Origin: an uncultured Actinomycetes bacterium
GTDB lineage: Bacteria > Actinomycetota > Thermoleophilia > Gaiellales > Gaiellaceae
Assembly: GCA_963820845.1 (NCBI GenBank)
Contig: CAWGBO010000006.1
Coordinates: forward strand, 137,838 to 201,837
Length of the DNA stretch: 64,000 nt
Direction of reading: 5' to 3'
Shown: piece by piece, positions 1-64,000 of the stretch
Numbering within the stretch: the stretch's first letter is position 1
Layout: every line of letters begins with the position of its first letter
The notes under the pieces: model-generated
Database searches by the model: none
What the model was told of the DNA's origin: nothing
Seen by the model: the letters and a program-made list of their open reading frames with translations, nothing else
Program-made: the position numbers and the translations under genes

Positions 1-2
1 AC

Positions 3-167
3 AGCGGCTGCGCCAGCGGCTGTGGCAACGAGGTCAGCTGGATCGTCGCCAGGTTCACGGTCTCGTACAAGGCCGTCTCCTACGAGGACCAGCTCGCGAT
101 GTGCATCAACGTCACCGGCAACGGTGCCTTCGCCGCCTGGAAGGGAAGCAACCTGGGCGGCTGCTGA
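3..167 (+). CDS. C-terminal end of a Cys-rich protein (partial; 5' end outside window)
   Basis: Frame is open from the window edge to TGA at 165-167. Codon third positions are almost all G/C. Translation: SGCASGCGNEVSWIVARFTVSYKAVSYEDQLAMCINVTGNGAFAAWKGSNLGGC. No family recognised. Confidence 0.45.
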   Translation, partial: SGCASGCGNEVSWIVARFTVSYKAVSYEDQLAMCINVTGNGAFAAWKGSNLGGC

Positions 168-228
168 GAACGACCCCCCGACGGCGCGGGCGGGCGATCC
201 GCCCGCGCCTCCCCGGCCCGAAAGGAGG

Positions 229-786
229 ATGGGAATGACGACACCGTGGATCGTTGCGTTCGCGCTGCTCTGGGTGACGGTTGTGACGATGGCCATCGTC
301 GTCGTCGGACTCGCCCGTCGCATCGGGCCGGCCGGCGTCGCGGTAGACGACGGGCTTCCCGTGGGCGCGCCGGTCCCGAACCTGGCGGGCTCGGCGCTGG
401 CCGGCACGTGGCCCAGGCGCCGGCGGTGGGCGATCCTGTTCGTCTCGGCCGGCTGTCCGCCCTGCGAGGCGCTCGCCCGCGAGCTCGCCCGGAACGCGGC
501 GGACGGGCTGTCCGTGCCGCTGTTCGTCGTCGCTCGCTCGGGCACGGAGCTCAGCGTCCTCGGCGTGCCCGAGAGCCTTCGGGTCGTGCAGCCGCAGGGA
601 GAGCTGTCACAGGCGTTCCGGACCGCCGCGACGCCGACGGTGTTCGTCCTCGGCGAGGACGAACACGTCGCCGCCCGCGCCCACCCGGGCTCGTTCGCCG
701 AGCTTGAGGCGCTTCTCGACCCGCAGTCCCCGATCAAGGAGGAACGACAATGGACGACACGCGCAGTTCCCGTCTCGGGTTCGTGA
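229..786 (+). CDS. membrane-anchored thioredoxin-fold thiol-disulfide oxidoreductase (TlpA/ResA/MauD-like)
   Basis: ATG 229 is preceded by AGGAGG (223-228). It has an N-terminal TM helix (WIVAFALLWVTVVTMAIVVVGL) and a CxxC motif in FVSAGCPPCEALAREL. The 22-228 part of the tracked ORF overlaps the upstream gene and looks non-coding. Confidence 0.75.
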   Translation: MGMTTPWIVAFALLWVTVVTMAIVVVGLARRIGPAGVAVDDGLPVGAPVPNLAGSALAGTWPRRRRWAILFVSAGCPPCEALARELARNAADGLSVPLFVVARSGTELSVLGVPESLRVVQPQGELSQAFRTAATPTVFVLGEDEHVAARAHPGSFAELEALLDPQSPIKEERQWTTRAVPVSGS

Positions 787-1115
787 AGGTCGCAGGCTCG
801 CTGTTCGCAGCCGGCGTGGGCGCCGCCGCGTTTCCGACCCTGGCGAGTGCCGGTCGCGGACTCCCCGACGACCGGCCGATGCACCTCGAGGCAGACGTGG
901 CCTACCGGTTGGTGGCCCGGCCGGCCGGCAAGCGATCGACCGCCGCGGCCGCAGCGACCCAGGCGATCTGCTGCCCCACCGGAGCATGGTGCGTCGACGC
1001 GAACGGTGGCCGGAGCGGCTGGGCCAATCGCTGCTCGGATCGATGCGGCGACTTCTTCTACTGCACGCACGACAAGCAGTCGAGCTGCTTCCCACTGCCG
1101 GAGCCGGGGTGCTGA
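750..1115 (+). CDS. small secreted Cys-rich protein (121 aa), function unknown
   Basis: ATG 750 has AAGGAGG 7 nt upstream. The signal-like N-terminus is SRLGFVKVAGSLFAAGVGAAAFPTLASA (AxA site). There are 8 Cys in the last 50 aa (AICCPTGAWC..RCSDRCGDFFYC..SSC..PGC). The stop overlaps the GTG of the next gene. Confidence 0.6.
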   Translation: MDDTRSSRLGFVKVAGSLFAAGVGAAAFPTLASAGRGLPDDRPMHLEADVAYRLVARPAGKRSTAAAAATQAICCPTGAWCVDANGGRSGWANRCSDRCGDFFYCTHDKQSSCFPLPEPGC

Positions 1116-1597
1116 TAGTCGCGGCGCGGTTCCTGCTCGGGTTCACGCTGCTGCTCGCGTGCATCCCCAAGCTGGCGGCGCCCGCGGCCTTCGCCGATGC
1201 AGTCGCGCGCTATCGGATCCTGCCGCCGCGGGCCGCCCGGCTCGCGGGCCGCGGCATACCGATCTGCGAGGCGGCACTCGCCGCCGGCCTGATCCTCGGC
1301 GTCGCGGAGCGCTGGTGCGCCGCGGCGTCGGCCGTGCTTCTCCTCGCGTTCGCCGTCGCGATCGCGACGAACCTCCTCCGCGGCAGGGCGATCGAATGTG
1401 CGTGCGGCGCCCGGCCCGGCGACAGGATCAGCTGGCGCCTCGCCTGCCGCGACGTCCTGCTCGCCGGTGTCGCCGTCGCGGTCGCGGCGCGGGCGCCGCA
1501 TCCCGCGGCCGTCACCGACGCGATCGCGCTCGCGGCGGCGAGCGGTCTCGTCGTTCTGCTGGAGCTGCTCGTGTCAGAGCTCGTCTGGCCGGTCTGA
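1109..1597 (+). CDS. MauE/DoxX-family redox-associated membrane protein
   Basis: GTG 1109 overlaps the upstream stop (GTGCTGA). The protein is polytopic and hydrophobic with an ECACG motif, and resembles MauE-type proteins overall. The upstream part of ORF 704-1597 is overlap shadow. Confidence 0.7.
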   Translation: MLIVAARFLLGFTLLLACIPKLAAPAAFADAVARYRILPPRAARLAGRGIPICEAALAAGLILGVAERWCAAASAVLLLAFAVAIATNLLRGRAIECACGARPGDRISWRLACRDVLLAGVAVAVAARAPHPAAVTDAIALAAASGLVVLLELLVSELVWPV

Positions 1598-2455
1598 CGG
1601 CGCAGCGGGCTCCTCCAGCACGATCAGGATCGTGCCGTCGAATCCGAGCGCGCGGGCGACCTCGACCACGAGGCGCGTCCTGCCGGGTCGCCCGGCCCCG
1701 ACGGTGGTCGCTTCGCGCAGCGAGGCGTCATGGCACAGGATCGAGCGCTCGAGCTCGCGCAGCGCCTCGCCCGGCTCCAGCGCCAGCTCCTCGAGCAGCA
1801 GACCGCGCGCGCGACGGTATCGCTCGAGCGCCTCGCTCTGCCTGCCGCTGCGGTAGAGCGCGATCATCAGCTGCCGCCAGAGGCCTTCGCGGAGCGGGTG
1901 CCTGGAGGTGAGCACCTCGAGCTCGGGGACAACCTCGGTGTGCCGTCCGCAGGCGAGGTCGGCGTCGATTCGGGCCTCGAGAGCGCACACCCTGAGCTCC
2001 TCGAGCCGCCGTGCCTCCGGCGCGAGGGCGTGCCCGACGTCGAGGCCCGACATGACGTCACCGCGCCACAGAGCGAGCGCGCGCCGCAGCACCGCTGCCG
2101 CCCGGCCGCTCTCGCCCTCGTCCAGCGCGTCCGTGCCCTCCTCGAGCAGCTGCGTGAACCGGCTGGCGTCGAGCTCGTCGTCGTCGACGGCGAGCCGGTA
2201 CGCACCGCCGACCCGATCGATGCGGTCGACGCCGACGACCTCCTTTCGCAGGCGAGAGACGTAGCCCTGGACGAGGTTGTCCGCAGTCTGCGGCGGCGCG
2301 CCGTCCCAGAGCGCCTCGATCAATCGCGGCGCCGGCACCGGCCTGTTCGCATTGAACAGAAGCGCGGCGAGGAGCGCGCCCGGCTTCCCGACCGGTGACA
2401 GAGGCGCCGCTGCATCCCGTTGCACCTCGAGCGGGCCCAGGAGACGAAAGTCCAT
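1574..2455 (-). CDS. SARP/AfsR-family transcriptional regulator (OmpR-type winged helix + BTAD domain)
   Basis: MDFRLLGPLEV...GKPGALLAALLFNANRPV...LIEALWDG...LVQGYVSRLRK is followed by a BTAD-like helical region (ALALWRGD...LEELR...YRSGRQSEALERYRRAR). I prefer the internal ATG at 2455 over the tracked start at 2602. Confidence 0.8.
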   Translation of the reverse strand: MDFRLLGPLEVQRDAAAPLSPVGKPGALLAALLFNANRPVPAPRLIEALWDGAPPQTADNLVQGYVSRLRKEVVGVDRIDRVGGAYRLAVDDDELDASRFTQLLEEGTDALDEGESGRAAAVLRRALALWRGDVMSGLDVGHALAPEARRLEELRVCALEARIDADLACGRHTEVVPELEVLTSRHPLREGLWRQLMIALYRSGRQSEALERYRRARGLLLEELALEPGEALRELERSILCHDASLREATTVGAGRPGRTRLVVEVARALGFDGTILIVLEEPAAPSDRPDEL

Positions 2456-2600
2456 CTGGCCGCAGAGGTTAGAAACGACGCCCGGGAGCGACAAGATGCC
2501 GATCACGACCGTGGCGGCGCACGACACGGGTGCAGGCTCTTCAAGCGCCATTTCGCGGCGCCGCCAAATGTGATTCACTCCGTGGGTCGAGAGGAGGGTC

Positions 2601-4415
2601 ATGCTTCGCAGGCCGCCGCTGTCCCGCTCCCTCCGTGTCCCCCTCGCCGCCGCCGCGGTGGCCCTGCTCTTGCTCGCTCTGCCGGCCTCGAGCCGGGCGA
2701 CGCCTCGGGACGTCTCGCCCTGCGTCCTCCCGTCCGCGGCGCCGCTCTGGATCGACTACGGCGACGCCTTGACCACCAGCGTCCGCGACGTGCTAGCGCG
2801 GCCCGGTGTGATCGTCACCTCGGGCGGCAAGCCGATCTCGGCCTACTACCGGGCCCATGGCGCCGCCACGACGTTCTTCGAGCTGCACCTGCCGAGTCTC
2901 GTCGGCCAGCCCGCCACCCCCGCCGACCCGGCCTCGATCCCGGACGCCGCCGCCAAGCTGGTCGGGCAGGCGGTCGCGACGGCGGGCTGCTCGACCCCCG
3001 AGATCGCGCTCAACGAGCTGTTCGGCTCCAACGCGACGGCGCCGTGGACGCCGACCAACGCCACCTATCGCGCGAACGTGCTGGCGCTGATGCAGGGGAT
3101 CGCTGCGGCGGGTGCCTACCCGGTGCTGTTGATCCACGGCGCCTACACCATCGCGGGTGCGACCGCCGACTGGTGGAGCCAGGCCGCGCAGAGCGGGGAG
3201 ATCGTCTACGAGGCGTACTACGACGCCTCGCACATCTCCGAGCTCGGGCCGCTGATGGGAAACCGGCGGATGCGGCGCGGGATCCGGGGGTTCGCGCGCG
3301 ACTTCACCGGGGTCGGGATCCCGCCCTCCCGCCTCGGCGTGATGCTCGGCTTCCACAGCCTCGTGCAGCCGGGCATCGGCGGCCGCCAGGGCCTGCAGCC
3401 GCCGGAGGCGTGGCTGCGCGTGGTCAAGTGGGAGGCGCTCGCTGCGCGCCAGGTCGCGTCGGAGACCCGTCTCGCCTCGATCTGGTCCTGGGGCTGGGCC
3501 GACTTCAGCGCTCCTCCCGACCCGGACAAGGCCGCCGCCGCGTGCGTCTACCTCTGGACCCGCGACTCGACGCTCTGCGACGGCCCCACGGCCGCAGGGC
3601 CGGCGTTCAACACCTCCGTCGTCGAGGGCCAGATCGTGCTCGCGCCCGGGATCCAGTGCTCGCTCGCCGGCCACCGGGTCCGGACCGCGGCCGTGACCGA
3701 GCTCGCGGCCCTCACCCGGGACGCGCACACGGCACTGACGGCCCTGTTCGGACGGGCCTCGCTCGAGACCGCCGCGTACGTCCCCGAGGCGCAGGTGCTC
3801 GCCGTCGAGCGCCGCGCGATCCAGCGCGACTTCCACGGCAGCCAGGCCGCCTACCTCGCTGCTCTCCACCGCCGCCACGCGACGGTCGCCGTCGCACGAG
3901 GCGTGATCACCGACGAGCTCCGCCGCCGCGCGATCGGCCAAATGCTCATGAGCACAAGCTCTCCCGGCACCGTGTTGCAGTGGACCGCCGACCGCGAGAC
4001 GGCCGCCGGGGACACCGCGATCTGCCTCCACGACGCGATGCCCGGCTACGGGAACTTCCCGGCAAGTGACTCACTCGAGATCGGCGTCGTGCCGCTGCCC
4101 GCGCGGCTCCCGTTCCTCTTCGACGACCGGATCGCCCCGGCTGCGCCTGCCGGCCTCACGGCGACGCCGGCGACAGGCCAGGTCGCGCTCGCCTGGGCCT
4201 ACGGCGCCGAGGCCGATCTCGCCGGCTACCGCGTCCTGCGCGGCGCCTCGGCCTCCGGCCCGTTCACGCTGATCAGCAAGACCCTGCTCGACCGGCCTGC
4301 GTTCGTCGACACGACCGCCCCTGCCGGCGTGCCGTCGTACTACGAGGCGCGGGCGATCGACAGCTCCGGCAACGCGAGCGCGGTCTCGCCGCCGCTCGCC
4401 GCGACCCCGGGCTAG
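2601..4415 (+). CDS. secreted protein with C-terminal fibronectin type III domain
   Basis: Signal peptide MLRRPPLSRSLRVPLAAAAVALLLLALPASSRA. The C-terminal FN3-like segment is PAGLTATPATGQVALAWAYG..LAGYRVLRGASASGPF..YYEARAIDSSGNAS. It is divergent from the SARP gene. Confidence 0.65.
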   Translation: MLRRPPLSRSLRVPLAAAAVALLLLALPASSRATPRDVSPCVLPSAAPLWIDYGDALTTSVRDVLARPGVIVTSGGKPISAYYRAHGAATTFFELHLPSLVGQPATPADPASIPDAAAKLVGQAVATAGCSTPEIALNELFGSNATAPWTPTNATYRANVLALMQGIAAAGAYPVLLIHGAYTIAGATADWWSQAAQSGEIVYEAYYDASHISELGPLMGNRRMRRGIRGFARDFTGVGIPPSRLGVMLGFHSLVQPGIGGRQGLQPPEAWLRVVKWEALAARQVASETRLASIWSWGWADFSAPPDPDKAAAACVYLWTRDSTLCDGPTAAGPAFNTSVVEGQIVLAPGIQCSLAGHRVRTAAVTELAALTRDAHTALTALFGRASLETAAYVPEAQVLAVERRAIQRDFHGSQAAYLAALHRRHATVAVARGVITDELRRRAIGQMLMSTSSPGTVLQWTADRETAAGDTAICLHDAMPGYGNFPASDSLEIGVVPLPARLPFLFDDRIAPAAPAGLTATPATGQVALAWAYGAEADLAGYRVLRGASASGPFTLISKTLLDRPAFVDTTAPAGVPSYYEARAIDSSGNASAVSPPLAATPG

Positions 4416-4439
4416 CACGGCGTTCGCGATACTCACGAC

Positions 4440-4871
4440 GTGATCACCGTCCACCCGGCCAGGCACCTGCTGCGCGCGAAGGACCTGGTCGACACGCGCT
4501 ACCGCGACCCGCTCGACGTGCCTGCGCTCGCGCGCGCCGCTCACGTCTCGCCTGCGCACTTCAGCCGGGAGTTCAAGCGCGCGTTCGGCGAGACACCGCA
4601 CCGGTACCTCCTCACGCGCCGGCTCGAGCGCGCCGCGGCGCTGCTCCGCAACACCGACTGGACGGTGGCGGAGATCTGCTTCGCCGTCGGGCTGAGCAGC
4701 GTCGGCTCGTTCACGACGAGCTTCGGGCGCGCCTATGGGCAGTCGCCGGCGGCCTACCGCGCCGCCCACCCGCCGGTCACCCGCGCCTGGACGCCGACGT
4801 GCATCCTGCAGGCATACGCGCGCCCGCAGTCGAGCACGTTTCGAGAAGACAGCGCCGCGCGCCCCCGCTAG
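4440..4871 (+). CDS. AraC-family HTH transcriptional regulator
   Basis: Dual HTH signature: LARAAHVSPAHFSREFKRAFGETPHRYLLTRRLERAAALL...VAEICFAVGLSSVGSFTTSFGRAYGQSPAAYR. Confidence 0.8.
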   Translation: MITVHPARHLLRAKDLVDTRYRDPLDVPALARAAHVSPAHFSREFKRAFGETPHRYLLTRRLERAAALLRNTDWTVAEICFAVGLSSVGSFTTSFGRAYGQSPAAYRAAHPPVTRAWTPTCILQAYARPQSSTFREDSAARPR

Positions 4872-4906
4872 CGTCGCAGCCGTCAATCGAATCGAGGAGG
4901 ACGGCG

Positions 4907-5320
4907 ATGCTGAAGGCGCTCTCACACACGCAGATCTGGGTCGACGACCAGGACGAGGCCCTCGCGTTCTACACCGACAAGCTCGGGATGGAGGTACGGG
5001 AGGACGTGACGAACCCCGAGGCCGGCGACTTCCGCTGGCTCAGCGTCGGCGTGCCCGGCCAGGACGTGTCGATCGCGCTGCTCGCGGTGCCCGGGCCGCC
5101 CTACTTCGACGAGGAGACGCGCGCCATGATCCAGGCGGTGCTGGCGAAGGGCATGGCCGGCGGGCTCGTGTTCGCGACCGACGACTGCAGGGGCGACTAC
5201 GAGACGCTGAAGGGCCGCGGCGTCGAGTTCACGCAGGAGCCGAACGAGGCGTTCTACGGCGTCGACGCGGGCTTCCGCGATCCGTCGGGGAACCAGTTCC
5301 GGCTGGCGCAGCTGCGCTAG
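4907..5320 (+). CDS. VOC (glyoxalase/bleomycin-resistance/dioxygenase) family protein
   Basis: ATG 4907 has GAGGAGG 7 nt upstream. MLKALSHTQIWVDDQDEALAFYTDKLGMEV... and ...YGVDAGFRDPSGNQFRLAQ are typical of the VOC fold. Confidence 0.8.
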   Translation: MLKALSHTQIWVDDQDEALAFYTDKLGMEVREDVTNPEAGDFRWLSVGVPGQDVSIALLAVPGPPYFDEETRAMIQAVLAKGMAGGLVFATDDCRGDYETLKGRGVEFTQEPNEAFYGVDAGFRDPSGNQFRLAQLR

Positions 5321-5479
5321 CCGGAGGGTTGATGTGGAATTCGGCCGCCGTCGGAGGGCGCTCCAGACCAAGCCGGGCAGTGCGGGCGGTCGTGGCGCGT
5401 AGCAGCGCTACGCGACGCGGCCGAACGTGCTGATCCGACGCCGTGTCTGGGGCGTCATCCGGCCCGCCCGCATTTCACG

Positions 5480-6619
5480 TCAGGCCTCCAAGTTGAACCA
5501 GCGGGCGCGGCGGTTCGCGCCGAACTCGTGCTTCTCGGCGACGAGGGTGCTGGACGGCGCCTGGAAGGTCCCGGTCGGCTTCGGCCCCGAGAGGAAGTCG
5601 ACGTCGACCCGCCCCACCCTGCCTCCGCCGAACTCGATGTAGCAGGAGCCGAGCCCGTCGTAGCCCCCGGGGCGGTCCGTGCCGCGGATCGCCCCGAGCA
5701 CCGACGCGGCGACGACCCGCGCCGCGCCCTCGGCGAACACGCCCGCCTTCGGCACGCCGATCGTCGCGACGTCGCCGACGGCGTACACGCCGGGGAACCG
5801 CGTCTCGAGCGTCCGCGAGTCGACGGGCACGTAGCCGTCTTCGGTGATCCCGCTCGCGATCACGACGTCGGGCGCGCGGTGCTTCGGAACGCCGAGGAAG
5901 AGGTCGTACGGCAGCTCGGCGCCGTCGTCGAGCACCGCGACACTCCGCGCCGGGTCGAGCGAGGCGACGCGCCGGCCGGCCACGAACTCGATCCCGCGCT
6001 CCGAGAACGCCTCGACGAGCGCGGCCGACGTCTCGGGCGACGGCGGTACCGGGGTCGAGAACGGGATCACGATCGAGAGCTCGCACTCGCCGCGCACCCC
6101 TCGCGCCGTGAGGTAGTCGTCGAGCAGGAGCGCGCACTCGCTCGGCGCCGGCGGGCACTTGAACGGCGCTCCGCAGACGCCGACGATCGCCCGGCCGCCG
6201 GCGAAGCTGGGCAGCACCTCGGCGAGCCGCGCGGCGCCTGCCAGGGAGTAGAACTCGTTGCCGCCCTCGGCGAGCCCGGGCGTGGCGTCGAGGTCGTAGT
6301 CCGCGCCGAGCGCGATCACCAAGAAATCCGCCTCGTACTCGCCCGCATCGGTGGTCACGCGCCGCGCCTCGGGATCGATCGCCGTGACCGTCTCCCGCAG
6401 GAACCGCACTCCGGGCTTCGCGAGCGCGCGGTACGGAAGCCGGACGGCGTCGAGCGTCGCGCGGCCGAACATCACGTCGAGCTTGGAGTATCCGAACACG
6501 AACGCGTCGCTGCGGTCGATCAGCGTCACGTCGATCTCGTCGCCGAGCGCGCCGGAGAGGACGGTGGCGAGCTCGAGCCCCCCGAAGCCCGCTCCCAGCA
6601 CGAGGACACGCGTCGTCAT
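5480..6619 (-). CDS. FAD-dependent pyridine nucleotide-disulfide oxidoreductase (sulfide:quinone oxidoreductase / NDH-2-like)
   Basis: N-terminal Rossmann motif VLVLGAGFGGLE, an FKCPPAPSE motif and a second dinucleotide region (VYAVGDVA). Intact 379-aa ORF. Confidence 0.75.
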   Translation of the reverse strand: MTTRVLVLGAGFGGLELATVLSGALGDEIDVTLIDRSDAFVFGYSKLDVMFGRATLDAVRLPYRALAKPGVRFLRETVTAIDPEARRVTTDAGEYEADFLVIALGADYDLDATPGLAEGGNEFYSLAGAARLAEVLPSFAGGRAIVGVCGAPFKCPPAPSECALLLDDYLTARGVRGECELSIVIPFSTPVPPSPETSAALVEAFSERGIEFVAGRRVASLDPARSVAVLDDGAELPYDLFLGVPKHRAPDVVIASGITEDGYVPVDSRTLETRFPGVYAVGDVATIGVPKAGVFAEGAARVVAASVLGAIRGTDRPGGYDGLGSCYIEFGGGRVGRVDVDFLSGPKPTGTFQAPSSTLVAEKHEFGANRRARWFNLEA

Positions 6620-6704
6620 CGGGCGATCATAAGGCTGCGTCCGACAGGCGTCCTAGCCTTCCCGGGGAACGGTTTGGTTCAACCATTAGGGAGGTCTGGA
6701 CCGG

Positions 6705-7394
6705 ATGGACAACATCCGCAAGTACATGGCCGAGCTGCTGGGGACGTTCGTCCTCGTGTTCGGCGGCACGACCGCGATCACTGCCGCGAATGCGGCGCAG
6801 CAGGGCATGTCGTTCAACCTGATGGTCGCGTTCGCGTTCGGTCTGTCGCTCCTCGCCGGCCTCTACTGGATGGCCGAGATCTCGGGCGGCCACTTCAACC
6901 CGGCGGTCTCGCTCGCGATGGTGCTCGACAAGCGCCTGAAGCCTGCCGACATGGTCGGCTACTGGATCTTCCAGGTGATCGGCGCCGTGCTGGCGAGCCT
7001 CGCGCTATGGGTGTTCACGAGCAGGGCGATCGTGAAGACCACCGGCACCTATCCGGGGCTCCCCGACGGCAAGACGTGGTTCGTCGAGTTCCTCTTCACC
7101 GCGATCTTCGTCGGGGTGATCCTGCAGGCGTCGAGCAGCAAGGGTTATGCGAAGAGCGCCCTCGTCTCGATCCCGCTCACGCTCGTCGCCGTCCATCTCG
7201 CGATCATCCCGTACAGCGGCTCGTCGGTGAACCCGGCGCGGACGCTCGGGCCGGACATCGTCGGCGGCAAGTGGACGGGGATCTGGATCTACCTCACGGC
7301 GCCGCTCGCGGGCGCGATCCTCGCCTTCCTGATCCACTCGCTCGTGATCAAGGGCGAGGCGCCCGGCTTCGAGGAGAGCTCCACCGGAGCCTAG
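6705..7394 (+). CDS. MIP-family channel (aquaporin/glycerol facilitator)
   Basis: Two NPA boxes (SGGHFNPAVSLA and GSSVNPARTLG) in a six-TM hydrophobic pattern. Confidence 0.9.
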   Translation: MDNIRKYMAELLGTFVLVFGGTTAITAANAAQQGMSFNLMVAFAFGLSLLAGLYWMAEISGGHFNPAVSLAMVLDKRLKPADMVGYWIFQVIGAVLASLALWVFTSRAIVKTTGTYPGLPDGKTWFVEFLFTAIFVGVILQASSSKGYAKSALVSIPLTLVAVHLAIIPYSGSSVNPARTLGPDIVGGKWTGIWIYLTAPLAGAILAFLIHSLVIKGEAPGFEESSTGA

Positions 7395-7417
7395 TCTCGC
7401 CGAGGTAGATGCGATGC

Positions 7418-7449
7418 GATGCGGGGCCGGGCCATACCGGCCCCGCATC
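7418..7449. terminator. GC-rich hairpin between convergent genes (putative bidirectional terminator)
   Basis: GATGCGGGGCCGG-gccata-CCGGCCCCGCATC is a 13-bp perfect stem. It sits between the aquaporin stop (7394) and the minus-strand stop (7454). There is no U-tract. Confidence 0.5.
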
Positions 7450-7453
7450 CGGC

Positions 7454-9194
7454 TCAGGCCGGCGGGCAGTCCCCCTGGGTCGACGTGACGGTCTCCTGGC
7501 CCGCAGCGCTCGCGGTGTCCCCGGGGGCCGCAGTCACGTCGGCGCCCGCCGTGTACTCGCCGTACTGGTTGATCGGTATGCGGACGAACAGCGACCCGTC
7601 GGCACCGAGCGTGAGGTTCTGGTCGCCGCCGGACACGACGCCCGGGCCGCCGACGCGAAGGTGAACCTGCGCCCCTGCGCGCGGCGGGACGGTGGTGACC
7701 TTCACGCAGACCTCCGACGACCCGGGGGCGATGTGGTGGTAGGTCATCGCCACGGTGACGTGGAAGCCGGTGCCGCCGGGCGGCGCGTGCGGGCGCGACG
7801 CGGCGAAGTTCGTCAACCCGGGAACCGTCTGGCCGAGGATCTGGCTCGCGTCGATCGCGGAGGAGCCGTTGAACGCGGAGACGAGGCCGTTCGCCAGGTC
7901 GGTGGCGCCCGGCATCGCAGCCCAGGTCGCGAGACCGGAGGTGATCGCGTTCGTGAAGCCGCCCGCCTGGTAGGGGTTCGTGACGTTCAGATTCACCGTC
8001 CCGCCGGTATTCGTCAGCACCGCGTTCGTCTGGGACACGAGCAGCCGGTTCCCGTTCGCGATGTAGCCGAACGACATCTGGTCGCTCCGGCTCGCGGCGA
8101 GGATCACCCGGAGGTTGCTCTGGTCCGACAGCTCGGCCCAGCGTCCGGAGAAGCACGAGTCGACCACGAGCTTGAACGTGAGGTTCATGTGCGCCTTCAT
8201 CACCTCGCGCACCCCGTCCGCGTCGAGCGTCGTGTGCTTGGTCACCGTCGTGATCATGAACATGGAGTTGAACTTGGTCTCGGTACTCGTCAGCGCGACC
8301 TGAGCGTGCGCGCTCTCGGGGATGTTCTGGCCGGGCGCGTTCGGATGCGGGAAGTTCGAGCCGACCGCCGGATAGCCGTGGGCGTCGAGGTAGATCACGA
8401 CGTCGGTGCACGCCGGAGTCGCACTACGACAGCTTCTTCACCTTCGCCTCGAGGTCGTTCCCACTCGTGGCGTTCTCGAGCGGGATGCCGAGCTTCTTCG
8501 CCGTGGCGTCGAGCGCGTTCAGGTCACCGGTGAAGATCGGGTCGACCGAGTCGCTCATCACGATGATGCAGTCGTTCGGGTAGCTCGAGATCGCGAGCCC
8601 GCGCCACGCTTCCAGCACGGCGCTGCGGACCTGCGCAGCCGCCACGCCCCGGGTCGCGGCCGACGCGCTCCCGGGCTTGACGCCGTGGGAGAACACGCGG
8701 TACCGGTTCGAGTCGTAGCCGGACGGCGCGATGAAGGCGGGCGCCTTCCCGTTGACGAGCGGCCACCAGGCAAGGGACTGCTTCCGCACGGCCTTGCCGC
8801 GCGCGTCGACGAGGACCAGCACGCTGGAATGCTCGAAATGCGCGTAGGGCGCCAGATCCATCCAGAACAGCCAGGTTCCGGCCGGGAGGCGCCTCTCGGT
8901 GTCGGTGAACGTCTGGATCGTCCCGATCCCGGCGGCGGTGACAGTCGTCTTCCCCCGACCGGACGGCCCGGGCCCGGCCTCGCTGACCGCGGAGCCCTTC
9001 GGCAGCGGGCGCGGCAACCCGAACACGATCACAGGTCCCGCGACCTTGCCGGCGCCGAGCGCCGCCAGTGCCGCCTTCTGCGCGGCGGGCCGCGACACGG
9101 CGGCGGCCGGCCGGGCGAACGCGAGCCCTGCTGCCACGAACACCGCGATGACGACGCACGCTGCCCTCAACCGCACAGGAGCACCATAGGTCAT
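7454..9194 (-). pseudogene. secreted clan-CD (caspase/legumain-like) cysteine peptidase-like protein, split by one frameshift near 8400-8425
   Basis: ORF 8424-9194 has a signal peptide and ends ...NDCIIVMSDS...AKKLGIPLENATSGNDLEAKVKKLS. ORF 7454-8398 continues (CTD)VVIYLDAHG...FKLVVDSCFSGRW. This gives hydrophobic strand+HG and hydrophobic strand+DSCxSG, as in caspase-fold His/Cys dyads. The two halves are separated by only about 25 nt in different frames. Confidence 0.5.
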
Positions 9195-9209
9195 GTCGCT
9201 TCCTCGCCG

Positions 9210-10589
9210 CTAGGGCGCGACGCCCGTGGTGGCTGCCGCGATCTCCTCGTCGATCTGCCCCTCGCCCGGTCCCTTCCGCCGTTCGTGCAGCACCTCGATC
9301 GTGATGTACGAGATCACGACCGCGACGATCACGAGCGGGGCGACGGCGATCCCGGCGCTCGACGTCAGGAGGAGGGCGAGCACGACGGACGAGAGCGGGA
9401 GCCGGAGCACCGAGACGGCGCCGATCGCGATCAGCACCGCCACCGCCTGCGTCTCGGCGAACCCTGGCAGGTGCGCCGCGAGCAGCCCCGCCGCCGAGCC
9501 GAGGAACAGCGCGGGGAACGTCGGGCCGCCGCGGAAGCTGCCGAGCGAGATGCTCCACGCGATTCCCTTGAACAGCAGCAGGAGCCAGAGGGTGGACAGC
9601 GCCAGGGTCGGCGCGTCCTTGAACAGCGACCCAAACGCGTCCTGACCGGAGAAGAGGACGGCGTCGACCGGCTGCCCGGTCGTGTGATGGAAGAGGATCG
9701 CTAGGCACGCGACGGCGAGCCCGGCCACGGTCGTGAGCAGGAACGGCCGTGACTTGACGACACGTTGCACCAGCCCTGCGACCTCGACGATCGCGAACAC
9801 CACGAACGGGACTGCGAGCGCGAGCGCGATCGTCCACCCGAAGTCGGCGAAGTCGGGGCCGGGGTACGGCGGCAGCGACAGCGGGGTCAGCGCATAGGCG
9901 CTCGTCGAGAGGCCCGACCAGCTGCCGAGCCCGATGAAGACGAGCGCGCCGATCCCGGAGGCGAGCAGGCCGGGAAGGAGGATCACGGGCAGCATCGCGC
10001 CGCCGATCCCGGCGGCCTCGATCACGATCACGGCGCCGATCACCGGCGAGCCGAAGATCGACGAGATCGCCGCGAAGCTGCCGGCGGCCGCGAGGATCGC
10101 CAGCACCGGCTGCGGCGCGTCCTTGTTGACGAGGCGAATCGCGAAGATCGCGAGCCCCGCGCCGAGCGCGATCAGGGGTGCCTCCGGGCCGAGCACGAGC
10201 CCGAGCCCGAGCGTCGCAATCGCCGCGAGCAGGATCCCGGGGAGCTCGATCGGCTGGGCGGGGCCGCCGCCTGTCTTGAGCCCGTCAGCGGGCTCGTGGC
10301 CGCCGTGGCCCGGCAGCCGCACGATCGCGAACGCGGTCACCAGGCCGGCCAGGGCGAGCACCGGCAGCGACCACCACGACGGAGTGCTGTCGAAGCCGAG
10401 CTCACCCGGGAGCGCGACGAACACCCAGTGCTGCAGCTCGTGCACTCCCTCGAGGAACGCCCACGACGCAATCGAGACGAGCAGCCCGACCGCCGCCGCG
10501 AGGACCAGCAGGGCGCGATAGCGCCTGCTCCGGATCAGCGAGCCGGGATCGACCGGAGGCGCGGCTGGATCGTTCATAGCGACGACCAT
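9210..10589 (-). CDS. ClC-family voltage-gated chloride channel protein
   Basis: 459-aa polytopic protein with ClC-like motifs GPEAPLIALGAG, GSPVIGAV and GGPTFPALFLG. Confidence 0.75.
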   Translation of the reverse strand: MVVAMNDPAAPPVDPGSLIRSRRYRALLVLAAAVGLLVSIASWAFLEGVHELQHWVFVALPGELGFDSTPSWWSLPVLALAGLVTAFAIVRLPGHGGHEPADGLKTGGGPAQPIELPGILLAAIATLGLGLVLGPEAPLIALGAGLAIFAIRLVNKDAPQPVLAILAAAGSFAAISSIFGSPVIGAVIVIEAAGIGGAMLPVILLPGLLASGIGALVFIGLGSWSGLSTSAYALTPLSLPPYPGPDFADFGWTIALALAVPFVVFAIVEVAGLVQRVVKSRPFLLTTVAGLAVACLAILFHHTTGQPVDAVLFSGQDAFGSLFKDAPTLALSTLWLLLLFKGIAWSISLGSFRGGPTFPALFLGSAAGLLAAHLPGFAETQAVAVLIAIGAVSVLRLPLSSVVLALLLTSSAGIAVAPLVIVAVVISYITIEVLHERRKGPGEGQIDEEIAAATTGVAP

Positions 10590-10625
10590 AACCTGCTCCC
10601 CCGGCGCCGCGGCGCTTTCAGGCCT

Positions 10626-11024
10626 CTAGCCGGCGGCGTACTCCTCGTCGGTGACGTGGGCGCCCCAAGTCGCGCTGTTCCCCTCCTCGTCGACCTGCAC
10701 CATCGCGAGGTGCGCCATGAACCGCGTCGCCGTCGCGCCGTGCCAGTGCTCCTCGCCCGGCTCGAAGAAGACGCGGTCGCCCGGGCGGATCACCTCGACC
10801 GGGCCTCCGCGCCGCTGCGCGTGGCCGACGCCTTCGAGGACGAAGATCGTCTGGCCGTTCGGATGCGTGTGCCAGGCGGTGCGTGCGCCGGGCGTGAAGT
10901 GGACCCAGTTAGCCATCAGCCGCGAGGCGCCCGACGGCGCCGCGACCGAGTCGATGTAGACCGCGCCGGTGAACCAGTCAGCCGGTCCCTGCGCGGTGTC
11001 ATTGCTGTTGTGCGTGATCTGCAT
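10626..11024 (-). CDS. cupin-domain protein
   Basis: Cupin motifs: HTHPNGQTIFVLEGVG ... PGDRVFFEPGEEHWHGA. Confidence 0.75.
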   Translation of the reverse strand: MQITHNSNDTAQGPADWFTGAVYIDSVAAPSGASRLMANWVHFTPGARTAWHTHPNGQTIFVLEGVGHAQRRGGPVEVIRPGDRVFFEPGEEHWHGATATRFMAHLAMVQVDEEGNSATWGAHVTDEEYAAG

Positions 11025-11887
11025 CGATCGTCTCCTCTTCGGATTCGAGTGTCGCGGTCCAGCTCGCGAGGAGGTTCAGCGCCTCCTCGGACTTCGACCC
11101 GGCCTCGGCGGTGTAGGCGAACATCGTGAGCCCCGGGTCGCCGACGAGCGTCATGGTCTCGTAGGTCAGCGTCATGTCGCCGACGACCGGGTGACGGAAC
11201 CGCTTGGTGCCGGTGTCGTGGCGGCGCACGTTGTGGGCGGCCCACCGGGTGCGGAACAGCTCGCTCCGGGTCGAGAGCTCGCCGACGAGGTCCGAGAGGC
11301 CGCGGTCGTACGGGTCCCGCCCGGCTTCGGAGCGGAGGATGGAGACCGAGTCGCTCGCGACCTGCTCCCAGTCGAGGTAGAAAGCGGGCGCGCGCGGGTC
11401 GAGGTAGACGAACCGGGCGGTGTTCGCGGGGCGGCGCGGGTCGGCGAACATCTCCGAGTAGAGCGCGTGCCCGAGCGGGTTGGCGGCGAGGATGTCCATG
11501 CGGCCGTTCCGCACGAATGCGGGCGCGGCGGTCATGGCGTCGAGCATCCGCTGCACGCTCGGCCGCACCCGCTGCGGGGCCGGGCGGCGCGGCCGCGCCA
11601 GTCGTCTGCGAGGCGCGGGCGAGGTCGAAGAGGTGGGCCCGCTCCGCGTCGTCCAGCTGGAGCGCGCGGGCGAGCGCCTCGAGCACCGTCTCGGAGACGC
11701 CGCTCAGGTTTCCGCGCTCGAGGCGCGTGTAGTAGTCCACGCTGACCCCGGCCAGGAGCGCGACCTCCTCGCGGCGGAGCCCCGGCACGCGCCGGGTGTT
11801 GCCGAAGGTGCGGAGCCCGGCCTGCTCGGGCGTGAGCTTCGCCCGCCGGGTGGTCAGGAACTCGCGGGTCTCGATTCTCGTGTCCAC
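10999..11887 (-). pseudogene. XRE-family HTH regulator with MmyB-like C-terminal domain, one apparent frameshift near 11570-11600
   Basis: N-terminus in one frame: FLTTRRAKLTPEQAGL...GLRREEVALLAGVSVDYYTRLERG. C-terminal domain in ORF 10999-11568: ILAANPLGHALYSEMF...FRTRWAAHNVRRHDTGTKRFRHPVVGDMTL. Confidence 0.65.
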
Positions 11888-11901
11888 GACGCCGAGAGTA
11901 G

Positions 11902-13542
<1,641 letters not shown>

Positions 13543-13594
13543 TAGCCGAGAGAGCTTGCGAAGCGGGTCGTGGTCCGCGACGGTAGCCACCACG

Positions 13595-14566
13595 ATGGAG
13601 TACACGCGCCTGGGGAATACGGGCCTGAAGGTGAGCCGGCTCGGGCTCGGCTGCATGAGCTACGGCGACCCGACCACGCCGAACGCCCACCCGTGGGCGC
13701 TCAGCGAAGACCTGGCGCAACCCTTCTTCCAGCAGGCCGTCGAGCTCGGCGTGACCTTCTGGGACACCGCGAACGTGTACCAGCTCGGCACCTCCGAGGA
13801 GATCGTCGGCCGCGCGATCAGCCGCTACTCCCGCCGTGAGGAGATCGTGCTCGCGACGAAGGTGCGGGGGTGGATGCACGACGGCCCCGGCGGCGAGGGC
13901 CTCTCGCGCAAGGCGATCCTCGAGCAGGTCGACGCGTCGCTGGCGCGGCTCGGCACGGACTACATCGACCTGTACCAGATCCACCGCTTCGACCCGGAGA
14001 CGCCGGTCGAGGAGACGATGAAGGCACTCCACGACGTGATCAAGGCCGGCAAGGCGCGCTACCTCGGCGCCTCCTCGATGTACGCCTGGCAGTTCGCCAA
14101 GCTCCAGCACGCCGCGGATCTCGGCGGCTGGACCCGGTTCGTGTCGATGCAGAACCAGTACAACCTCCTGCGCCGCCACGACGAGCCGGAGCTGATGGCG
14201 ATGTGCGGCGACATGGGAGTGGGCCTCGTCCCGTACTCGCCGAACGGGAAGGGCCGCCTCGCCCGCCCGGCCGGCGAGCAGAGCAACCGCTCCAGCACCG
14301 ACAAGGTCGTCCAGGCGTTCGACTCGCCCTACGACGAGCCCGTGATCAACGCGGTGCAGGCGCTCGCCGAGTCGCGCGGCGTGAGCATGGCCCAGATCGC
14401 GCTCGCGTGGGTCCTGCGCAACCCGCTCGTCTCGGCGCCGATCATCGGCGCGACCAAGCCGCACCACCTACCGGAGGCGGTCGCCGCGCTCGACCTGGAG
14501 CTGACGGACGACGAGGTGCAGGGGCTCGAGGCGCCCTACCACCAGTACGGCCCTTCCTGGTACTGA
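13595..14566 (+). CDS. aldo-keto reductase (intact)
   Basis: MEYTRLGNTGLKVSRLGLGCMSYG...FWDTANVYQLGTSEEIVG...ATKV...DYIDLYQIHRFD...GASSMYAWQ...IIGATKPHHLPEAV. Confidence 0.85.
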   Translation: MEYTRLGNTGLKVSRLGLGCMSYGDPTTPNAHPWALSEDLAQPFFQQAVELGVTFWDTANVYQLGTSEEIVGRAISRYSRREEIVLATKVRGWMHDGPGGEGLSRKAILEQVDASLARLGTDYIDLYQIHRFDPETPVEETMKALHDVIKAGKARYLGASSMYAWQFAKLQHAADLGGWTRFVSMQNQYNLLRRHDEPELMAMCGDMGVGLVPYSPNGKGRLARPAGEQSNRSSTDKVVQAFDSPYDEPVINAVQALAESRGVSMAQIALAWVLRNPLVSAPIIGATKPHHLPEAVAALDLELTDDEVQGLEAPYHQYGPSWY

Positions 14567-14567
14567 C

Positions 14568-14891
14568 TCAGGGGATCCGAACGTCCCGGTGCTCGGCCGC
14601 GGCGAGCCGCTCTTCCTCGGTCAGCTCGGACTGCCTGACCGGGGTCACGAGCGACCAGTGGCTGCCGACCGGGCAGCGCTGGAATCTCCACCAGGCGAGC
14701 CGAAACGACTTCACCGAGACTCCCGGAACCCAGATCGTCGTGAACAGATGGCCTGCACGGCACCGTACGACCACGTTCCCGGCCACTCCATACCCGCGCC
14801 GCTTGAGCACCACCACCTCGGGAAGCACGCTCGCCGCGGCGATGAGCAACCGACGGGCACGACCGCGCCTGTGAGGAGCGTCACTCTTCAT
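14568..14891 (-). CDS. hypothetical protein (107 aa)
   Basis: From ATG 14891: MKSDAPHRRGRARRLLIAAAS...RCRAGHLFTTIWVPGVSVKSFRLAWWRFQRCPVGSHWSLV. Possible Cys/His ribbon. The upstream part of the tracked ORF looks non-coding. Confidence 0.45.
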   Translation of the reverse strand: MKSDAPHRRGRARRLLIAAASVLPEVVVLKRRGYGVAGNVVVRCRAGHLFTTIWVPGVSVKSFRLAWWRFQRCPVGSHWSLVTPVRQSELTEEERLAAAEHRDVRIP

Positions 14892-15110
14892 GCAACGACG
14901 ATACCTCGCGGCGGGCTTCGTCGCGGCCGCGCCGGCGGTCTCGGCCACATTTGCCGGGGCACGCAACAGCTCACGATCGAAGGAGTCGCGCAGACCCCCG
15001 GCCCGGTCGGGCTGGAGGCATTCGAGACCCAGCTGCCGCCGATCGTCGCCGCCTCGTCGAGCCGCACCGTCTCGGGCTCGATGCCGGCGACGCGAGTGGC
15101 CGGGTGGTTC

Positions 15111-15187
15111 GGGCCGTTTCAGCCGGGCGCCGCCTCGGTAACGAAGAGCTGCTCGTGGAAGTTCGCCAGGGCCGCTACGCACAAGTG
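15111..15187 (+). repeat. 77-bp direct repeat, copy 1 (about 80% identical to 16188-16264)
   Basis: GGGCCGTTTCAGCCGGGCGCCGCCTCGGTAACGAAGAGCTGCTCGTGGAAGTTCGCCAGGGCCG... aligns without gaps to copy 2. Confidence 0.7.
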
Positions 15188-15236
15188 AGCCGGGTGGAAC
15201 CTAGCCGAGGATCGCGTAGTGCTAGCGTGACCAACC

Positions 15237-15572
15237 ATGACTGATCCTGTCTCGTGGCTGCAGATCGAGCAGGGGTGGAACGTCGTCACCTCGGACGGCG
15301 TCATGATCGGCACGGTCGCGCAGGTCGAAGGCGACAAGCAGAGCGACAACTTCGACGGCCTGGCCGTCGAATCGAGAGAGCCCGCACAGCTTCGCTATGT
15401 GCCGGGTGAGCAGGTCGGGGCGATCTATCCCGGCGAGGTGACCCTGAAGATCGCGTCCGCGGAGACAGGCACGCTCGAGCCGTTCCAGACGCCGCCGCCC
15501 GAGACGAAGTGGCTTCCGGGAAAGGCGCCGCTCTCGACCCGGATCTCGAACTGGCTGCACGGAAAGCGCTAG
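15237..15572 (+). CDS. hypothetical protein, PRC-barrel/DUF2171-like
   Basis: MTDPVSWLQIEQGWNVVTSDGVMIGTVAQVEGDKQSDNFDGLAV resembles PRC-barrel-type small proteins. This is a weak call. Confidence 0.45.
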   Translation: MTDPVSWLQIEQGWNVVTSDGVMIGTVAQVEGDKQSDNFDGLAVESREPAQLRYVPGEQVGAIYPGEVTLKIASAETGTLEPFQTPPPETKWLPGKAPLSTRISNWLHGKR

Positions 15573-15633
15573 GGCGCGTTCCCCGGACGTCCGTCCGATC
15601 AACGAACAGACGCCCGGGGTCACGCGCGCCGGT

Positions 15634-16092
15634 CTAGCGGCACTTGGTCTTGAACGAGCTGACGATCGCCGTCAGACGGGGAGTCTTGAGCTGGATCTGT
15701 TGGTAGGCCGTTGTTGCAGCCGACTTGTCGTTCTTCAGCGTCGCGGCTTCGAGGCTGTGGTAGTTGCCGACGAGAGAGTCGAAGCCTGCGCCGGCATTCG
15801 CGACCGCCGACGCGCACGGGCCGGACTGACCGGCCGCCTTCCAGAGAGTCTGCAGCGCGCCGTCGAGAACGTGGGCCTGTGTGTAGAAGGCGGTGTAGCT
15901 CTTCGACAGGCAGGCCTTCGACGTGCACTTCGAGGTAGCCGTATCGATGTTGCCGGTCGCAAGGCCGAGCTTGGCCACCTCGATGCCGACGTTGGCGACA
16001 AGGTTGGGCGGAGGTGTCTTGGCCACAGCCGGCAGCACCGCCGCGAGGGCAGCGATACAGGCAACGGCGAGGAGGGAGATTCGTTTTGTCAT
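15634..16092 (-). CDS. secreted hypothetical protein
   Basis: Signal peptide MTKRISLLAVACIAALAAVLPAVAKT. The mature part is helical with 4 Cys. No family recognised. Confidence 0.55.
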   Translation of the reverse strand: MTKRISLLAVACIAALAAVLPAVAKTPPPNLVANVGIEVAKLGLATGNIDTATSKCTSKACLSKSYTAFYTQAHVLDGALQTLWKAAGQSGPCASAVANAGAGFDSLVGNYHSLEAATLKNDKSAATTAYQQIQLKTPRLTAIVSSFKTKCR

Positions 16093-16187
16093 GGGCTGGT
16101 TATCGGGCCGGCGGCCTTCGGTCTTTAGGTGCAGGGGAGCCGAAGCCGGCGGTGGCGCGCGAGGTTCCAGTTCTTCGCCAGGGCGTC

Positions 16188-16264
16188 GGGCCGTTTCAAC
16201 CGACAGCCACCTCGATGACGAAGAGCTGCGCGTGGAAGTTCACCAGGGCCGGGACTAGAAAGTG
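16188..16264 (+). repeat. 77-bp direct repeat, copy 2
   Basis: GGGCCGTTTCAACCGACAGCCACCTCGATGACGAAGAGCTGCGCGTGGAAGTTCACCAGGGCCG... It lies at the left edge of the more AT-rich segment. Confidence 0.7.
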
Positions 16265-16326
16265 CTCTACGTGATCCTCAGAAGAGCTCGTTCCTACTCG
16301 AGCTAGTTCCGCGTCATCTGTAGCGA

Positions 16327-17376
16327 TTAGCTAGACGAGAGACTGCGGATCGCGTTCGCCCGTTCGGGCTCGCGTTCGAGCCAGCCCTCGATCCGCTCGA
16401 CGATTGATTCGCGCTCATAGTCGTGCAGTTTGGCAAGCTCCCTTTCGCTGTCGGGGCCGAACAGCGGTCCGCGCGCGTAGCTGAACTCGCCGGCGAGCTC
16501 GACCATCGCTGTCACCGCCGGCCCGGCCTGGATTGCGAGGGCAACGCCAACGTCTAGATCCAGCCCTTGGTTTCGCGCCCAAAGCGCGACAGCGCTCCAA
16601 TGCGCGATGTCGAGTTCTGCGTCCAGCTCGGTTTCAGGGTGCAATAGCAGCACGTCCGGCTTGTTCGCGAAACGCGCAAGCAGTTCAGTGAACGCCGAGA
16701 CGAGAGGCAGTATCGATTGCGCGTCCTGAACCGCCTGGGCGAGCTGCTCGGGATGAGCGGCCTGGACTTCGTTCCTGACAGAAATGATGGAGAACTGACC
16801 CAGCACGTCATCCAAAGCGCGCAGAGTCTCGTCGTCGAAGAGGTTGGCCACGATAACGCGGAAGCCAGATGCGGCCATGAGATCCCTCACCCAGCCGTCG
16901 CGTCGTCCGCTCAGGCCATCCACCATGTTCACGAAGGACGTTTCGTCGAAACCGGCCTCGTCAAGGTGCCGCAGCATCGCGCGGCCCGACTTTGTCGTCG
17001 AGAGCGAAGCCCTCATGGCCTCCCGCGACCGCGACTTCGAGATGGCTTTCGTCAAGGCGATTTCCACGCTGTCCAGGTAGGAGACCAGCGCGCGCTTCAC
17101 CGCTTCCGGCTTGATCGGCCATCCGCGTCCGAACAGAATCAGGACTGCGTCGCGCAGGCTGCGCCGTTGCCGCAGCACCTCATCGAGCGCCGCGGCCAGG
17201 TCGACCATCTCGGCGCCGTATCCGCTCTCTGATCCGCCGCCTCCGGGCCAGGTGCGTTCGGGCCTGATGATCTTCGCCTCGCGCCACCTCGCGGCCTGAC
17301 GCGGCGAGACGTCCCGCCCTCTTCGTTGCAGCTCTATTGCGAGATCGATCTCCGCATTACTCGGACTGCGCGGCAT
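16327..17376 (-). CDS. hypothetical all-alpha protein (349 aa), orphan
   Basis: Intact ORF in a visibly less GC-rich segment. No motif recognised (no P-loop, no nuclease signature). The N-terminal 40 aa are basic and could be DNA-binding. Confidence 0.55.
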   Translation of the reverse strand: MPRSPSNAEIDLAIELQRRGRDVSPRQAARWREAKIIRPERTWPGGGGSESGYGAEMVDLAAALDEVLRQRRSLRDAVLILFGRGWPIKPEAVKRALVSYLDSVEIALTKAISKSRSREAMRASLSTTKSGRAMLRHLDEAGFDETSFVNMVDGLSGRRDGWVRDLMAASGFRVIVANLFDDETLRALDDVLGQFSIISVRNEVQAAHPEQLAQAVQDAQSILPLVSAFTELLARFANKPDVLLLHPETELDAELDIAHWSAVALWARNQGLDLDVGVALAIQAGPAVTAMVELAGEFSYARGPLFGPDSERELAKLHDYERESIVERIEGWLEREPERANAIRSLSSS

Positions 17377-17474
17377 CCAGGCAGTCTAGAACAACCCGCG
17401 AGATTCGTCGGATTGGCCAGGGTCGCCGCCGGCCGCTGAAGTTTCGCGAAACGCAAAGAAGGAGGTGCAAGAAG

Positions 17475-17591
17475 ATGCAGTCAAACAACGGTTGGCTTCG
17501 CTTGATCGCCGCGCTTGCGGCGCTCGCGACACTAGCCACCTTCGTTGACGACCTCGGCAACGGCCGCCTGGACTGGGGCTTGCCGGAGTAG
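17475..17591 (+). CDS. 38-aa hydrophobic peptide (candidate small membrane protein)
   Basis: ATG 17475 has AAGGAGG about 9 nt upstream. Product: MQSNNGWLRLIAALAALATLATFVDDLGNGRLDWGLPE. It is divergent from the 349-aa gene, and below the ORF-track cutoff once the start is corrected. Confidence 0.4.
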   Translation: MQSNNGWLRLIAALAALATLATFVDDLGNGRLDWGLPE

Positions 17592-17645
17592 ACGACGGCC
17601 CGGGGTGTGCCGCCGCTGAGCCACCACGGTCGTGTCGGGCGTCTA

Positions 17646-17674
17646 TGGAGGCGGCGGCCGGAATCGAACAGGCG
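17646..17674. repeat. degenerate copy of the ssrA 3'-end att repeat (relic attachment site)
   Basis: TGGAGGCGGCGGccgGAATCGAACaGGCG versus TGGAGGCGGCGGGAATCGAACCCGCG at 18910-18935 and 24498-24523. The differences are a 3-nt insertion and 2 substitutions. Confidence 0.55.
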
Positions 17675-17734
17675 TCACCGGTCCGACGCGACGTCGTAAG
17701 GGATAGCCGGGGGTCAGACCCGGAAGCGGGTCTG

Positions 17735-17756
17735 CCCCCCCCCCCCCCCCCCCCCC
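17735..17756. repeat. C22 homopolymer tract, preceded by a 7-bp-stem hairpin (17715-17734)
   Basis: CAGACCC-ggaagc-GGGTCTG is immediately followed by 22 consecutive C, then GGGTCC. It lies 71 nt upstream of ATG 17827. Confidence 0.9.
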
Positions 17757-17826
17757 GGGTCCACGTTGCACAACCGGACATAAGCGCGGTGGAGCGAGCC
17801 GCGCGGCTCGTACACTTGTCGAGCGG

Positions 17827-18144
17827 ATGCCTGATCAATTCTTGTTTGACTCGAGCGGACAGTGGCTGGCTTTTCGAGTCGGGCGATACATCTTCGATAC
17901 ACAAGGCTCATGGATCGGCTGGCTGCCTTGGAACGACGAGACGGTGGTAGACACGAATGGACAGTATCTCGGCACGATCTTTCCTGGTAATCGGCTCTAC
18001 CGCGTTTGGAACCAGCCCTATCTGGGCTACCCCGGCTACCCCGGCTACCCCGGCTACCCCGGCTACCCCGGCTACCCCGGTTTTGCCGGGTACTCTCCTC
18101 TCCCACTCGGCGCGGAAGACGTAACGCTGTCGGAGGGTTCATGA
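17827..18144 (+). CDS. small beta-repeat protein with C-terminal (GYP)6 tract
   Basis: Three internal repeats: FDSSGQWLAF / FDTQGSWIGW / VDTNGQYLGT. They are reminiscent of '4-fold beta-flower'-type proteins. Then LGYPGYPGYPGYPGYPGYPGFAGY follows. The stop overlaps the next start (ATGA). Confidence 0.6.
   Translation: MPDQFLFDSSGQWLAFRVGRYIFDTQGSWIGWLPWNDETVVDTNGQYLGTIFPGNRLYRVWNQPYLGYPGYPGYPGYPGYPGYPGFAGYSPLPLGAEDVTLSEGS
18025..18078 (+). repeat. perfect 9-bp tandem repeat (GGCTACCCC)x6, in-frame inside the CDS
   Basis: Six identical head-to-tail copies encode GYP repeats. Confidence 0.95.
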
Positions 18145-18801
18145 GCTCGAAATTCGAGCACTTTCCAGCCGAACCGTCCCAGCCAGAAACGCGCCGCGCG
18201 TTCTTGATCATCAGCGGCGCGCACGCTTCGGCTTCGTCGTTTCTTGACGCGTACGACGCTCAGGACCAACCCGAAATCGACTCCGACGTTCGCGAGGACC
18301 TCTTGCGCGCGATGCTGATCTTTTCGGCCGCGGGCGTCGATTCAATGGCCAAGCAGTTGATCCAGGATGCTCTGCCGCAAGTTAATCCAGCTACAGATCG
18401 GCGCCCGCGAGAACCTACGAGCGTTCGTGGAGAGACGTCTATCTCGAGATGAGCGCTCATCTAATCGGCTGCTCGCTACCGCTCTGATCTCGCATGATCC
18501 GCGCGGCGAATTCATTCTTGAGCTAGTCCGCGAGCTGATCGATGGAAGCCTCCAGTCGGTCGAAGAGCTCTCACGACTTGCGTCGTACTTTGATATTCCA
18601 ACGGACGAGCTAATCGCTGATCACCGGTTCCTGACCGAGATCTTCGCGGCGCGGAACCAAATCGCACACGAGCTCGACGTTGATTTCAGCTTGGAGGATG
18701 GTCATCGTCGACGTCGAGATCGCGACACGATGTTCAGGTACGCAACTGAGCTGTTCCGAGTAGCCGACGCCCTCCTGACAGCGGTCGAACAAAGGGTTTA
18801 G
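18141..18801 (+). pseudogene. HEPN-domain protein (Rx4H motif; RiboL-PSP/Abi-like), one apparent frameshift near 18375-18395
   Basis: Frame A (ATG 18141) reads MSSKFEHFPAEP...AGVDSMAKQLIQDALPQ. Frame B continues LIQLQIGARENLRAFVERRL...FLTEIFAARNQIAHELD, where RNQIAH is the HEPN Rx4H motif. It is translationally coupled to the upstream gene. Confidence 0.6.
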
Positions 18802-18878
18802 CTGAACAACCTGCGCTCGTTCGCCGCGACCGACATGCGCGGGCGCGGCTCACTGCGGCTCGGCCCCCACGCGTCCCG

Positions 18879-18904
18879 CCGGAAAGTCCCTTCGGACTTT
18901 CCGG
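18879..18904. terminator. strong hairpin at the islet boundary (putative terminator)
   Basis: CCGGAAAGTCC-cttc-GGACTTTCCGG is an 11-bp perfect stem. It lies 78 nt after the HEPN stop and 4 nt before the att repeat. There is no U-tract. Confidence 0.45.
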
Positions 18905-18908
18905 CGTA

Positions 18909-18935
18909 GTGGAGGCGGCGGGAATCGAACCCGCG
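18909..18935. repeat. distal att repeat: 27-bp perfect copy of the ssrA 3' end
   Basis: GTGGAGGCGGCGGGAATCGAACCCGCG is identical to 24497-24523. Confidence 0.9.
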
Positions 18936-18983
18936 CAAGATTTCAACCGACTCAGCACCAGCGAGCGGGAATGCGGGGTTGGT

Positions 18984-21623
18984 CTATCCGAGCGGTTGGC
19001 GGGCGATGGCGCGTGGTTCGCGTCCGGCGAGTAGCCAACCGCTGACAGTGGCGACGAGGGGGAGTCCGACCACGATGGCGAGTAGTTCGGCGACGGGCGC
19101 CGGGCCGAGCGTGCTGCCGAGGCTGTTGTGCGCCCACGCGATGAGTCCGAGGTAGGCCGCTGTGGTGCCGAGTAGCGCACCGAGGAGTCCGAGGGTGCCG
19201 GCGGTGGCGGCGGCGAGCGTCCGGCGGGTGGTGCCGCTGGCGCCGGCGGCTGCGAGGACGCGCAGGTCGCTTGCGGATTCGCTGCGGATCAGGTCGACGG
19301 TCAGCGCCAGGACGACGAGGGCGAGGATGATGCTCGCCGCGGTCGCCTCGACTCGGATCGTCGCAAAGCTCGGTTTCCCGTTCGAGGTCTCGATGCGCGT
19401 TTCGGCGGCTAGTGCGAGCTGGCGGGCGGCGTTCTTCTGGGCTGGGATGAGCGGGCGGGCCGTCTGAATGAGCCAGCCGTTCGGAACGAGGTGCAAGTGG
19501 AGTGCGTGGACGGCGTGCTCAGTAATGAGGGTGTTTGGGGCCGACGTGCCAGACGGCAGGCTGCCGAAGGTCTGGATCTTTGGCCCCGGGATGCAGCGTG
19601 CCGCCGTGCAGTGGTAGCTCTCGGCGATGAGGTGGCCATCCGGGGTGGCGCGCTGGGAGATCTCGCCCGGGCCGAGTAGATCGAGGTCGGACACCGCTCC
19701 GAGGCCGCGGCGCGAGGTGACGATGTCGGTGTCGGGGTCGACCTGGGCAGGCTTGATTCCGTAGCCGCGCAGAAGCGTCGGTGTGGCGACGTAGAGGGCA
19801 CCCTGATAGTTGTCACCGTCTTTGCGTGCTGCCTCGGCGCGCGTGAGCGTGCCTGTGCTGGTCGCTTGCCATAGCGTGGCGCGTTGGTTGGTGGCGAGTC
19901 CGGCGAGGATGGTCGGCGGAACTGGTCCGAAGCAGCTCGGTGTGCTGGAGAGGCACGGCGTGGGCCGGAGCCGGCCGGCCGAGTCGAGCGCAACGACAAA
20001 CCGGGCACGGAACGACATGGCCAGGGAGGTCACTTGGGCCCGCAGGGCACGCCGCTCGGCGCCGGTCGGCTGGGGCCCGGCGCCGGTGTAGCCGCTTCCC
20101 GGGTCGTGGGGCTCGTAGACGATGAGCTGCTTCGAAGAGAGGTTGGGACCGTCGAACGTGAGCGGACTGGAAGATCTGACGCTGGCCAGGACGCTGGTCG
20201 CCACGGCCAGGAGGACGACGAAGGTGATCGCGGCGAGCGCGGGCCCCGACCGAGCTCGGTAACGACTGAGGTCACGTAGTGCGACCCGCACGGCGACGGG
20301 CGCGCGTCTGCACAGGACGGCCGGGGCACCGACGACAACGGGGGCGAGCAAGAGCGCCCCGAGCACTGTGGCGAAGATGCCGCCTACTGTGGTCCACCCG
20401 CCGGCGAACCGGAGACAGGCGAGCCCGGACACGAGAAGGACGATTCCGGGTACCGCGGAGCGGCGCGATGCTCGCTGAGAGGCGGGGCGCCCGGAGAGGG
20501 CCGCCACGACCGGGACGCGCGCGGCCGCGCGAGCGGGTCGCCAGGAGGCCGCCGTGGCGGTGACAACGGCCAAGGCCATCGCGACGGCGATCGCCCACCA
20601 GGGCAGGTTGGACCAGGCGACGCGGTGTTCGACCGTGCTCTGCAGGCGTGGCGCGTAGCCGATCCACGCGAGGAAGCCGACGGTGGCACCGATGAGCGTC
20701 CCGACGACGCCCACCACAAAGCCGTCGGTGACCATCACGAGTCGGACATGCCGATCGGTGGCGCCGAGTGCGCCGAGCATCCCGAGCGCACGCAGGCGTC
20801 GCTTTGCCGTCGCCGCGAATCCGGTGACCGCCATCAGGCCGATGAGGATCAACCCGAGCACGGCGACTACGAGCACGATCGTCGCAGGGGTGATCCGGTG
20901 CACGATCACCTTGCCCCCGTCGCCTGCCGGGCCACGCCTCTTCGGTGTCGGCCCACCGGCGAAATGGAGCCCCGCGATACGCCCTGCGGTCGCATCGAAC
21001 AGGAGGGTGACCTGGGTGGGGCGGTTGACCTGTCCCGGCGCGACGAGCGCGAACTGGTCGAGCAGGTTCGCGGGATCCTCGACCAGTCCGATGACCCGCC
21101 GCGTGTGTCCACCCAAGCGCCAGAGATCCCCGACCCGGAGATCGAGCTGAGACGCCACGCCGCTCGTCACGGCAACCTCGTCGGGGCCGGCGGGGTAGCG
21201 CCCGGACACCAGCGACAGCTTCGGCCGCCCGTAGCGGCCGAAGGGGTCCTGAGCGCGCAGCTCGGTGCTGCTGACCGAGCCGGCCACGGCGATCGCCTGG
21301 TCTTCGATGACGTCGACTGGACCGAAGCGCCGCTGTGCGGCCGCCATGTCTTGCGCCAGGTGACGATCGCTGCCGGGCAGGGTGAGCAACGCATCAGCGG
21401 TACCGAACGCCGCCACGGTCGCCGTCGACGGCGCGTTGTAGGCGATCGCGGTTGCCATAACGGTCGCCGCGACCGCAATGGCCACCAGCGCGACCACGAG
21501 AATCTGCTGGCGCCACTCGCGGCGGAAAAGCCGCCACGCCCAGCGGACTACGGCGCGGCGGGCCGCGACGCCGCCGGTCACGGCGCGCGCCCGGACCGGA
21601 CGCCCGCGCAGCGCGGTGCTCAC
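18984..21623 (-). CDS. ABC transporter permease, FtsX/MacB-like with two FtsX domains
   Basis: 879-aa intact ORF with two 4-TM blocks separated by large extracytoplasmic regions. It overlaps the ATPase gene by 4 nt. Confidence 0.8.
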   Translation of the reverse strand: MSTALRGRPVRARAVTGGVAARRAVVRWAWRLFRREWRQQILVVALVAIAVAATVMATAIAYNAPSTATVAAFGTADALLTLPGSDRHLAQDMAAAQRRFGPVDVIEDQAIAVAGSVSSTELRAQDPFGRYGRPKLSLVSGRYPAGPDEVAVTSGVASQLDLRVGDLWRLGGHTRRVIGLVEDPANLLDQFALVAPGQVNRPTQVTLLFDATAGRIAGLHFAGGPTPKRRGPAGDGGKVIVHRITPATIVLVVAVLGLILIGLMAVTGFAATAKRRLRALGMLGALGATDRHVRLVMVTDGFVVGVVGTLIGATVGFLAWIGYAPRLQSTVEHRVAWSNLPWWAIAVAMALAVVTATAASWRPARAAARVPVVAALSGRPASQRASRRSAVPGIVLLVSGLACLRFAGGWTTVGGIFATVLGALLLAPVVVGAPAVLCRRAPVAVRVALRDLSRYRARSGPALAAITFVVLLAVATSVLASVRSSSPLTFDGPNLSSKQLIVYEPHDPGSGYTGAGPQPTGAERRALRAQVTSLAMSFRARFVVALDSAGRLRPTPCLSSTPSCFGPVPPTILAGLATNQRATLWQATSTGTLTRAEAARKDGDNYQGALYVATPTLLRGYGIKPAQVDPDTDIVTSRRGLGAVSDLDLLGPGEISQRATPDGHLIAESYHCTAARCIPGPKIQTFGSLPSGTSAPNTLITEHAVHALHLHLVPNGWLIQTARPLIPAQKNAARQLALAAETRIETSNGKPSFATIRVEATAASIILALVVLALTVDLIRSESASDLRVLAAAGASGTTRRTLAAATAGTLGLLGALLGTTAAYLGLIAWAHNSLGSTLGPAPVAELLAIVVGLPLVATVSGWLLAGREPRAIARQPLG

Positions 21624-22345
21624 CCGCTCTGCCCGGGACCCGCGAGCAGCGACTCGGGGCCTGGCGCCGGTGAGGTCTGGTCGACGAGGCGGCCGTCGCG
21701 CAGAAACACCACCCGGTCGGCCCAGGAGGCGAGCTGCGCGTCGTGAGTGACCACGACGGCAGCCACGCCGCGCTCGCAGGCCTCGTGGAGCAGGCGCATC
21801 ACGTCCTCCGCCTTCACCGAGTCGAGTGCGCCGGACGGCTCGTCGGCAAGGAGGAGCCGCCGGTCCCCCACCACCGCGCGGGCGATGGCTACTCGTTGAC
21901 GCTCGCCGCCGGACAGCTCGTCTGGGAACCGGGCTGCGCGGCCGTCCAACCCGAGCCCCTCTAGAGCTCGCAGTGCTGCCTGGCGGGCAGCCTTGCCAGC
22001 GACACCGTCGAGCTCGAGCGGCAAGGCGACGTTCTCGGCCGCGGTCAGCCCCGCAAGCAGGTTAAAGTCCTGGAACACGTAGCCGATTGCGCGGCGCCGC
22101 AGCCTGGCCTTGGCGTTGCGCGACATCCCTGACAGCGCGGCCCCATCAACCAGCACCTCCCCGCTGGTGGCTTCTTCCAAGCTTCCGGCGATCGTCAGCA
22201 GCGTTGTCTTGCCCGAGCCGCTCGGACCCATGACGGCGACCATCTCGCCGGCCTCGACGGAGAGGTCGACACCACTCAAAGCACGCACCTCCGCCGGCCC
22301 CTCGCCGTAGACCTTCGACACCCCGCGGAGCTCCAACATGCTCAT
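21620..22345 (-). CDS. ABC transporter ATP-binding protein (MacB/LolD-type)
   Basis: Walker A GPSGSGKTTLL, signature LSGGERQRVAIARA and Walker B LLLADEPSGALD. Confidence 0.9.
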   Translation of the reverse strand: MSMLELRGVSKVYGEGPAEVRALSGVDLSVEAGEMVAVMGPSGSGKTTLLTIAGSLEEATSGEVLVDGAALSGMSRNAKARLRRRAIGYVFQDFNLLAGLTAAENVALPLELDGVAGKAARQAALRALEGLGLDGRAARFPDELSGGERQRVAIARAVVGDRRLLLADEPSGALDSVKAEDVMRLLHEACERGVAAVVVTHDAQLASWADRVVFLRDGRLVDQTSPAPGPESLLAGPGQSG

Positions 22346-22923
22346 CGGCGGACCCCTACCCCGCGTCGCGGCCGCGGCGGCGGCGCGGAAACGGGGCCGG
22401 GAGCCTCGACGGCGGCGCGCCTGAGGCGGCCCTCGGCGGCGTCCAGCCAGCGGATGACCGCGTCCAGCCGAAACAGCTCTGCGTCGACAACCAAGGCCAG
22501 CCCCAAGTCAAGAGCGGCCTCATCCTCCTTGATCCGCGTCCACCCCTGCATCAGTTCGACGACGTACCGCCGGTGAGCCTGGATGACCGCGTGGACGTCG
22601 ATGCCTGGCACCCGCACCGCCACCAGCACCTTCATCACGAGCTCATCCCGCGGGGGCGTCGCCAGGTCCGGCTGGCTGCGCAGCCAGCCGGCGAGCACCT
22701 CCTCGCCGCCGGCCGTGATCCGAAACCACTTCTGCGGGCCATCCTCACCCGTGCCATCCGACTCGACCAGCCCGTCGCGTTCGAGCCGCTGCAGCGTCGT
22801 GTAGACCTGGCCGATGTTCAGCGGCCACACATCGCCCGTCCTCGCCTCGAACTCCTCGCGCAGCCGCAGCCCGTACTTAGGCCCCTCGCTCAGCAGCGCC
22901 AGCAAGGCATGGGGGACGCTCAT
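22342..22923 (-). CDS. PadR-family transcriptional regulator
   Basis: ALLALLSEGPKYGLRLREEFEARTGDVWPLNIGQVYTTLQRLERDGLV. It is first in the operon with the ABC genes. Confidence 0.85.
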   Translation of the reverse strand: MSVPHALLALLSEGPKYGLRLREEFEARTGDVWPLNIGQVYTTLQRLERDGLVESDGTGEDGPQKWFRITAGGEEVLAGWLRSQPDLATPPRDELVMKVLVAVRVPGIDVHAVIQAHRRYVVELMQGWTRIKEDEAALDLGLALVVDAELFRLDAVIRWLDAAEGRLRRAAVEAPGPVSAPPPRPRRGVGVRR

Positions 22924-22948
22924 GACTCGCGGCCGCCGCGTACCATGC

Positions 22949-22975
22949 GGAGTAGGATACTCAGTATTCTACTCC
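22949..22975. promoter_or_regulatory. 27-bp near-perfect palindrome upstream of padR (candidate operator)
   Basis: GGAGTAGgATACTcAGTATtCTACTCC lies 26 nt upstream of the padR start codon. Confidence 0.45.
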
Positions 22976-23408
22976 AGTCAAGCGGTCGCTCAGATGGAAT
23001 CCGCTTGAACCGAGGCGGCCAGTCAACGGGTGAGAAATCGCGCCTTCGGTCGCGGCCCCGATCGACCGGTGCGTCCAGGGACGAAGCGGCGGCACCCCGT
23101 AGGAGTGGCGCTCCGTCCCTGAGCCGGCCGGACACGGATCCCGCACTGGTATCTCCCGTGGGATTGCTTGGACCGGTAACACCTCGCCGCACCCAACGTG
23201 CAAGCGCTACACGCGCGACGGCGATATCCGTTGGTGGCTTCATGGGCCACGCGGTTGCGCGCGCGGAGCGTCGTCAAGGCACCAGCCGACCCCGGAGGGG
23301 TTGACGACGTGAGCACGGGCGGTATGACCGTGGGGCTGGAGGTCACCGATGGAGGTGCTGTTTCGCCTAGCGCACTGTCGGTCCACGGTCCTACGGTGTG
23401 ACTTGCCG

Positions 23409-24449
23409 ATGGAGCCGATCCGCGACAGTGCTTTCCGTCCCACGCAATTGACGCTCGCGGAGGCGGCCGTGACGATGCGAGCCGCGGTGAAGGACAAGTC
23501 GTACCGAGCAACGCCCGTTGGCCTTCTCGTCGGGCGGTTATCTTCGCTGGTTCCGGAACGAGTGGGGCGCGACACCCGCGACGATCCGCGACTACGAGGC
23601 GATCCTGGCGCGAATGTCGCTCACGCTGGCCGACCGTGACCCGCTGGAGGTGACGTTGGACGACCTGCGCGACGTGATCGACCTGTGGGCTGATCGCGAG
23701 GCGCGCACGCGGGCGAAGGTTACGTCCGTTGTGCGAGCGTTCTGGACGTGGGCTGAAGATGACGACCAAGTGCCGTTCTCTCCGGCGGCAAAGCTGCGTC
23801 GGCCCCGAGCTCCGATGAAGGCCGCACCACTTCCGCGAAATACTGACGCCCGACTGCTCAACGCATCGCCTATCGCCCGCGACCGCGTGGCGCTTCTCTT
23901 CCTGCTCGACCTCGGGCTCCGACGCGCGGAGCTGGCGGGCGTGCAGCCGCGTGACTTTGATCTCGGGCGACGGCAGGTGACTGTCTTTGGCAAGAGCCAG
24001 AAAAGTCGGGTCATCCCGCTCCGCGGCCGAATCGTGCTGGAGATCGAGCGGTATCTCCTGGAGACACTTCCGCACGTTGACCGAACGCCGGAGCCCGATG
24101 GCTTCTTGCTCTACCCCGAAAAGCGCGGCGCTGGTGGACGGATCCTCGCCGCCTATCCGAAGAAGCGGATGAGCGTGCCGACTACCCATCGGTGGTGGTA
24201 CCGGCGGCTCCAGGCGGCCGAGCTTGTCGGCGAGGGGATGACGAGCGGGATGAACATGCACCGCGCGCGACATACGTTCGCGACTGACCTTCGGCGCGTG
24301 GCCGATCTCGGCTCCGCGTCTCAAGCGCTCGTCACAGCCACCTCTCGACCACGGCGCGGATCCACGGCCACTACGACCTGAGCGACCTGGAGCGGGCTAT
24401 GGAGGCATTCGCACGTGCCCGGAGGGATGAAGTAGAGCCGGCCGACTGA
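23409..24449 (+). pseudogene. tyrosine recombinase/phage-type integrase, two apparent frameshifts (near 23530 and 24330)
   Basis: Three frames must be joined. They read MEPIRDSAFRPTQLTLAEAA..., then YLRWFRNEWGATPATIRDYE...LLFLLDLGLRRAELAGV...HRARHTFAT..., then GHSHLSTTARIHGHYDLSDLERAM...*. At 24330 CTCGTCAC reads as CTCGGTCAC with one G missing. Confidence 0.75.
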
Positions 24450-24495
24450 AATCGTTTCAATCGACCGGCTCTAGGAATGGCTCTACTGAGCCGAA

Positions 24496-24856
24496 GGTGG
24501 AGGCGGCGGGAATCGAACCCGCGTCCGCGGACGCACCGACAAAGCGTCTACAAGCGTAGTCCGCACTTGGATCTCGTCCGGCGGCCGGAGTGCGAACGCC
24601 CAACCGACGGACCAGCCATCCTGAAGTCTTGCGCCGCCGGCGATTGGCTCTCCTTTGGCGCGAAGCCCGTTAGTTGACGCCGCTACCCGAACCACGGGCC
24701 GAATCCGGAGCGACGCGCTAGGTAACTAGGTTACGCAGCGAGTGCGAGTTGGTTATCCGCACTTACTTGGTTTCCCGGTGGATTTACGAGGCCGACCGGG
24801 GACCTCGGCTTGCAGCTCTGCCGGAGAACCGACCACGTCGAAACCAGGTCGCCCCC
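24496..24856 (-). ncRNA. ssrA: tmRNA (transfer-messenger RNA)
   Basis: The minus-strand RNA starts GGGGGCGACCTGGTTTCGACG and ends GGACGCGGGTTCGATTCCCGCCGCCTCCACC. It has an Ala-type acceptor with G3:U70 and a T-arm. The tag ORF is GCG GAT AAC CAA CTC GCA CTC GCT GCG TAA (24760-24731). Confidence 0.9.
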
Positions 24857-24883
24857 GTATGTGTTCGACCGTATTGTAGCTGC

Positions 24884-25828
24884 GTGGCCGAGATCCGCCC
24901 CGCCCGCGACGAGGAGCTCGAGCGCTGGCTCGCGATTCGCAACGCCGTTCTCCCGGAGGACGCGATCGCGATCGAGGATCTCCGCTCGTGGATGTCGGCG
25001 ACCGAGCAGGCGCGCCTGCTCGCGCTCGAGGACGGCGAGCCCGTCGCGGCCGGGCTTGCGGTGAGTGACCCGTGGCGGCCGCATCCCGTCGCCGCCCCGC
25101 TCGTCCCCGTCGAGCACCGCGGCCGCGGGCTCGGGTCGGCGCTCCTCGCCGAGCTCTCGCGCTGGGCGACCGCGAACGGCGCAGCGGCGCTCCTCGCGGA
25201 GGTCGAGCTCGGCGACGAGGCGAGCCTCGGCTTCGCCGAGCGGCGCGGCTTCACCGAGATCGGCCGCAACCTGAAGGTCGAGCTCGACCTGCTCGCGCCG
25301 CTGCTGCAGCTCGACCCGCCGGACGGCGTCGAGATCGTCACATGGGCGAAGCGGCCCGACCTCGTCCGCGGGATCTACGAGGTCTACCGCGAGGGCAGCC
25401 CCGACATTCCCGGCCAGGAGGACACCGAGCCCGAGAGCTTCGACGAGTGGCTCGCCCACGACATGTCCGGCTCGGGCGACAGCCCGGAGTGGACGTTCGT
25501 CGCGGTCGCCGGCGACGAGGTGGTCGGCTACTCGAAGTGGTCGCTGACGACCGCGCAGCCCGCGACCGCCCACCACGACCTCACCGCCGTCAAGCGCGCG
25601 TGGCGCGGACGCGGGATCGCGGGCGCGCTCAAGAGCGCGCAGCTCGCCTGGGCGAAGGACAACCGCTACCTGAAGGCCGCCACGAACAACGAGGAGCGGA
25701 ACGCGCCGATCCGGCGGCTCAACGAGCGCTTCGGCTACCGCCCGGCGGGCGGGACCCTGCTGCTGCGCGGGCCGCTCGTCACTCCAGCCGGAAGACCGGG
25801 TGGTCGGCCGGGTCGGGCAGCTGCTTGA
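24884..25828 (+). CDS. double-GNAT acetyltransferase (MshD-like architecture)
   Basis: GTG 24884. There are two GNAT cores: VEHRGRGLGSALLAEL and RAWRGRGIAGALKSAQ. The upstream part of the tracked ORF overlaps ssrA. Confidence 0.65.
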   Translation: MAEIRPARDEELERWLAIRNAVLPEDAIAIEDLRSWMSATEQARLLALEDGEPVAAGLAVSDPWRPHPVAAPLVPVEHRGRGLGSALLAELSRWATANGAAALLAEVELGDEASLGFAERRGFTEIGRNLKVELDLLAPLLQLDPPDGVEIVTWAKRPDLVRGIYEVYREGSPDIPGQEDTEPESFDEWLAHDMSGSGDSPEWTFVAVAGDEVVGYSKWSLTTAQPATAHHDLTAVKRAWRGRGIAGALKSAQLAWAKDNRYLKAATNNEERNAPIRRLNERFGYRPAGGTLLLRGPLVTPAGRPGGRPGRAAA

Positions 25829-26168
25829 AGTAGCGCTCGACCTCGCGGCCGGCCTTGGCGCGGTAGGCGGCGATCACCGGTGGCCGCTCCTCGACCGGAA
25901 GCTCCGTGACGCTGACCGTCTGCGACTCACCCTTGCGCCGGATCTCGGCCGCGCCCGCGGCGCGGAGGTTCTTGACCCAGTCCGACTCGCCGCGCGTCGA
26001 GACGAGGTACCGCGCGCCCTCGTGCTCGACCGGGATCACCGGCACGGACTGCTCGGTGCCGCTCTTGCGGCCACGCACCACGATCGTGACCGTGCCGAAC
26101 GGGTTGAACTTCATCACGAGCGGATTGAAGACCTTCCGCGTGATCGCGCCGGGCTTCAGGTACGCCAT
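25779..26168 (-). CDS. deazaflavin(F420)-dependent nitroreductase-family (Ddn-like) protein
   Basis: From ATG 26168: FNPLVMKFNPFG...VRGRKSGTEQSVPVIPVEHEGARYLVSTRGESDWVKNLRAAG. Confidence 0.65.
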   Translation of the reverse strand: MAYLKPGAITRKVFNPLVMKFNPFGTVTIVVRGRKSGTEQSVPVIPVEHEGARYLVSTRGESDWVKNLRAAGAAEIRRKGESQTVSVTELPVEERPPVIAAYRAKAGREVERYFKQLPDPADHPVFRLE

Positions 26169-26169
26169 C

Positions 26170-27002
26170 TCAGCCCGCCTGCGCCTGCTCGACCGCGCGC
26201 TTCGTGAGCACGCGGGCGAGGTGCTGGCGGAAGTCGGCGCTCGCCGCGAGTGTCGGACGGCGGCGAGGTGTCCCTCGGCCGCCCCTCTCACCGGCCGCAA
26301 CGCGCGCCCCTCCGCGAGCGCCGACTCGGCCGTCCGGGCGCGCAGCGGCGTCGCGGCCCATGTTCGCGAGCGCGATCGCGCCGCCGCCGTTCTCGACGCG
26401 ACCACCGCCACGCCGACCGTCGCCCAGTCCTGCGCGCGCCGGCTGAACTTCACGTAGGCCGTGCCCGAGCCGCCGTGCTTGCGGCACGCGGATCGCGGTC
26501 AGCATCGTCCTGCGGGCCGAGCGCCGTCTCGAAGACGCCCTGTGAAGAAGTCGGCGGCCGGGACGAACCGCTCGCTCGCCCGCGCCGACGACGACGCATC
26601 TCCGCGTCGAGCGCGAGCAGGCACGCGGGCAGGTCGGAGGCCGGGTCGCCGTGCGCGACGGAGCCGCCGATCGTGCCGCGGTGGCGCACCTGCGGGTCGC
26701 CGATCTGCGCCGCCGCGGCCGCGAGCAGCGGCAGCGCTCCTGCGACGCAGCGTCGCTCGGTCGCGAGGTCGTGGTGGCGCGTGAGCGCGCCGATCGCGAT
26801 CGCGTCGCCGTCGTCGCGGACGTAGCTCAGCTCCGCGAGCCGGCCGATGTCGACGAGCAGCGCCGGGCCGCGCGACCCGGAGCTTCATCAGCGGCAGCAG
26901 CGAGTGGCCGCCGGCGAGCAGCTTCGCGTCGTCGCGCGAGCCGAGCAGCTCGACCGCGTCCGGCGACGGACTCGGCGACCTCGTAGTCGAACGCGGCGGG
27001 GA

Positions 27003-27006
<4 letters not shown>
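26170..27006 (-). pseudogene. CO-dehydrogenase/xanthine-dehydrogenase family FAD-binding medium subunit (CoxM-like), multiple frameshifts
   Basis: Fragments in at least 4 frames: [14 protein letters not shown]; [20 protein letters not shown]; RHRGTIGGSVAHGDPASDLPACLLALDAE; KFSRRAQDWATVGVAV; SADFRQHLARVLTKRAVEQA*. Confidence 0.7.
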
Positions 27007-29390
<2,384 letters not shown>

Positions 29391-29393
29391 GAC

Positions 29394-29859
<466 letters not shown>

Positions 29860-29913
29860 CGGGGCGGCCTCCTGACTCGGCTGGAACCAGCTCGACTAGC
29901 CTACTCCTCAACG

Positions 29914-30825
29914 ATGGGCGTGCAAATCAGCGAGATTCACGAGGACGAGCTCGAGCGCTGGGTGGCGGTGTACGAACGCGGCCACGGCGCGACCGGCCAC
30001 GGTGGAGGAGTTCCTGGACTGGAAACGGCAGGCACGCGAGACGATCTGGCTGCTCGCCTCGGACGGGACGCGAGGACCTCGGCATCGCGGTCGGGATCGG
30101 CGGCTGGCACGAGCCGCCCGGGGTCGCCCGCGCCGAGCTCGAGGTGAACGCGCAAGCGCGAGGGCGCGGCGCCGGGAGCGCGCTGCTGGCGGGGCTCGGC
30201 GCCTGGGCCCGGGAGCTCGGGTACGCCGAGCTGCTGGTCGAGGTTCAGGAGGCCGACGAAGCGAGCCTCGCCTGGGCCGAGAGACGCGGGTTCACCGTGT
30301 TCGCCCGGCATCCGCGGCTCGTGCTGGAGCTGGCGGGAGTCGAGGCGCCCGAGGTGGCGCCGCCGGAGGGAATCGAGATCGTGACCTGGGCCGAGCGCCC
30401 GGAGCTCGCGCCCGGGCTCTACGCCGTCGCCCGCGAGGCGTACACCGACGTCCCCGACGGCGAGGACGCGGTGCTGCCGCCGTTCGAGGAGTGGCTCTCG
30501 ATGGACATGCAGGGGGCCGGCGACCGTCCCGAGGGGACCTTCGTCGCGCTGGCCGGCGACGAGGTGGTGGGCTACGCGAAGCTGCATTTCCCGGCCGCGG
30601 CGCCGGAGCTCGCTCAACCACGACATGACCGGAGTGCTGCGAGCGTGGCGCCGCCGCGGGATCGCGGGCGCCCTGAAGCGAGCCGAGATCGCCTGGGCGA
30701 AGGAGAACGGCTACGAGAAGCTCTCGACGGGAAACGAGGAGCGCAACGAGCCGATCCGCAAGCTCAACGAGCAGTACGGCTACGTGCTGGGGCCCGGCAC
30801 CGTGAACGTGCGCGGCGCGGTCTAG
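29914..30825 (+). pseudogene. double-GNAT acetyltransferase, paralog of 24884-25828, at least 3 frameshifts
   Basis: [19 protein letters not shown]...; VEEFLDWKRQARETIWLLASDG; NAQARGRGAGSALLAGL...IEIVTWAERPEL...; MTGVLRAWRRRGIAGALKRAEIAWAKENGY...NVRGAV*. It aligns along its length with the first GNAT gene. Confidence 0.65.
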
Positions 30826-31286
30826 CGGCGCCGCGAGAGCTCGCGCTGGATCTGGCGGTCGGCGTCGCGCTTCGAGATGTCGCGGCGCTTGTCGTGGAGG
30901 TCCTTGCCCTTCGCGAGCGCGAGCTCGACCTTGGCGCGCCCGTCCTTGAAGTAGAGGCGGGTCGGCACGAGGGTGAGCCCCTTCTCGCGCACCTGCGCAT
31001 GGAGCGTGTCGATCTCGCGCTGGTGGAGCAGGAGCTTGCGGTCGCGGTCGGGATCGTGGTTCTGGATGTTCCCCTGGTCGTAGACCGCGATGTGCAGCCC
31101 GATCAGCCAGACCTCGTTGCCGCGGACGTCGGCGTAGGCCTGCCGCACCTGGACGCGGCCCTCGCGGAGCGACTTCACCTCGGTGCCGGTGAGCACCATC
31201 CCCGCCTCGACGCGGTCCAGCAACTGGTAGTCGTGCCGCGCACGGCGGTTGTCGACGATCAGCTTCTCTCCCTTTGCCCGCGCCAT
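30822..31286 (-). CDS. smpB: SsrA-binding protein SmpB
   Basis: Intact 154 aa: NRRARHDYQLLDRVEAGMVLTGTEVKSLREG...LLLHQREIDTL...GLTLVPTRLYFKDGRAKVELALAKGK. Confidence 0.95.
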   Translation of the reverse strand: MARAKGEKLIVDNRRARHDYQLLDRVEAGMVLTGTEVKSLREGRVQVRQAYADVRGNEVWLIGLHIAVYDQGNIQNHDPDRDRKLLLHQREIDTLHAQVREKGLTLVPTRLYFKDGRAKVELALAKGKDLHDKRRDISKRDADRQIQRELSRRR

Positions 31287-31289
31287 CGT

Positions 31290-33000
31290 TCAGGAAGTGT
31301 AGGGAGAGACCTCGACCTTGCCCTCGGCCCGCTCGATCCGCTCGACGCGTACCTCGATCGGGTCGCCGAGCCGGTAGCGGCGGCCGCCGCGCCGGCCCGA
31401 CGAGCGCGGTGCCGGTCGCGTTCAGCTCGAAGTAGTCGCCGGGCAGCCGGCGCGCGGGCAGGAACGCCCTCGAACACGTCGCCGAAGCGGACGAAGAGGC
31501 CCGAGCCGATCACGCCGATGATCTCGCCCTCCAACGGCTCCTCCCAGCCGCGCTCGAACAGCGCGCGCCTCGAGCAGCCACGCGAGGCAGATCGTCGTCG
31601 GCGAGGTACTCGATCTGCGCCGCCTCGCGCTCGCGCGCCGAGCAGTGCTCGGCGAGCTCGCCGAGGTCGTCCGGCGGCGGGTCGTCGGCGACGCCGAGCT
31701 CGCGCAGGAGCGCGCGGTGGACGACGAGGTCGGGGTAGCGGCGGATCGGCGAGGTGAAGTGGCAGTACGCGGGGCTCGCGAGCCCGGAGTGGCCGAGGTT
31801 CGCGCGGGTCGTAGCGCGCCTGCTTGAGCGCGCGCAGGACGAGCGACGGGAAACGCCTCGCGGCCGCGGCCCGACTGCGTCGACGTACTCGGTGACGCGC
31901 TCGCGCGATCGCGCCGGCGAGCTCGGCCGCCGTCTGCGGGCGTGAGCGTGCTCGGGCACGGGCGGCGTCGGCACGTCGAGGTCGGCGAGCTTGGCGAGGA
32001 GCAGCGAGACCGACTGCGGGTCGGGCCGCTCGTGCACGCGGTAGAGCGCCTCGCGCCGGCGGCCGGCGAGGAACTCGGCGACGCGCCTCGTTGGCGAGGA
32101 TCATCAGCTCCTCGACGAGCATGTGCGCGTGCGGCTCGCTCTCCGACCAGGCCCGCGCGACGCCGCCGCGGCCGTCGAACTCGAAGCTCGATCTCGGGCG
32201 TCTCGATCCGCAGCGCGCCGCGCGCGAAGCGGCGGCGGCGCAGCTCGGCGCGAGCCGCTCGCGCGAGCTCGAGCTCCTCGGCGATCTCCGGCTCGGCGCG
32301 CTCGCGCCGCAGGATCGCTCCGCCTGGCCGTAGGTGAGCCGCGCGTCGCTGCGGATCACCGAGCGGTAGAAGAGCGGCTCGCCGCTCGGGCGGCGATCTC
32401 GACCGTGACGCGTGAGCCGGTCCTGGTGCGGGCGCAGGCTGCAGCAGGTCGTCGGCGAGCTCGTGCGGCAGCATCGGCGCGACGAGCCCCGGCACGTAGG
32501 TCGAGAAGCGCGCGCTCGGCGGCGCCGCGGTCGAGCGGCGAGCCCGGCCGGCACGAAGCACGAGACGTCGGCGATGTGCACCCAGGCGCGGATCCCGTCG
32601 CCCTCGCGGCGGAACGAGAGCGCGTCGTCGAAGTCCTTCGCCGTCTCGGGGTCGATCGTGAACGTGAGCAGCTCGCGCAGGTCGACGCGGCCGTCGAGCG
32701 CTCGGCTCGGGCGGCGTCGTACGGCTCGAACGGCGCCGCGGGCGCCCTGCTCGACGAGCAGCGCCTCGAGCACGTTCTCGATCCGGTCGGCGCTGGCCGA
32801 GCACGCGCTCGACCCGCGCGCGCCCGCGGCCCGTCCGGACGACGGCGAGGTCGCCGCGCTCGGCCTCGCCGAGCCCTTGTCGGTCGAGCACGATCGGCGA
32901 CCCCGGGCGTGAAGTACGGCTCGCCGACGACGAGCTTGCCGCGGCGGCGCGATCTCGACGACGAGGCGCGGTCTGTCGTCGGCGCACGGCCATCGGTCAC
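31290..33000 (-). pseudogene. rnr: RNase II/R-family 3'-5' exoribonuclease (RNase R), many frameshifts
   Basis: Fragments: LLTFTIDPETAKDFDDALSF; RNB-type PIRRYPDLVVHRAL; C-terminal S1 domain EGEIIGVIGSGLFVRFGDVFEG...VRVERIERAEGKVEV. The stop is at 31290-31292, just upstream of smpB. Confidence 0.7.
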
Positions 33001-33004
33001 GAGG

Positions 33005-33951
33005 CTACGGGTTTCGCCGCAGGTAACCGGCGGCAGGGCTGCAGGCCCGGAGCCAGACCCGCAGGAAGCGGCGGAGCGTGAGCCCGGAGCCGACGGCGCC
33101 GAGGCCGAGCCGATCCCGAGCAGGATCAGCGCGGTCAGCGGGAACGGCGAGCGCGTGCACGTCGGAGCCGGTCGAGAGCGCGTTGTGCGAGGATCGCCGG
33201 CAGCGACGATCTCCTTGCCGATGCACGAGCAGGATCACCGCGCGCGAGCGCGCCGGCGACGCCGCAGAGCAGCCCCTCGATCATGAACGGGCCGCGCACG
33301 AACCAGTTCGTCGCGCCGACGAGCTTCATCACCTCGATCTCACGCCGCCGCGAGAAGATCGAGAGCCGGATCGTGTTCGCGATCAGGAGCGTCGAGGCCG
33401 ACGAGCAGCACGAGCACCGCGATCAGGAAGATCGCCTCGATCACACTGCGCGACGCTGGAGGATCCGGTTCGCGGTCTTGCTGCCGTACTTGACCTTGTC
33501 GACGCCCGGCGGCCGCGGGTTCAGGCTGTTCGCGATCGCCGTCGGTCGTGCTCGCCGTTCTTCGGCGTGACGCTCGAGCGAGTCCGGGAGCGGGTTGACG
33601 GCAGGTTCTGCGGTCAGCGTCCGGGTAGCTGCTTCTGCATCTGCTTGAGCGCCTGCGCCTTGCGAGACGAACGTCGACCGTTCTTCGACGCAGCGGGTTC
33701 GGCTCGAGACGAGCTCGCGCGACGGCGTTCTCCTGCGTGTCGTGCGTCGCACCGTCGGTCGTTGAAGTAGACCTTGACGACGAGCTCCTGCTTCACGTGG
33801 TCCGACCACGAGACGACCCACGTGCCGAGCGCGATGAAGAGGCCGAGCAGGAACATGCCGATCAGCACGGTCATCGTCGCCGCGACCGTCGTCGAGAGGT
33901 TGGCGCCGAGCGAGCGCGAGCGCCTCGGCGACGAGCGAGCCGCAGCCTCAT
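33005..33951 (-). pseudogene. ftsX: cell-division ABC permease FtsX, several frameshifts (3' end approximate)
   Basis: ATG 33951 overlaps the ftsE stop (ATGA). Fragments: [32 protein letters not shown]; MKLVGATNWFVRGPFMIEGLLCGVAGALA; GSGLTLRRFLRV. Confidence 0.7.
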
Positions 33952-34638
33952 TCGCGCCGTGTAGCCCCCGCGGCGCTCGTCGCGGGCGAGGCGGCCGTCC
34001 TCGAGCGCGATCACGCGCTTGCGCATCTTGTCGACCATCTCGCGGTCGTGGGTGACCATCAGGATCGTCGTGCCCGGCGCGGTTGATCCGGTAGAGGAGC
34101 TGCATGATCCCGACCGACGTGTCCGGGTCGAGGTTCCCGGTCGGCTCGTCGCAGACGAGCAGCGGCGGGTGGTTGACGAACGCGCGCGCGATCGAGACGC
34201 GCTGCTGCTCGCCGCCGGAGAGCTCGTCCGGGAGCGAGTTCATCTTGTGCGAGAGGCCGACGAGCGCGAGCACCTCGGGCACCTTCTTGCGGATCGCGTC
34301 GCGGCGCTCGCCCTGCACCTTGAGCGCGTAGGCGACGTTCTCGGCCGCGGTGCGGTTCGGGCAGCAGCTTGAAGTCCTGGAAGACGCAGCCGATGTTGCG
34401 GCGGAGCATCGGCACCTTCGAGCGCTTGAGCCGCGTCGAGGTCGCGGCCGCCGACGATGATCCGGCCGTCGGTCGGCTCGAGCTCCTTCAGCAGCAGGCG
34501 GATCGAGCGTCGACTTGCCCGAGCCGGAGGCGCCGACGACGAACACGAACTCGCCCTTGTCGATCACGAACGAGACGTCGCTGGAGCGCGATCGACGTCC
34601 GGCTCGTAGACCTTCGTCACGCCGTCGAACACGATCAT
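33948..34638 (-). pseudogene. ftsE: cell-division ABC ATPase FtsE, several frameshifts
   Basis: [13 protein letters not shown]; Walker [11 protein letters not shown]; [21 protein letters not shown]; [33 protein letters not shown]. Confidence 0.75.
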
Positions 34639-34824
34639 CGCGCCCGCGCCCGCGACGGGCGGCGGCGCGACGGTCGTGGTCGGGCGGCTCGGCTAGGGCC
34701 GCAGTGCGGTCTCGCTGTAGGTCTGAGGTCTCGTCATCCGGTGCGACACGAGTGGGCGACTCAGTCACAGCGGGCGCGCCGGTTCGTGGCGAAGGCGGCA
34801 GTGTAGCCGACATCGTCGGACGGG

Positions 34825-35953
34825 CTACACGAGCTGTCCCGGCCGCCTTCGCGAGCAGGTAGGCGTGGATGAACTCGTCGAGGTCGCCGTCGAGGACGCC
34901 CTGCGCGTTCCCGGCCTCGTGGTCGGTGCGGTGGTCCTTGACGAGCTGGTACGGGATGGAGCACATAGCTGCGGATTTGGCTTCCGAAGCCGATGTCCTG
35001 CGCGGCGCCGCGCTCCTGCGCCAGCTCGGCCTCGCGCTCCTCCTCGGCCAGCTCGACGAGGCGCGAGCTGGAGGATGCGCATCGCCGTCTGCTTGTTCGA
35101 CGACTGCGAGCGCTCGTTCTGGCACTGGACGACGATCCCGGTCGGGAGGTGCGTGATCCGGACGGCGCGAGTCGGTCTTGTTCACGTGCTGGCCGCCGGC
35201 GCCCTGCGCGCGGTAGGTGTCGATCCGCAGGTCGCCCTCGTCGATCTCGACGTCGGCGTCGTCGGGGAGGAGCGGCGCGACGATCACCTGCGGCGAACGA
35301 CGTGTGGCGGCGGTGCGCCGAGTCGAACGGCGAGAGGCGGACGAGCCGGTGGACGCCGCGCTCGGCCTTGAGCGATCGCCGTAGGCGTTCTCGCCCTCGA
35401 CCGTGAACGTGGCCGACTTGAGGCCGGCCTCCTCCCCCGGGCTCGCCTCGAGCAGCTCGGTCTGGAAGCCGCGCGTCGGCGGCCCAGCGCAGGTACATCC
35501 GCAGCAGCATCTCCGTCCAGTCCTGCGCGTCGGTGCCGCCGGTGCCCGGCGTGGATCGTGACGACGGCGTCGCCGCGCGTCGTACTCGCCGTTGAAGAGC
35601 GCGTCCTCCTCGAGCCGGTCGAGCTCGCGCGCGGAGCGGCCGCGATCGACGTCGGCGATCTCGGCCGTCCATCGTCGGGGTCCAGCTCGAGAGCTCGCCG
35701 GCGTCCTCGTACTCGCGCGCGCAGGCGCTCGTAGCGCTCGAGCCGGCGCGGCAGGCGCGCGTGCTCGGTCGAGACCGCGGCTGCGTGCTGCTGGTCGTCC
35801 CAGAAGCCGGGCGCGCCCATCTCGCTCCTCGAGCTCGGCGATGCGCGGTCGCTCAGGCGATCGGGGTCAAAGGTAATCACGGACCCAGGCGAGCTGGGCC
35901 CTGATCTCCTCGAGCTGCTGCGTCGAGGGCTGAGCTGTCTGCGGCTCGGCCAT
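34825..35953 (-). pseudogene. prfB: peptide chain release factor 2, with the natural +1 recoding site plus additional frame breaks (3' end approximate)
   Basis: The 0-frame reads MAEPQTAQPSTQQLEEIRAQLAWVRDYL-TGA. The +1 frame continues DPDRLS...GAPGFWDD. Later fragments are [45 protein letters not shown] and [16 protein letters not shown]. Confidence 0.8.
35866..35872 (-). promoter_or_regulatory. prfB programmed +1 ribosomal frameshift site CUU UGA C
   Basis: The minus strand reads ...GAT TAC CTT TGA C..., the canonical RF2 autoregulatory heptamer at codon 29. Confidence 0.8.
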
Positions 35954-36304
35954 GTCTCGATGCTAGCCGGAGCCCTGCGCTATGAGCATTAGCTCCGGTT
36001 GCGGCGTCGCTCGGATGCCGACTCCATCGCGCGGCGTCGGCAGCGACCGAGCACGGGAGTCGACCGGCAGTCGCGAGGACGGACTCGACGTCGCTCTCGC
36101 CGCCGATCTGGCACGTGGAAAGCTGGCGCGACGCTGCAGGCGGCGGGACCGGTTCACAGCCGGCGCGCTTCGGCGCGGACGCCGCGCGTGCAGCCGACCG
36201 CGCGGGCGAGCCTGGGTCCGCGGCTGGATGGCACGCTAGTCGCCGCGTGAGCGCATCGTCGGTCACGCGACAAGAACGAGCTTGTGCAGAGCATGGCGGA
36301 TCGG

Positions 36305-38984
<2,680 letters not shown>

Positions 38985-38994
38985 GCTGTCTAGG

Positions 38995-39480
38995 TTAGCT
39001 ACAGCGCCTCGACGTCGACCCGCCAGGACGTTCCGGTCGAGCCGGCTCGCGCGGACGACGAACTCCGCGTAGCGGCCGCCGAGCGCGTCGAGCTCGGGGA
39101 TCTCGTCGAACGAGCGCATCCCGTCGACCGTCAACGTGCGCTCGCCGCCGCGACACCGCGAGCTCGATCTCGTCGCCGGCCACGTCCGCCCGGGAGCTCG
39201 ACCACCTCGATCGAGTTCGCGCCGACCGAGAACAGCGCGCCCTCCTTCCGCACGGCCTGGGCGCTGAAGGGCGGCTCGAGTCGGGACGGCGCGGACGAGC
39301 GGCTCCGCCGCCGGGATCGCCGAGGAGCGTGCCGTCCGCGAGCACGGTCAGCTCCACCTCGTCGTCGGCGAGGGCGGGCGCGTCGGCCAGGACGACGGCC
39401 TCCCACTCGCTGGGCCGCTGCAGGCCGGTGATCCCTACCGGCAGCCGGTAGCGGCCGGCACCCGGAAAGGTCTCGCTCAC
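38995..39480 (-). pseudogene. hypothetical protein downstream of hpf, frame-disrupted
   Basis: GTG 39480 overlaps the hpf stop (GTGA). Fragments are VSETFPGAGRYRLPVGITGLQRPSEWEAVVLADAPALADDEVELTVLADGTLLGDP and ALFSVGANSIEVVELPGG. No family recognised. Confidence 0.35.
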
Positions 39481-40013
39481 GCGCCGGGCTCGATCACGCC
39501 GTAGTCGCCGTCGCGGCGCCGGTAGACGACGTTCGTCTCGCCGGACTCCGCGTTCTCGAACACGAAGAAGTCGTGGCCGACGAGCTCGAGCTGGAGGCTC
39601 GCCTCCTCGGCCGACATCGGCTTCACCGCGAACCGCTTCGTCTTCACGAGCCTCGGCTCGCGCATGCCCGCTTCGACCGGCGCCGCGTCGGCGCGCTTGT
39701 GGCCGCGCGGGTGGTGGTTCTGGCGCTTCTCGCGGTAGCGGACGACCTGCCGCTCGAGCTTGTCGACGAGCTGGTCGATCGACGCCTCCCACCCGGTCGC
39801 CGCCTCGCGCGCGCGGAGGGTCGGGCCCTTCGTCCAGATCGTCGCCTCGGCGACGTGGTTGTCCGCGATCGCCGGATTTCGCTCCATCGCCAGCTCGAGC
39901 TCGACCTGCGTGGGATCGGCGAGCTGCTTCTCGAGCTTGCTCAGCCTCTTCTCGGCGTACTCCCGAACGGACTCGCTGACCTCGACGTTCTTCCCTTTCA
40001 CCTGAAGTCGCAT
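39477..40013 (-). CDS. hpf: ribosome hibernation promoting factor (long HPF/RaiA)
   Basis: Intact 178 aa: MRLQVKGKNVEVSESVREYAEKRLSKLEK..., with C-terminal dimerisation domain KTKRFAVKPMSAEEASLQLELVGHDFFVFENAESGETNVVYRRRDGDYGVIE. Confidence 0.9.
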   Translation of the reverse strand: MRLQVKGKNVEVSESVREYAEKRLSKLEKQLADPTQVELELAMERNPAIADNHVAEATIWTKGPTLRAREAATGWEASIDQLVDKLERQVVRYREKRQNHHPRGHKRADAAPVEAGMREPRLVKTKRFAVKPMSAEEASLQLELVGHDFFVFENAESGETNVVYRRRDGDYGVIEPGA

Positions 40014-40032
40014 GGAAGCCCCCTAAGGTTCG

Positions 40033-40703
40033 CTACCTCTGAGGGTAACGAATCGCCCGCGCGAAGGTGACGACCTCGACCCGGCGCGCACCGGCGCGGC
40101 GCAGGGCGCTCGCCGCGGCCGCAGCGGTCGAGCCGCTCGTGTAGACGTCGTCGACGAGCGCGACCGCGGCCGGGACCGACGCGCGGGCCGCGAACGCGCC
40201 GGCGACGTTCCGCCGCCGCTCCGCGAGCCCGAGCCCGCGCTGGCGCGCGAGCGGGCCGGGCGCGCGCGAGCGCAGCGAGCACCGGCAGCTCCCAGCGCTC
40301 GCCGAGCTCGCGCGCGAGCTGCGCGGGCGGATCGTGTCCCCGCCGGCTGCTGCGGTCGCGGTCGGGCGGGACGAACACGAGCGCCGCAGCGGCCGGGCGG
40401 GCCACCGTCTCGGCGACGAGATCCGCCGCGATCTCCGCGAGCCGCCGCAGGCCGCGCTCCTTCCAGCTCGTGGCGAGCTTCCGGGCCGCGCCCTCGTAGG
40501 CGACTGCCGCGCGCGCCGAGCGCGAACGCGAGCCGGCGCCCCGCGCACTCGCGGCAGCGCGCGACCGGCCAGGCGGTCGGCGCGCCGCAGCGCTCGCAGA
40601 GCGGGTCGCGCAGGCGCGGAAGCGTCGTGCGACACCAGTCGCAGAGGTGCGAGCCGGGCCGGGAGCAGCCAAGGCAGCGCTGCGGGAGCAGGAGGTCGAG
40701 CAC
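40033..40703 (-). pseudogene. ComF-family phosphoribosyltransferase-domain protein, frameshifted
   Basis: N-terminal zinc-ribbon-like LLPQRCLGCSRPGSHLCDWC...CERCGAP...CRECAG. C-terminal PRT motif VALVDDVYTSGSTAAAAASALRRAGARRVEVVTFAR lies in another frame. Confidence 0.7.
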
Positions 40704-40741
40704 GGATCGAGCCTAGGCGCGCAAGGCGCACGGCTCTGTGC

Positions 40742-41531
40742 CTACTTCGGGTCGAGTTCGTACCGGGCGACCTCGGGCAGGCCCTGGCGGCGGCGCAGGA
40801 GGTTGTCGGCCGTGAGCAGCTGGTCGTGGTTGCCGATGTCGAGCCAGGAGCCGTCGAACTTGAAGCCGTACACCGGCTCCCGCCGGTGCAGCCACGCGAG
40901 GAAGTTGCCCGGCGCGTCGGGCGTTCCGCCCTCGCTCGAGGTAGCGCCCGACGAGCGCCACGTGATCGCGGTGGTAGACGTAGTTCGCGGTCGCGACGAG
41001 CGTGCTCGCGGGATCGGACGGCTTCTCGACGAACGAGCGCACCCGGGCGTCGGGCTCGACCGAGACGACGCGCGTAGTGGGTCGCGAGCTCGAGGTCGCC
41101 GCAGTCGTAGAGAGCGACCGCGCTGCCGGGCTCGCTCGCGTGCCACAGCGAGACGAGGTCGGCGAGCGAGAAGTCGAACAGGTTGTCGCCGGCGACCACG
41201 AGCAGGTCGTCGTACCCGAGCCCGGCGCGCTCGACCGTGAGCTGGATGTCGCCGATCGCGCCGAGCCGGTCCTCGTTCGAGGTCGTGCCGTCGTCGTGCA
41301 CGACGATCGGCAGGTTCCGCTCGGCGCCCGCCGCCCAGCGGTCGAAGTCGTGCGAGTAGCGGCTGTTCGTGACGAGGTGGACCGCGTCGATGCAGTCGAC
41401 CTCCTCGAGCTTGTCGAGGATCCAGTCGACCATCGGCCTGCCGCCGACCGGGAGCAGCGACTTCGCGACGTCGTCGGTGAGCGGGACGCAGGCGGGTCGC
41501 GTAGCCCGCAGCGAGAACGAGTGCGCTTCAC
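40742..41531 (-). pseudogene. sugar-phosphate nucleotidyltransferase, frameshifted
   Basis: GTG 41531 overlaps the mtnA stop. Fragments: AAGYATRLRP(L)TDDVAKSLLPVGGRPMVDWILDKL...; LLVVAGDNLFDF; GSWLDIGNHDQLL. One shift is an extra C in CGTCCCGCTCACC. Confidence 0.65.
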
Positions 41532-42474
41532 GGAAGCGACTCTACGTACGGCGGCCGGTGCACGCCGACCTCGGTCACGATCGCGGTGATCAGCGCCGCA
41601 GGCGTGACGTCGAAGGCCGGATTCCGGGCCGGGAACCGCTCGGTCACCTCGGCGCCGTCGCGCTCCTCGATCGGGATCTCCTCGCCGGTCGCGATCGCCG
41701 GGTCGAGCGTCGAGGTCGGCGCCACGACGTAGAGCGGGATCCCGTGGTAGGCCGCGAGCACGGCGAGCCCGTAGGTGCCGATCTTGTTCGCGGTGTCGCC
41801 GTTCGCGCGCGATCCGGTCGGCGCCGGTGACGACGAGATCGACCTCGCCGCCGGCCATCATCGAGCCGGCGGCCGAGTCGGCGATCACGGCGTGCGGGAT
41901 TCCCGCGCGTCTCGAGCTCCCAGGCGGTGAGCCGGGCGCCCTGGAGCAGCGGGCGCGTCTCGTCGACGAGCACGCGTTCGAGCAGGCCGTGCGCGTACGC
42001 GGAGCGGAGCGCGCCGACCGCGGTGCCGTAGCCGCCGGTCGCGAGCCCGCCCGCGTTGCAGTGCGTGAGCGCTCGCGTGCCCGGCGCGAAGAGCGCCGCG
42101 GCGTGCTCGCCCATCGCGCAGGCAGCGCTCGACCTCGTCGGCGTGGATCTGCCGCGCGCGCTCGGAGCTCGGGTCGGCCGCATCTGCTCGAGCGCCCAGA
42201 CGAGGTTGACCGCGGTCGGCCGCGACTCGCGCGAGCACCGCGGTAGGCCTCGTCGAGGTCCTCCCCGCGCGCCGCCGCGAGCGCGTACCCGTACGCGGCC
42301 GCGACTCCGATCGCGGGCGCGCCGCGGATCGCGAGGGTGCGGATCGCCTCCGCCACCTCGGCCGACGCTCGTGCACTCGAGCTCGATCTCCTCGCCCGGA
42401 AGCCGCCGCTGGTCGAGGAGGACAACCGCGTCGTCGGTGAGTCGCAGGATCTGGTCCGGGTCGAGCACGGCCAC
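41528..42474 (-). pseudogene. mtnA: S-methyl-5-thioribose-1-phosphate isomerase (eIF-2B alpha/beta/delta family), frameshifted
   Basis: Fragments: LLDQRRLPGEEIELEC; AIRTLAIRGAPAIGVAAAYG; RPTAVNLVWAL; THCNAGGLATGGYGTA; VDETRPLLQGARLTAWEL; [24 protein letters not shown]. Confidence 0.75.
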
Positions 42475-42536
42475 CGAGGCGCACCCTAGCGGAGGGCCCC
42501 CGCCGCGGACGGCGAGGACCCTCCCGAGGGAAGCCC

Positions 42537-44000
42537 CTAGTGTGTGACCGGGGCGTGCGGCGGGTTGGGGAGCCAGCCGTGGTGCTTGTGCGTCACGGGC
42601 GGCCCGCCGAACACCGGCGGATGGAAGGTGCGAGAGCGGCCCGCGAGCGAGTTCACGAGCTGCGCGCCGTCGAACGTCCCGAGGCCGCTCGCCAGGTCGT
42701 AGCCCGGCCCGGCATCGAAGCCCGGCACGTCGTAGGTGTTGCCGTCCGAGTTCGTGAACGACCCGATGTCGTTGTTCCCGGACGTCACGTCGACGAGCCC
42801 GCCGTGCTTGTAGTCGAGGTTGTAGAGCGCCTCGTTGAGGTCGTCGATCCGTCCGCCCTTCAGCTGATCGGCGAGCGCGACGATGCCGGCGAACTCCGGC
42901 GAGGCCTCACTCGTTCCGCCGAAGATGTGGTAGCCGGGCGGCGCGCCCGGGATCGTGTAGTACACGACGACGCCGCCGTCGACGGCCGCACTCATGCTGA
43001 TGTCGGGATCGCCACGGTGGAAGCCGACGGTGCGCCCGAGCCCATTCTGGAAGTCGGGCCGCAGGAACACCTTCGACACGCCGCCGCCCCCCGCGCCGTA
43101 GCCGTCGTTCCAGACGACGTCGGGCTGGAGGCGGTTGCCGGCCTCGTCGAGGGTCAGCTGCGTCCCGCCCATCGAGGTCACGAGCGGGTCGCTCGAGGGC
43201 CAGCTGTCGACCTGGAACGGATAGAGATCCTCGAGGTTGAGCTGGTAGTCGGTGGAACCCGTGTCGCCGCTCGAGGCGAGCAATGCGACGTGGCGGAGAT
43301 GCGCGTTGACGAACGCGCTCCGGAGCCCGTAGATCGACGCTGCGCTCGGGAACGTCTCCTCGGTCGCGCCGAAGCTCATCGAGATCACGTCGCCGATGCC
43401 GTGGTTCAAGGCCCAGTTCTCGGCCTTCACGATCTCGGGGAAGCCCTGCACGCCCTCGGTCTCGCTGACCGGCGTCTCGAGCAGGACGATGTTCGCGCCG
43501 GGCGCCATCACGTGCGACCACTCGACATCGAGCGTCGTCTCCTGTGCCCAGCCGATCATGTCCCCGTTGGTCGGGTCCCACGGCGGCACTGCGCCGGCCG
43601 GCTGGTAGATGTGGAAGCTCGGCGGATCAGGCAAGCCGAACGTCTGGTCGAACGTCTGGAGGTCCGACTGGATCGTCGGCGAGCCGAACGCGTCGACGAT
43701 CACGATCGTCTGCCCGCGGCCGGTGATCCCGCTCGCGAACAGCGGGGCGAGGTCGTAGGCGCTCTGCAGCTGCGCCGGCTGGTAGCAGCGGATGCCGATG
43801 TACATCAGGCAGTAGTTCGTGTCGGGCGGGAAGCTCAGCCCGACGTCGCCGGGTGCCTCCCGCAGGAACGGCGTCGGGCGGACTGTCTGGTGCTGGCGGG
43901 CACCGGACAGCGCTGCGGCGGTCGCAACGAGGACCGCCGCCAGCGCAAGTCCGACCATCGCCAGGGTGAGTGCCCGCGTGGGCAGGATTCTCGAGGTCAT
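42537..44000 (-). CDS. secreted S53 (sedolisin/kumamolisin-like) serine peptidase
   Basis: Intact 487 aa with a signal/TM segment at the N-terminus. It carries GRGQTIVIVDAFGSPTIQSDLQTFDQTFGLP and the catalytic-Ser motif GGTSEASPEFAGIVALADQ. Confidence 0.75.
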   Translation of the reverse strand: MTSRILPTRALTLAMVGLALAAVLVATAAALSGARQHQTVRPTPFLREAPGDVGLSFPPDTNYCLMYIGIRCYQPAQLQSAYDLAPLFASGITGRGQTIVIVDAFGSPTIQSDLQTFDQTFGLPDPPSFHIYQPAGAVPPWDPTNGDMIGWAQETTLDVEWSHVMAPGANIVLLETPVSETEGVQGFPEIVKAENWALNHGIGDVISMSFGATEETFPSAASIYGLRSAFVNAHLRHVALLASSGDTGSTDYQLNLEDLYPFQVDSWPSSDPLVTSMGGTQLTLDEAGNRLQPDVVWNDGYGAGGGGVSKVFLRPDFQNGLGRTVGFHRGDPDISMSAAVDGGVVVYYTIPGAPPGYHIFGGTSEASPEFAGIVALADQLKGGRIDDLNEALYNLDYKHGGLVDVTSGNNDIGSFTNSDGNTYDVPGFDAGPGYDLASGLGTFDGAQLVNSLAGRSRTFHPPVFGGPPVTHKHHGWLPNPPHAPVTH

Positions 44001-44075
44001 TCCCCTCCCCCTTCTCGGTTTACCGGTGCGCCGAAGCGCGGCGGCGCGAGTCTACGCCGCTCCAGCGGGGATTGC

Positions 44076-45350
<1,275 letters not shown>

Positions 45351-45704
45351 CTAAGCCTTCTTCCGTGTCGGTGTGATCAGGCGGCCAGCAGCCGCTCGTG
45401 CTTGCGCTGCTCCCACTCCACCCAGGCCGTGTCGTCGGCCCCGCCGAGCCAGGCGTCGACCGCCTGCGCGAAGCTCCGGCTCGCGCCGCAGCCGCGCGGC
45501 GAAGACGAGGTCGGCGAGCTCGAGCCCGAAGCGGGCGCGCAGCTCCAGCAGCGAGCGGAGCTGGTTCAACTCGCGGAGCCGGTAGAGGCGGTAGCCGGAG
45601 CCCGACCGCGACGGGACGACGAGCCCCGTGCGCTCGAGGTAGCGAAGCATCCGCGCCGACCAGCCTGTCCGCGCCGCCGCTTCTCCGACCGTGAGCCCGT
45701 CCAT
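45351..45704 (-). CDS. MerR-family transcriptional regulator (C-terminal tail probably frameshifted)
   Basis: MDGLTVGEAAARTGWSARMLRYLERTGLVVPSRSGSGYRLYRLRELNQLRSL. An alternative frame gives a more plausible end ...EWEQRKHERLLAA* at 45377. Confidence 0.7.
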   Translation of the reverse strand: MDGLTVGEAAARTGWSARMLRYLERTGLVVPSRSGSGYRLYRLRELNQLRSLLELRARFGLELADLVFAARLRREPELRAGGRRLARRGRRHGLGGVGAAQARAAAGRLITPTRKKA

Positions 45705-45713
45705 CCCGCAACC

Positions 45714-46096
45714 TTAGCACAGGTGTGTCAAGGCTCGGCCGTAGCGGTCTTCGAGCCGGACGACGTCGTCGAGATCGGGCGTCGAGACCTCGAGCAGGAG
45801 CGAGTCCTCGAGCGCGCGCATCCGGTGGACGGTGCCGGGGCGCAGCCGGAACGCGGCGCCCGGGCCGACCACCTCGGTCGCGAGCTCGTCCTCCCCGGGC
45901 CCGATCTGGAACTCGACGCGGCCCCGCTGCACGTAGATCGTCTCGTCCTTGCGCTCGTGGACTGCAGCGAGAGCGCCTCGCCCTCGCGCACGAAGAGCTC
46001 CTTCCCCGCGTAGCGCTCCGAGTCTGCCCAGATCAGCTCGTAGCCCCACGGCTTCTCGACCCGGCGGGGCTCGAACGCGAACTCACCGAGGCTCAC
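45714..46096 (-). pseudogene. cupin-domain protein (phosphomannose-isomerase type II C-terminal-like), one frameshift
   Basis: VSLGEFAFEPRRVEKPWGYELIWADSERYAGKELFVREGEALSLQ joins HERKDETIYVQRGRVEFQIG...PGTVHRMRALEDSLLLEVSTP in another frame. Confidence 0.65.
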
Positions 46097-46797
46097 GCGG
46101 GCGCCGCCTGCCAGTCCGGGTGCGCGGCGAGGAACTCCTCGGCCTTGCGCAGGTCCTTCGGCGTGTTGACGGTGAGCCAGGTGCCTTCGTGGCGGTAGGC
46201 GAAGAGCTTGCCCTCCTCCGCGAGCTCGGGGAAGGTGCTCGTCTCGTGGTCGCCGCGCTCGGGCAGGCGGGCGAGCGCCTCCGTCGTCGAGCACGTAGAC
46301 GCCGGAGTTGACCCAGTGCGGGAGCTTGGGCGCCTCCTTGAAGCCGGTGACGCGGTCGCCGTCGGCGAGGTCGACGACCCCGAACGGCGAGTGCGACCTG
46401 CGCGACGACGACCGTCGCGGCGCCGCCGTGGCGAGCGGTGCGCGCCGAGCAGCGCGCTCAGGTCGACGTCGAGGATCTCGTCGCCGTTCAGCGCGAAGAC
46501 GGGCCCTTCCTCCGCGCGGTGCGCGGCCGCGAACCGGAGCCCGCCGCCACGGCCGAGCGGCTCGGGCTCGCCGACCGCGACGATCTCGGCGCCGAGGCCG
46601 GAGAGGGTCTCCTGGAACAGCGGCTCGTGCCCGGCGCGACAGCCGATGATCACGCGGGTGACGCCGGCGCCGACGAGCCGCAGCACCTGGTACTCGGCGA
46701 GCGGCCTCCCGCCGACGCGGACGAGCGGCTTGGGAAGCCCGCCCGCGGCGTCGCCGAGACGCTCCGCCTTGCCTCCCGCGAGGACGAGCGCCTCCAT
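46093..46797 (-). pseudogene. NTP-transferase (mannose-1-phosphate guanylyltransferase-like), two compensating frameshifts
   Basis: MEALVLAGGKAERLG...LPKPLVRVGGRPL... and the C-terminus ...FPELAEEGKLFAYRHEGTWLTVNTPKDL share one frame. The middle (SPFGVVDLADGDRVTGFKEAPKLPHWVNSGVYVL) is only readable in another frame. Confidence 0.65.
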
Positions 46798-48147
46798 CAG
46801 CGCCGGACCCGCGGCTCCGGCTCCTCCGTCTCGGGCAGGGCCGAGAACGGAGAGGTCGGACGGCCGACGCCCTCGTAGGCGAAGCCGGCTGCGCGGACCT
46901 GCGTGCGGGTCGAGCAGGTTGCGCCCGTCGACGATGAGCGGGTTGCGCATCGCTGCGCGGACCTCGTCGCAGGCGAGGTCGCGCAGCTCGTCCCACTCGG
47001 TCACGATCACGGCCGCGTCGGCACCCGTGACGGCCTCGAGCGGCGAGTCGCAGAGCGTCGCGCCGCGCAGCTCGTCGCGCGGCGTCGGCGACCGGATCCC
47101 ACGCCGTGACCTCGGCGCCCTCGGCGAGCAGGCGCGCGGCGAGCACGATCGAGGCCGCCTCGCGCAGGTCGTCGGTGCCGGCCTTGTACGCGAGGCCGAG
47201 CAGCGCGATGCGCTTCCCCGCGAGCGTGGCCGAGATGCTTCTTGAGCTTCCCGACGACGCGCCGCTTCTGCAGCTCGTTGACCTCGATCACCGAGTTCAG
47301 GAGCTGGAAGTGGTAGCCGGAGTTCCCGGCGAGCTGCTTCAGCGCGGAGACGTCCTTCGGGAAGCACGAGCCGCCGTAGCCGATCCCGGCGCGCAGGAAG
47401 TGCGGGCCGATCCGCCGGTCGAGGCCCATCCCGCGCGCGACCTCCATCGACGTCGGCGCCGCGTCACCTCGCAGACGTTCGCGATCTCGTTGATGAAGCT
47501 GATCCGCGTCGCGAGGAACGCGTTCGAGGCGAGCTTGATCATCTCGGCCGAGTGGACGTCGGTCCGCACGACCTCGGTGTCGAGGCCCTCGTAGAGCGCG
47601 GCAACCGCGTCGCAGGTCGGCCTCCGAGTAGGCGCCGACGACGACGCGGTCGGGCTGCATGAAGTCGCGCAGCGCCGTGCCCTCGGCGAGGAACTCGGGG
47701 TTCGAGACGTAGGCGACGTGGCCGAGCCCGCGCGCCTCGAGGGCCGCGCGCACCTTGTCGCCCGTCCCCACGGGGACGGTGGACTTCATCACGAGCGTCG
47801 CCTGCGTCTCGGCGCGGCAGCTCGTCGAGCGACCGTCCAGATCGCGGAGAGGTCGGCGTCGCCCGAGTACGTCGGCGGCGTCCCGACGCAGACGAAGAGC
47901 AGACTCCGCACCGCGTCGCGACCTCGCGCGCGTCGAGCGTGAACGTGAGGCGGTCGCGGTTCCGCTCGATCAGCTCGGGCAGCCCGTGCTCGTGGATCGG
48001 CACGCCGCCGGCCCGCAGCGCCTCGATCTTCTCGGGCACGACGTCCCGGATCACCACGTCGTGACCGAGGTCGGCGAAGCACGCGCCGGTGACGAGCCCC
48101 ACCCAGCCCGCGCCGAAGATTCCGATGCCCGCCCTGGTCTCGGTCAT
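46797..48147 (-). pseudogene. UDP-glucose/GDP-mannose 6-dehydrogenase family, several frameshifts
   Basis: IGIFGAGWVGLVTGACFADLGHDV; [10 protein letters not shown]; [14 protein letters not shown]; [13 protein letters not shown]; PLIVDGRNLLDP. Confidence 0.75.
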
Positions 48148-48160
48148 GCCGGAGGCCAGC

Positions 48161-50093
48161 TTACCCGCGGTATGTTCGGAGTCCTTTAGCGATCGCGAGC
48201 ATCGTCTCGTTGGACAACGAGTCCTGGAGCGTGTTCACGACCCAGTAGGACACGCCGTTCCAGCGCAGCACGACCATGTGGAGATGCGGGCCCGAGTAGT
48301 AGAGGTCGTACGGGCGGCCCCTGAGGATGTGCGTCGAGTTCTTGCCGGCGAGGATCGGCGCGTCCAGCCAGTCGGTCTCCTCGATCCCCCAGTACTCGGT
48401 GCCGCCCGTGCGGTAGACGAGCCGCAGCGCGCGGTGCTTCTTGTCGAGCCAGTAGACGCGGTTCGCCTCCTCGAGGTCGGGGGACGACGAGCGCTCCATC
48501 ACCGAGGGCACCATCGCCCTGAACGGCAGCTTGCGCTGGGCGTCGCGAACGAGGGTCTGCGACATCGCCGGGTCGAAGACGACGTTGGCCTTGACCGGAG
48601 CCGGCGTCTCGTCGACCGGTGCCGGCGCGATCGTGCCGTGGAAGGTCTGGCCGACGACCGCGACGAGCATCGAGCCGTACGCGGGGATCGTCGCGGGGAG
48701 CACGGCGACGTCGGCGTCCCCGAACAGGTTCGCGACCGCGGTCGCCGCCGCCTTCGCCCCCGGCCGGGACGGGTCGTAGTAGACCGTCGAGTGGAAGTAG
48801 GCGAAGTTCGGCGCGTTCGCCGGCTGGCCGCTCGGGGGCACGACGATCTCGTACCCGCGGCGGGCGAACTGGTAGCCGGCGGTCGCCGCCGATCCGGTCA
48901 CGCCGTTGCCGTTGAGGACGAGCAGCGTGGTCTTCTGCGGGGGCGGCGCCGCGTTCTTGACCTTCTGCCCGAGCGTGACGTCGGTCGCCTTCGTCGGCGC
49001 CTGGACGTCGGGGCTCGTGAACTCGCGAATCGCGTCCTGCAGGTTCTGGTCGGACGTCGTCACGTTGGAGTAGCCGGTCAGGCCCTGGATCTTGGCCTGG
49101 AAGAAGTGACCCGCGGGAAGGCCGTACGCGAACAGCGCGTAGGAGAGCACCGTCCTGCCGGTCAGCCCGTCGCCGCCGCCGACCCCGACCTCGACGTTCT
49201 TCGTGATCGCGCCGACGATCCCCGGCAGCTTGAACGGCGAGAAGTTGTTCTGGATCTGCTGCTTCAGCGCCTTCACGAACTCCTGCTGGCGGATCACGCG
49301 GTAGAAGTCGGAGTCGGTGTGGCGGAAGCGGACGAAGCTGAGCGCGTCGTTGCCGTTCAGCCGCTGGTAGCCCGGCGTGGAGGTCGATGTCGGCGTAGTT
49401 CGTCGCGGCGGAGCCGGTGTTCTTGTTGTAGTAGCGGCGGTCGACGTCCATCCAGACGCCGCCGAGCTTGTCGACGATCTGCTTGAAGCCGTGGAAGTTG
49501 ACGGTGATCAGGTAGTTGATCGGGAGCCCGGTCAGGTCCTTCACCGTCTCGAGCGTGCCGCGCGCGCCGCACTCGGCGTAGGCCGCGTTGATCTTGCCCT
49601 GGAAGGTCGGCTTCCCGGGGCAGGTGACGTTGACGATCATGTCGCGCGGGAACGAGAGCATCGAGATCGCATTGTTCTGCGGGTCGGCGCGCAGCAGCAT
49701 CACCGTGTCGGAGCGGGACGGCGTGCCCTTTGCCTCGTTCGCCCGGTAGTCGTAGCCGGCGATCAGCGCGATCGCAGGCTGGCCGGGCAGCGGGATCGAG
49801 AGCCGCTTCTGGGCGATCTTCATCACCGCGGTGTGGGCGGCGACCGCCTGCACCTCGCGGTTGAAGTAGAGGTAGGCCCCGCCGGCGAGGGCGGCGCCGA
49901 GCACGAGGATCCCCGCCAGCGCCCAGAGCAGGATCCGGCCGGCCCAGCCGAGCTTCGTCCGCGACGGCGGGTCCGGCTGCTTGTAGCGAGCCATCGGCGT
50001 GACCGCGGCCGGCGGAAGGGTCGGCGTGCCGTTGCCGTTCCCGTCGCCCGAGACTCCGCTCCGGCCGATTCCTCTTTTCAGCGTCGTCCGCAT
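48161..50093 (-). pseudogene. LytR-CpsA-Psr (LCP) family cell-envelope phosphotransferase with large C-terminal extension, one frameshift near 49375
   Basis: N-terminal TM segment, then SRSDTVMLLRADPQNNAISMLSFPRDMIV...INYLITVNFHGFKQIVDKLGGV. The other frame continues GYQRLNGNDALSFVRFRHTDSDFYRVIRQQEFVKAL and a LytR_C-like LVLNGNGVTGSAA. Confidence 0.8.
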
Positions 50094-50165
50094 CGAAAAA
50101 TGGGCGCCCGGGAAGGCGCCTGCGAAGCGGAGGATACCGGGATCAGCGGAAGGCGGTCGCGGTTC

Positions 50166-50839
50166 TCAGCCGAGCCGGTGGGCGATCGCCCTCGCGAGCT
50201 TCTGCTCGAAGGCGGCCTGGTACGGCTGCCCGAGGCTGAACATGATCGTCGACACGTTGACGCGGTCGGCGCCGAGGAAGACGAGGTCGAGGTACAGCCT
50301 CACCGGTGTCGTCGCGCCCTGCGGTGTCACTCCGAGCACGAGGCGGTAGGCCGTCGTGCGTGAGGCGACCTTCGGGAACGGGAGCACGCCCTTCGAGAGC
50401 TCCGAGATCGTCGAGCCCTTCGGCGCGGTCGCCGTGATCAGTTGCGAGAAGCACTGGATCATCGACGGCCGGACGACTCGGGCCCAGCTCGTCTTCGCCT
50501 GCGCGACCGTCTGGAACACGCCGACCGAAGAAGCGACCTGGGAGAAGCCGTCGGGCGCCGTGAACTCGGGGGAGTCGACCTTTCCGGTCTCGACGAGATC
50601 GGACTGGTTCGGGTCGAAGCTCTTGCAGGTGCCCGAGCCGGCGCTCCCGCTCGGCGTGCTCGGCTTGGCCGTCCAGGTCGCCGGGAAGTCGGAGCGCACG
50701 AACCCGACGGCCCTGGCCCGGGCCATGTCGGCGGCGGTGTGCTGCTGGCGCGGGTCTCCGGCGAGCGCCGCTCCGGCCAGAACGGCGGCGGCGAGGAGCG
50801 CCACGACGACGGTGCGGAGCATGGCGGTGATCGTAGACG

Positions 50840-50843
<4 letters not shown>
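50166..50843 (-). CDS. secreted hypothetical protein
   Basis: Signal peptide [22 protein letters not shown]. The start is either GTG 50843 (overlapping the metH stop) or ATG 50822. No family recognised. Confidence 0.5.
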
Positions 50844-54431
<3,588 letters not shown>

Positions 54432-54557
54432 CGCTCTCAGTCTCGTCTCGGCCTCCGATCATCCGGTACCTCCGTCATCGCCCAGAGAGGTCCGGTGCGG
54501 ACTGCACCGACGGGCTCTTTAGGCGTTTTTTACCCGGTCGCCAAGCTGCCGTTCAAA

Positions 54558-54579
54558 GCTCTCCAGGTAGCGGGAGAGC
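54558..54579 (-). terminator. hairpin downstream of atpC (putative intrinsic terminator)
   Basis: The minus strand reads GCTCTCC-cgctacct-GGAGAGC followed by TTTG, about 20 nt after the corrected atpC stop. Confidence 0.5.
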
Positions 54580-54599
54580 CTAGCAGCGGCGGCGGACTG

Positions 54600-57423
<2,824 letters not shown>

Positions 57424-57425
57424 AG

Positions 57426-57911
57426 CTAGAAGTCGCCCTGCGTGAGAGCGAGGCCCTTGTGGCGTACCGCGCGCACGGCGGCCGGAACCTGCGGCAGCCC
57501 GCGCGAGTCGCTGTCGAACGAGACGGGGACCGGGGTCACGATCGCCGGCCCCTGCTGGAGCAGGCGCGGCGGCGACGGCGCATGCGCGCGACCCGAGCCG
57601 ACGGCGCCGAAGAGCGAGCCGAGCCCGACCGACGCGGCGACGAGCGCGGCTGCGGCTCCGAACTGTGCGGCCCGCCGCATCGTGCGGCGGCGCGCGGGCA
57701 GCGAGACGGGCCGCTCGAGCGACTCGAGCTCGGCGGTGCGCAGGGCCGTCGTGAAGCCGGCCGCATCGGCGGCGAACGCGCGGCAGACCGCGCAGCGCGC
57801 AAGGTGCGCCTCCAGCATCAGGCCCTCGAGCTCCGAGAGCTCGCCGTCGAGCTCGAGCGAGAGCCAGGCCTTCGCGCGATCACAGTTGTGCGGAAGCGTT
57901 GCCATCTCCAT
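57426..57911 (-). CDS. anti-sigma factor with zf-HC2 motif and one TM helix
   Basis: The HLARCAVC motif (H-x3-C-x2-C) comes after an N-terminal helix, followed by the central TM helix AAQFGAAAALVAASVGLGSLFGAV. Confidence 0.55.
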   Translation of the reverse strand: MEMATLPHNCDRAKAWLSLELDGELSELEGLMLEAHLARCAVCRAFAADAAGFTTALRTAELESLERPVSLPARRRTMRRAAQFGAAAALVAASVGLGSLFGAVGSGRAHAPSPPRLLQQGPAIVTPVPVSFDSDSRGLPQVPAAVRAVRHKGLALTQGDF

Positions 57912-57959
57912 CCGTTCTGACGGTAGTCCGGAAAGATAGTTAGCGTCGTTAGCGATTGC

Positions 57960-58329
57960 TTAGAAAAGCGTGTACCGGGGATCGGCAGCCAGGCCGATCA
58001 GGATGAGCGCGAACCCCGCCGAGACGAACACGGCGGAGAGGTTGATCGTCTCCTCGCGCTCGCTCGGCGTCGCCCAGCGGACGATCCGGTTGCCGAGCAC
58101 GAACGGCCCGGTCAGCTCCGTATCTTCGTTCTTGACGCGCACCGGCCCGCGGTTGCCGACGAAGAACCCCGAGATCAGGAAGAAGCAGCCGACGACAGTG
58201 AGCCCGAGCGAGATCGAGCGGGCGACCCCGGCTCCGAACAGCAGTCCGAGCGCCAGCGAGACGACCGTGACGACCGCCGACCACGCCGGTGAGGAGAACA
58301 GCGATGCGGCGGAGTGCCGCCCTGACCAT
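57960..58329 (-). pseudogene. small membrane protein, one frameshift near 58270
   Basis: [19 protein letters not shown] joins [17 protein letters not shown]...[32 protein letters not shown]...AGFALILIGLAADPRYTLF* in the next frame. Confidence 0.45.
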
Positions 58330-58338
58330 GACGTAACG

Positions 58339-59381
58339 CTAGCTCGCGACCGGCTCGCCGGAGCGCTCTCGCATCTCGGCTTCGGTCAGCGGCCAGCCCT
58401 CGAGCGGGTAGTGGCAGGCGGCGATGTGGTCGTGCCCGAACTCCCGGATCGGCGGATCGTCGACGTCGCAGACGCCCTCGTGGAAGCGCGGGCAGCGCGG
58501 ATGGAACCGGCAAGCCGGTCGGCGGGTTGATCGGGCTCGGGACGTCGCCCTCGAGCACGATCCGCTTGCGCTGCCGGCCGAGCTCGGGATCGGGCACGGG
58601 CACGGCCGAGAGCAGCGCGCCCGTGTACGGGTGCTTCGGCGCGCTGTAGAGCTCGTCGCGTCCGCGAACTCGGCGACCGTGCCGAGGTACATCACCATCA
58701 CGCGGTCGAGATGTGGCGGACGACGTTCAGGTCGTGCGCGATGAAGACGTAGGTGAGGCCGAACTCGTCCTGCAGGTCCTTGAGCAGGTTCAGGATCTGC
58801 GCCTGCACCGAGACGTCGAGCGCCGAGACCGGCTCGTCGCAGACGATCAGCTTCGGGTTGACGGCGAGGGCGCGCGCGACGCCGATGCGCTGGCGCTGAC
58901 CGCCGGAGAACTCGTGCGGGAACCGGTTGTAGTGCTCCGGGTTGAGGCCGACGATCTCGAGCAGCTCCTGGACGCGCCGCTTGATCTCGGCGGTCGTGCC
59001 CGATCTTGTGCACCTCGAGCGCCTCGCCGACGATGAAGCCGACCCGCTTGCGGGGATTCAGCGAGGCGTACGGGTCCTGGAAGATCATCATCATCTCGCG
59101 CCGGATCGGCCGCATCTCCGCCTGCGCTGATGGACGTGATGTCGCGCCCGTCGAAGGTGATCTTGCCGCCGGTCGGGTCGAGCAGGCGCATGATGCAGCG
59201 CGCCATCGTCGACTTGCCGCAGCCGGACTCGCCGACGACGCCGAGCGTCTCGCCGCGGTTGACGCGTGAACGAGACGCCGTCGACCGCCTTCACGGAGGC
59301 GACCTGCTTCTGGAAGATGATCCCCTGCGTGATCGGGAAGTGCTTCTTGAGGTCCTCGACGACGAGCAGCTCCTCGGCCAC

Positions 59382-59382
<1 letters not shown>
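58339..59382 (-). pseudogene. oligopeptide/dipeptide ABC transporter ATP-binding protein (OppF/DppF-type), frameshifted
   Basis: [34 protein letters not shown]; GESGCGKST-like Walker A; [14 protein letters not shown]; C-terminal oligopeptide-ABC extension ...CRFHPRCP.... Confidence 0.75.
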
Positions 59383-60411
<1,029 letters not shown>

Positions 60412-60412
<1 letters not shown>

Positions 60413-61385
60413 CAGCTGAGGCGTGATCCTCGGATCGATCCAGGCGTAGAGCGACGTCGACGAGGACGTTGAAGACGATGATGCAGAGCGTCGCGAAGAT
60501 CGACGACCCCCTCGAGCGTCGGCAGGTCGAAGCCCTCGAGCGCCTGGTCACCGTGAGCTTCCCGAGCCCGGGAAGGCCGAAGATCGTCTCGGTGAAGATC
60601 GCGCCGCCGAGCGCGATGCCGATGTCCATCCCGAGCATCGTCACGACCGGCAGCATGGCGTTGCGGAGCACGTGCGAGCGCATCACCTGCGACTCGGGCG
60701 CGCCCTTGGCGCGCGCGGTGCGCACGTAGTCCTCGTTCATGGTGTCCATCACGTTCGCGCGGATCATCCGGACGTAGATCGCCGCGAACAGGATCGCGAA
60801 CGTCATCCACGGCAGGATCAGGTGGTAGGCCCAGTCGACCGGGCCGCCGCAGCCGCCCTGCGGGTTCAGCAGGTCGCAGTAGCCGGCGTTCGGTGTCCAG
60901 CCGAGCTTGTAGCCGATGAAGTACTGGAGGATGAGCCCGATCCAGATCACCGGGGCGCGAGATCCCGATCAGGACGAAGACCATCGCCGACCTGTCTAAC
61001 AGCGATCGCGGGCGGAGCGCCGAGAGGATCCCGATCGGCAGCGCGATCGCCATCCAGAGGATCACGCCGCCGAGGACGAGGGACGCCGTGACGGGCGCTG
61101 CCTGCAGGATCACCTTGTTGACGTCCTGGCGGTTGGTGAACGACCGGCCGAGCGAGTGGTGCAGCACGAGGCGCTTCATGAACAGCATGTACTGCACGGG
61201 CACGGGCTTGTCGAGGCCGAGGAAGTGGCGCGCGCGCGCGACCGTCTCCGGTGTCGCGCGCTGCCCGACCGCGAGCCGCGCCGGGTCGGCGGGGATGATG
61301 AAGAAGATGACGTACGTGATCGACCGTGACCGCGATGAACAGGACCACCTGCCCAGAGCAAACGGCGGATGAGGTAGCGGAACAC
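60412..61385 (-). pseudogene. peptide ABC transporter permease (OppB/DppB-type), frameshifted
   Basis: MFRYLIRRLLWA; PVQYMLFMKRLVLHHSLGRSF; DYVRTARAKGAPESQVMRSHVLRNAMLPVVTMLGMDIG...ETIFGLPGLG; C-terminus ...DPRI(RLS)*. Confidence 0.75.
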
Positions 61386-61440
61386 GGGGGATCAGATTCT
61401 ATCGGAGCGCATGGGGTTCCAGACCGAGACGAAATGGTGA

Positions 61441-61470
61441 GTGTGGCGCCGGCCGAAGCCGGCGCCACAC
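61441..61470 (-). terminator. 13-bp GC stem with UUCG tetraloop between the binding-protein and permease genes (attenuator/mRNA stabiliser)
   Basis: GTGTGGCGCCGGC-cgaa-GCCGGCGCCACAC is a perfect palindrome. The loop reads UUCG on the transcribed (minus) strand. Confidence 0.55.
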
Positions 61471-61490
61471 TCGTTCCGAGCTGTGCGTCG

Positions 61491-63161
61491 TTACTTGATG
61501 CAGACGGCCGCGAGGTCGACCGAGAAGACCGGCGTGAACACGAAGCAACCGGTGCGAGCCGACACAAAGATCTGGTCGTTGATCGTCGCACGCGATGCCC
61601 ATGGGGCCGCGTTCTTCGTGATGTCGACGTCAAGTGCGCCGTACGTGTTGTAGCGGGGATTGCCCACGAGCCGCGAGGCCGCGAGCATCGCCTTGTTGTA
61701 CTTCGGATCGTTGAAGTACGCGATGTTGTTGTTGTTCGACGCGTGCAGGCTGTCACCCGACAGGAGCACGTTGATGAAGTCGAACGGGTCCGCGTAGTCG
61801 GCGATCCAGCCCTCGGTCGTGAAGTCGAACGGTGCGCCGCGGGTGCCTTCCTTCTCGATCTGGACAGCGCGGGCGAACTGGTCGACCTCGACGTTGAGCC
61901 CGATCTGCTTCAGGTTGAACTGGTAGATCTGAGCCTGAAGCGGAGCAGCGCCGCGGTTCGAGGTGTAGAGAACCGCGTTGCCGTCACCGGTGTGGCCCTT
62001 CGCCAGCGCCTGCGCCTTGGCAACGGTCGCAGCGGTGACGTTGATCGGGTAGCACGGAGCCGGACCGGTCTTGCACTGCCTGAAGCCGGCCATGCCGGGC
62101 GGCAGGATCTGCACGAGGCGGTCACCGGAGCCGAAGCCGCCCTGGTTGATCAGAGCGCGGCGGTCGATGGCCCAGTTGACGGCCTGCCGGAGCGCAAGGT
62201 TGCCCTTGATCAGCGGCCGGTCGTTGTTCATCGCCAGGTAGCGGATGCCGAGGTACGGCTTGATCCAGACACGACCCTTGTTCACGCCGTACTTGGCGGC
62301 GAGAGGCGCCCACGCCTGCGGGTTGAGACCCTGGGCGGCGTAGTCGGTCGAGCCCGACTCGACGTTCTGCTGGATCACGTCGAGGGTGTTGCCGATCTTG
62401 TAGTCGATCTCGTTCACGTTGTGCGGGCGCGGGCCCTTGTAGAACGTGTTCCGCTTGAGCGTGATCGACTTGTTGGCCGTGCGCGCAGCGATGTAGTACG
62501 GGCCGCAACCGGCGGGCGCGTCAACGCCGTTCGGGTCGAGGCTCGCAGCGAGCTGCGGGTTGATGGCCGAGAAGAACGGCATCGCGAGCCGCGAGAGCAG
62601 ATCCGGCGACGCCTTGTCGAGCGCGATGATCAGCTTGTTACCGGCGACCTTGACGCCCGAGATCGAGCTGGCCTTGCCATTGATCATGGCGTCGGCACCC
62701 GAGATCACGTCCATGAAGGGCTGCGCCGGGGACTGCAGCTTCGGATTCGCGTCACGGTTGAACGCGTCGGCGAAGCTCTTCGCGGTCACGGGCTGCCCGG
62801 TGCTGAACTTGAAGCCGGAGCGGATCGTGAACGTGTAGAGCTTGCCGTTGTTCGTAATCGTGGGGAAGCCCGCCGCAACCTCGGGGGTCAGCTGGGAGCC
62901 CGCAGGCGCCGGCTTGTCCGGGTAGTTGAGCAGCTTGCACGTGGTCGCATACTCGAGCTCCCAGCCACTCGACAGGTAGTCGAGTGCGGGATCGGTGTAG
63001 TCGACGTCGGTCGAGAGCTCGACGTTGAACGTACCGCCTGCGACAGCGTGACCGGCTTTCACCGGAGCGGTCTTGGTCGCCGTGCCGGCCGACGAGGCCG
63101 CCACGAGCAACCCGGCCCCCACGATCGCCACAGCGATGGAAAGCCAGAGCTTTTTGTGCAT
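61491..63161 (-). CDS. peptide ABC transporter substrate-binding protein (family 5, OppA/DppA-type)
   Basis: Intact 556 aa with signal peptide MHKKLWLSIAVAIVGAGLLVAASSAG. SBP_bac_5-like features: YTFTIRSGFKFSTGQPVTAKSF...; codon third positions look less G/C-biased than in neighbouring genes. Confidence 0.8.
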   Translation of the reverse strand: MHKKLWLSIAVAIVGAGLLVAASSAGTATKTAPVKAGHAVAGGTFNVELSTDVDYTDPALDYLSSGWELEYATTCKLLNYPDKPAPAGSQLTPEVAAGFPTITNNGKLYTFTIRSGFKFSTGQPVTAKSFADAFNRDANPKLQSPAQPFMDVISGADAMINGKASSISGVKVAGNKLIIALDKASPDLLSRLAMPFFSAINPQLAASLDPNGVDAPAGCGPYYIAARTANKSITLKRNTFYKGPRPHNVNEIDYKIGNTLDVIQQNVESGSTDYAAQGLNPQAWAPLAAKYGVNKGRVWIKPYLGIRYLAMNNDRPLIKGNLALRQAVNWAIDRRALINQGGFGSGDRLVQILPPGMAGFRQCKTGPAPCYPINVTAATVAKAQALAKGHTGDGNAVLYTSNRGAAPLQAQIYQFNLKQIGLNVEVDQFARAVQIEKEGTRGAPFDFTTEGWIADYADPFDFINVLLSGDSLHASNNNNIAYFNDPKYNKAMLAASRLVGNPRYNTYGALDVDITKNAAPWASRATINDQIFVSARTGCFVFTPVFSVDLAAVCIK

Positions 63162-63289
63162 CGGACTCCTTTCGAATGACCGGAATCTCCGCGTTGCGCG
63201 GAGAACCCGAGGAAAACAGCACCCTCGATCCCCTTTGACGGGCGCGCGGGGAGTTTAGTTAGCGCCGTTGGAAAAGCAAATGGCTGGGC

Positions 63290-64000
63290 CTAGCGGGTCG
63301 TGCGCGGATCGAACGCATCCCGCAGGCCGTCGCCGAGCAGGTTGAACGAAAGCACCGTCGCGATCAGCGCGAGACCGGGCCAGAGCATCAGCAACGGGTC
63401 GGTCGCGTAGTAGTCAGGCGCGGCAGCGAGCAGGTTCCCCCAGCTCGCGGTCGGAAGCTTGATCCCGAGGCCCAGGAACGAGAGGCCGGCCTCGGCGAGG
63501 ATGAACGCCGCGACGTTCAGCGTCGAGAGCACGATCAGCGGCCCGACGAGGTGCGGGAGGATGTGCGAGCGCACGATCCGCAGGTTGCTCGCGCCGACCA
63601 TCCGGGCGGCCTCGACGAACTCCTTCTCGCGCAGCGAGAGCACGATCCCTCTGAACACGCGCGCGGCGTAGAACCAGCTCAAGAAGCCGAAGACGAGGAC
63701 CAGCGTCATCACCCCCTGGCCCAGGAAACCGAAGGTGACGGTGTCGATGCGGCTGCCCACGGTGCTCGCGACTGCGATCACGAAGAGCAGGTACGGGAAG
63801 CACATCGTGATCTCCGTGATCCGCGAGATCAGCGTGTCCGTGTAGCCGCCGTAGAAGCCGGCGAGCGAGCCCATGATCACGCCGAAGAGCATGGTGAGGA
63901 ACGTCGCTCCGAACGCGACCTCGATCGAGACCTGGGCGCCGTAGATGATCCGGAGGAACTCGTCGCGTCCGAGCGACCCGTCGGCGCCGAGGATGAAGAG
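63290..64000 (-). CDS. peptide ABC transporter permease (OppC/DppC-type), 5' end outside window
   Basis: ITMCFPYLLFVIAV...EFVEAARMVGASNLRIVRSHILPHLVGPLIV...SWGNLL...FNLLGDGLRDAFDPR. The frame stays open to the window edge. Confidence 0.8.
   Translation of the reverse strand, partial: LFILGADGSLGRDEFLRIIYGAQVSIEVAFGATFLTMLFGVIMGSLAGFYGGYTDTLISRITEITMCFPYLLFVIAVASTVGSRIDTVTFGFLGQGVMTLVLVFGFLSWFYAARVFRGIVLSLREKEFVEAARMVGASNLRIVRSHILPHLVGPLIVLSTLNVAAFILAEAGLSFLGLGIKLPTASWGNLLAAAPDYYATDPLLMLWPGLALIATVLSFNLLGDGLRDAFDPRTTR

Follow-up and report, generated by a model that had tools for sequence, protein, structure and literature searches.

Elements that use tyrosine integrases to enter tRNA or tmRNA genes carry in their attP a copy of the 3' end of the gene, and their integration restores the target gene and displaces its old 3' end outward. 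As each new layer lands next to ssrA, older repeats come to lie further out, where they decay. Decaying islands in tandem have been known from tmRNA genes since about 2003; such arrays, displaced 3' fragments as island ends, and integrase-less members read as fixed remnants or as cis-mobilizable elements (CIMEs) are all established, the sources being Islander (PMC4383910), the Dehalococcoides ssrA islands (PMC3146451), accretion in the ICESt1 family (cited in PMC3146451) and, reportedly, the work of Williams from 2003. The locus investigated here, downstream of ssrA in an uncultured soil bacterium of the Thermoleophilia (Gaiellales), resembles these arrays in that tyrosine-integrase elements enter the ssrA 3' end, the gene is regenerated, a displaced fragment marks the far end, and the array arises from repeated use of the same site. 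Its core, built of the discriminator, the acceptor 3' strand and the T-arm, belongs to the common T-stem class of attP. In Islander (PMC4383910), each member of an array needs its own integrase as well as its own tDNA fragment. Here, in contrast to the Islander arrays, only the newest layer (islet 1) has an integrase, which is damaged, and the older layers are relics; under this rule islet 1 alone counts as an island.

In Dehalococcoides, the 3' end of ssrA is repeated several times in direct orientation downstream of the gene, within a high-plasticity region with strain-specific contents, and some of the islands there, having no integration module, were read as fixed remnants or as cis-mobilizable (McMurdie et al. 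2011, PMC3146451). [quoted passage not shown] A further parallel is the accretion of ICESt1/ICESt3 and the CIMEs derived from it (Pavlovic et al. 2004, reference 54 in PMC3146451; reviewed in PMC5704250). CIMEs are att-flanked, integrase-less remnants beside a newer element at one site, formed by successive site-specific integration and deletion; their att sites remain functional, and they are mobilisable. In our locus the segment 17677–18909 has flanking repeats with no integrase between them, but the outer repeat (copy 3) is disrupted in its core by a 3-nt insertion and two substitutions and the adjacent integrase is a pseudogene, so that it is probably a fossil rather than a mobilisable unit. 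The finding is real but ordinary; it concerns a hotspot of a well-known kind and changes no concept. For an uncultured soil lineage, it records every stage in the life of ssrA-targeting elements, from a fresh insertion that is losing its integrase, through an older layer of decaying defence-like cargo, to an oldest junction of 5 nt. Since the copy 3 fragment carries an indel, the older layer would be missed by island finders that need exact tDNA fragments and an integrase; such programs would report one island here, and assemblies of relatives break exactly at the att repeat.

The window, that is, the whole 64-kb stretch of DNA that was analysed, carries a full-length tmRNA gene (ssrA) at 24496–24856 on the minus strand, encoding the tag ADNQLALAA and recognized by ARAGORN as well as by Rfam model RF00023 (182 bits, E 2.9e-73, model positions 1–374). 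On the plus strand the 3' end of this gene reads G-TGGAGGCGGCGGGAATCGAACCCGCG and spans the discriminator, the acceptor 3' strand, the T-arm and one more G. The exact 26-nt core TGGAGGCGGCGGGAATCGAACCCGCG lies inside it at 24498–24523 (copy 1) and is repeated unchanged on the plus strand at 18910–18935 (copy 2), where the match grows to 27 nt with the preceding G. A sequence-only reading of this DNA had proposed a third, degenerate copy about 1.2 kb past copy 2, the distal att of an integrase islet, differing from the core by a 3-nt insertion and two substitutions. This was confirmed, the described changes being exact: copy 3, which lies at 17646–17676 and shares its strand with the two other copies, consists of TGGAGGCGGCGG, the inserted CCG, GAATCGAAC, the substituted AG, and GCGTC. 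It thus agrees without mismatch with the ssrA 3' end over one block of 12 nt and another of 9 nt, its start lies 1,264 nt from that of copy 2, and the identity extends 2 nt past what had been noted, to a GCGTC that is found in ssrA itself, unlike in copy 2. The number of changes rises with the distance from ssrA, from none in copy 2, through two substitutions and the 3-nt insertion in copy 3, to a junction beside a gene remnant (gene Y, see below) at which 5 nt are left. In the terms of Islander, which looks for a displaced tDNA fragment of the same orientation at the far end, copy 2 is such a fragment in exact form, and copy 3 is one in degenerate, still significant form. Rfam models run on the window detected copies 1 and 2 and not copy 3, and folding found no hairpin after copy 3 on the ssrA strand.

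How clearly copy 3 stands out from a GC-rich background depends on the scoring. With plain +2/−3 scores it reaches 37, and one of 200 shuffled windows reached 38; this score is not decisive, because the GC-rich portion of the query gains points readily against DNA of 70% GC. With composition-aware local alignment (log-odds, 70% GC) copy 3 scores 27.4–30.6, a value that none of 300 shuffles equalled at any of three query lengths (shuffles: mean 20.3–22.5, sd 1.6–1.8, maximum 25.4–30.2). The anchored pattern TGGAGGCGGCGG-N(0-6)-GAATCGAAC gave three matches in the window and none in 100 dinucleotide shuffles. The warning of the earlier reading about the GC-rich background was justified, but the signal is carried by the AT-containing T-loop block GAATCGAAC. 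The better-than-chance similarity anticipated by that reading is borne out by the composition-aware score and the anchored pattern. A chance resemblance in a GC-rich genome, to which the single higher-scoring window under plain scoring might point, is very improbable given these shuffles, the expected strand of copy 3, its position less than 1.3 kb from copy 2, and the chance-level score of every other site in the window (19.7–20.2 for the next best). No further att relic in the 64-kb window was significant by composition-aware alignment. On neither side of 17646–17676 does the DNA significantly resemble the ssrA body, the flank of copy 2 (block F, see below) or the flank of islet 1, and no significant homology beyond the 31 nt links copy 3 to another junction.

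Islet 1, which is the youngest layer, occupies 18936–24497 between copies 2 and 1 (5.56 kb, GC 0.694). By Pfam matches it encodes, on the minus strand, an FtsX/MacB-like permease (18984–21623), an ABC ATPase (21620–22345) and a PadR regulator (22342–22923), and on the plus strand a tyrosine integrase (PF00589 and PF02899, 23349–24449) that reads toward ssrA and ends 48 nt short of the core. The islet had been described as an integrase islet, and an integrase gene is indeed present, but it is a pseudogene with two frameshifts, at about 23525–23545 and about 24318–24343. A tblastn alignment with the integrase of a relative, L054, has 39% identity and is split over two frames, and a His stands where the L054 enzyme has its catalytic Tyr. 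Folding showed that islet 1 has given the regenerated ssrA a 19-bp hairpin (z −7.6).

Close relatives (L049–L054) were obtained from a large protein index followed by contig look-ups, and a GNAT query of the GTDB species genomes and JGI metagenomes returned only relatives with 45–66% amino acid identity, with no DNA in common downstream of ssrA. The GNAT gene beside ssrA assigns the lineage to uncultured Thermoleophilia/Gaiellales. The right flank of the locus (25.5–40 kb) is syntenic in many relatives at 75–89% nucleotide identity; no DNA left of ssrA is common to the window and distant relatives. Nucleotide identity to the window is about 88% for L050, 94% for L051 and 86% for L052, and L050 keeps synteny on both sides of the locus. 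Its positions 1–2174 correspond to a CLC channel gene (window 8435–10592), 5733–7352 to genes for a holin and an aldo/keto reductase (12973–14570), 9001–9294 to a small minus-strand gene (14568–14861), 9517–9640 to block F with the att core (18813–18935, 95% identity) and 9615–16354 to ssrA with the right flank (24498–31294). The 26-nt core is part of both of the last two blocks, which marks a clean empty site for 18936–24497 in L050, and F, att and ssrA are contiguous in L051 and L052 as well. In place of window 14861–18813, L050 has 223 unrelated nt, with neither gene Y nor an att relic, and it can be taken, by parsimony only, as a deletion derivative; a search for relics there and in L051 reached no more than chance level, with scores of 13 (L050) and 11.7 (L051). 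The DNA left of F in L051 and L052 is different in each. Thus, the 16.3–18.8 kb segment and islet 1 are both absent from the three closest relatives, in which synteny is kept on one or both sides, and the segment is not ancestral, which speaks in favour of the earlier reading, as this had named an ancestral segment as its refutation. An empty site in the sense of Islander therefore exists for islet 1; for the older layer it is partial, as 16.3–18.8 kb is missing from the relatives but F is kept.

Block F is a 97-nt non-coding stretch on the minus strand (18813–18909) which forms a conserved ssrA trailer: it lies directly downstream of ssrA at 9517–9614 in L050, 227–320 in L051 and 9519–9614 in L052, and copy 2 with its left flank aligns at 90–95% to the ssrA 3' end and trailer of these genomes. 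Such conservation is unusually high for non-coding DNA. Because F, att and ssrA are contiguous in all three, copy 2 and F were the end of ssrA and its trailer before islet 1 arrived. On the ssrA strand F folds, 5 nt past the tmRNA end, into a 13-bp hairpin (18879–18904, −42.9 kcal/mol, z −4.1) whose stem shows a compensatory change in L050 (CCTG...CAGG).

Under simple accretion the ancestral trailer is expected beside the most distal repeat. F, however, adjoins copy 2 and not the most distal repeat, and it is present in all three close relatives. If it were chromosomal flank of deep ancestry, copy 3 would be an anomaly; otherwise it is the end nearest to ssrA of an older layer that the clade has in common. 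L052, in which F and cargo lie inside att-bounded DNA, settles this in favour of the second option. The borders previously assigned to a second islet, 17675–18908, hold only in part: 17677–18812 is specific to the window, but the last 97 nt are F and adjoin ssrA in L050, L051 and L052, and an islet with these exact borders was seen in no relative examined. A weak Rfam match to permuted tmRNA at 18860–18934 (minus strand, 26 bits, E 0.044) is probably spurious; it stems from GGGGCCGA, which resembles a tmRNA 5' end and lies about 45 nt after copy 2.

The closest counterpart of the older layer is found in L052. Leftward from ssrA (9615–9973) this genome has F (9519–9614), a phosphoesterase gene (7848–9431), an att relic (7787–7812) and gene Y (7160–7780). 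The relic, TGGAGGCGGCGGGAACCCAACCCGCG, has two substitutions and begins six nt past the gene Y stop codon, and the 1.7 kb of cargo between it and F is integrase-less. Elsewhere in the clade, L013 has an 8.3-kb integrase island whose distal att is exact (28/28 nt identity with ssrA through GCGTC), L015 has an islet of 2.3 kb without an integrase and with a 1-nt deletion in its att, and integrases lie beside ssrA in L007 and L054. The description of the locus as a serial-integration hotspot with decayed, integrase-less layers was thus largely right, as att-bounded islands or islets occur in L013, L015 and L052. Moreover, the contigs of L012 and L049 begin inside the att core (at positions matching window 24514 and 24511, respectively), breaks that are presumably due to the att repeat. 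The ssrA fragment at 1–356 of L049 (window 24511–24866) is 98.6% identical to the window, and the L049 flanks are 83–86% identical.

The sequences next to the repeats point to two types of junction. The inner flank CAAGATTYCAAYCG is common to islet 1 and the L052 relic, and blastn aligns the inner flank of that relic, CAAGATTCAATCGGAC, with the distal end of islet 1, CAAGATTTCAACCGAC, at 94% over 35 nt. In copy 3 the identity with ssrA reaches GCGTC, just as in the distal att of L013, and its inner flank, TCACCGGTCCG, agrees with the flank of that L013 att, TCGGCGGTCCG, in 9 of 11 positions at the same offset, with an empirical p of 8e-4 which applies to one comparison and is only suggestive after multiple comparisons. 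On these short stretches, two types of element may lie behind the junctions, and copy 3 may come from an element family other than that of islet 1 and the L052 relic. A flank of the L013 type at copy 3 and a different one at islet 1 and in L052 argue against local duplication of copy 2, and against noise.

We examined the cargo between copy 3 and F in the window. A hairpin with a 13-bp stem (GGGGGTCAGACCCG gaag CGGGTCTGCCCCC) lies with a C22 tract at 17709–17756 on the plus strand; it leads straight into the uninterrupted tract (C22 at 17735–17756), which ends 70 nt upstream of the first gene, and may act as a slippage-prone switch, or may be a recombination scar or an artefact of assembly. 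This gene (17827–18144, plus strand) encodes a 105-aa 4-fold beta-flower (Bflower) protein, matching PF21784 above the gathering score (E 8.2e-7), with a six-fold GYP repeat that derives from 9-nt tandem repeats at 18018–18080. It is followed by a HEPN pseudogene of the RiboL-PSP type (PF18735; 18141–18801, plus strand) with the motif RNQIAH and a frameshift near 18385–18395; an ATGA overlap at 18141–18144 would couple the two genes translationally. The HEPN match (E 2.5e-5, 24.7 bits) is under the gathering score of 28.4, and positions 12–163 of PF18735 are spanned only with the frameshift repaired, the unrepaired sequence giving two overlapping ORFs. A PF21784 domain has been reported from the 'Cernunnos' anti-phage system of Vibrio integron cassettes (bioRxiv 10.1101/2024.07.02.601686), and judging by its domains the beta-flower/HEPN pair may be a dead defence module. 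PADLOC found no match for these two proteins or for ORF A (the product of a gene left of copy 3), NCBIfam gave a single sub-threshold match, for ORF A, and no relatives of the HEPN protein were found in viral contigs. Profile searches found no recombinase in 17677–18909 or 16292–17645. Counterparts of ORF A, a neighbouring 38-aa ORF, the beta-flower gene and HEPN were all missing from L050, L051 and L052.

These results bear on the idea that copy 3 is a usable secondary att, and that 17677–18909 is cis-mobilizable and could be excised, alone or together with islet 1, by an integrase acting in trans. It draws on the proposal made for integrase-less, att-flanked islets in the Dehalococcoides ssrA arrays (PMC3146451) and on the intact 12-nt and 9-nt blocks of copy 3. 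However, the 3-nt insertion between the acceptor and T-loop blocks and the two substitutions alter the core spacing, two frameshifts disrupt the resident integrase, and the cargo genes are themselves decaying. The canonical 26-mer is common among viral contigs, occurring in more than 120 of those in IMG/VR, but the 24-mer of the copy 3 variant has 0 matches in this collection (2.9 million viral contigs), which gives no evidence for a natural attP or tmRNA variant of that form. We therefore regard a functional copy 3 as scarcely credible.

Left of copy 3, the AT-richer segment was said to continue to about 16270, and it does end near 16270–16330: GC is 0.60–0.64 over 16137–18812, as against 0.70 for the window and 0.69 for islet 1. 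The part adjoining copy 3 is, however, not a continuation of the second islet but a separate divergent two-gene cassette (16328–17613) that occurs in unrelated contexts away from ssrA. It consists of ORF A (16327–17376, minus strand, 349 aa) and a 38-aa hydrophobic ORF (17475–17591, plus strand). The same pair is found in L038 (2220–3504; 60% amino acid identity for ORF A, 84% for the small ORF) and in L039 (3097–4320; 56% and 77%), and DNA homology with both is limited to window 16328–17613. The small ORF is thus more conserved (77–84%) than ORF A (56–60%). The neighbours of the cassette are a Mu/Tn7-like transposase set in L038 and a Ser/Thr kinase in L039, remoter ORF A homologues lie among toxin-antitoxin-like genes, and no tmRNA or att was found near the cassette homologues. 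A toxin-antitoxin or small defence module is possible. Family searches gave no match for ORF A or the 38-aa ORF, PDB sequence searches were uninformative (none for ORF A), and an exact-protein look-up returned no record for ORF A or for a 152-aa secreted protein encoded further left.

Copy 3, which had been read as delimiting the second islet, is not the outer boundary either: vestiges of a gene Y/att junction lie further out. Blastn and tblastn comparison with L052 revealed an internally deleted remnant of gene Y at 14918–15198 on the plus strand, with a stop codon at 15186–15188. The GTGGA at 15194–15198 has the same offset from the stop as the L052 att relic, after which homology ends, and it is a possible 5-nt stump of the oldest att. 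A degenerate duplicate of the gene Y 3' end and junction lies at 16137–16291 (plus strand), where the AT-richer segment ends; it aligns to 15059–15217, is 82% identical to L052 7699–7770 and contains, at the expected place of the outermost att, none that is recognisable. The two copies share a 79-nt direct repeat (15109–15187 and 16186–16264, 81% identical) which brackets 1.08 kb with a DUF2171-like gene (15237–15572) and the gene for the 152-aa secreted protein (15634–16092); the distal copy of the repeat is nearer to the L052 orthologue than the proximal one, and L050 has its DUF2171-like gene upstream of the holin gene instead. A reading of 14568–15188 as one gene was rejected by GC3 and the phase of mismatches, as 14568–about 14891 is a minus-strand gene and 14918–15188 (GC3 0.89) is the plus-strand gene Y remnant; with it, the notion that L050 truncates a gene was dropped.

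Taken together, copy 3 is probably the decayed distal junction of an older integration into ssrA, in a stack that is now entirely immobile. An older element would have entered the 3' end of ssrA within the acceptor and T-arm, leaving copy 3 as its distal junction and, as we infer, bringing the cargo that lies between F and copy 3. From ssrA outward, the layers would then be islet 1 with its integrase pseudogene, PadR regulator and ABC exporter; the exact copy 2 followed by the F trailer and its hairpin; the decayed, defence-like cargo with the frameshifted HEPN gene, the beta-flower gene and the C22 tract; copy 3; the separately acquired cassette of ORF A and the 38-aa ORF; and the vestiges of the original chromosomal gene Y/att junction. 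The array appears wholly immobile because its integrase is broken and the core of copy 3 is disrupted. The ORF A cassette separates copy 3 from the chromosomal flank, and no intact version of the copy 3 islet was found in the relatives.

The cargo distal to F is different in every genome compared, being HEPN and beta-flower in the window, a phosphoesterase in L052, another gene in L051 and 223 nt in L050. A single inherited islet thus fails for the four genomes unless later replacements or deletions all broke at the left edge of F. The sequences that join F at this edge differ among all three relatives, and their ends lie within 5 nt of each other; this fits an alternative in which the DNA between F and the gene Y/att junction was swapped as a passenger relic or cassette by homologous or illegitimate recombination in the conserved flanks. 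Copy 3 would then have been imported within a mosaic, for instance as a relic att or attP of a donor ssrA region, and would not mark an integration into this ssrA. The mosaic left of F, with its 79-nt repeat and a DUF2171-like gene placed elsewhere in L050, agrees with this alternative, as does the adjacent ORF A cassette, which moves without a link to ssrA. However, accretion in place accounts more simply for the orientation of the repeats, their gradient of decay and the parallel architecture of L052; in addition, copy 3 has an inner flank that looks like a genuine distal junction as in L013, and searches found no donor locus with this mosaic. We consider such an import unlikely, although it deserves more weight than chance or a usable att. 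A bolder and still less likely proposal is that F and the distal att/gene Y junction act as fixed 'bookends' for repeated exchange of small integrase-less cassettes in related Thermoleophilia. If true, this would constitute an integron-like, recombinase-independent swap site for defence and accessory genes behind ssrA, and it would differ from the classical mode of accretion layer by layer.

Some further observations concern the surroundings of the locus. A tblastx comparison of DNA downstream of ssrA in relatives with the window gave low-score noise in GC-rich DNA and was discarded. In L016, ARAGORN reports a second, permuted 'tmRNA*' at 116–552 over the 3' end of the true tmRNA gene, which is likely a false positive. 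L049 has a methyltransferase gene between ssrA and the GNAT gene, which the window does not have. About 6 kb from the first double-GNAT gene there is a second paralogue (window 30200–30830, about 31300), and in relatives smpB is annotated immediately beside it, as in L049 (7521–7898) and L054 (17398–17862); the ssrA-smpB distance in this lineage is therefore probably only a few kb. On the other side, the aldo/keto reductase gene was rejected as a synteny marker, since only the gene itself aligns (13592–14562) and its contexts differ among distant actinobacteria. Its protein is 84–92% identical across distant actinobacteria, and the gene is 84–86% identical in nucleotides and 86–92% in amino acids to genes of Micromonospora, Actinoplanes, Streptomyces and many metagenomes, and the homology stops at the gene ends. 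The gene lies at 9998–10968 in L047 and L048, with IS elements nearby in L047, and this pattern points to recent horizontal spread or to extreme conservation.

Follow-up and report, generated by a model that had tools for sequence, protein, structure and literature searches.

A beta-flower gene coupled to a RiboL-PSP-type HEPN gene in an islet bounded by ssrA att copies: a candidate two-gene anti-phage or toxin-antitoxin system

The 4-fold beta-flower is a protein fold that dates from 2023 and was described from predicted structures only; it belongs to the Tubby clan and was reported without an attached function (PMC10584680). Its hallmarks are eight short antiparallel strands that make four hairpin 'petals' around a barrel, and a semi-conserved [DNEQ]xxG motif at the hairpin tips (PMC10584680). 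The sole functional hint for this fold so far comes from Cernunnos, a one-gene integron cassette from Vibrio cholerae N16961 that protects against phage and whose product carries the Pfam domain PF21784 (Darracq et al., bioRxiv 10.1101/2024.07.02.601686), and which has been recovered again in a separate report (10.64898/2026.03.17.712381). HEPN proteins are defined as all-alpha bundles in which an insert separates helices 2 and 3; core helix 3 ends with an Rx4-6H motif in which the arginine is followed by a polar N, D or H, a loop then leads to helix 4, and helix 2 contains an acidic residue that typically forms part of an Ex3[KR] motif (PMC3710099). One family of these, RiboL-PSP-HEPN (PF18735; Anantharaman et al. 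2013), has been described as a distant relative of AbiF/AbiD, and the contexts described for it are fusion to an endoRNase L-PSP and an operon with ParB, with no mention of a beta-flower partner (PMC3710099); HEPN domains of the PF18735 type are also present in PD-T4-2, PD-T4-5, PD-T7-3 and ApeA (PMC10952713).

Here we describe a locus at which members of these two families are encoded side by side (Table 1). It lies within a 64-kb window, by which we mean the whole stretch of DNA that was analysed, and an earlier, sequence-only reading of that window had proposed that the two genes form an undescribed system. We have found no description of a beta-flower and HEPN pair in the literature. Neither gene matches NCBIfam or PHROGs, and the PADLOC-DB v2.0.0 models give no match at E values up to 1 for gene 1, for repaired gene 2 or for the neighbouring 349-aa ORF, which weighs against a defence role. 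The pair is a good candidate for a new anti-phage or toxin-antitoxin system.

Table 1. Features of the beta-flower/HEPN islet and of the adjoining ssrA region (window coordinates)
Feature	Position	Strand	Basis
Degenerate ssrA 3'-end copy at the left islet boundary (outer att relic)	17649..17674	-	21-mer and 15-mer matches, alignment
C22 homopolymer, ~70 nt upstream of gene 1	17735..17756	+	TRF: period 1, 22 copies, 100% matches
Gene 1, 105-aa 4-fold beta-flower protein (PF21784); a Gly-Tyr-Pro-rich segment is probably inserted into its fourth hairpin	17827..18144	+	Pfam, homologs, AF2
Perfect 9-bp tandem repeat GGCTACCCC, 6.2 copies, encoding (GYP)6	18025..18080	+	TRF, 100% matches
ATGA stop/start overlap (translational coupling)	18141..18144	+	Gene 1 TGA 18142-18144, gene 2 ATG 18141-18143
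Gene 2, predicted RiboL-PSP-type HEPN gene, 219 aa once repaired, +1 frameshift	18141..18801	+	Pfam, homologs, AF2
D67-x3-K71, counterpart of HEPN helix-2 Ex3[KR] (D replaces E)	18339..18353	+	Alignment
Single extra A (GTT-A-ATC) shifting the HEPN frame	18384..18385	+	Three-frame translation against homologs P0121-P0124
Predicted Rx4H catalytic motif R171-N-Q-I-A-H176, with E177 and D179, both invariant, just after it	18652..18669	+	63-sequence alignment
Exact 27-nt ssrA 3'-end copy at the right islet boundary (att copy)	18909..18935	-	Identity run with 24497-24523
Truncated tyrosine integrase adjoining ssrA	23518..24381	+	PF00589 profile positions 10-142 of 172; phrog_1 E 3e-29
tmRNA gene ssrA (integration target defining the tandem islands)	24495..24856	-	ARAGORN; Rfam RF00023, 182 bits

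By its sequence, gene 1 is a member of Pfam family PF21784 (Bflower), which it matches over residues 5-52 with 29.8 bits (gathering cut-off 25) and an E value of 8.2e-7; its other Pfam matches are limited to weak ones to Collagen and Bflower_2, and most of its close homologs carry a precomputed PF21784 annotation. Homologs fall into 359 clusters, the top ones with 54-72% identity over more than 90% of the length. The [DNEQ]xxG hairpin tips are represented by D8SSG11, D24TQG27 and D42TNG45, with G11 and G45 invariant in a 113-sequence alignment, and an AF2 model of the protein (pLDDT 89, pTM 0.80) contains eight strands paired as four hairpins. A Foldseek search of the PDB with this model returned no significant match, in agreement with the original report of the fold. 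The (GYP)6 segment is part of a run of eight Gly-X-Y triplets; of 132 non-redundant homologs, 90 have a run of the same length, and the homologs also conserve the Gly-Tyr-Pro tract. We find neither a transmembrane segment nor a lipoprotein signal in the protein. The features first attributed to gene 1, a length of 105 aa, three hairpin-like repeats and a (GYP)6 tail, were all located in the sequence; the protein is, however, a 4-fold beta-flower of a known Pfam family rather than a 'beta-repeat' protein yet to be characterised.

Once its frame is repaired, gene 2 is predicted to be a RiboL-PSP-type HEPN protein in which the metal-independent RNase site (RNx3H plus Dx3K) is intact. The joined frames had been expected to give a protein of about 220 aa, very close to the length obtained, and the junction is supported by aligned homologs, including an intact 225-aa homolog that aligns across it. 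The repaired protein matches PF18735 (HEPN_RiboL-PSP) with an E value of 2.5e-5 and a score of 24.7 bits, against a gathering cut-off of 28.4, and the match spans the frameshift; 46 of 63 relatives match the same profile at E<=1e-3 (best 9.2e-10), many have a precomputed PF18735 annotation, and the NCBI name for some is 'HEPN domain-containing protein'. Seven residues are invariant among the 63 sequences of the family (R171, N172, H176, E177, D179, D67 and K71), so that the Arg and His of the Rx4H signature recognized in the sequence-only reading are without exception conserved. An AF2 model of the repaired protein (pLDDT 94.5, pTM 0.90) is all-alpha, and begins with long helices at residues 15-40 and 48-76, the second of which contains D67-x3-K71; helices within residues 78-157 make up an insert, the Rx4H motif ends the penultimate helix (161-177), where the HEPN definition places it (PMC3710099), and a loop (178-193) leads to the last helix (194-218). 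Searches with this model gave no significant Foldseek match in the PDB or BFVD, the top PDB entry being HepT (7ae8_C; E 1.5, probability 0.51, TM 0.33/0.45), and a PDB profile search with the HEPN alignment returned chance-level matches only. The HEPN identity of gene 2 is thus supported by its own profile match below the cut-off, by the profile matches of its relatives and by conservation of the Arg and His, and is not confirmed by the fold searches.

The overlap of the two genes, which had been noted from the outset, can be read directly in the sequence, and close spacing is typical of the family: the median distance from stop to start is 0, and distances of -4, -1 or 0 account for 68 of 117 homologous pairs. 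A HEPN gene lies immediately downstream of the beta-flower gene in 53 of 80 GTDB species-representative loci (27 are without HEPN) and, in the reverse direction, a beta-flower gene lies immediately upstream in 64 of 73 HEPN loci from metagenomes and IMG/VR (nine are without a beta-flower gene). The two proteins also co-vary, with a Mantel r of 0.56 across 92 non-redundant pairs that is reached by none of 999 permutations. Their arrangement corresponds to a generic type II-like toxin-antitoxin layout, in which adjacent, co-oriented small genes overlap or abut and form a conserved, horizontally mobile unit. A search of 982 HEPN relatives, covering the 150 best, revealed no fusion of the two proteins; four with long N-terminal extensions (P0230, P0240, P0295 and P0298) were read, none of which contains a beta-flower N-terminus, and those of P0230 and P0240 are ORF calls that enter another frame of the GYP repeat. 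The partners are not equally conserved, as mean pairwise identity is 63% for the beta-flower protein and 45% for the HEPN protein, and close solo and paired relatives (94% and 86% identity) illustrate that the beta-flower gene can outlast its HEPN partner. Greater conservation together with solo occurrence in 27 of the 80 loci is unlike the behaviour of a mere antitoxin, and suggests that the beta-flower protein has an activity of its own.

The cassette is patchily distributed across at least 14 bacterial phyla at 60-70% identity, and its flanks vary between genomes, with integrases, AAA_21, UvrD, Schlafen/AlbA_2, HsdR and methylases among the genes present; we looked in these flanks for a third gene conserved with the pair and did not find one. 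Recurrence of a HEPN gene next to gene 1 homologs is borne out by the counts in both directions. Directly beside the pair, ordinary genes are commoner than defence genes, so that enrichment of the pair in defence islands is not demonstrated. Beta-flower genes that lack a HEPN partner are often on mobile elements, and are found beside Piwi/pAgo, a deaminase fusion, AbiJ_NTD3-TIR, HNH, and DNA methylase or restriction-modification genes; where a HEPN gene is unpaired, it is preceded by an HsdR or methylase gene. Among 50,697 phage records there is no homolog of gene 1, a plasmid search for gene 1 gave only four weak matches, all without a HEPN gene, and in IMG/VR the HEPN gene is on only three contigs, one of which has the pair.

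In the window the pair occupies an islet with a GC content of 61.2% (59.1% for gene 1 and 57.6% for gene 2), compared with 70.2% for the window as a whole, and ssrA-derived copies are present at both boundaries; the description of a less GC-rich segment bounded by att relics is thus accurate. The left copy corresponds to the ssrA 3' end as a 21-mer with three mismatches and a 15-mer with two, and dinucleotide-preserving shuffles yielded no 21-mer matches; at the right copy, a weak partial tmRNA match extends over 18869-18934. The truncated tyrosine integrase is part of an inner island (18936-24496), and the beta-flower/HEPN islet is a relic between att copies that has no integrase of its own.

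We think it on balance probable that this locus is an inactivated or mis-sequenced copy of a horizontally mobile two-gene cassette, and that the pair is a defence module of the abortive-infection or toxin-antitoxin-like type, which is the most likely function that we can infer for it. The cassette would have moved horizontally between bacteria and been delivered into the ssrA integration hotspot, the copy in the window having then been recently inactivated, if it has not been mis-sequenced. The fourth hairpin loop of the beta-flower would be replaced by about eight conserved Gly-X-Y triplets rich in Gly-Tyr-Pro, and translational coupling would lead to production of the two proteins in a fixed proportion. 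The beta-flower protein may bind the HEPN RNase and either keep it inactive or license it; the RNase would be freed when a phage-derived cue arrives or the partner is lost, and would then cut cellular and/or phage RNA, with growth arrest as the outcome. Interaction of the two proteins, perception of the trigger by one partner or the other, RNase activity, toxicity and an anti-phage role of the pair are all predictions of this model.

The state of the copy in the window deserves separate consideration. Gene 2 stays in the frame of 18141 as far as V81 (18381-18383), and from I82 (18385-18387) the +1 frame takes over until the stop codon at 18801; the single break that had been placed at about 18375-18395 is accounted for by the one extra A. 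A programmed frameshift was considered and is ruled out because homologs read the site in one frame, the four closest (P0121-P0124) having DALPQVIQLQ uninterrupted across it. The HEPN gene in the window is probably inactive. That the frameshift is instead a sequencing or assembly error, and that the module is intact and active in the host, is somewhat less likely but a serious contender: this is the sole lesion, both halves are otherwise open and all of the family-invariant residues are kept, the nearby C22 homopolymer hints at an indel-prone technology or assembly, and the HEPN gene is also split at seven of the 53 GTDB loci, four of which (L007, L014, L026 and L035) are in single-contig or chromosome-level MAGs that, from accession style and contig sizes, may be long-read assemblies. 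The extra base is, however, in an AA dinucleotide rather than a long homopolymer, the islet is a relic, and close relatives are known that have lost the HEPN gene but kept the beta-flower gene intact, making real decay plausible. If the locus is a decaying relic in its host genome, its local importance is therefore small.

The pair could also be understood with the beta-flower protein as an autonomous, Cernunnos-like defence protein, acting either as both sensor and effector or in a lipid- or membrane-directed, Tubby-like manner, to which HEPN is an optional add-on effector or regulator. The anti-phage phenotype of a lone PF21784 gene (10.1101/2024.07.02.601686) and the presence of solo gene 1 homologs (58-62% identity) in Vibrio cassette arrays are in keeping with this, as are the more frequent solitary occurrence of the beta-flower gene than of the HEPN gene, its retention in close relatives in which HEPN has been lost, its stronger conservation, and the position of the fold in the Tubby clan (PMC10584680). 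We nonetheless regard it as unlikely, given that V. cholerae proteins are absent from the 120 best matches to the Vibrio homolog P0047, that gene 1 has no membrane-directing segment or signal of the types sought, and that tight coupling and co-variation point to a complex that is obligate within the paired subfamily.

A broader proposal places the GYP-tailed beta-flower at the centre of a new class of defence module, as its conserved component, and would make it the first beta-flower with a definable mechanism, namely that of an oligomeric scaffold or sensor gating a HEPN RNase. An invariant aromatic surface and the Gly-X-Y triplets, in a polyproline-II or collagen-like form, would constitute the scaffold or sensor, and in other lineages the same protein would act alone, as in Cernunnos, or beside pAgo, deaminase, TIR or HNH proteins; we offer this as a doubtful extension of the model. 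A related idea, that the beta-flower is a dedicated partner of swappable effectors (pAgo, deaminase, TIR), was set aside because it fits poorly with the cargo pattern in Flavobacteriaceae, where a primase-XRE-beta-flower backbone stays constant and the cargo downstream of it is shuffled; a solo gene that heads a defence island describes this better, and the swappable-effector idea is therefore of low probability only.

In a plain addiction-type toxin-antitoxin system, HEPN would be the toxin and the beta-flower a proteic antitoxin, and the pair would stabilize islands or mobile elements without a specific anti-phage function. A small upstream gene followed by a larger downstream RNase gene with a 4- or 1-nt overlap is the organization that this predicts, and the scattered, horizontally transferred occurrence without a third gene, the presence in integrative islands such as that of the window and on one IMG/VR contig, and the existence of HEPN toxins with small partners (HepT/MntA and RnlA/RnlB, for example) all conform to it. 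Antitoxins usually outpace their toxins in evolution, however, whereas the putative antitoxin here is far more conserved and often solo, gene 1 has no Pfam DNA-binding domain for autoregulation, and the PF21784 protein Cernunnos has a defence phenotype by itself; we therefore consider this explanation improbable. A housekeeping RNA-processing pair of the core genome, for which the only encouragement is that some HEPN proteins (Las1 and the Ire1/RNase L KEN domains) process cellular RNA (PMC3710099), is effectively refuted by the patchy multi-phylum distribution, the genome-specific flanks, the low-GC islet between att copies, and frequent pseudogenization and loss, and the pair is not a conserved core-genome locus.

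The abortive-infection or toxin-antitoxin-like interpretation has implications beyond this locus. A large and very conserved beta-flower subfamily is almost obligatorily coupled, in many phyla, to a HEPN RNase whose catalytic site is predicted to be intact, and this coupling provides a testable hypothesis for the beta-flower: in abortive infection or in toxin-antitoxin biology, it would control an RNase effector. The candidate defence systems also gain a compact module of about 1 kb. If the interpretation is correct, a further kind of HEPN regulator would join nucleotidyltransferases and small antitoxins, and two 'hypothetical' genes that are widespread as a pair would have an explanation.

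Several described systems resemble the pair in part. RnlA-RnlB and LsoA-LsoB are similar to what we propose in that a HEPN RNase is curbed by a small protein and freed upon phage infection (PMC8266594); no sequence relationship to the pair is detected, RnlA differs in architecture and the toxin gene comes first, and the fold of RnlB is unrelated to the beta-flower of gene 1. AbiD/AbiF, AbiJ, AbiU2, AbiV, PD-T4-2, PD-T4-5, PD-T7-3 and ApeA are HEPN phage-defence effectors that act as single proteins, without a beta-flower partner, and gene 2 has no match to their PADLOC models at E values up to 1. The type VII toxin-antitoxin system HepT-MntA has, as here, two genes, the upstream one for a small partner and the other for a HEPN RNase carrying Rx4H, but its partner is a nucleotidyltransferase that AMPylates the toxin, a domain for which gene 1 gives no Pfam match, and its HEPN protein belongs to the DUF86/HepT family rather than PF18735. 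Gene 2 has in common with the RiboL-PSP-HEPN family its profile, an Rx4H motif with a polar residue after the arginine, the helix-2 acidic-x3-basic motif and an all-alpha structure in the model; the subfamily to which it belongs is distinguished by stand-alone proteins of about 225 aa that are almost always preceded by a beta-flower gene. Cernunnos has the PF21784 domain of gene 1, a shared Pfam domain being the only link between them, and consists of one gene, whereas this locus has two, a beta-flower gene and a HEPN gene joined by translational coupling.

The two overlapping genes examined here, the beta-flower gene (gene 1) and the HEPN gene (gene 2; 18141..18801), belong to a cassette whose gene order, coupling and co-variation are conserved, and whose distribution is patchy and reflects horizontal transfer. 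The sequence-only reading, whose observations are confirmed, had proposed them as a candidate undescribed toxin/defence pair, and they are supported as a candidate for such a role, although the family of gene 1 already has a name and a known defence member. We consider the family to be of moderate to high interest, and the decayed copy in the window to be of low interest.

The islet that holds the pair has a GC content of 61% (against 70% for the window), and the two genes have a lower third-codon-position GC (0.62-0.74) than the neighbouring ABC transporter genes (0.84). As had been read from the sequence, it is bounded by att relics of ssrA; given the low GC, the att copies and the presence of only these two genes between them, 'relic islet in tandem ssrA island array' is an accurate label. 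The inner ssrA island (18936-24496), between ssrA and the first att copy, is bounded by the exact att copy. A C22 run at 17735-17756, about 70 nt 5' of gene 1 and just inside the degenerate relic, may be phase-variable through slippage, or an artefact of the assembly. Just outside the islet, a 38-aa ORF (17475-17591, +; MQSNNGWLRLIAALAALATLATFVDDLGNGRLDWGLPE), preceded 8 nt upstream by a strong Shine-Dalgarno sequence (AAGGAGGTG), encodes a hydrophobic helix without a Pfam match and may specify a small membrane peptide. At 64% GC, below the 70% of the window, the stretch 15600-17400 is possibly an older islet outside the outer relic; Pfam, NCBIfam, PADLOC and PHROGs all gave no match for the 349-aa ORF that it holds (16327-17376, -).

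Coordinates of gene 1, the ssrA-derived sites and the inner ssrA island genes
Feature	Position	Strand	Remarks
Degenerate copy of ssrA 3' end	17649-17674		
Gene 1	17827..18144	+	105 aa
Exact copy of ssrA 3' end	18909-18935		27 nt
FtsX/MacB-type permease	18984-21623	-	879 aa; inner ssrA island
ABC ATPase	21620-22345	-	inner ssrA island
PadR regulator	22342-22923	-	inner ssrA island
Tyrosine integrase	23518-24381		truncated, without C-terminal part of catalytic domain; inner ssrA island
tmRNA gene (ssrA)	24495-24856	-	

Gene 1 is no orphan but a member of Pfam PF21784, '4-fold beta flower protein', with 29.8 bits where the gathering threshold is 25. Among 5.8 billion proteins, a word-seeded search recovered 359 clusters of homologues, the best 120 of which share 54-72% identity over >90% of the length. 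The predicted three hairpin-like repeats and (GYP)6 tail are both present, the former with tips DSSG, DTQG and DTNG and the latter encoded by a perfect 9 bp repeat (GGCTACCCC, 6.2 copies at 18025-18080). The Gly-Tyr-Pro tract is conserved at the protein level among the homologues compared, with 'GYP' x6 in 80 and an uninterrupted Gly-X-Y run of eight triplets in 90 of 132 non-redundant sequences; the perfect DNA-level repeat in the window is at the high end of the range, yet not unique. The AlphaFold2 model, built with 113 sequences, is confident (pLDDT 89, pTM 0.80) and has eight short strands in four hairpins, with the GYP block (residues 61-95) in place of the fourth hairpin's tip. The model gives this block neither helix nor strand, yet a pLDDT of 85-92, and we infer that it may form a polyproline-II hairpin that packs against the barrel or within it. 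A Foldseek search of the PDB with the model gave no match, in agreement with the definition of this fold, a member of the Tubby clan with no function assigned, from AlphaFold models alone (PMC10584680).

Gene 2 is interrupted once, near where the sequence-only reading had placed the break (about 18375-18395): the frame of 18141 is open up to V81, and the +1 frame then continues to the stop at 18801. In three-frame comparison the four closest homologues (64-71% identity) read DALPQVIQLQ uninterrupted, which identifies the lesion as one surplus A at 18384/18385 (GTT-A-ATC). An intact 225-aa homologue aligns end-to-end with the repaired 219-aa protein across the junction (44% identity, E 1e-55). 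This frameshift is the only damage to the cassette, which has either been recently inactivated or carries an indel that is an error. Among 53 paired loci from GTDB genomes, seven have the HEPN gene similarly split between frames; four of these (L007, L014, L026 and L035) are in single-contig or chromosome-level MAGs, probably long-read assemblies, so that assembly or sequencing error is possible there.

Taken singly, the halves of gene 2 match Pfam poorly; once repaired, the protein matches PF18735 (HEPN_RiboL-PSP) from residue 36 to 186, across the frameshift (E 2.5e-5; 24.7 bits, just below the cut-off of 28.4). Homologues fall into 71 clusters; PF18735 is matched by 46 of 63 aligned family members (best 9e-10), and when 1.84 billion representatives were scanned exhaustively with HMMER, 982 relatives were found (476 below 1e-30), nearly all of 220-250 aa. 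Invariant in the family are R56, G65, D67, K71, S136, S139, F168, R171, N172, H176, E177, D179 and R192. The HEPN site is described as an Rx4-6H motif at the end of helix 3, ahead of the loop to helix 4, a polar residue next to the R, and a conserved acidic residue in helix 2, usually within Ex3[KR] (PMC3710099). All three features hold in gene 2: in its all-alpha and very confident AlphaFold2 model (pLDDT 94.5, pTM 0.90), RNx3H closes helix 161-177, followed by loop 178-193 and helix 194-218, and D67x3K71 lies within helix 48-76. The RNase-type catalytic constellation is intact. The proposed assignment of gene 2 as an Rx4H HEPN protein is well supported by profile, motif (invariant R171 and H176) and topology, but is not confirmed by fold comparison: the best Foldseek match in the PDB, the HepT toxin at E 1.5, adds no support, the comparison with BFVD was uninformative, and a sequence-profile search of the PDB with the family found nothing.

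The neighbourhood survey that had been suggested bears out a recurrent association. Scanning one genome per GTDB species with gene 1 gave 80 loci, 53 of which have a gene 2 family member immediately downstream on the same strand; by record title these represent Cyanobacteria, Acidobacteriota, Alphaproteobacteria, Gemmatimonadota, Nitrospirota, Chloroflexota, Omnitrophota, Bdellovibrionota, Latescibacterota, Planctomycetota, Spirochaetota, Patescibacteria, Bacillota, Bacteroidota and Binatota. The reverse search confirmed 409 relatives of gene 2 in JGI metagenomes, 80 of which were fetched, with three more from IMG/VR, and a beta-flower gene is immediately upstream in 64 of the 73 HEPN loci having room for one. 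The predicted ATGA overlap, in which the gene 1 stop (TGA, 18142-18144) is overlapped by the gene 2 start (ATG, 18141-18143), is a family trait, since estimated stop-start spacings of -4 (26), -1 (22) and 0 (20) recur across 117 pairs (median 0). Pairwise identities of the two proteins are correlated in 92 non-redundant intact pairs (Mantel r 0.56, reached in 0 of 999 permutations), and the genes travel and diverge jointly. The N-terminal extensions (PATPATPAT or IQNIQVIQ) on two HEPN database entries (P0230 and P0240) are spurious and not fusions, the ORF call having entered the GYP repeat upstream in another frame.

A core-genome locus can be rejected: on the two sides of the pair, the nearest two genes represent 85 and 78 different Pfam families, with no conserved third gene among them. 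LysR regulators, transporters and tRNA synthetases occur there; mobile and defence genes are often close by as well, with integrases (3), AAA_21 ATPases (5), UvrD helicases (2), Schlafen/AlbA_2 (2), HsdR, DNA methylases and a transposase represented. The pattern is characteristic of a small autonomous mobile cassette.

Neither gene is confined to the pair. As judged by eye from translations, some unpaired HEPN genes have an HsdR (type I restriction), methylase-like or nuclease-like 5' neighbour, and others follow unrelated or housekeeping-looking ORFs, one retaining a beta-flower remnant. Such partnerless members of the HEPN subfamily are L120 (919-4666), directly behind an apparent 1029-aa HsdR gene with stop/start overlap, and L115 and L167, directly behind genes that look methylase-like and nuclease-like. 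The HEPN gene is absent from 27 of the 80 beta-flower loci. In several Flavobacteriaceae (L050, L052, L053 and L063; about 2300-10900) the solo gene is on an integrative element with the backbone order two HTH_17 genes, BT4734-like, DUF3987/PriCT_2 primase, XRE regulator and beta-flower, followed 3' by shuffled defence cargo, namely a 678-aa deaminase fusion, Piwi-domain Argonautes of ~700 aa and a 797-aa protein with a DrmE_C-like C-terminal domain. Elsewhere the next gene encodes an AbiJ_NTD3-TIR protein, an HNH nuclease or a DNA methylase, and in Vibrio metschnikovii a 62%-identical homologue stands alone in an apparent superintegron cassette array. A Chloroflexi MAG (L039) has two beta-flower genes ~1.5 kb apart (4155-4466 and 6001-6276), the second followed by an M50-family peptidase gene in place of HEPN. 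Solo and paired beta-flower genes can be 94% (L045 and L025, both Bryobacterales) or 86% (L010 and L012) identical, which indicates that the HEPN gene was recently lost or replaced.

We envisage that the two proteins form a complex of fixed stoichiometry, in which the HEPN domain would be a growth-arresting RNase, held back or licensed by the beta-flower protein; once infection occurs or the partner is lost, RNA would be cleaved, as in abortive-infection or toxin-antitoxin mechanisms. HEPN genes are seldom found without a beta-flower gene, whereas the latter is often found without HEPN and is far more conserved (mean pairwise identity 63% versus 45%), an asymmetry that fits a toxin needing its keeper. 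It fits equally well the main rival explanation, in which defence depends primarily on a self-sufficient beta-flower protein, with HEPN as an accessory.

The only functional statement found for PF21784, and its one published defence phenotype, concerns Cernunnos, a single-gene anti-phage integron cassette of Vibrio cholerae N16961 (bioRxiv 10.1101/2024.07.02.601686), which an independent screen of cassettes also recovered (10.64898/2026.03.17.712381). Ribo L-PSP-HEPN proteins are described as distant relatives of AbiF/AbiD, fused to endoRNase L-PSP or in operons with ParB. The defence systems listed with PF18735 are PD-T4-2, PD-T4-5, PD-T7-3 and ApeA (PMC10952713); their PADLOC models do not match gene 2. 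In line with the earlier statement that no described system was known to pair HEPN with this kind of small beta-repeat partner, we found no paper describing the beta-flower and HEPN pair in a search covering part of the journals, and 'undescribed' is used here in that sense. HEPN-based two-gene modules are of a kind already known, but a beta-flower partner, for which we found no previous report, is the new feature here.
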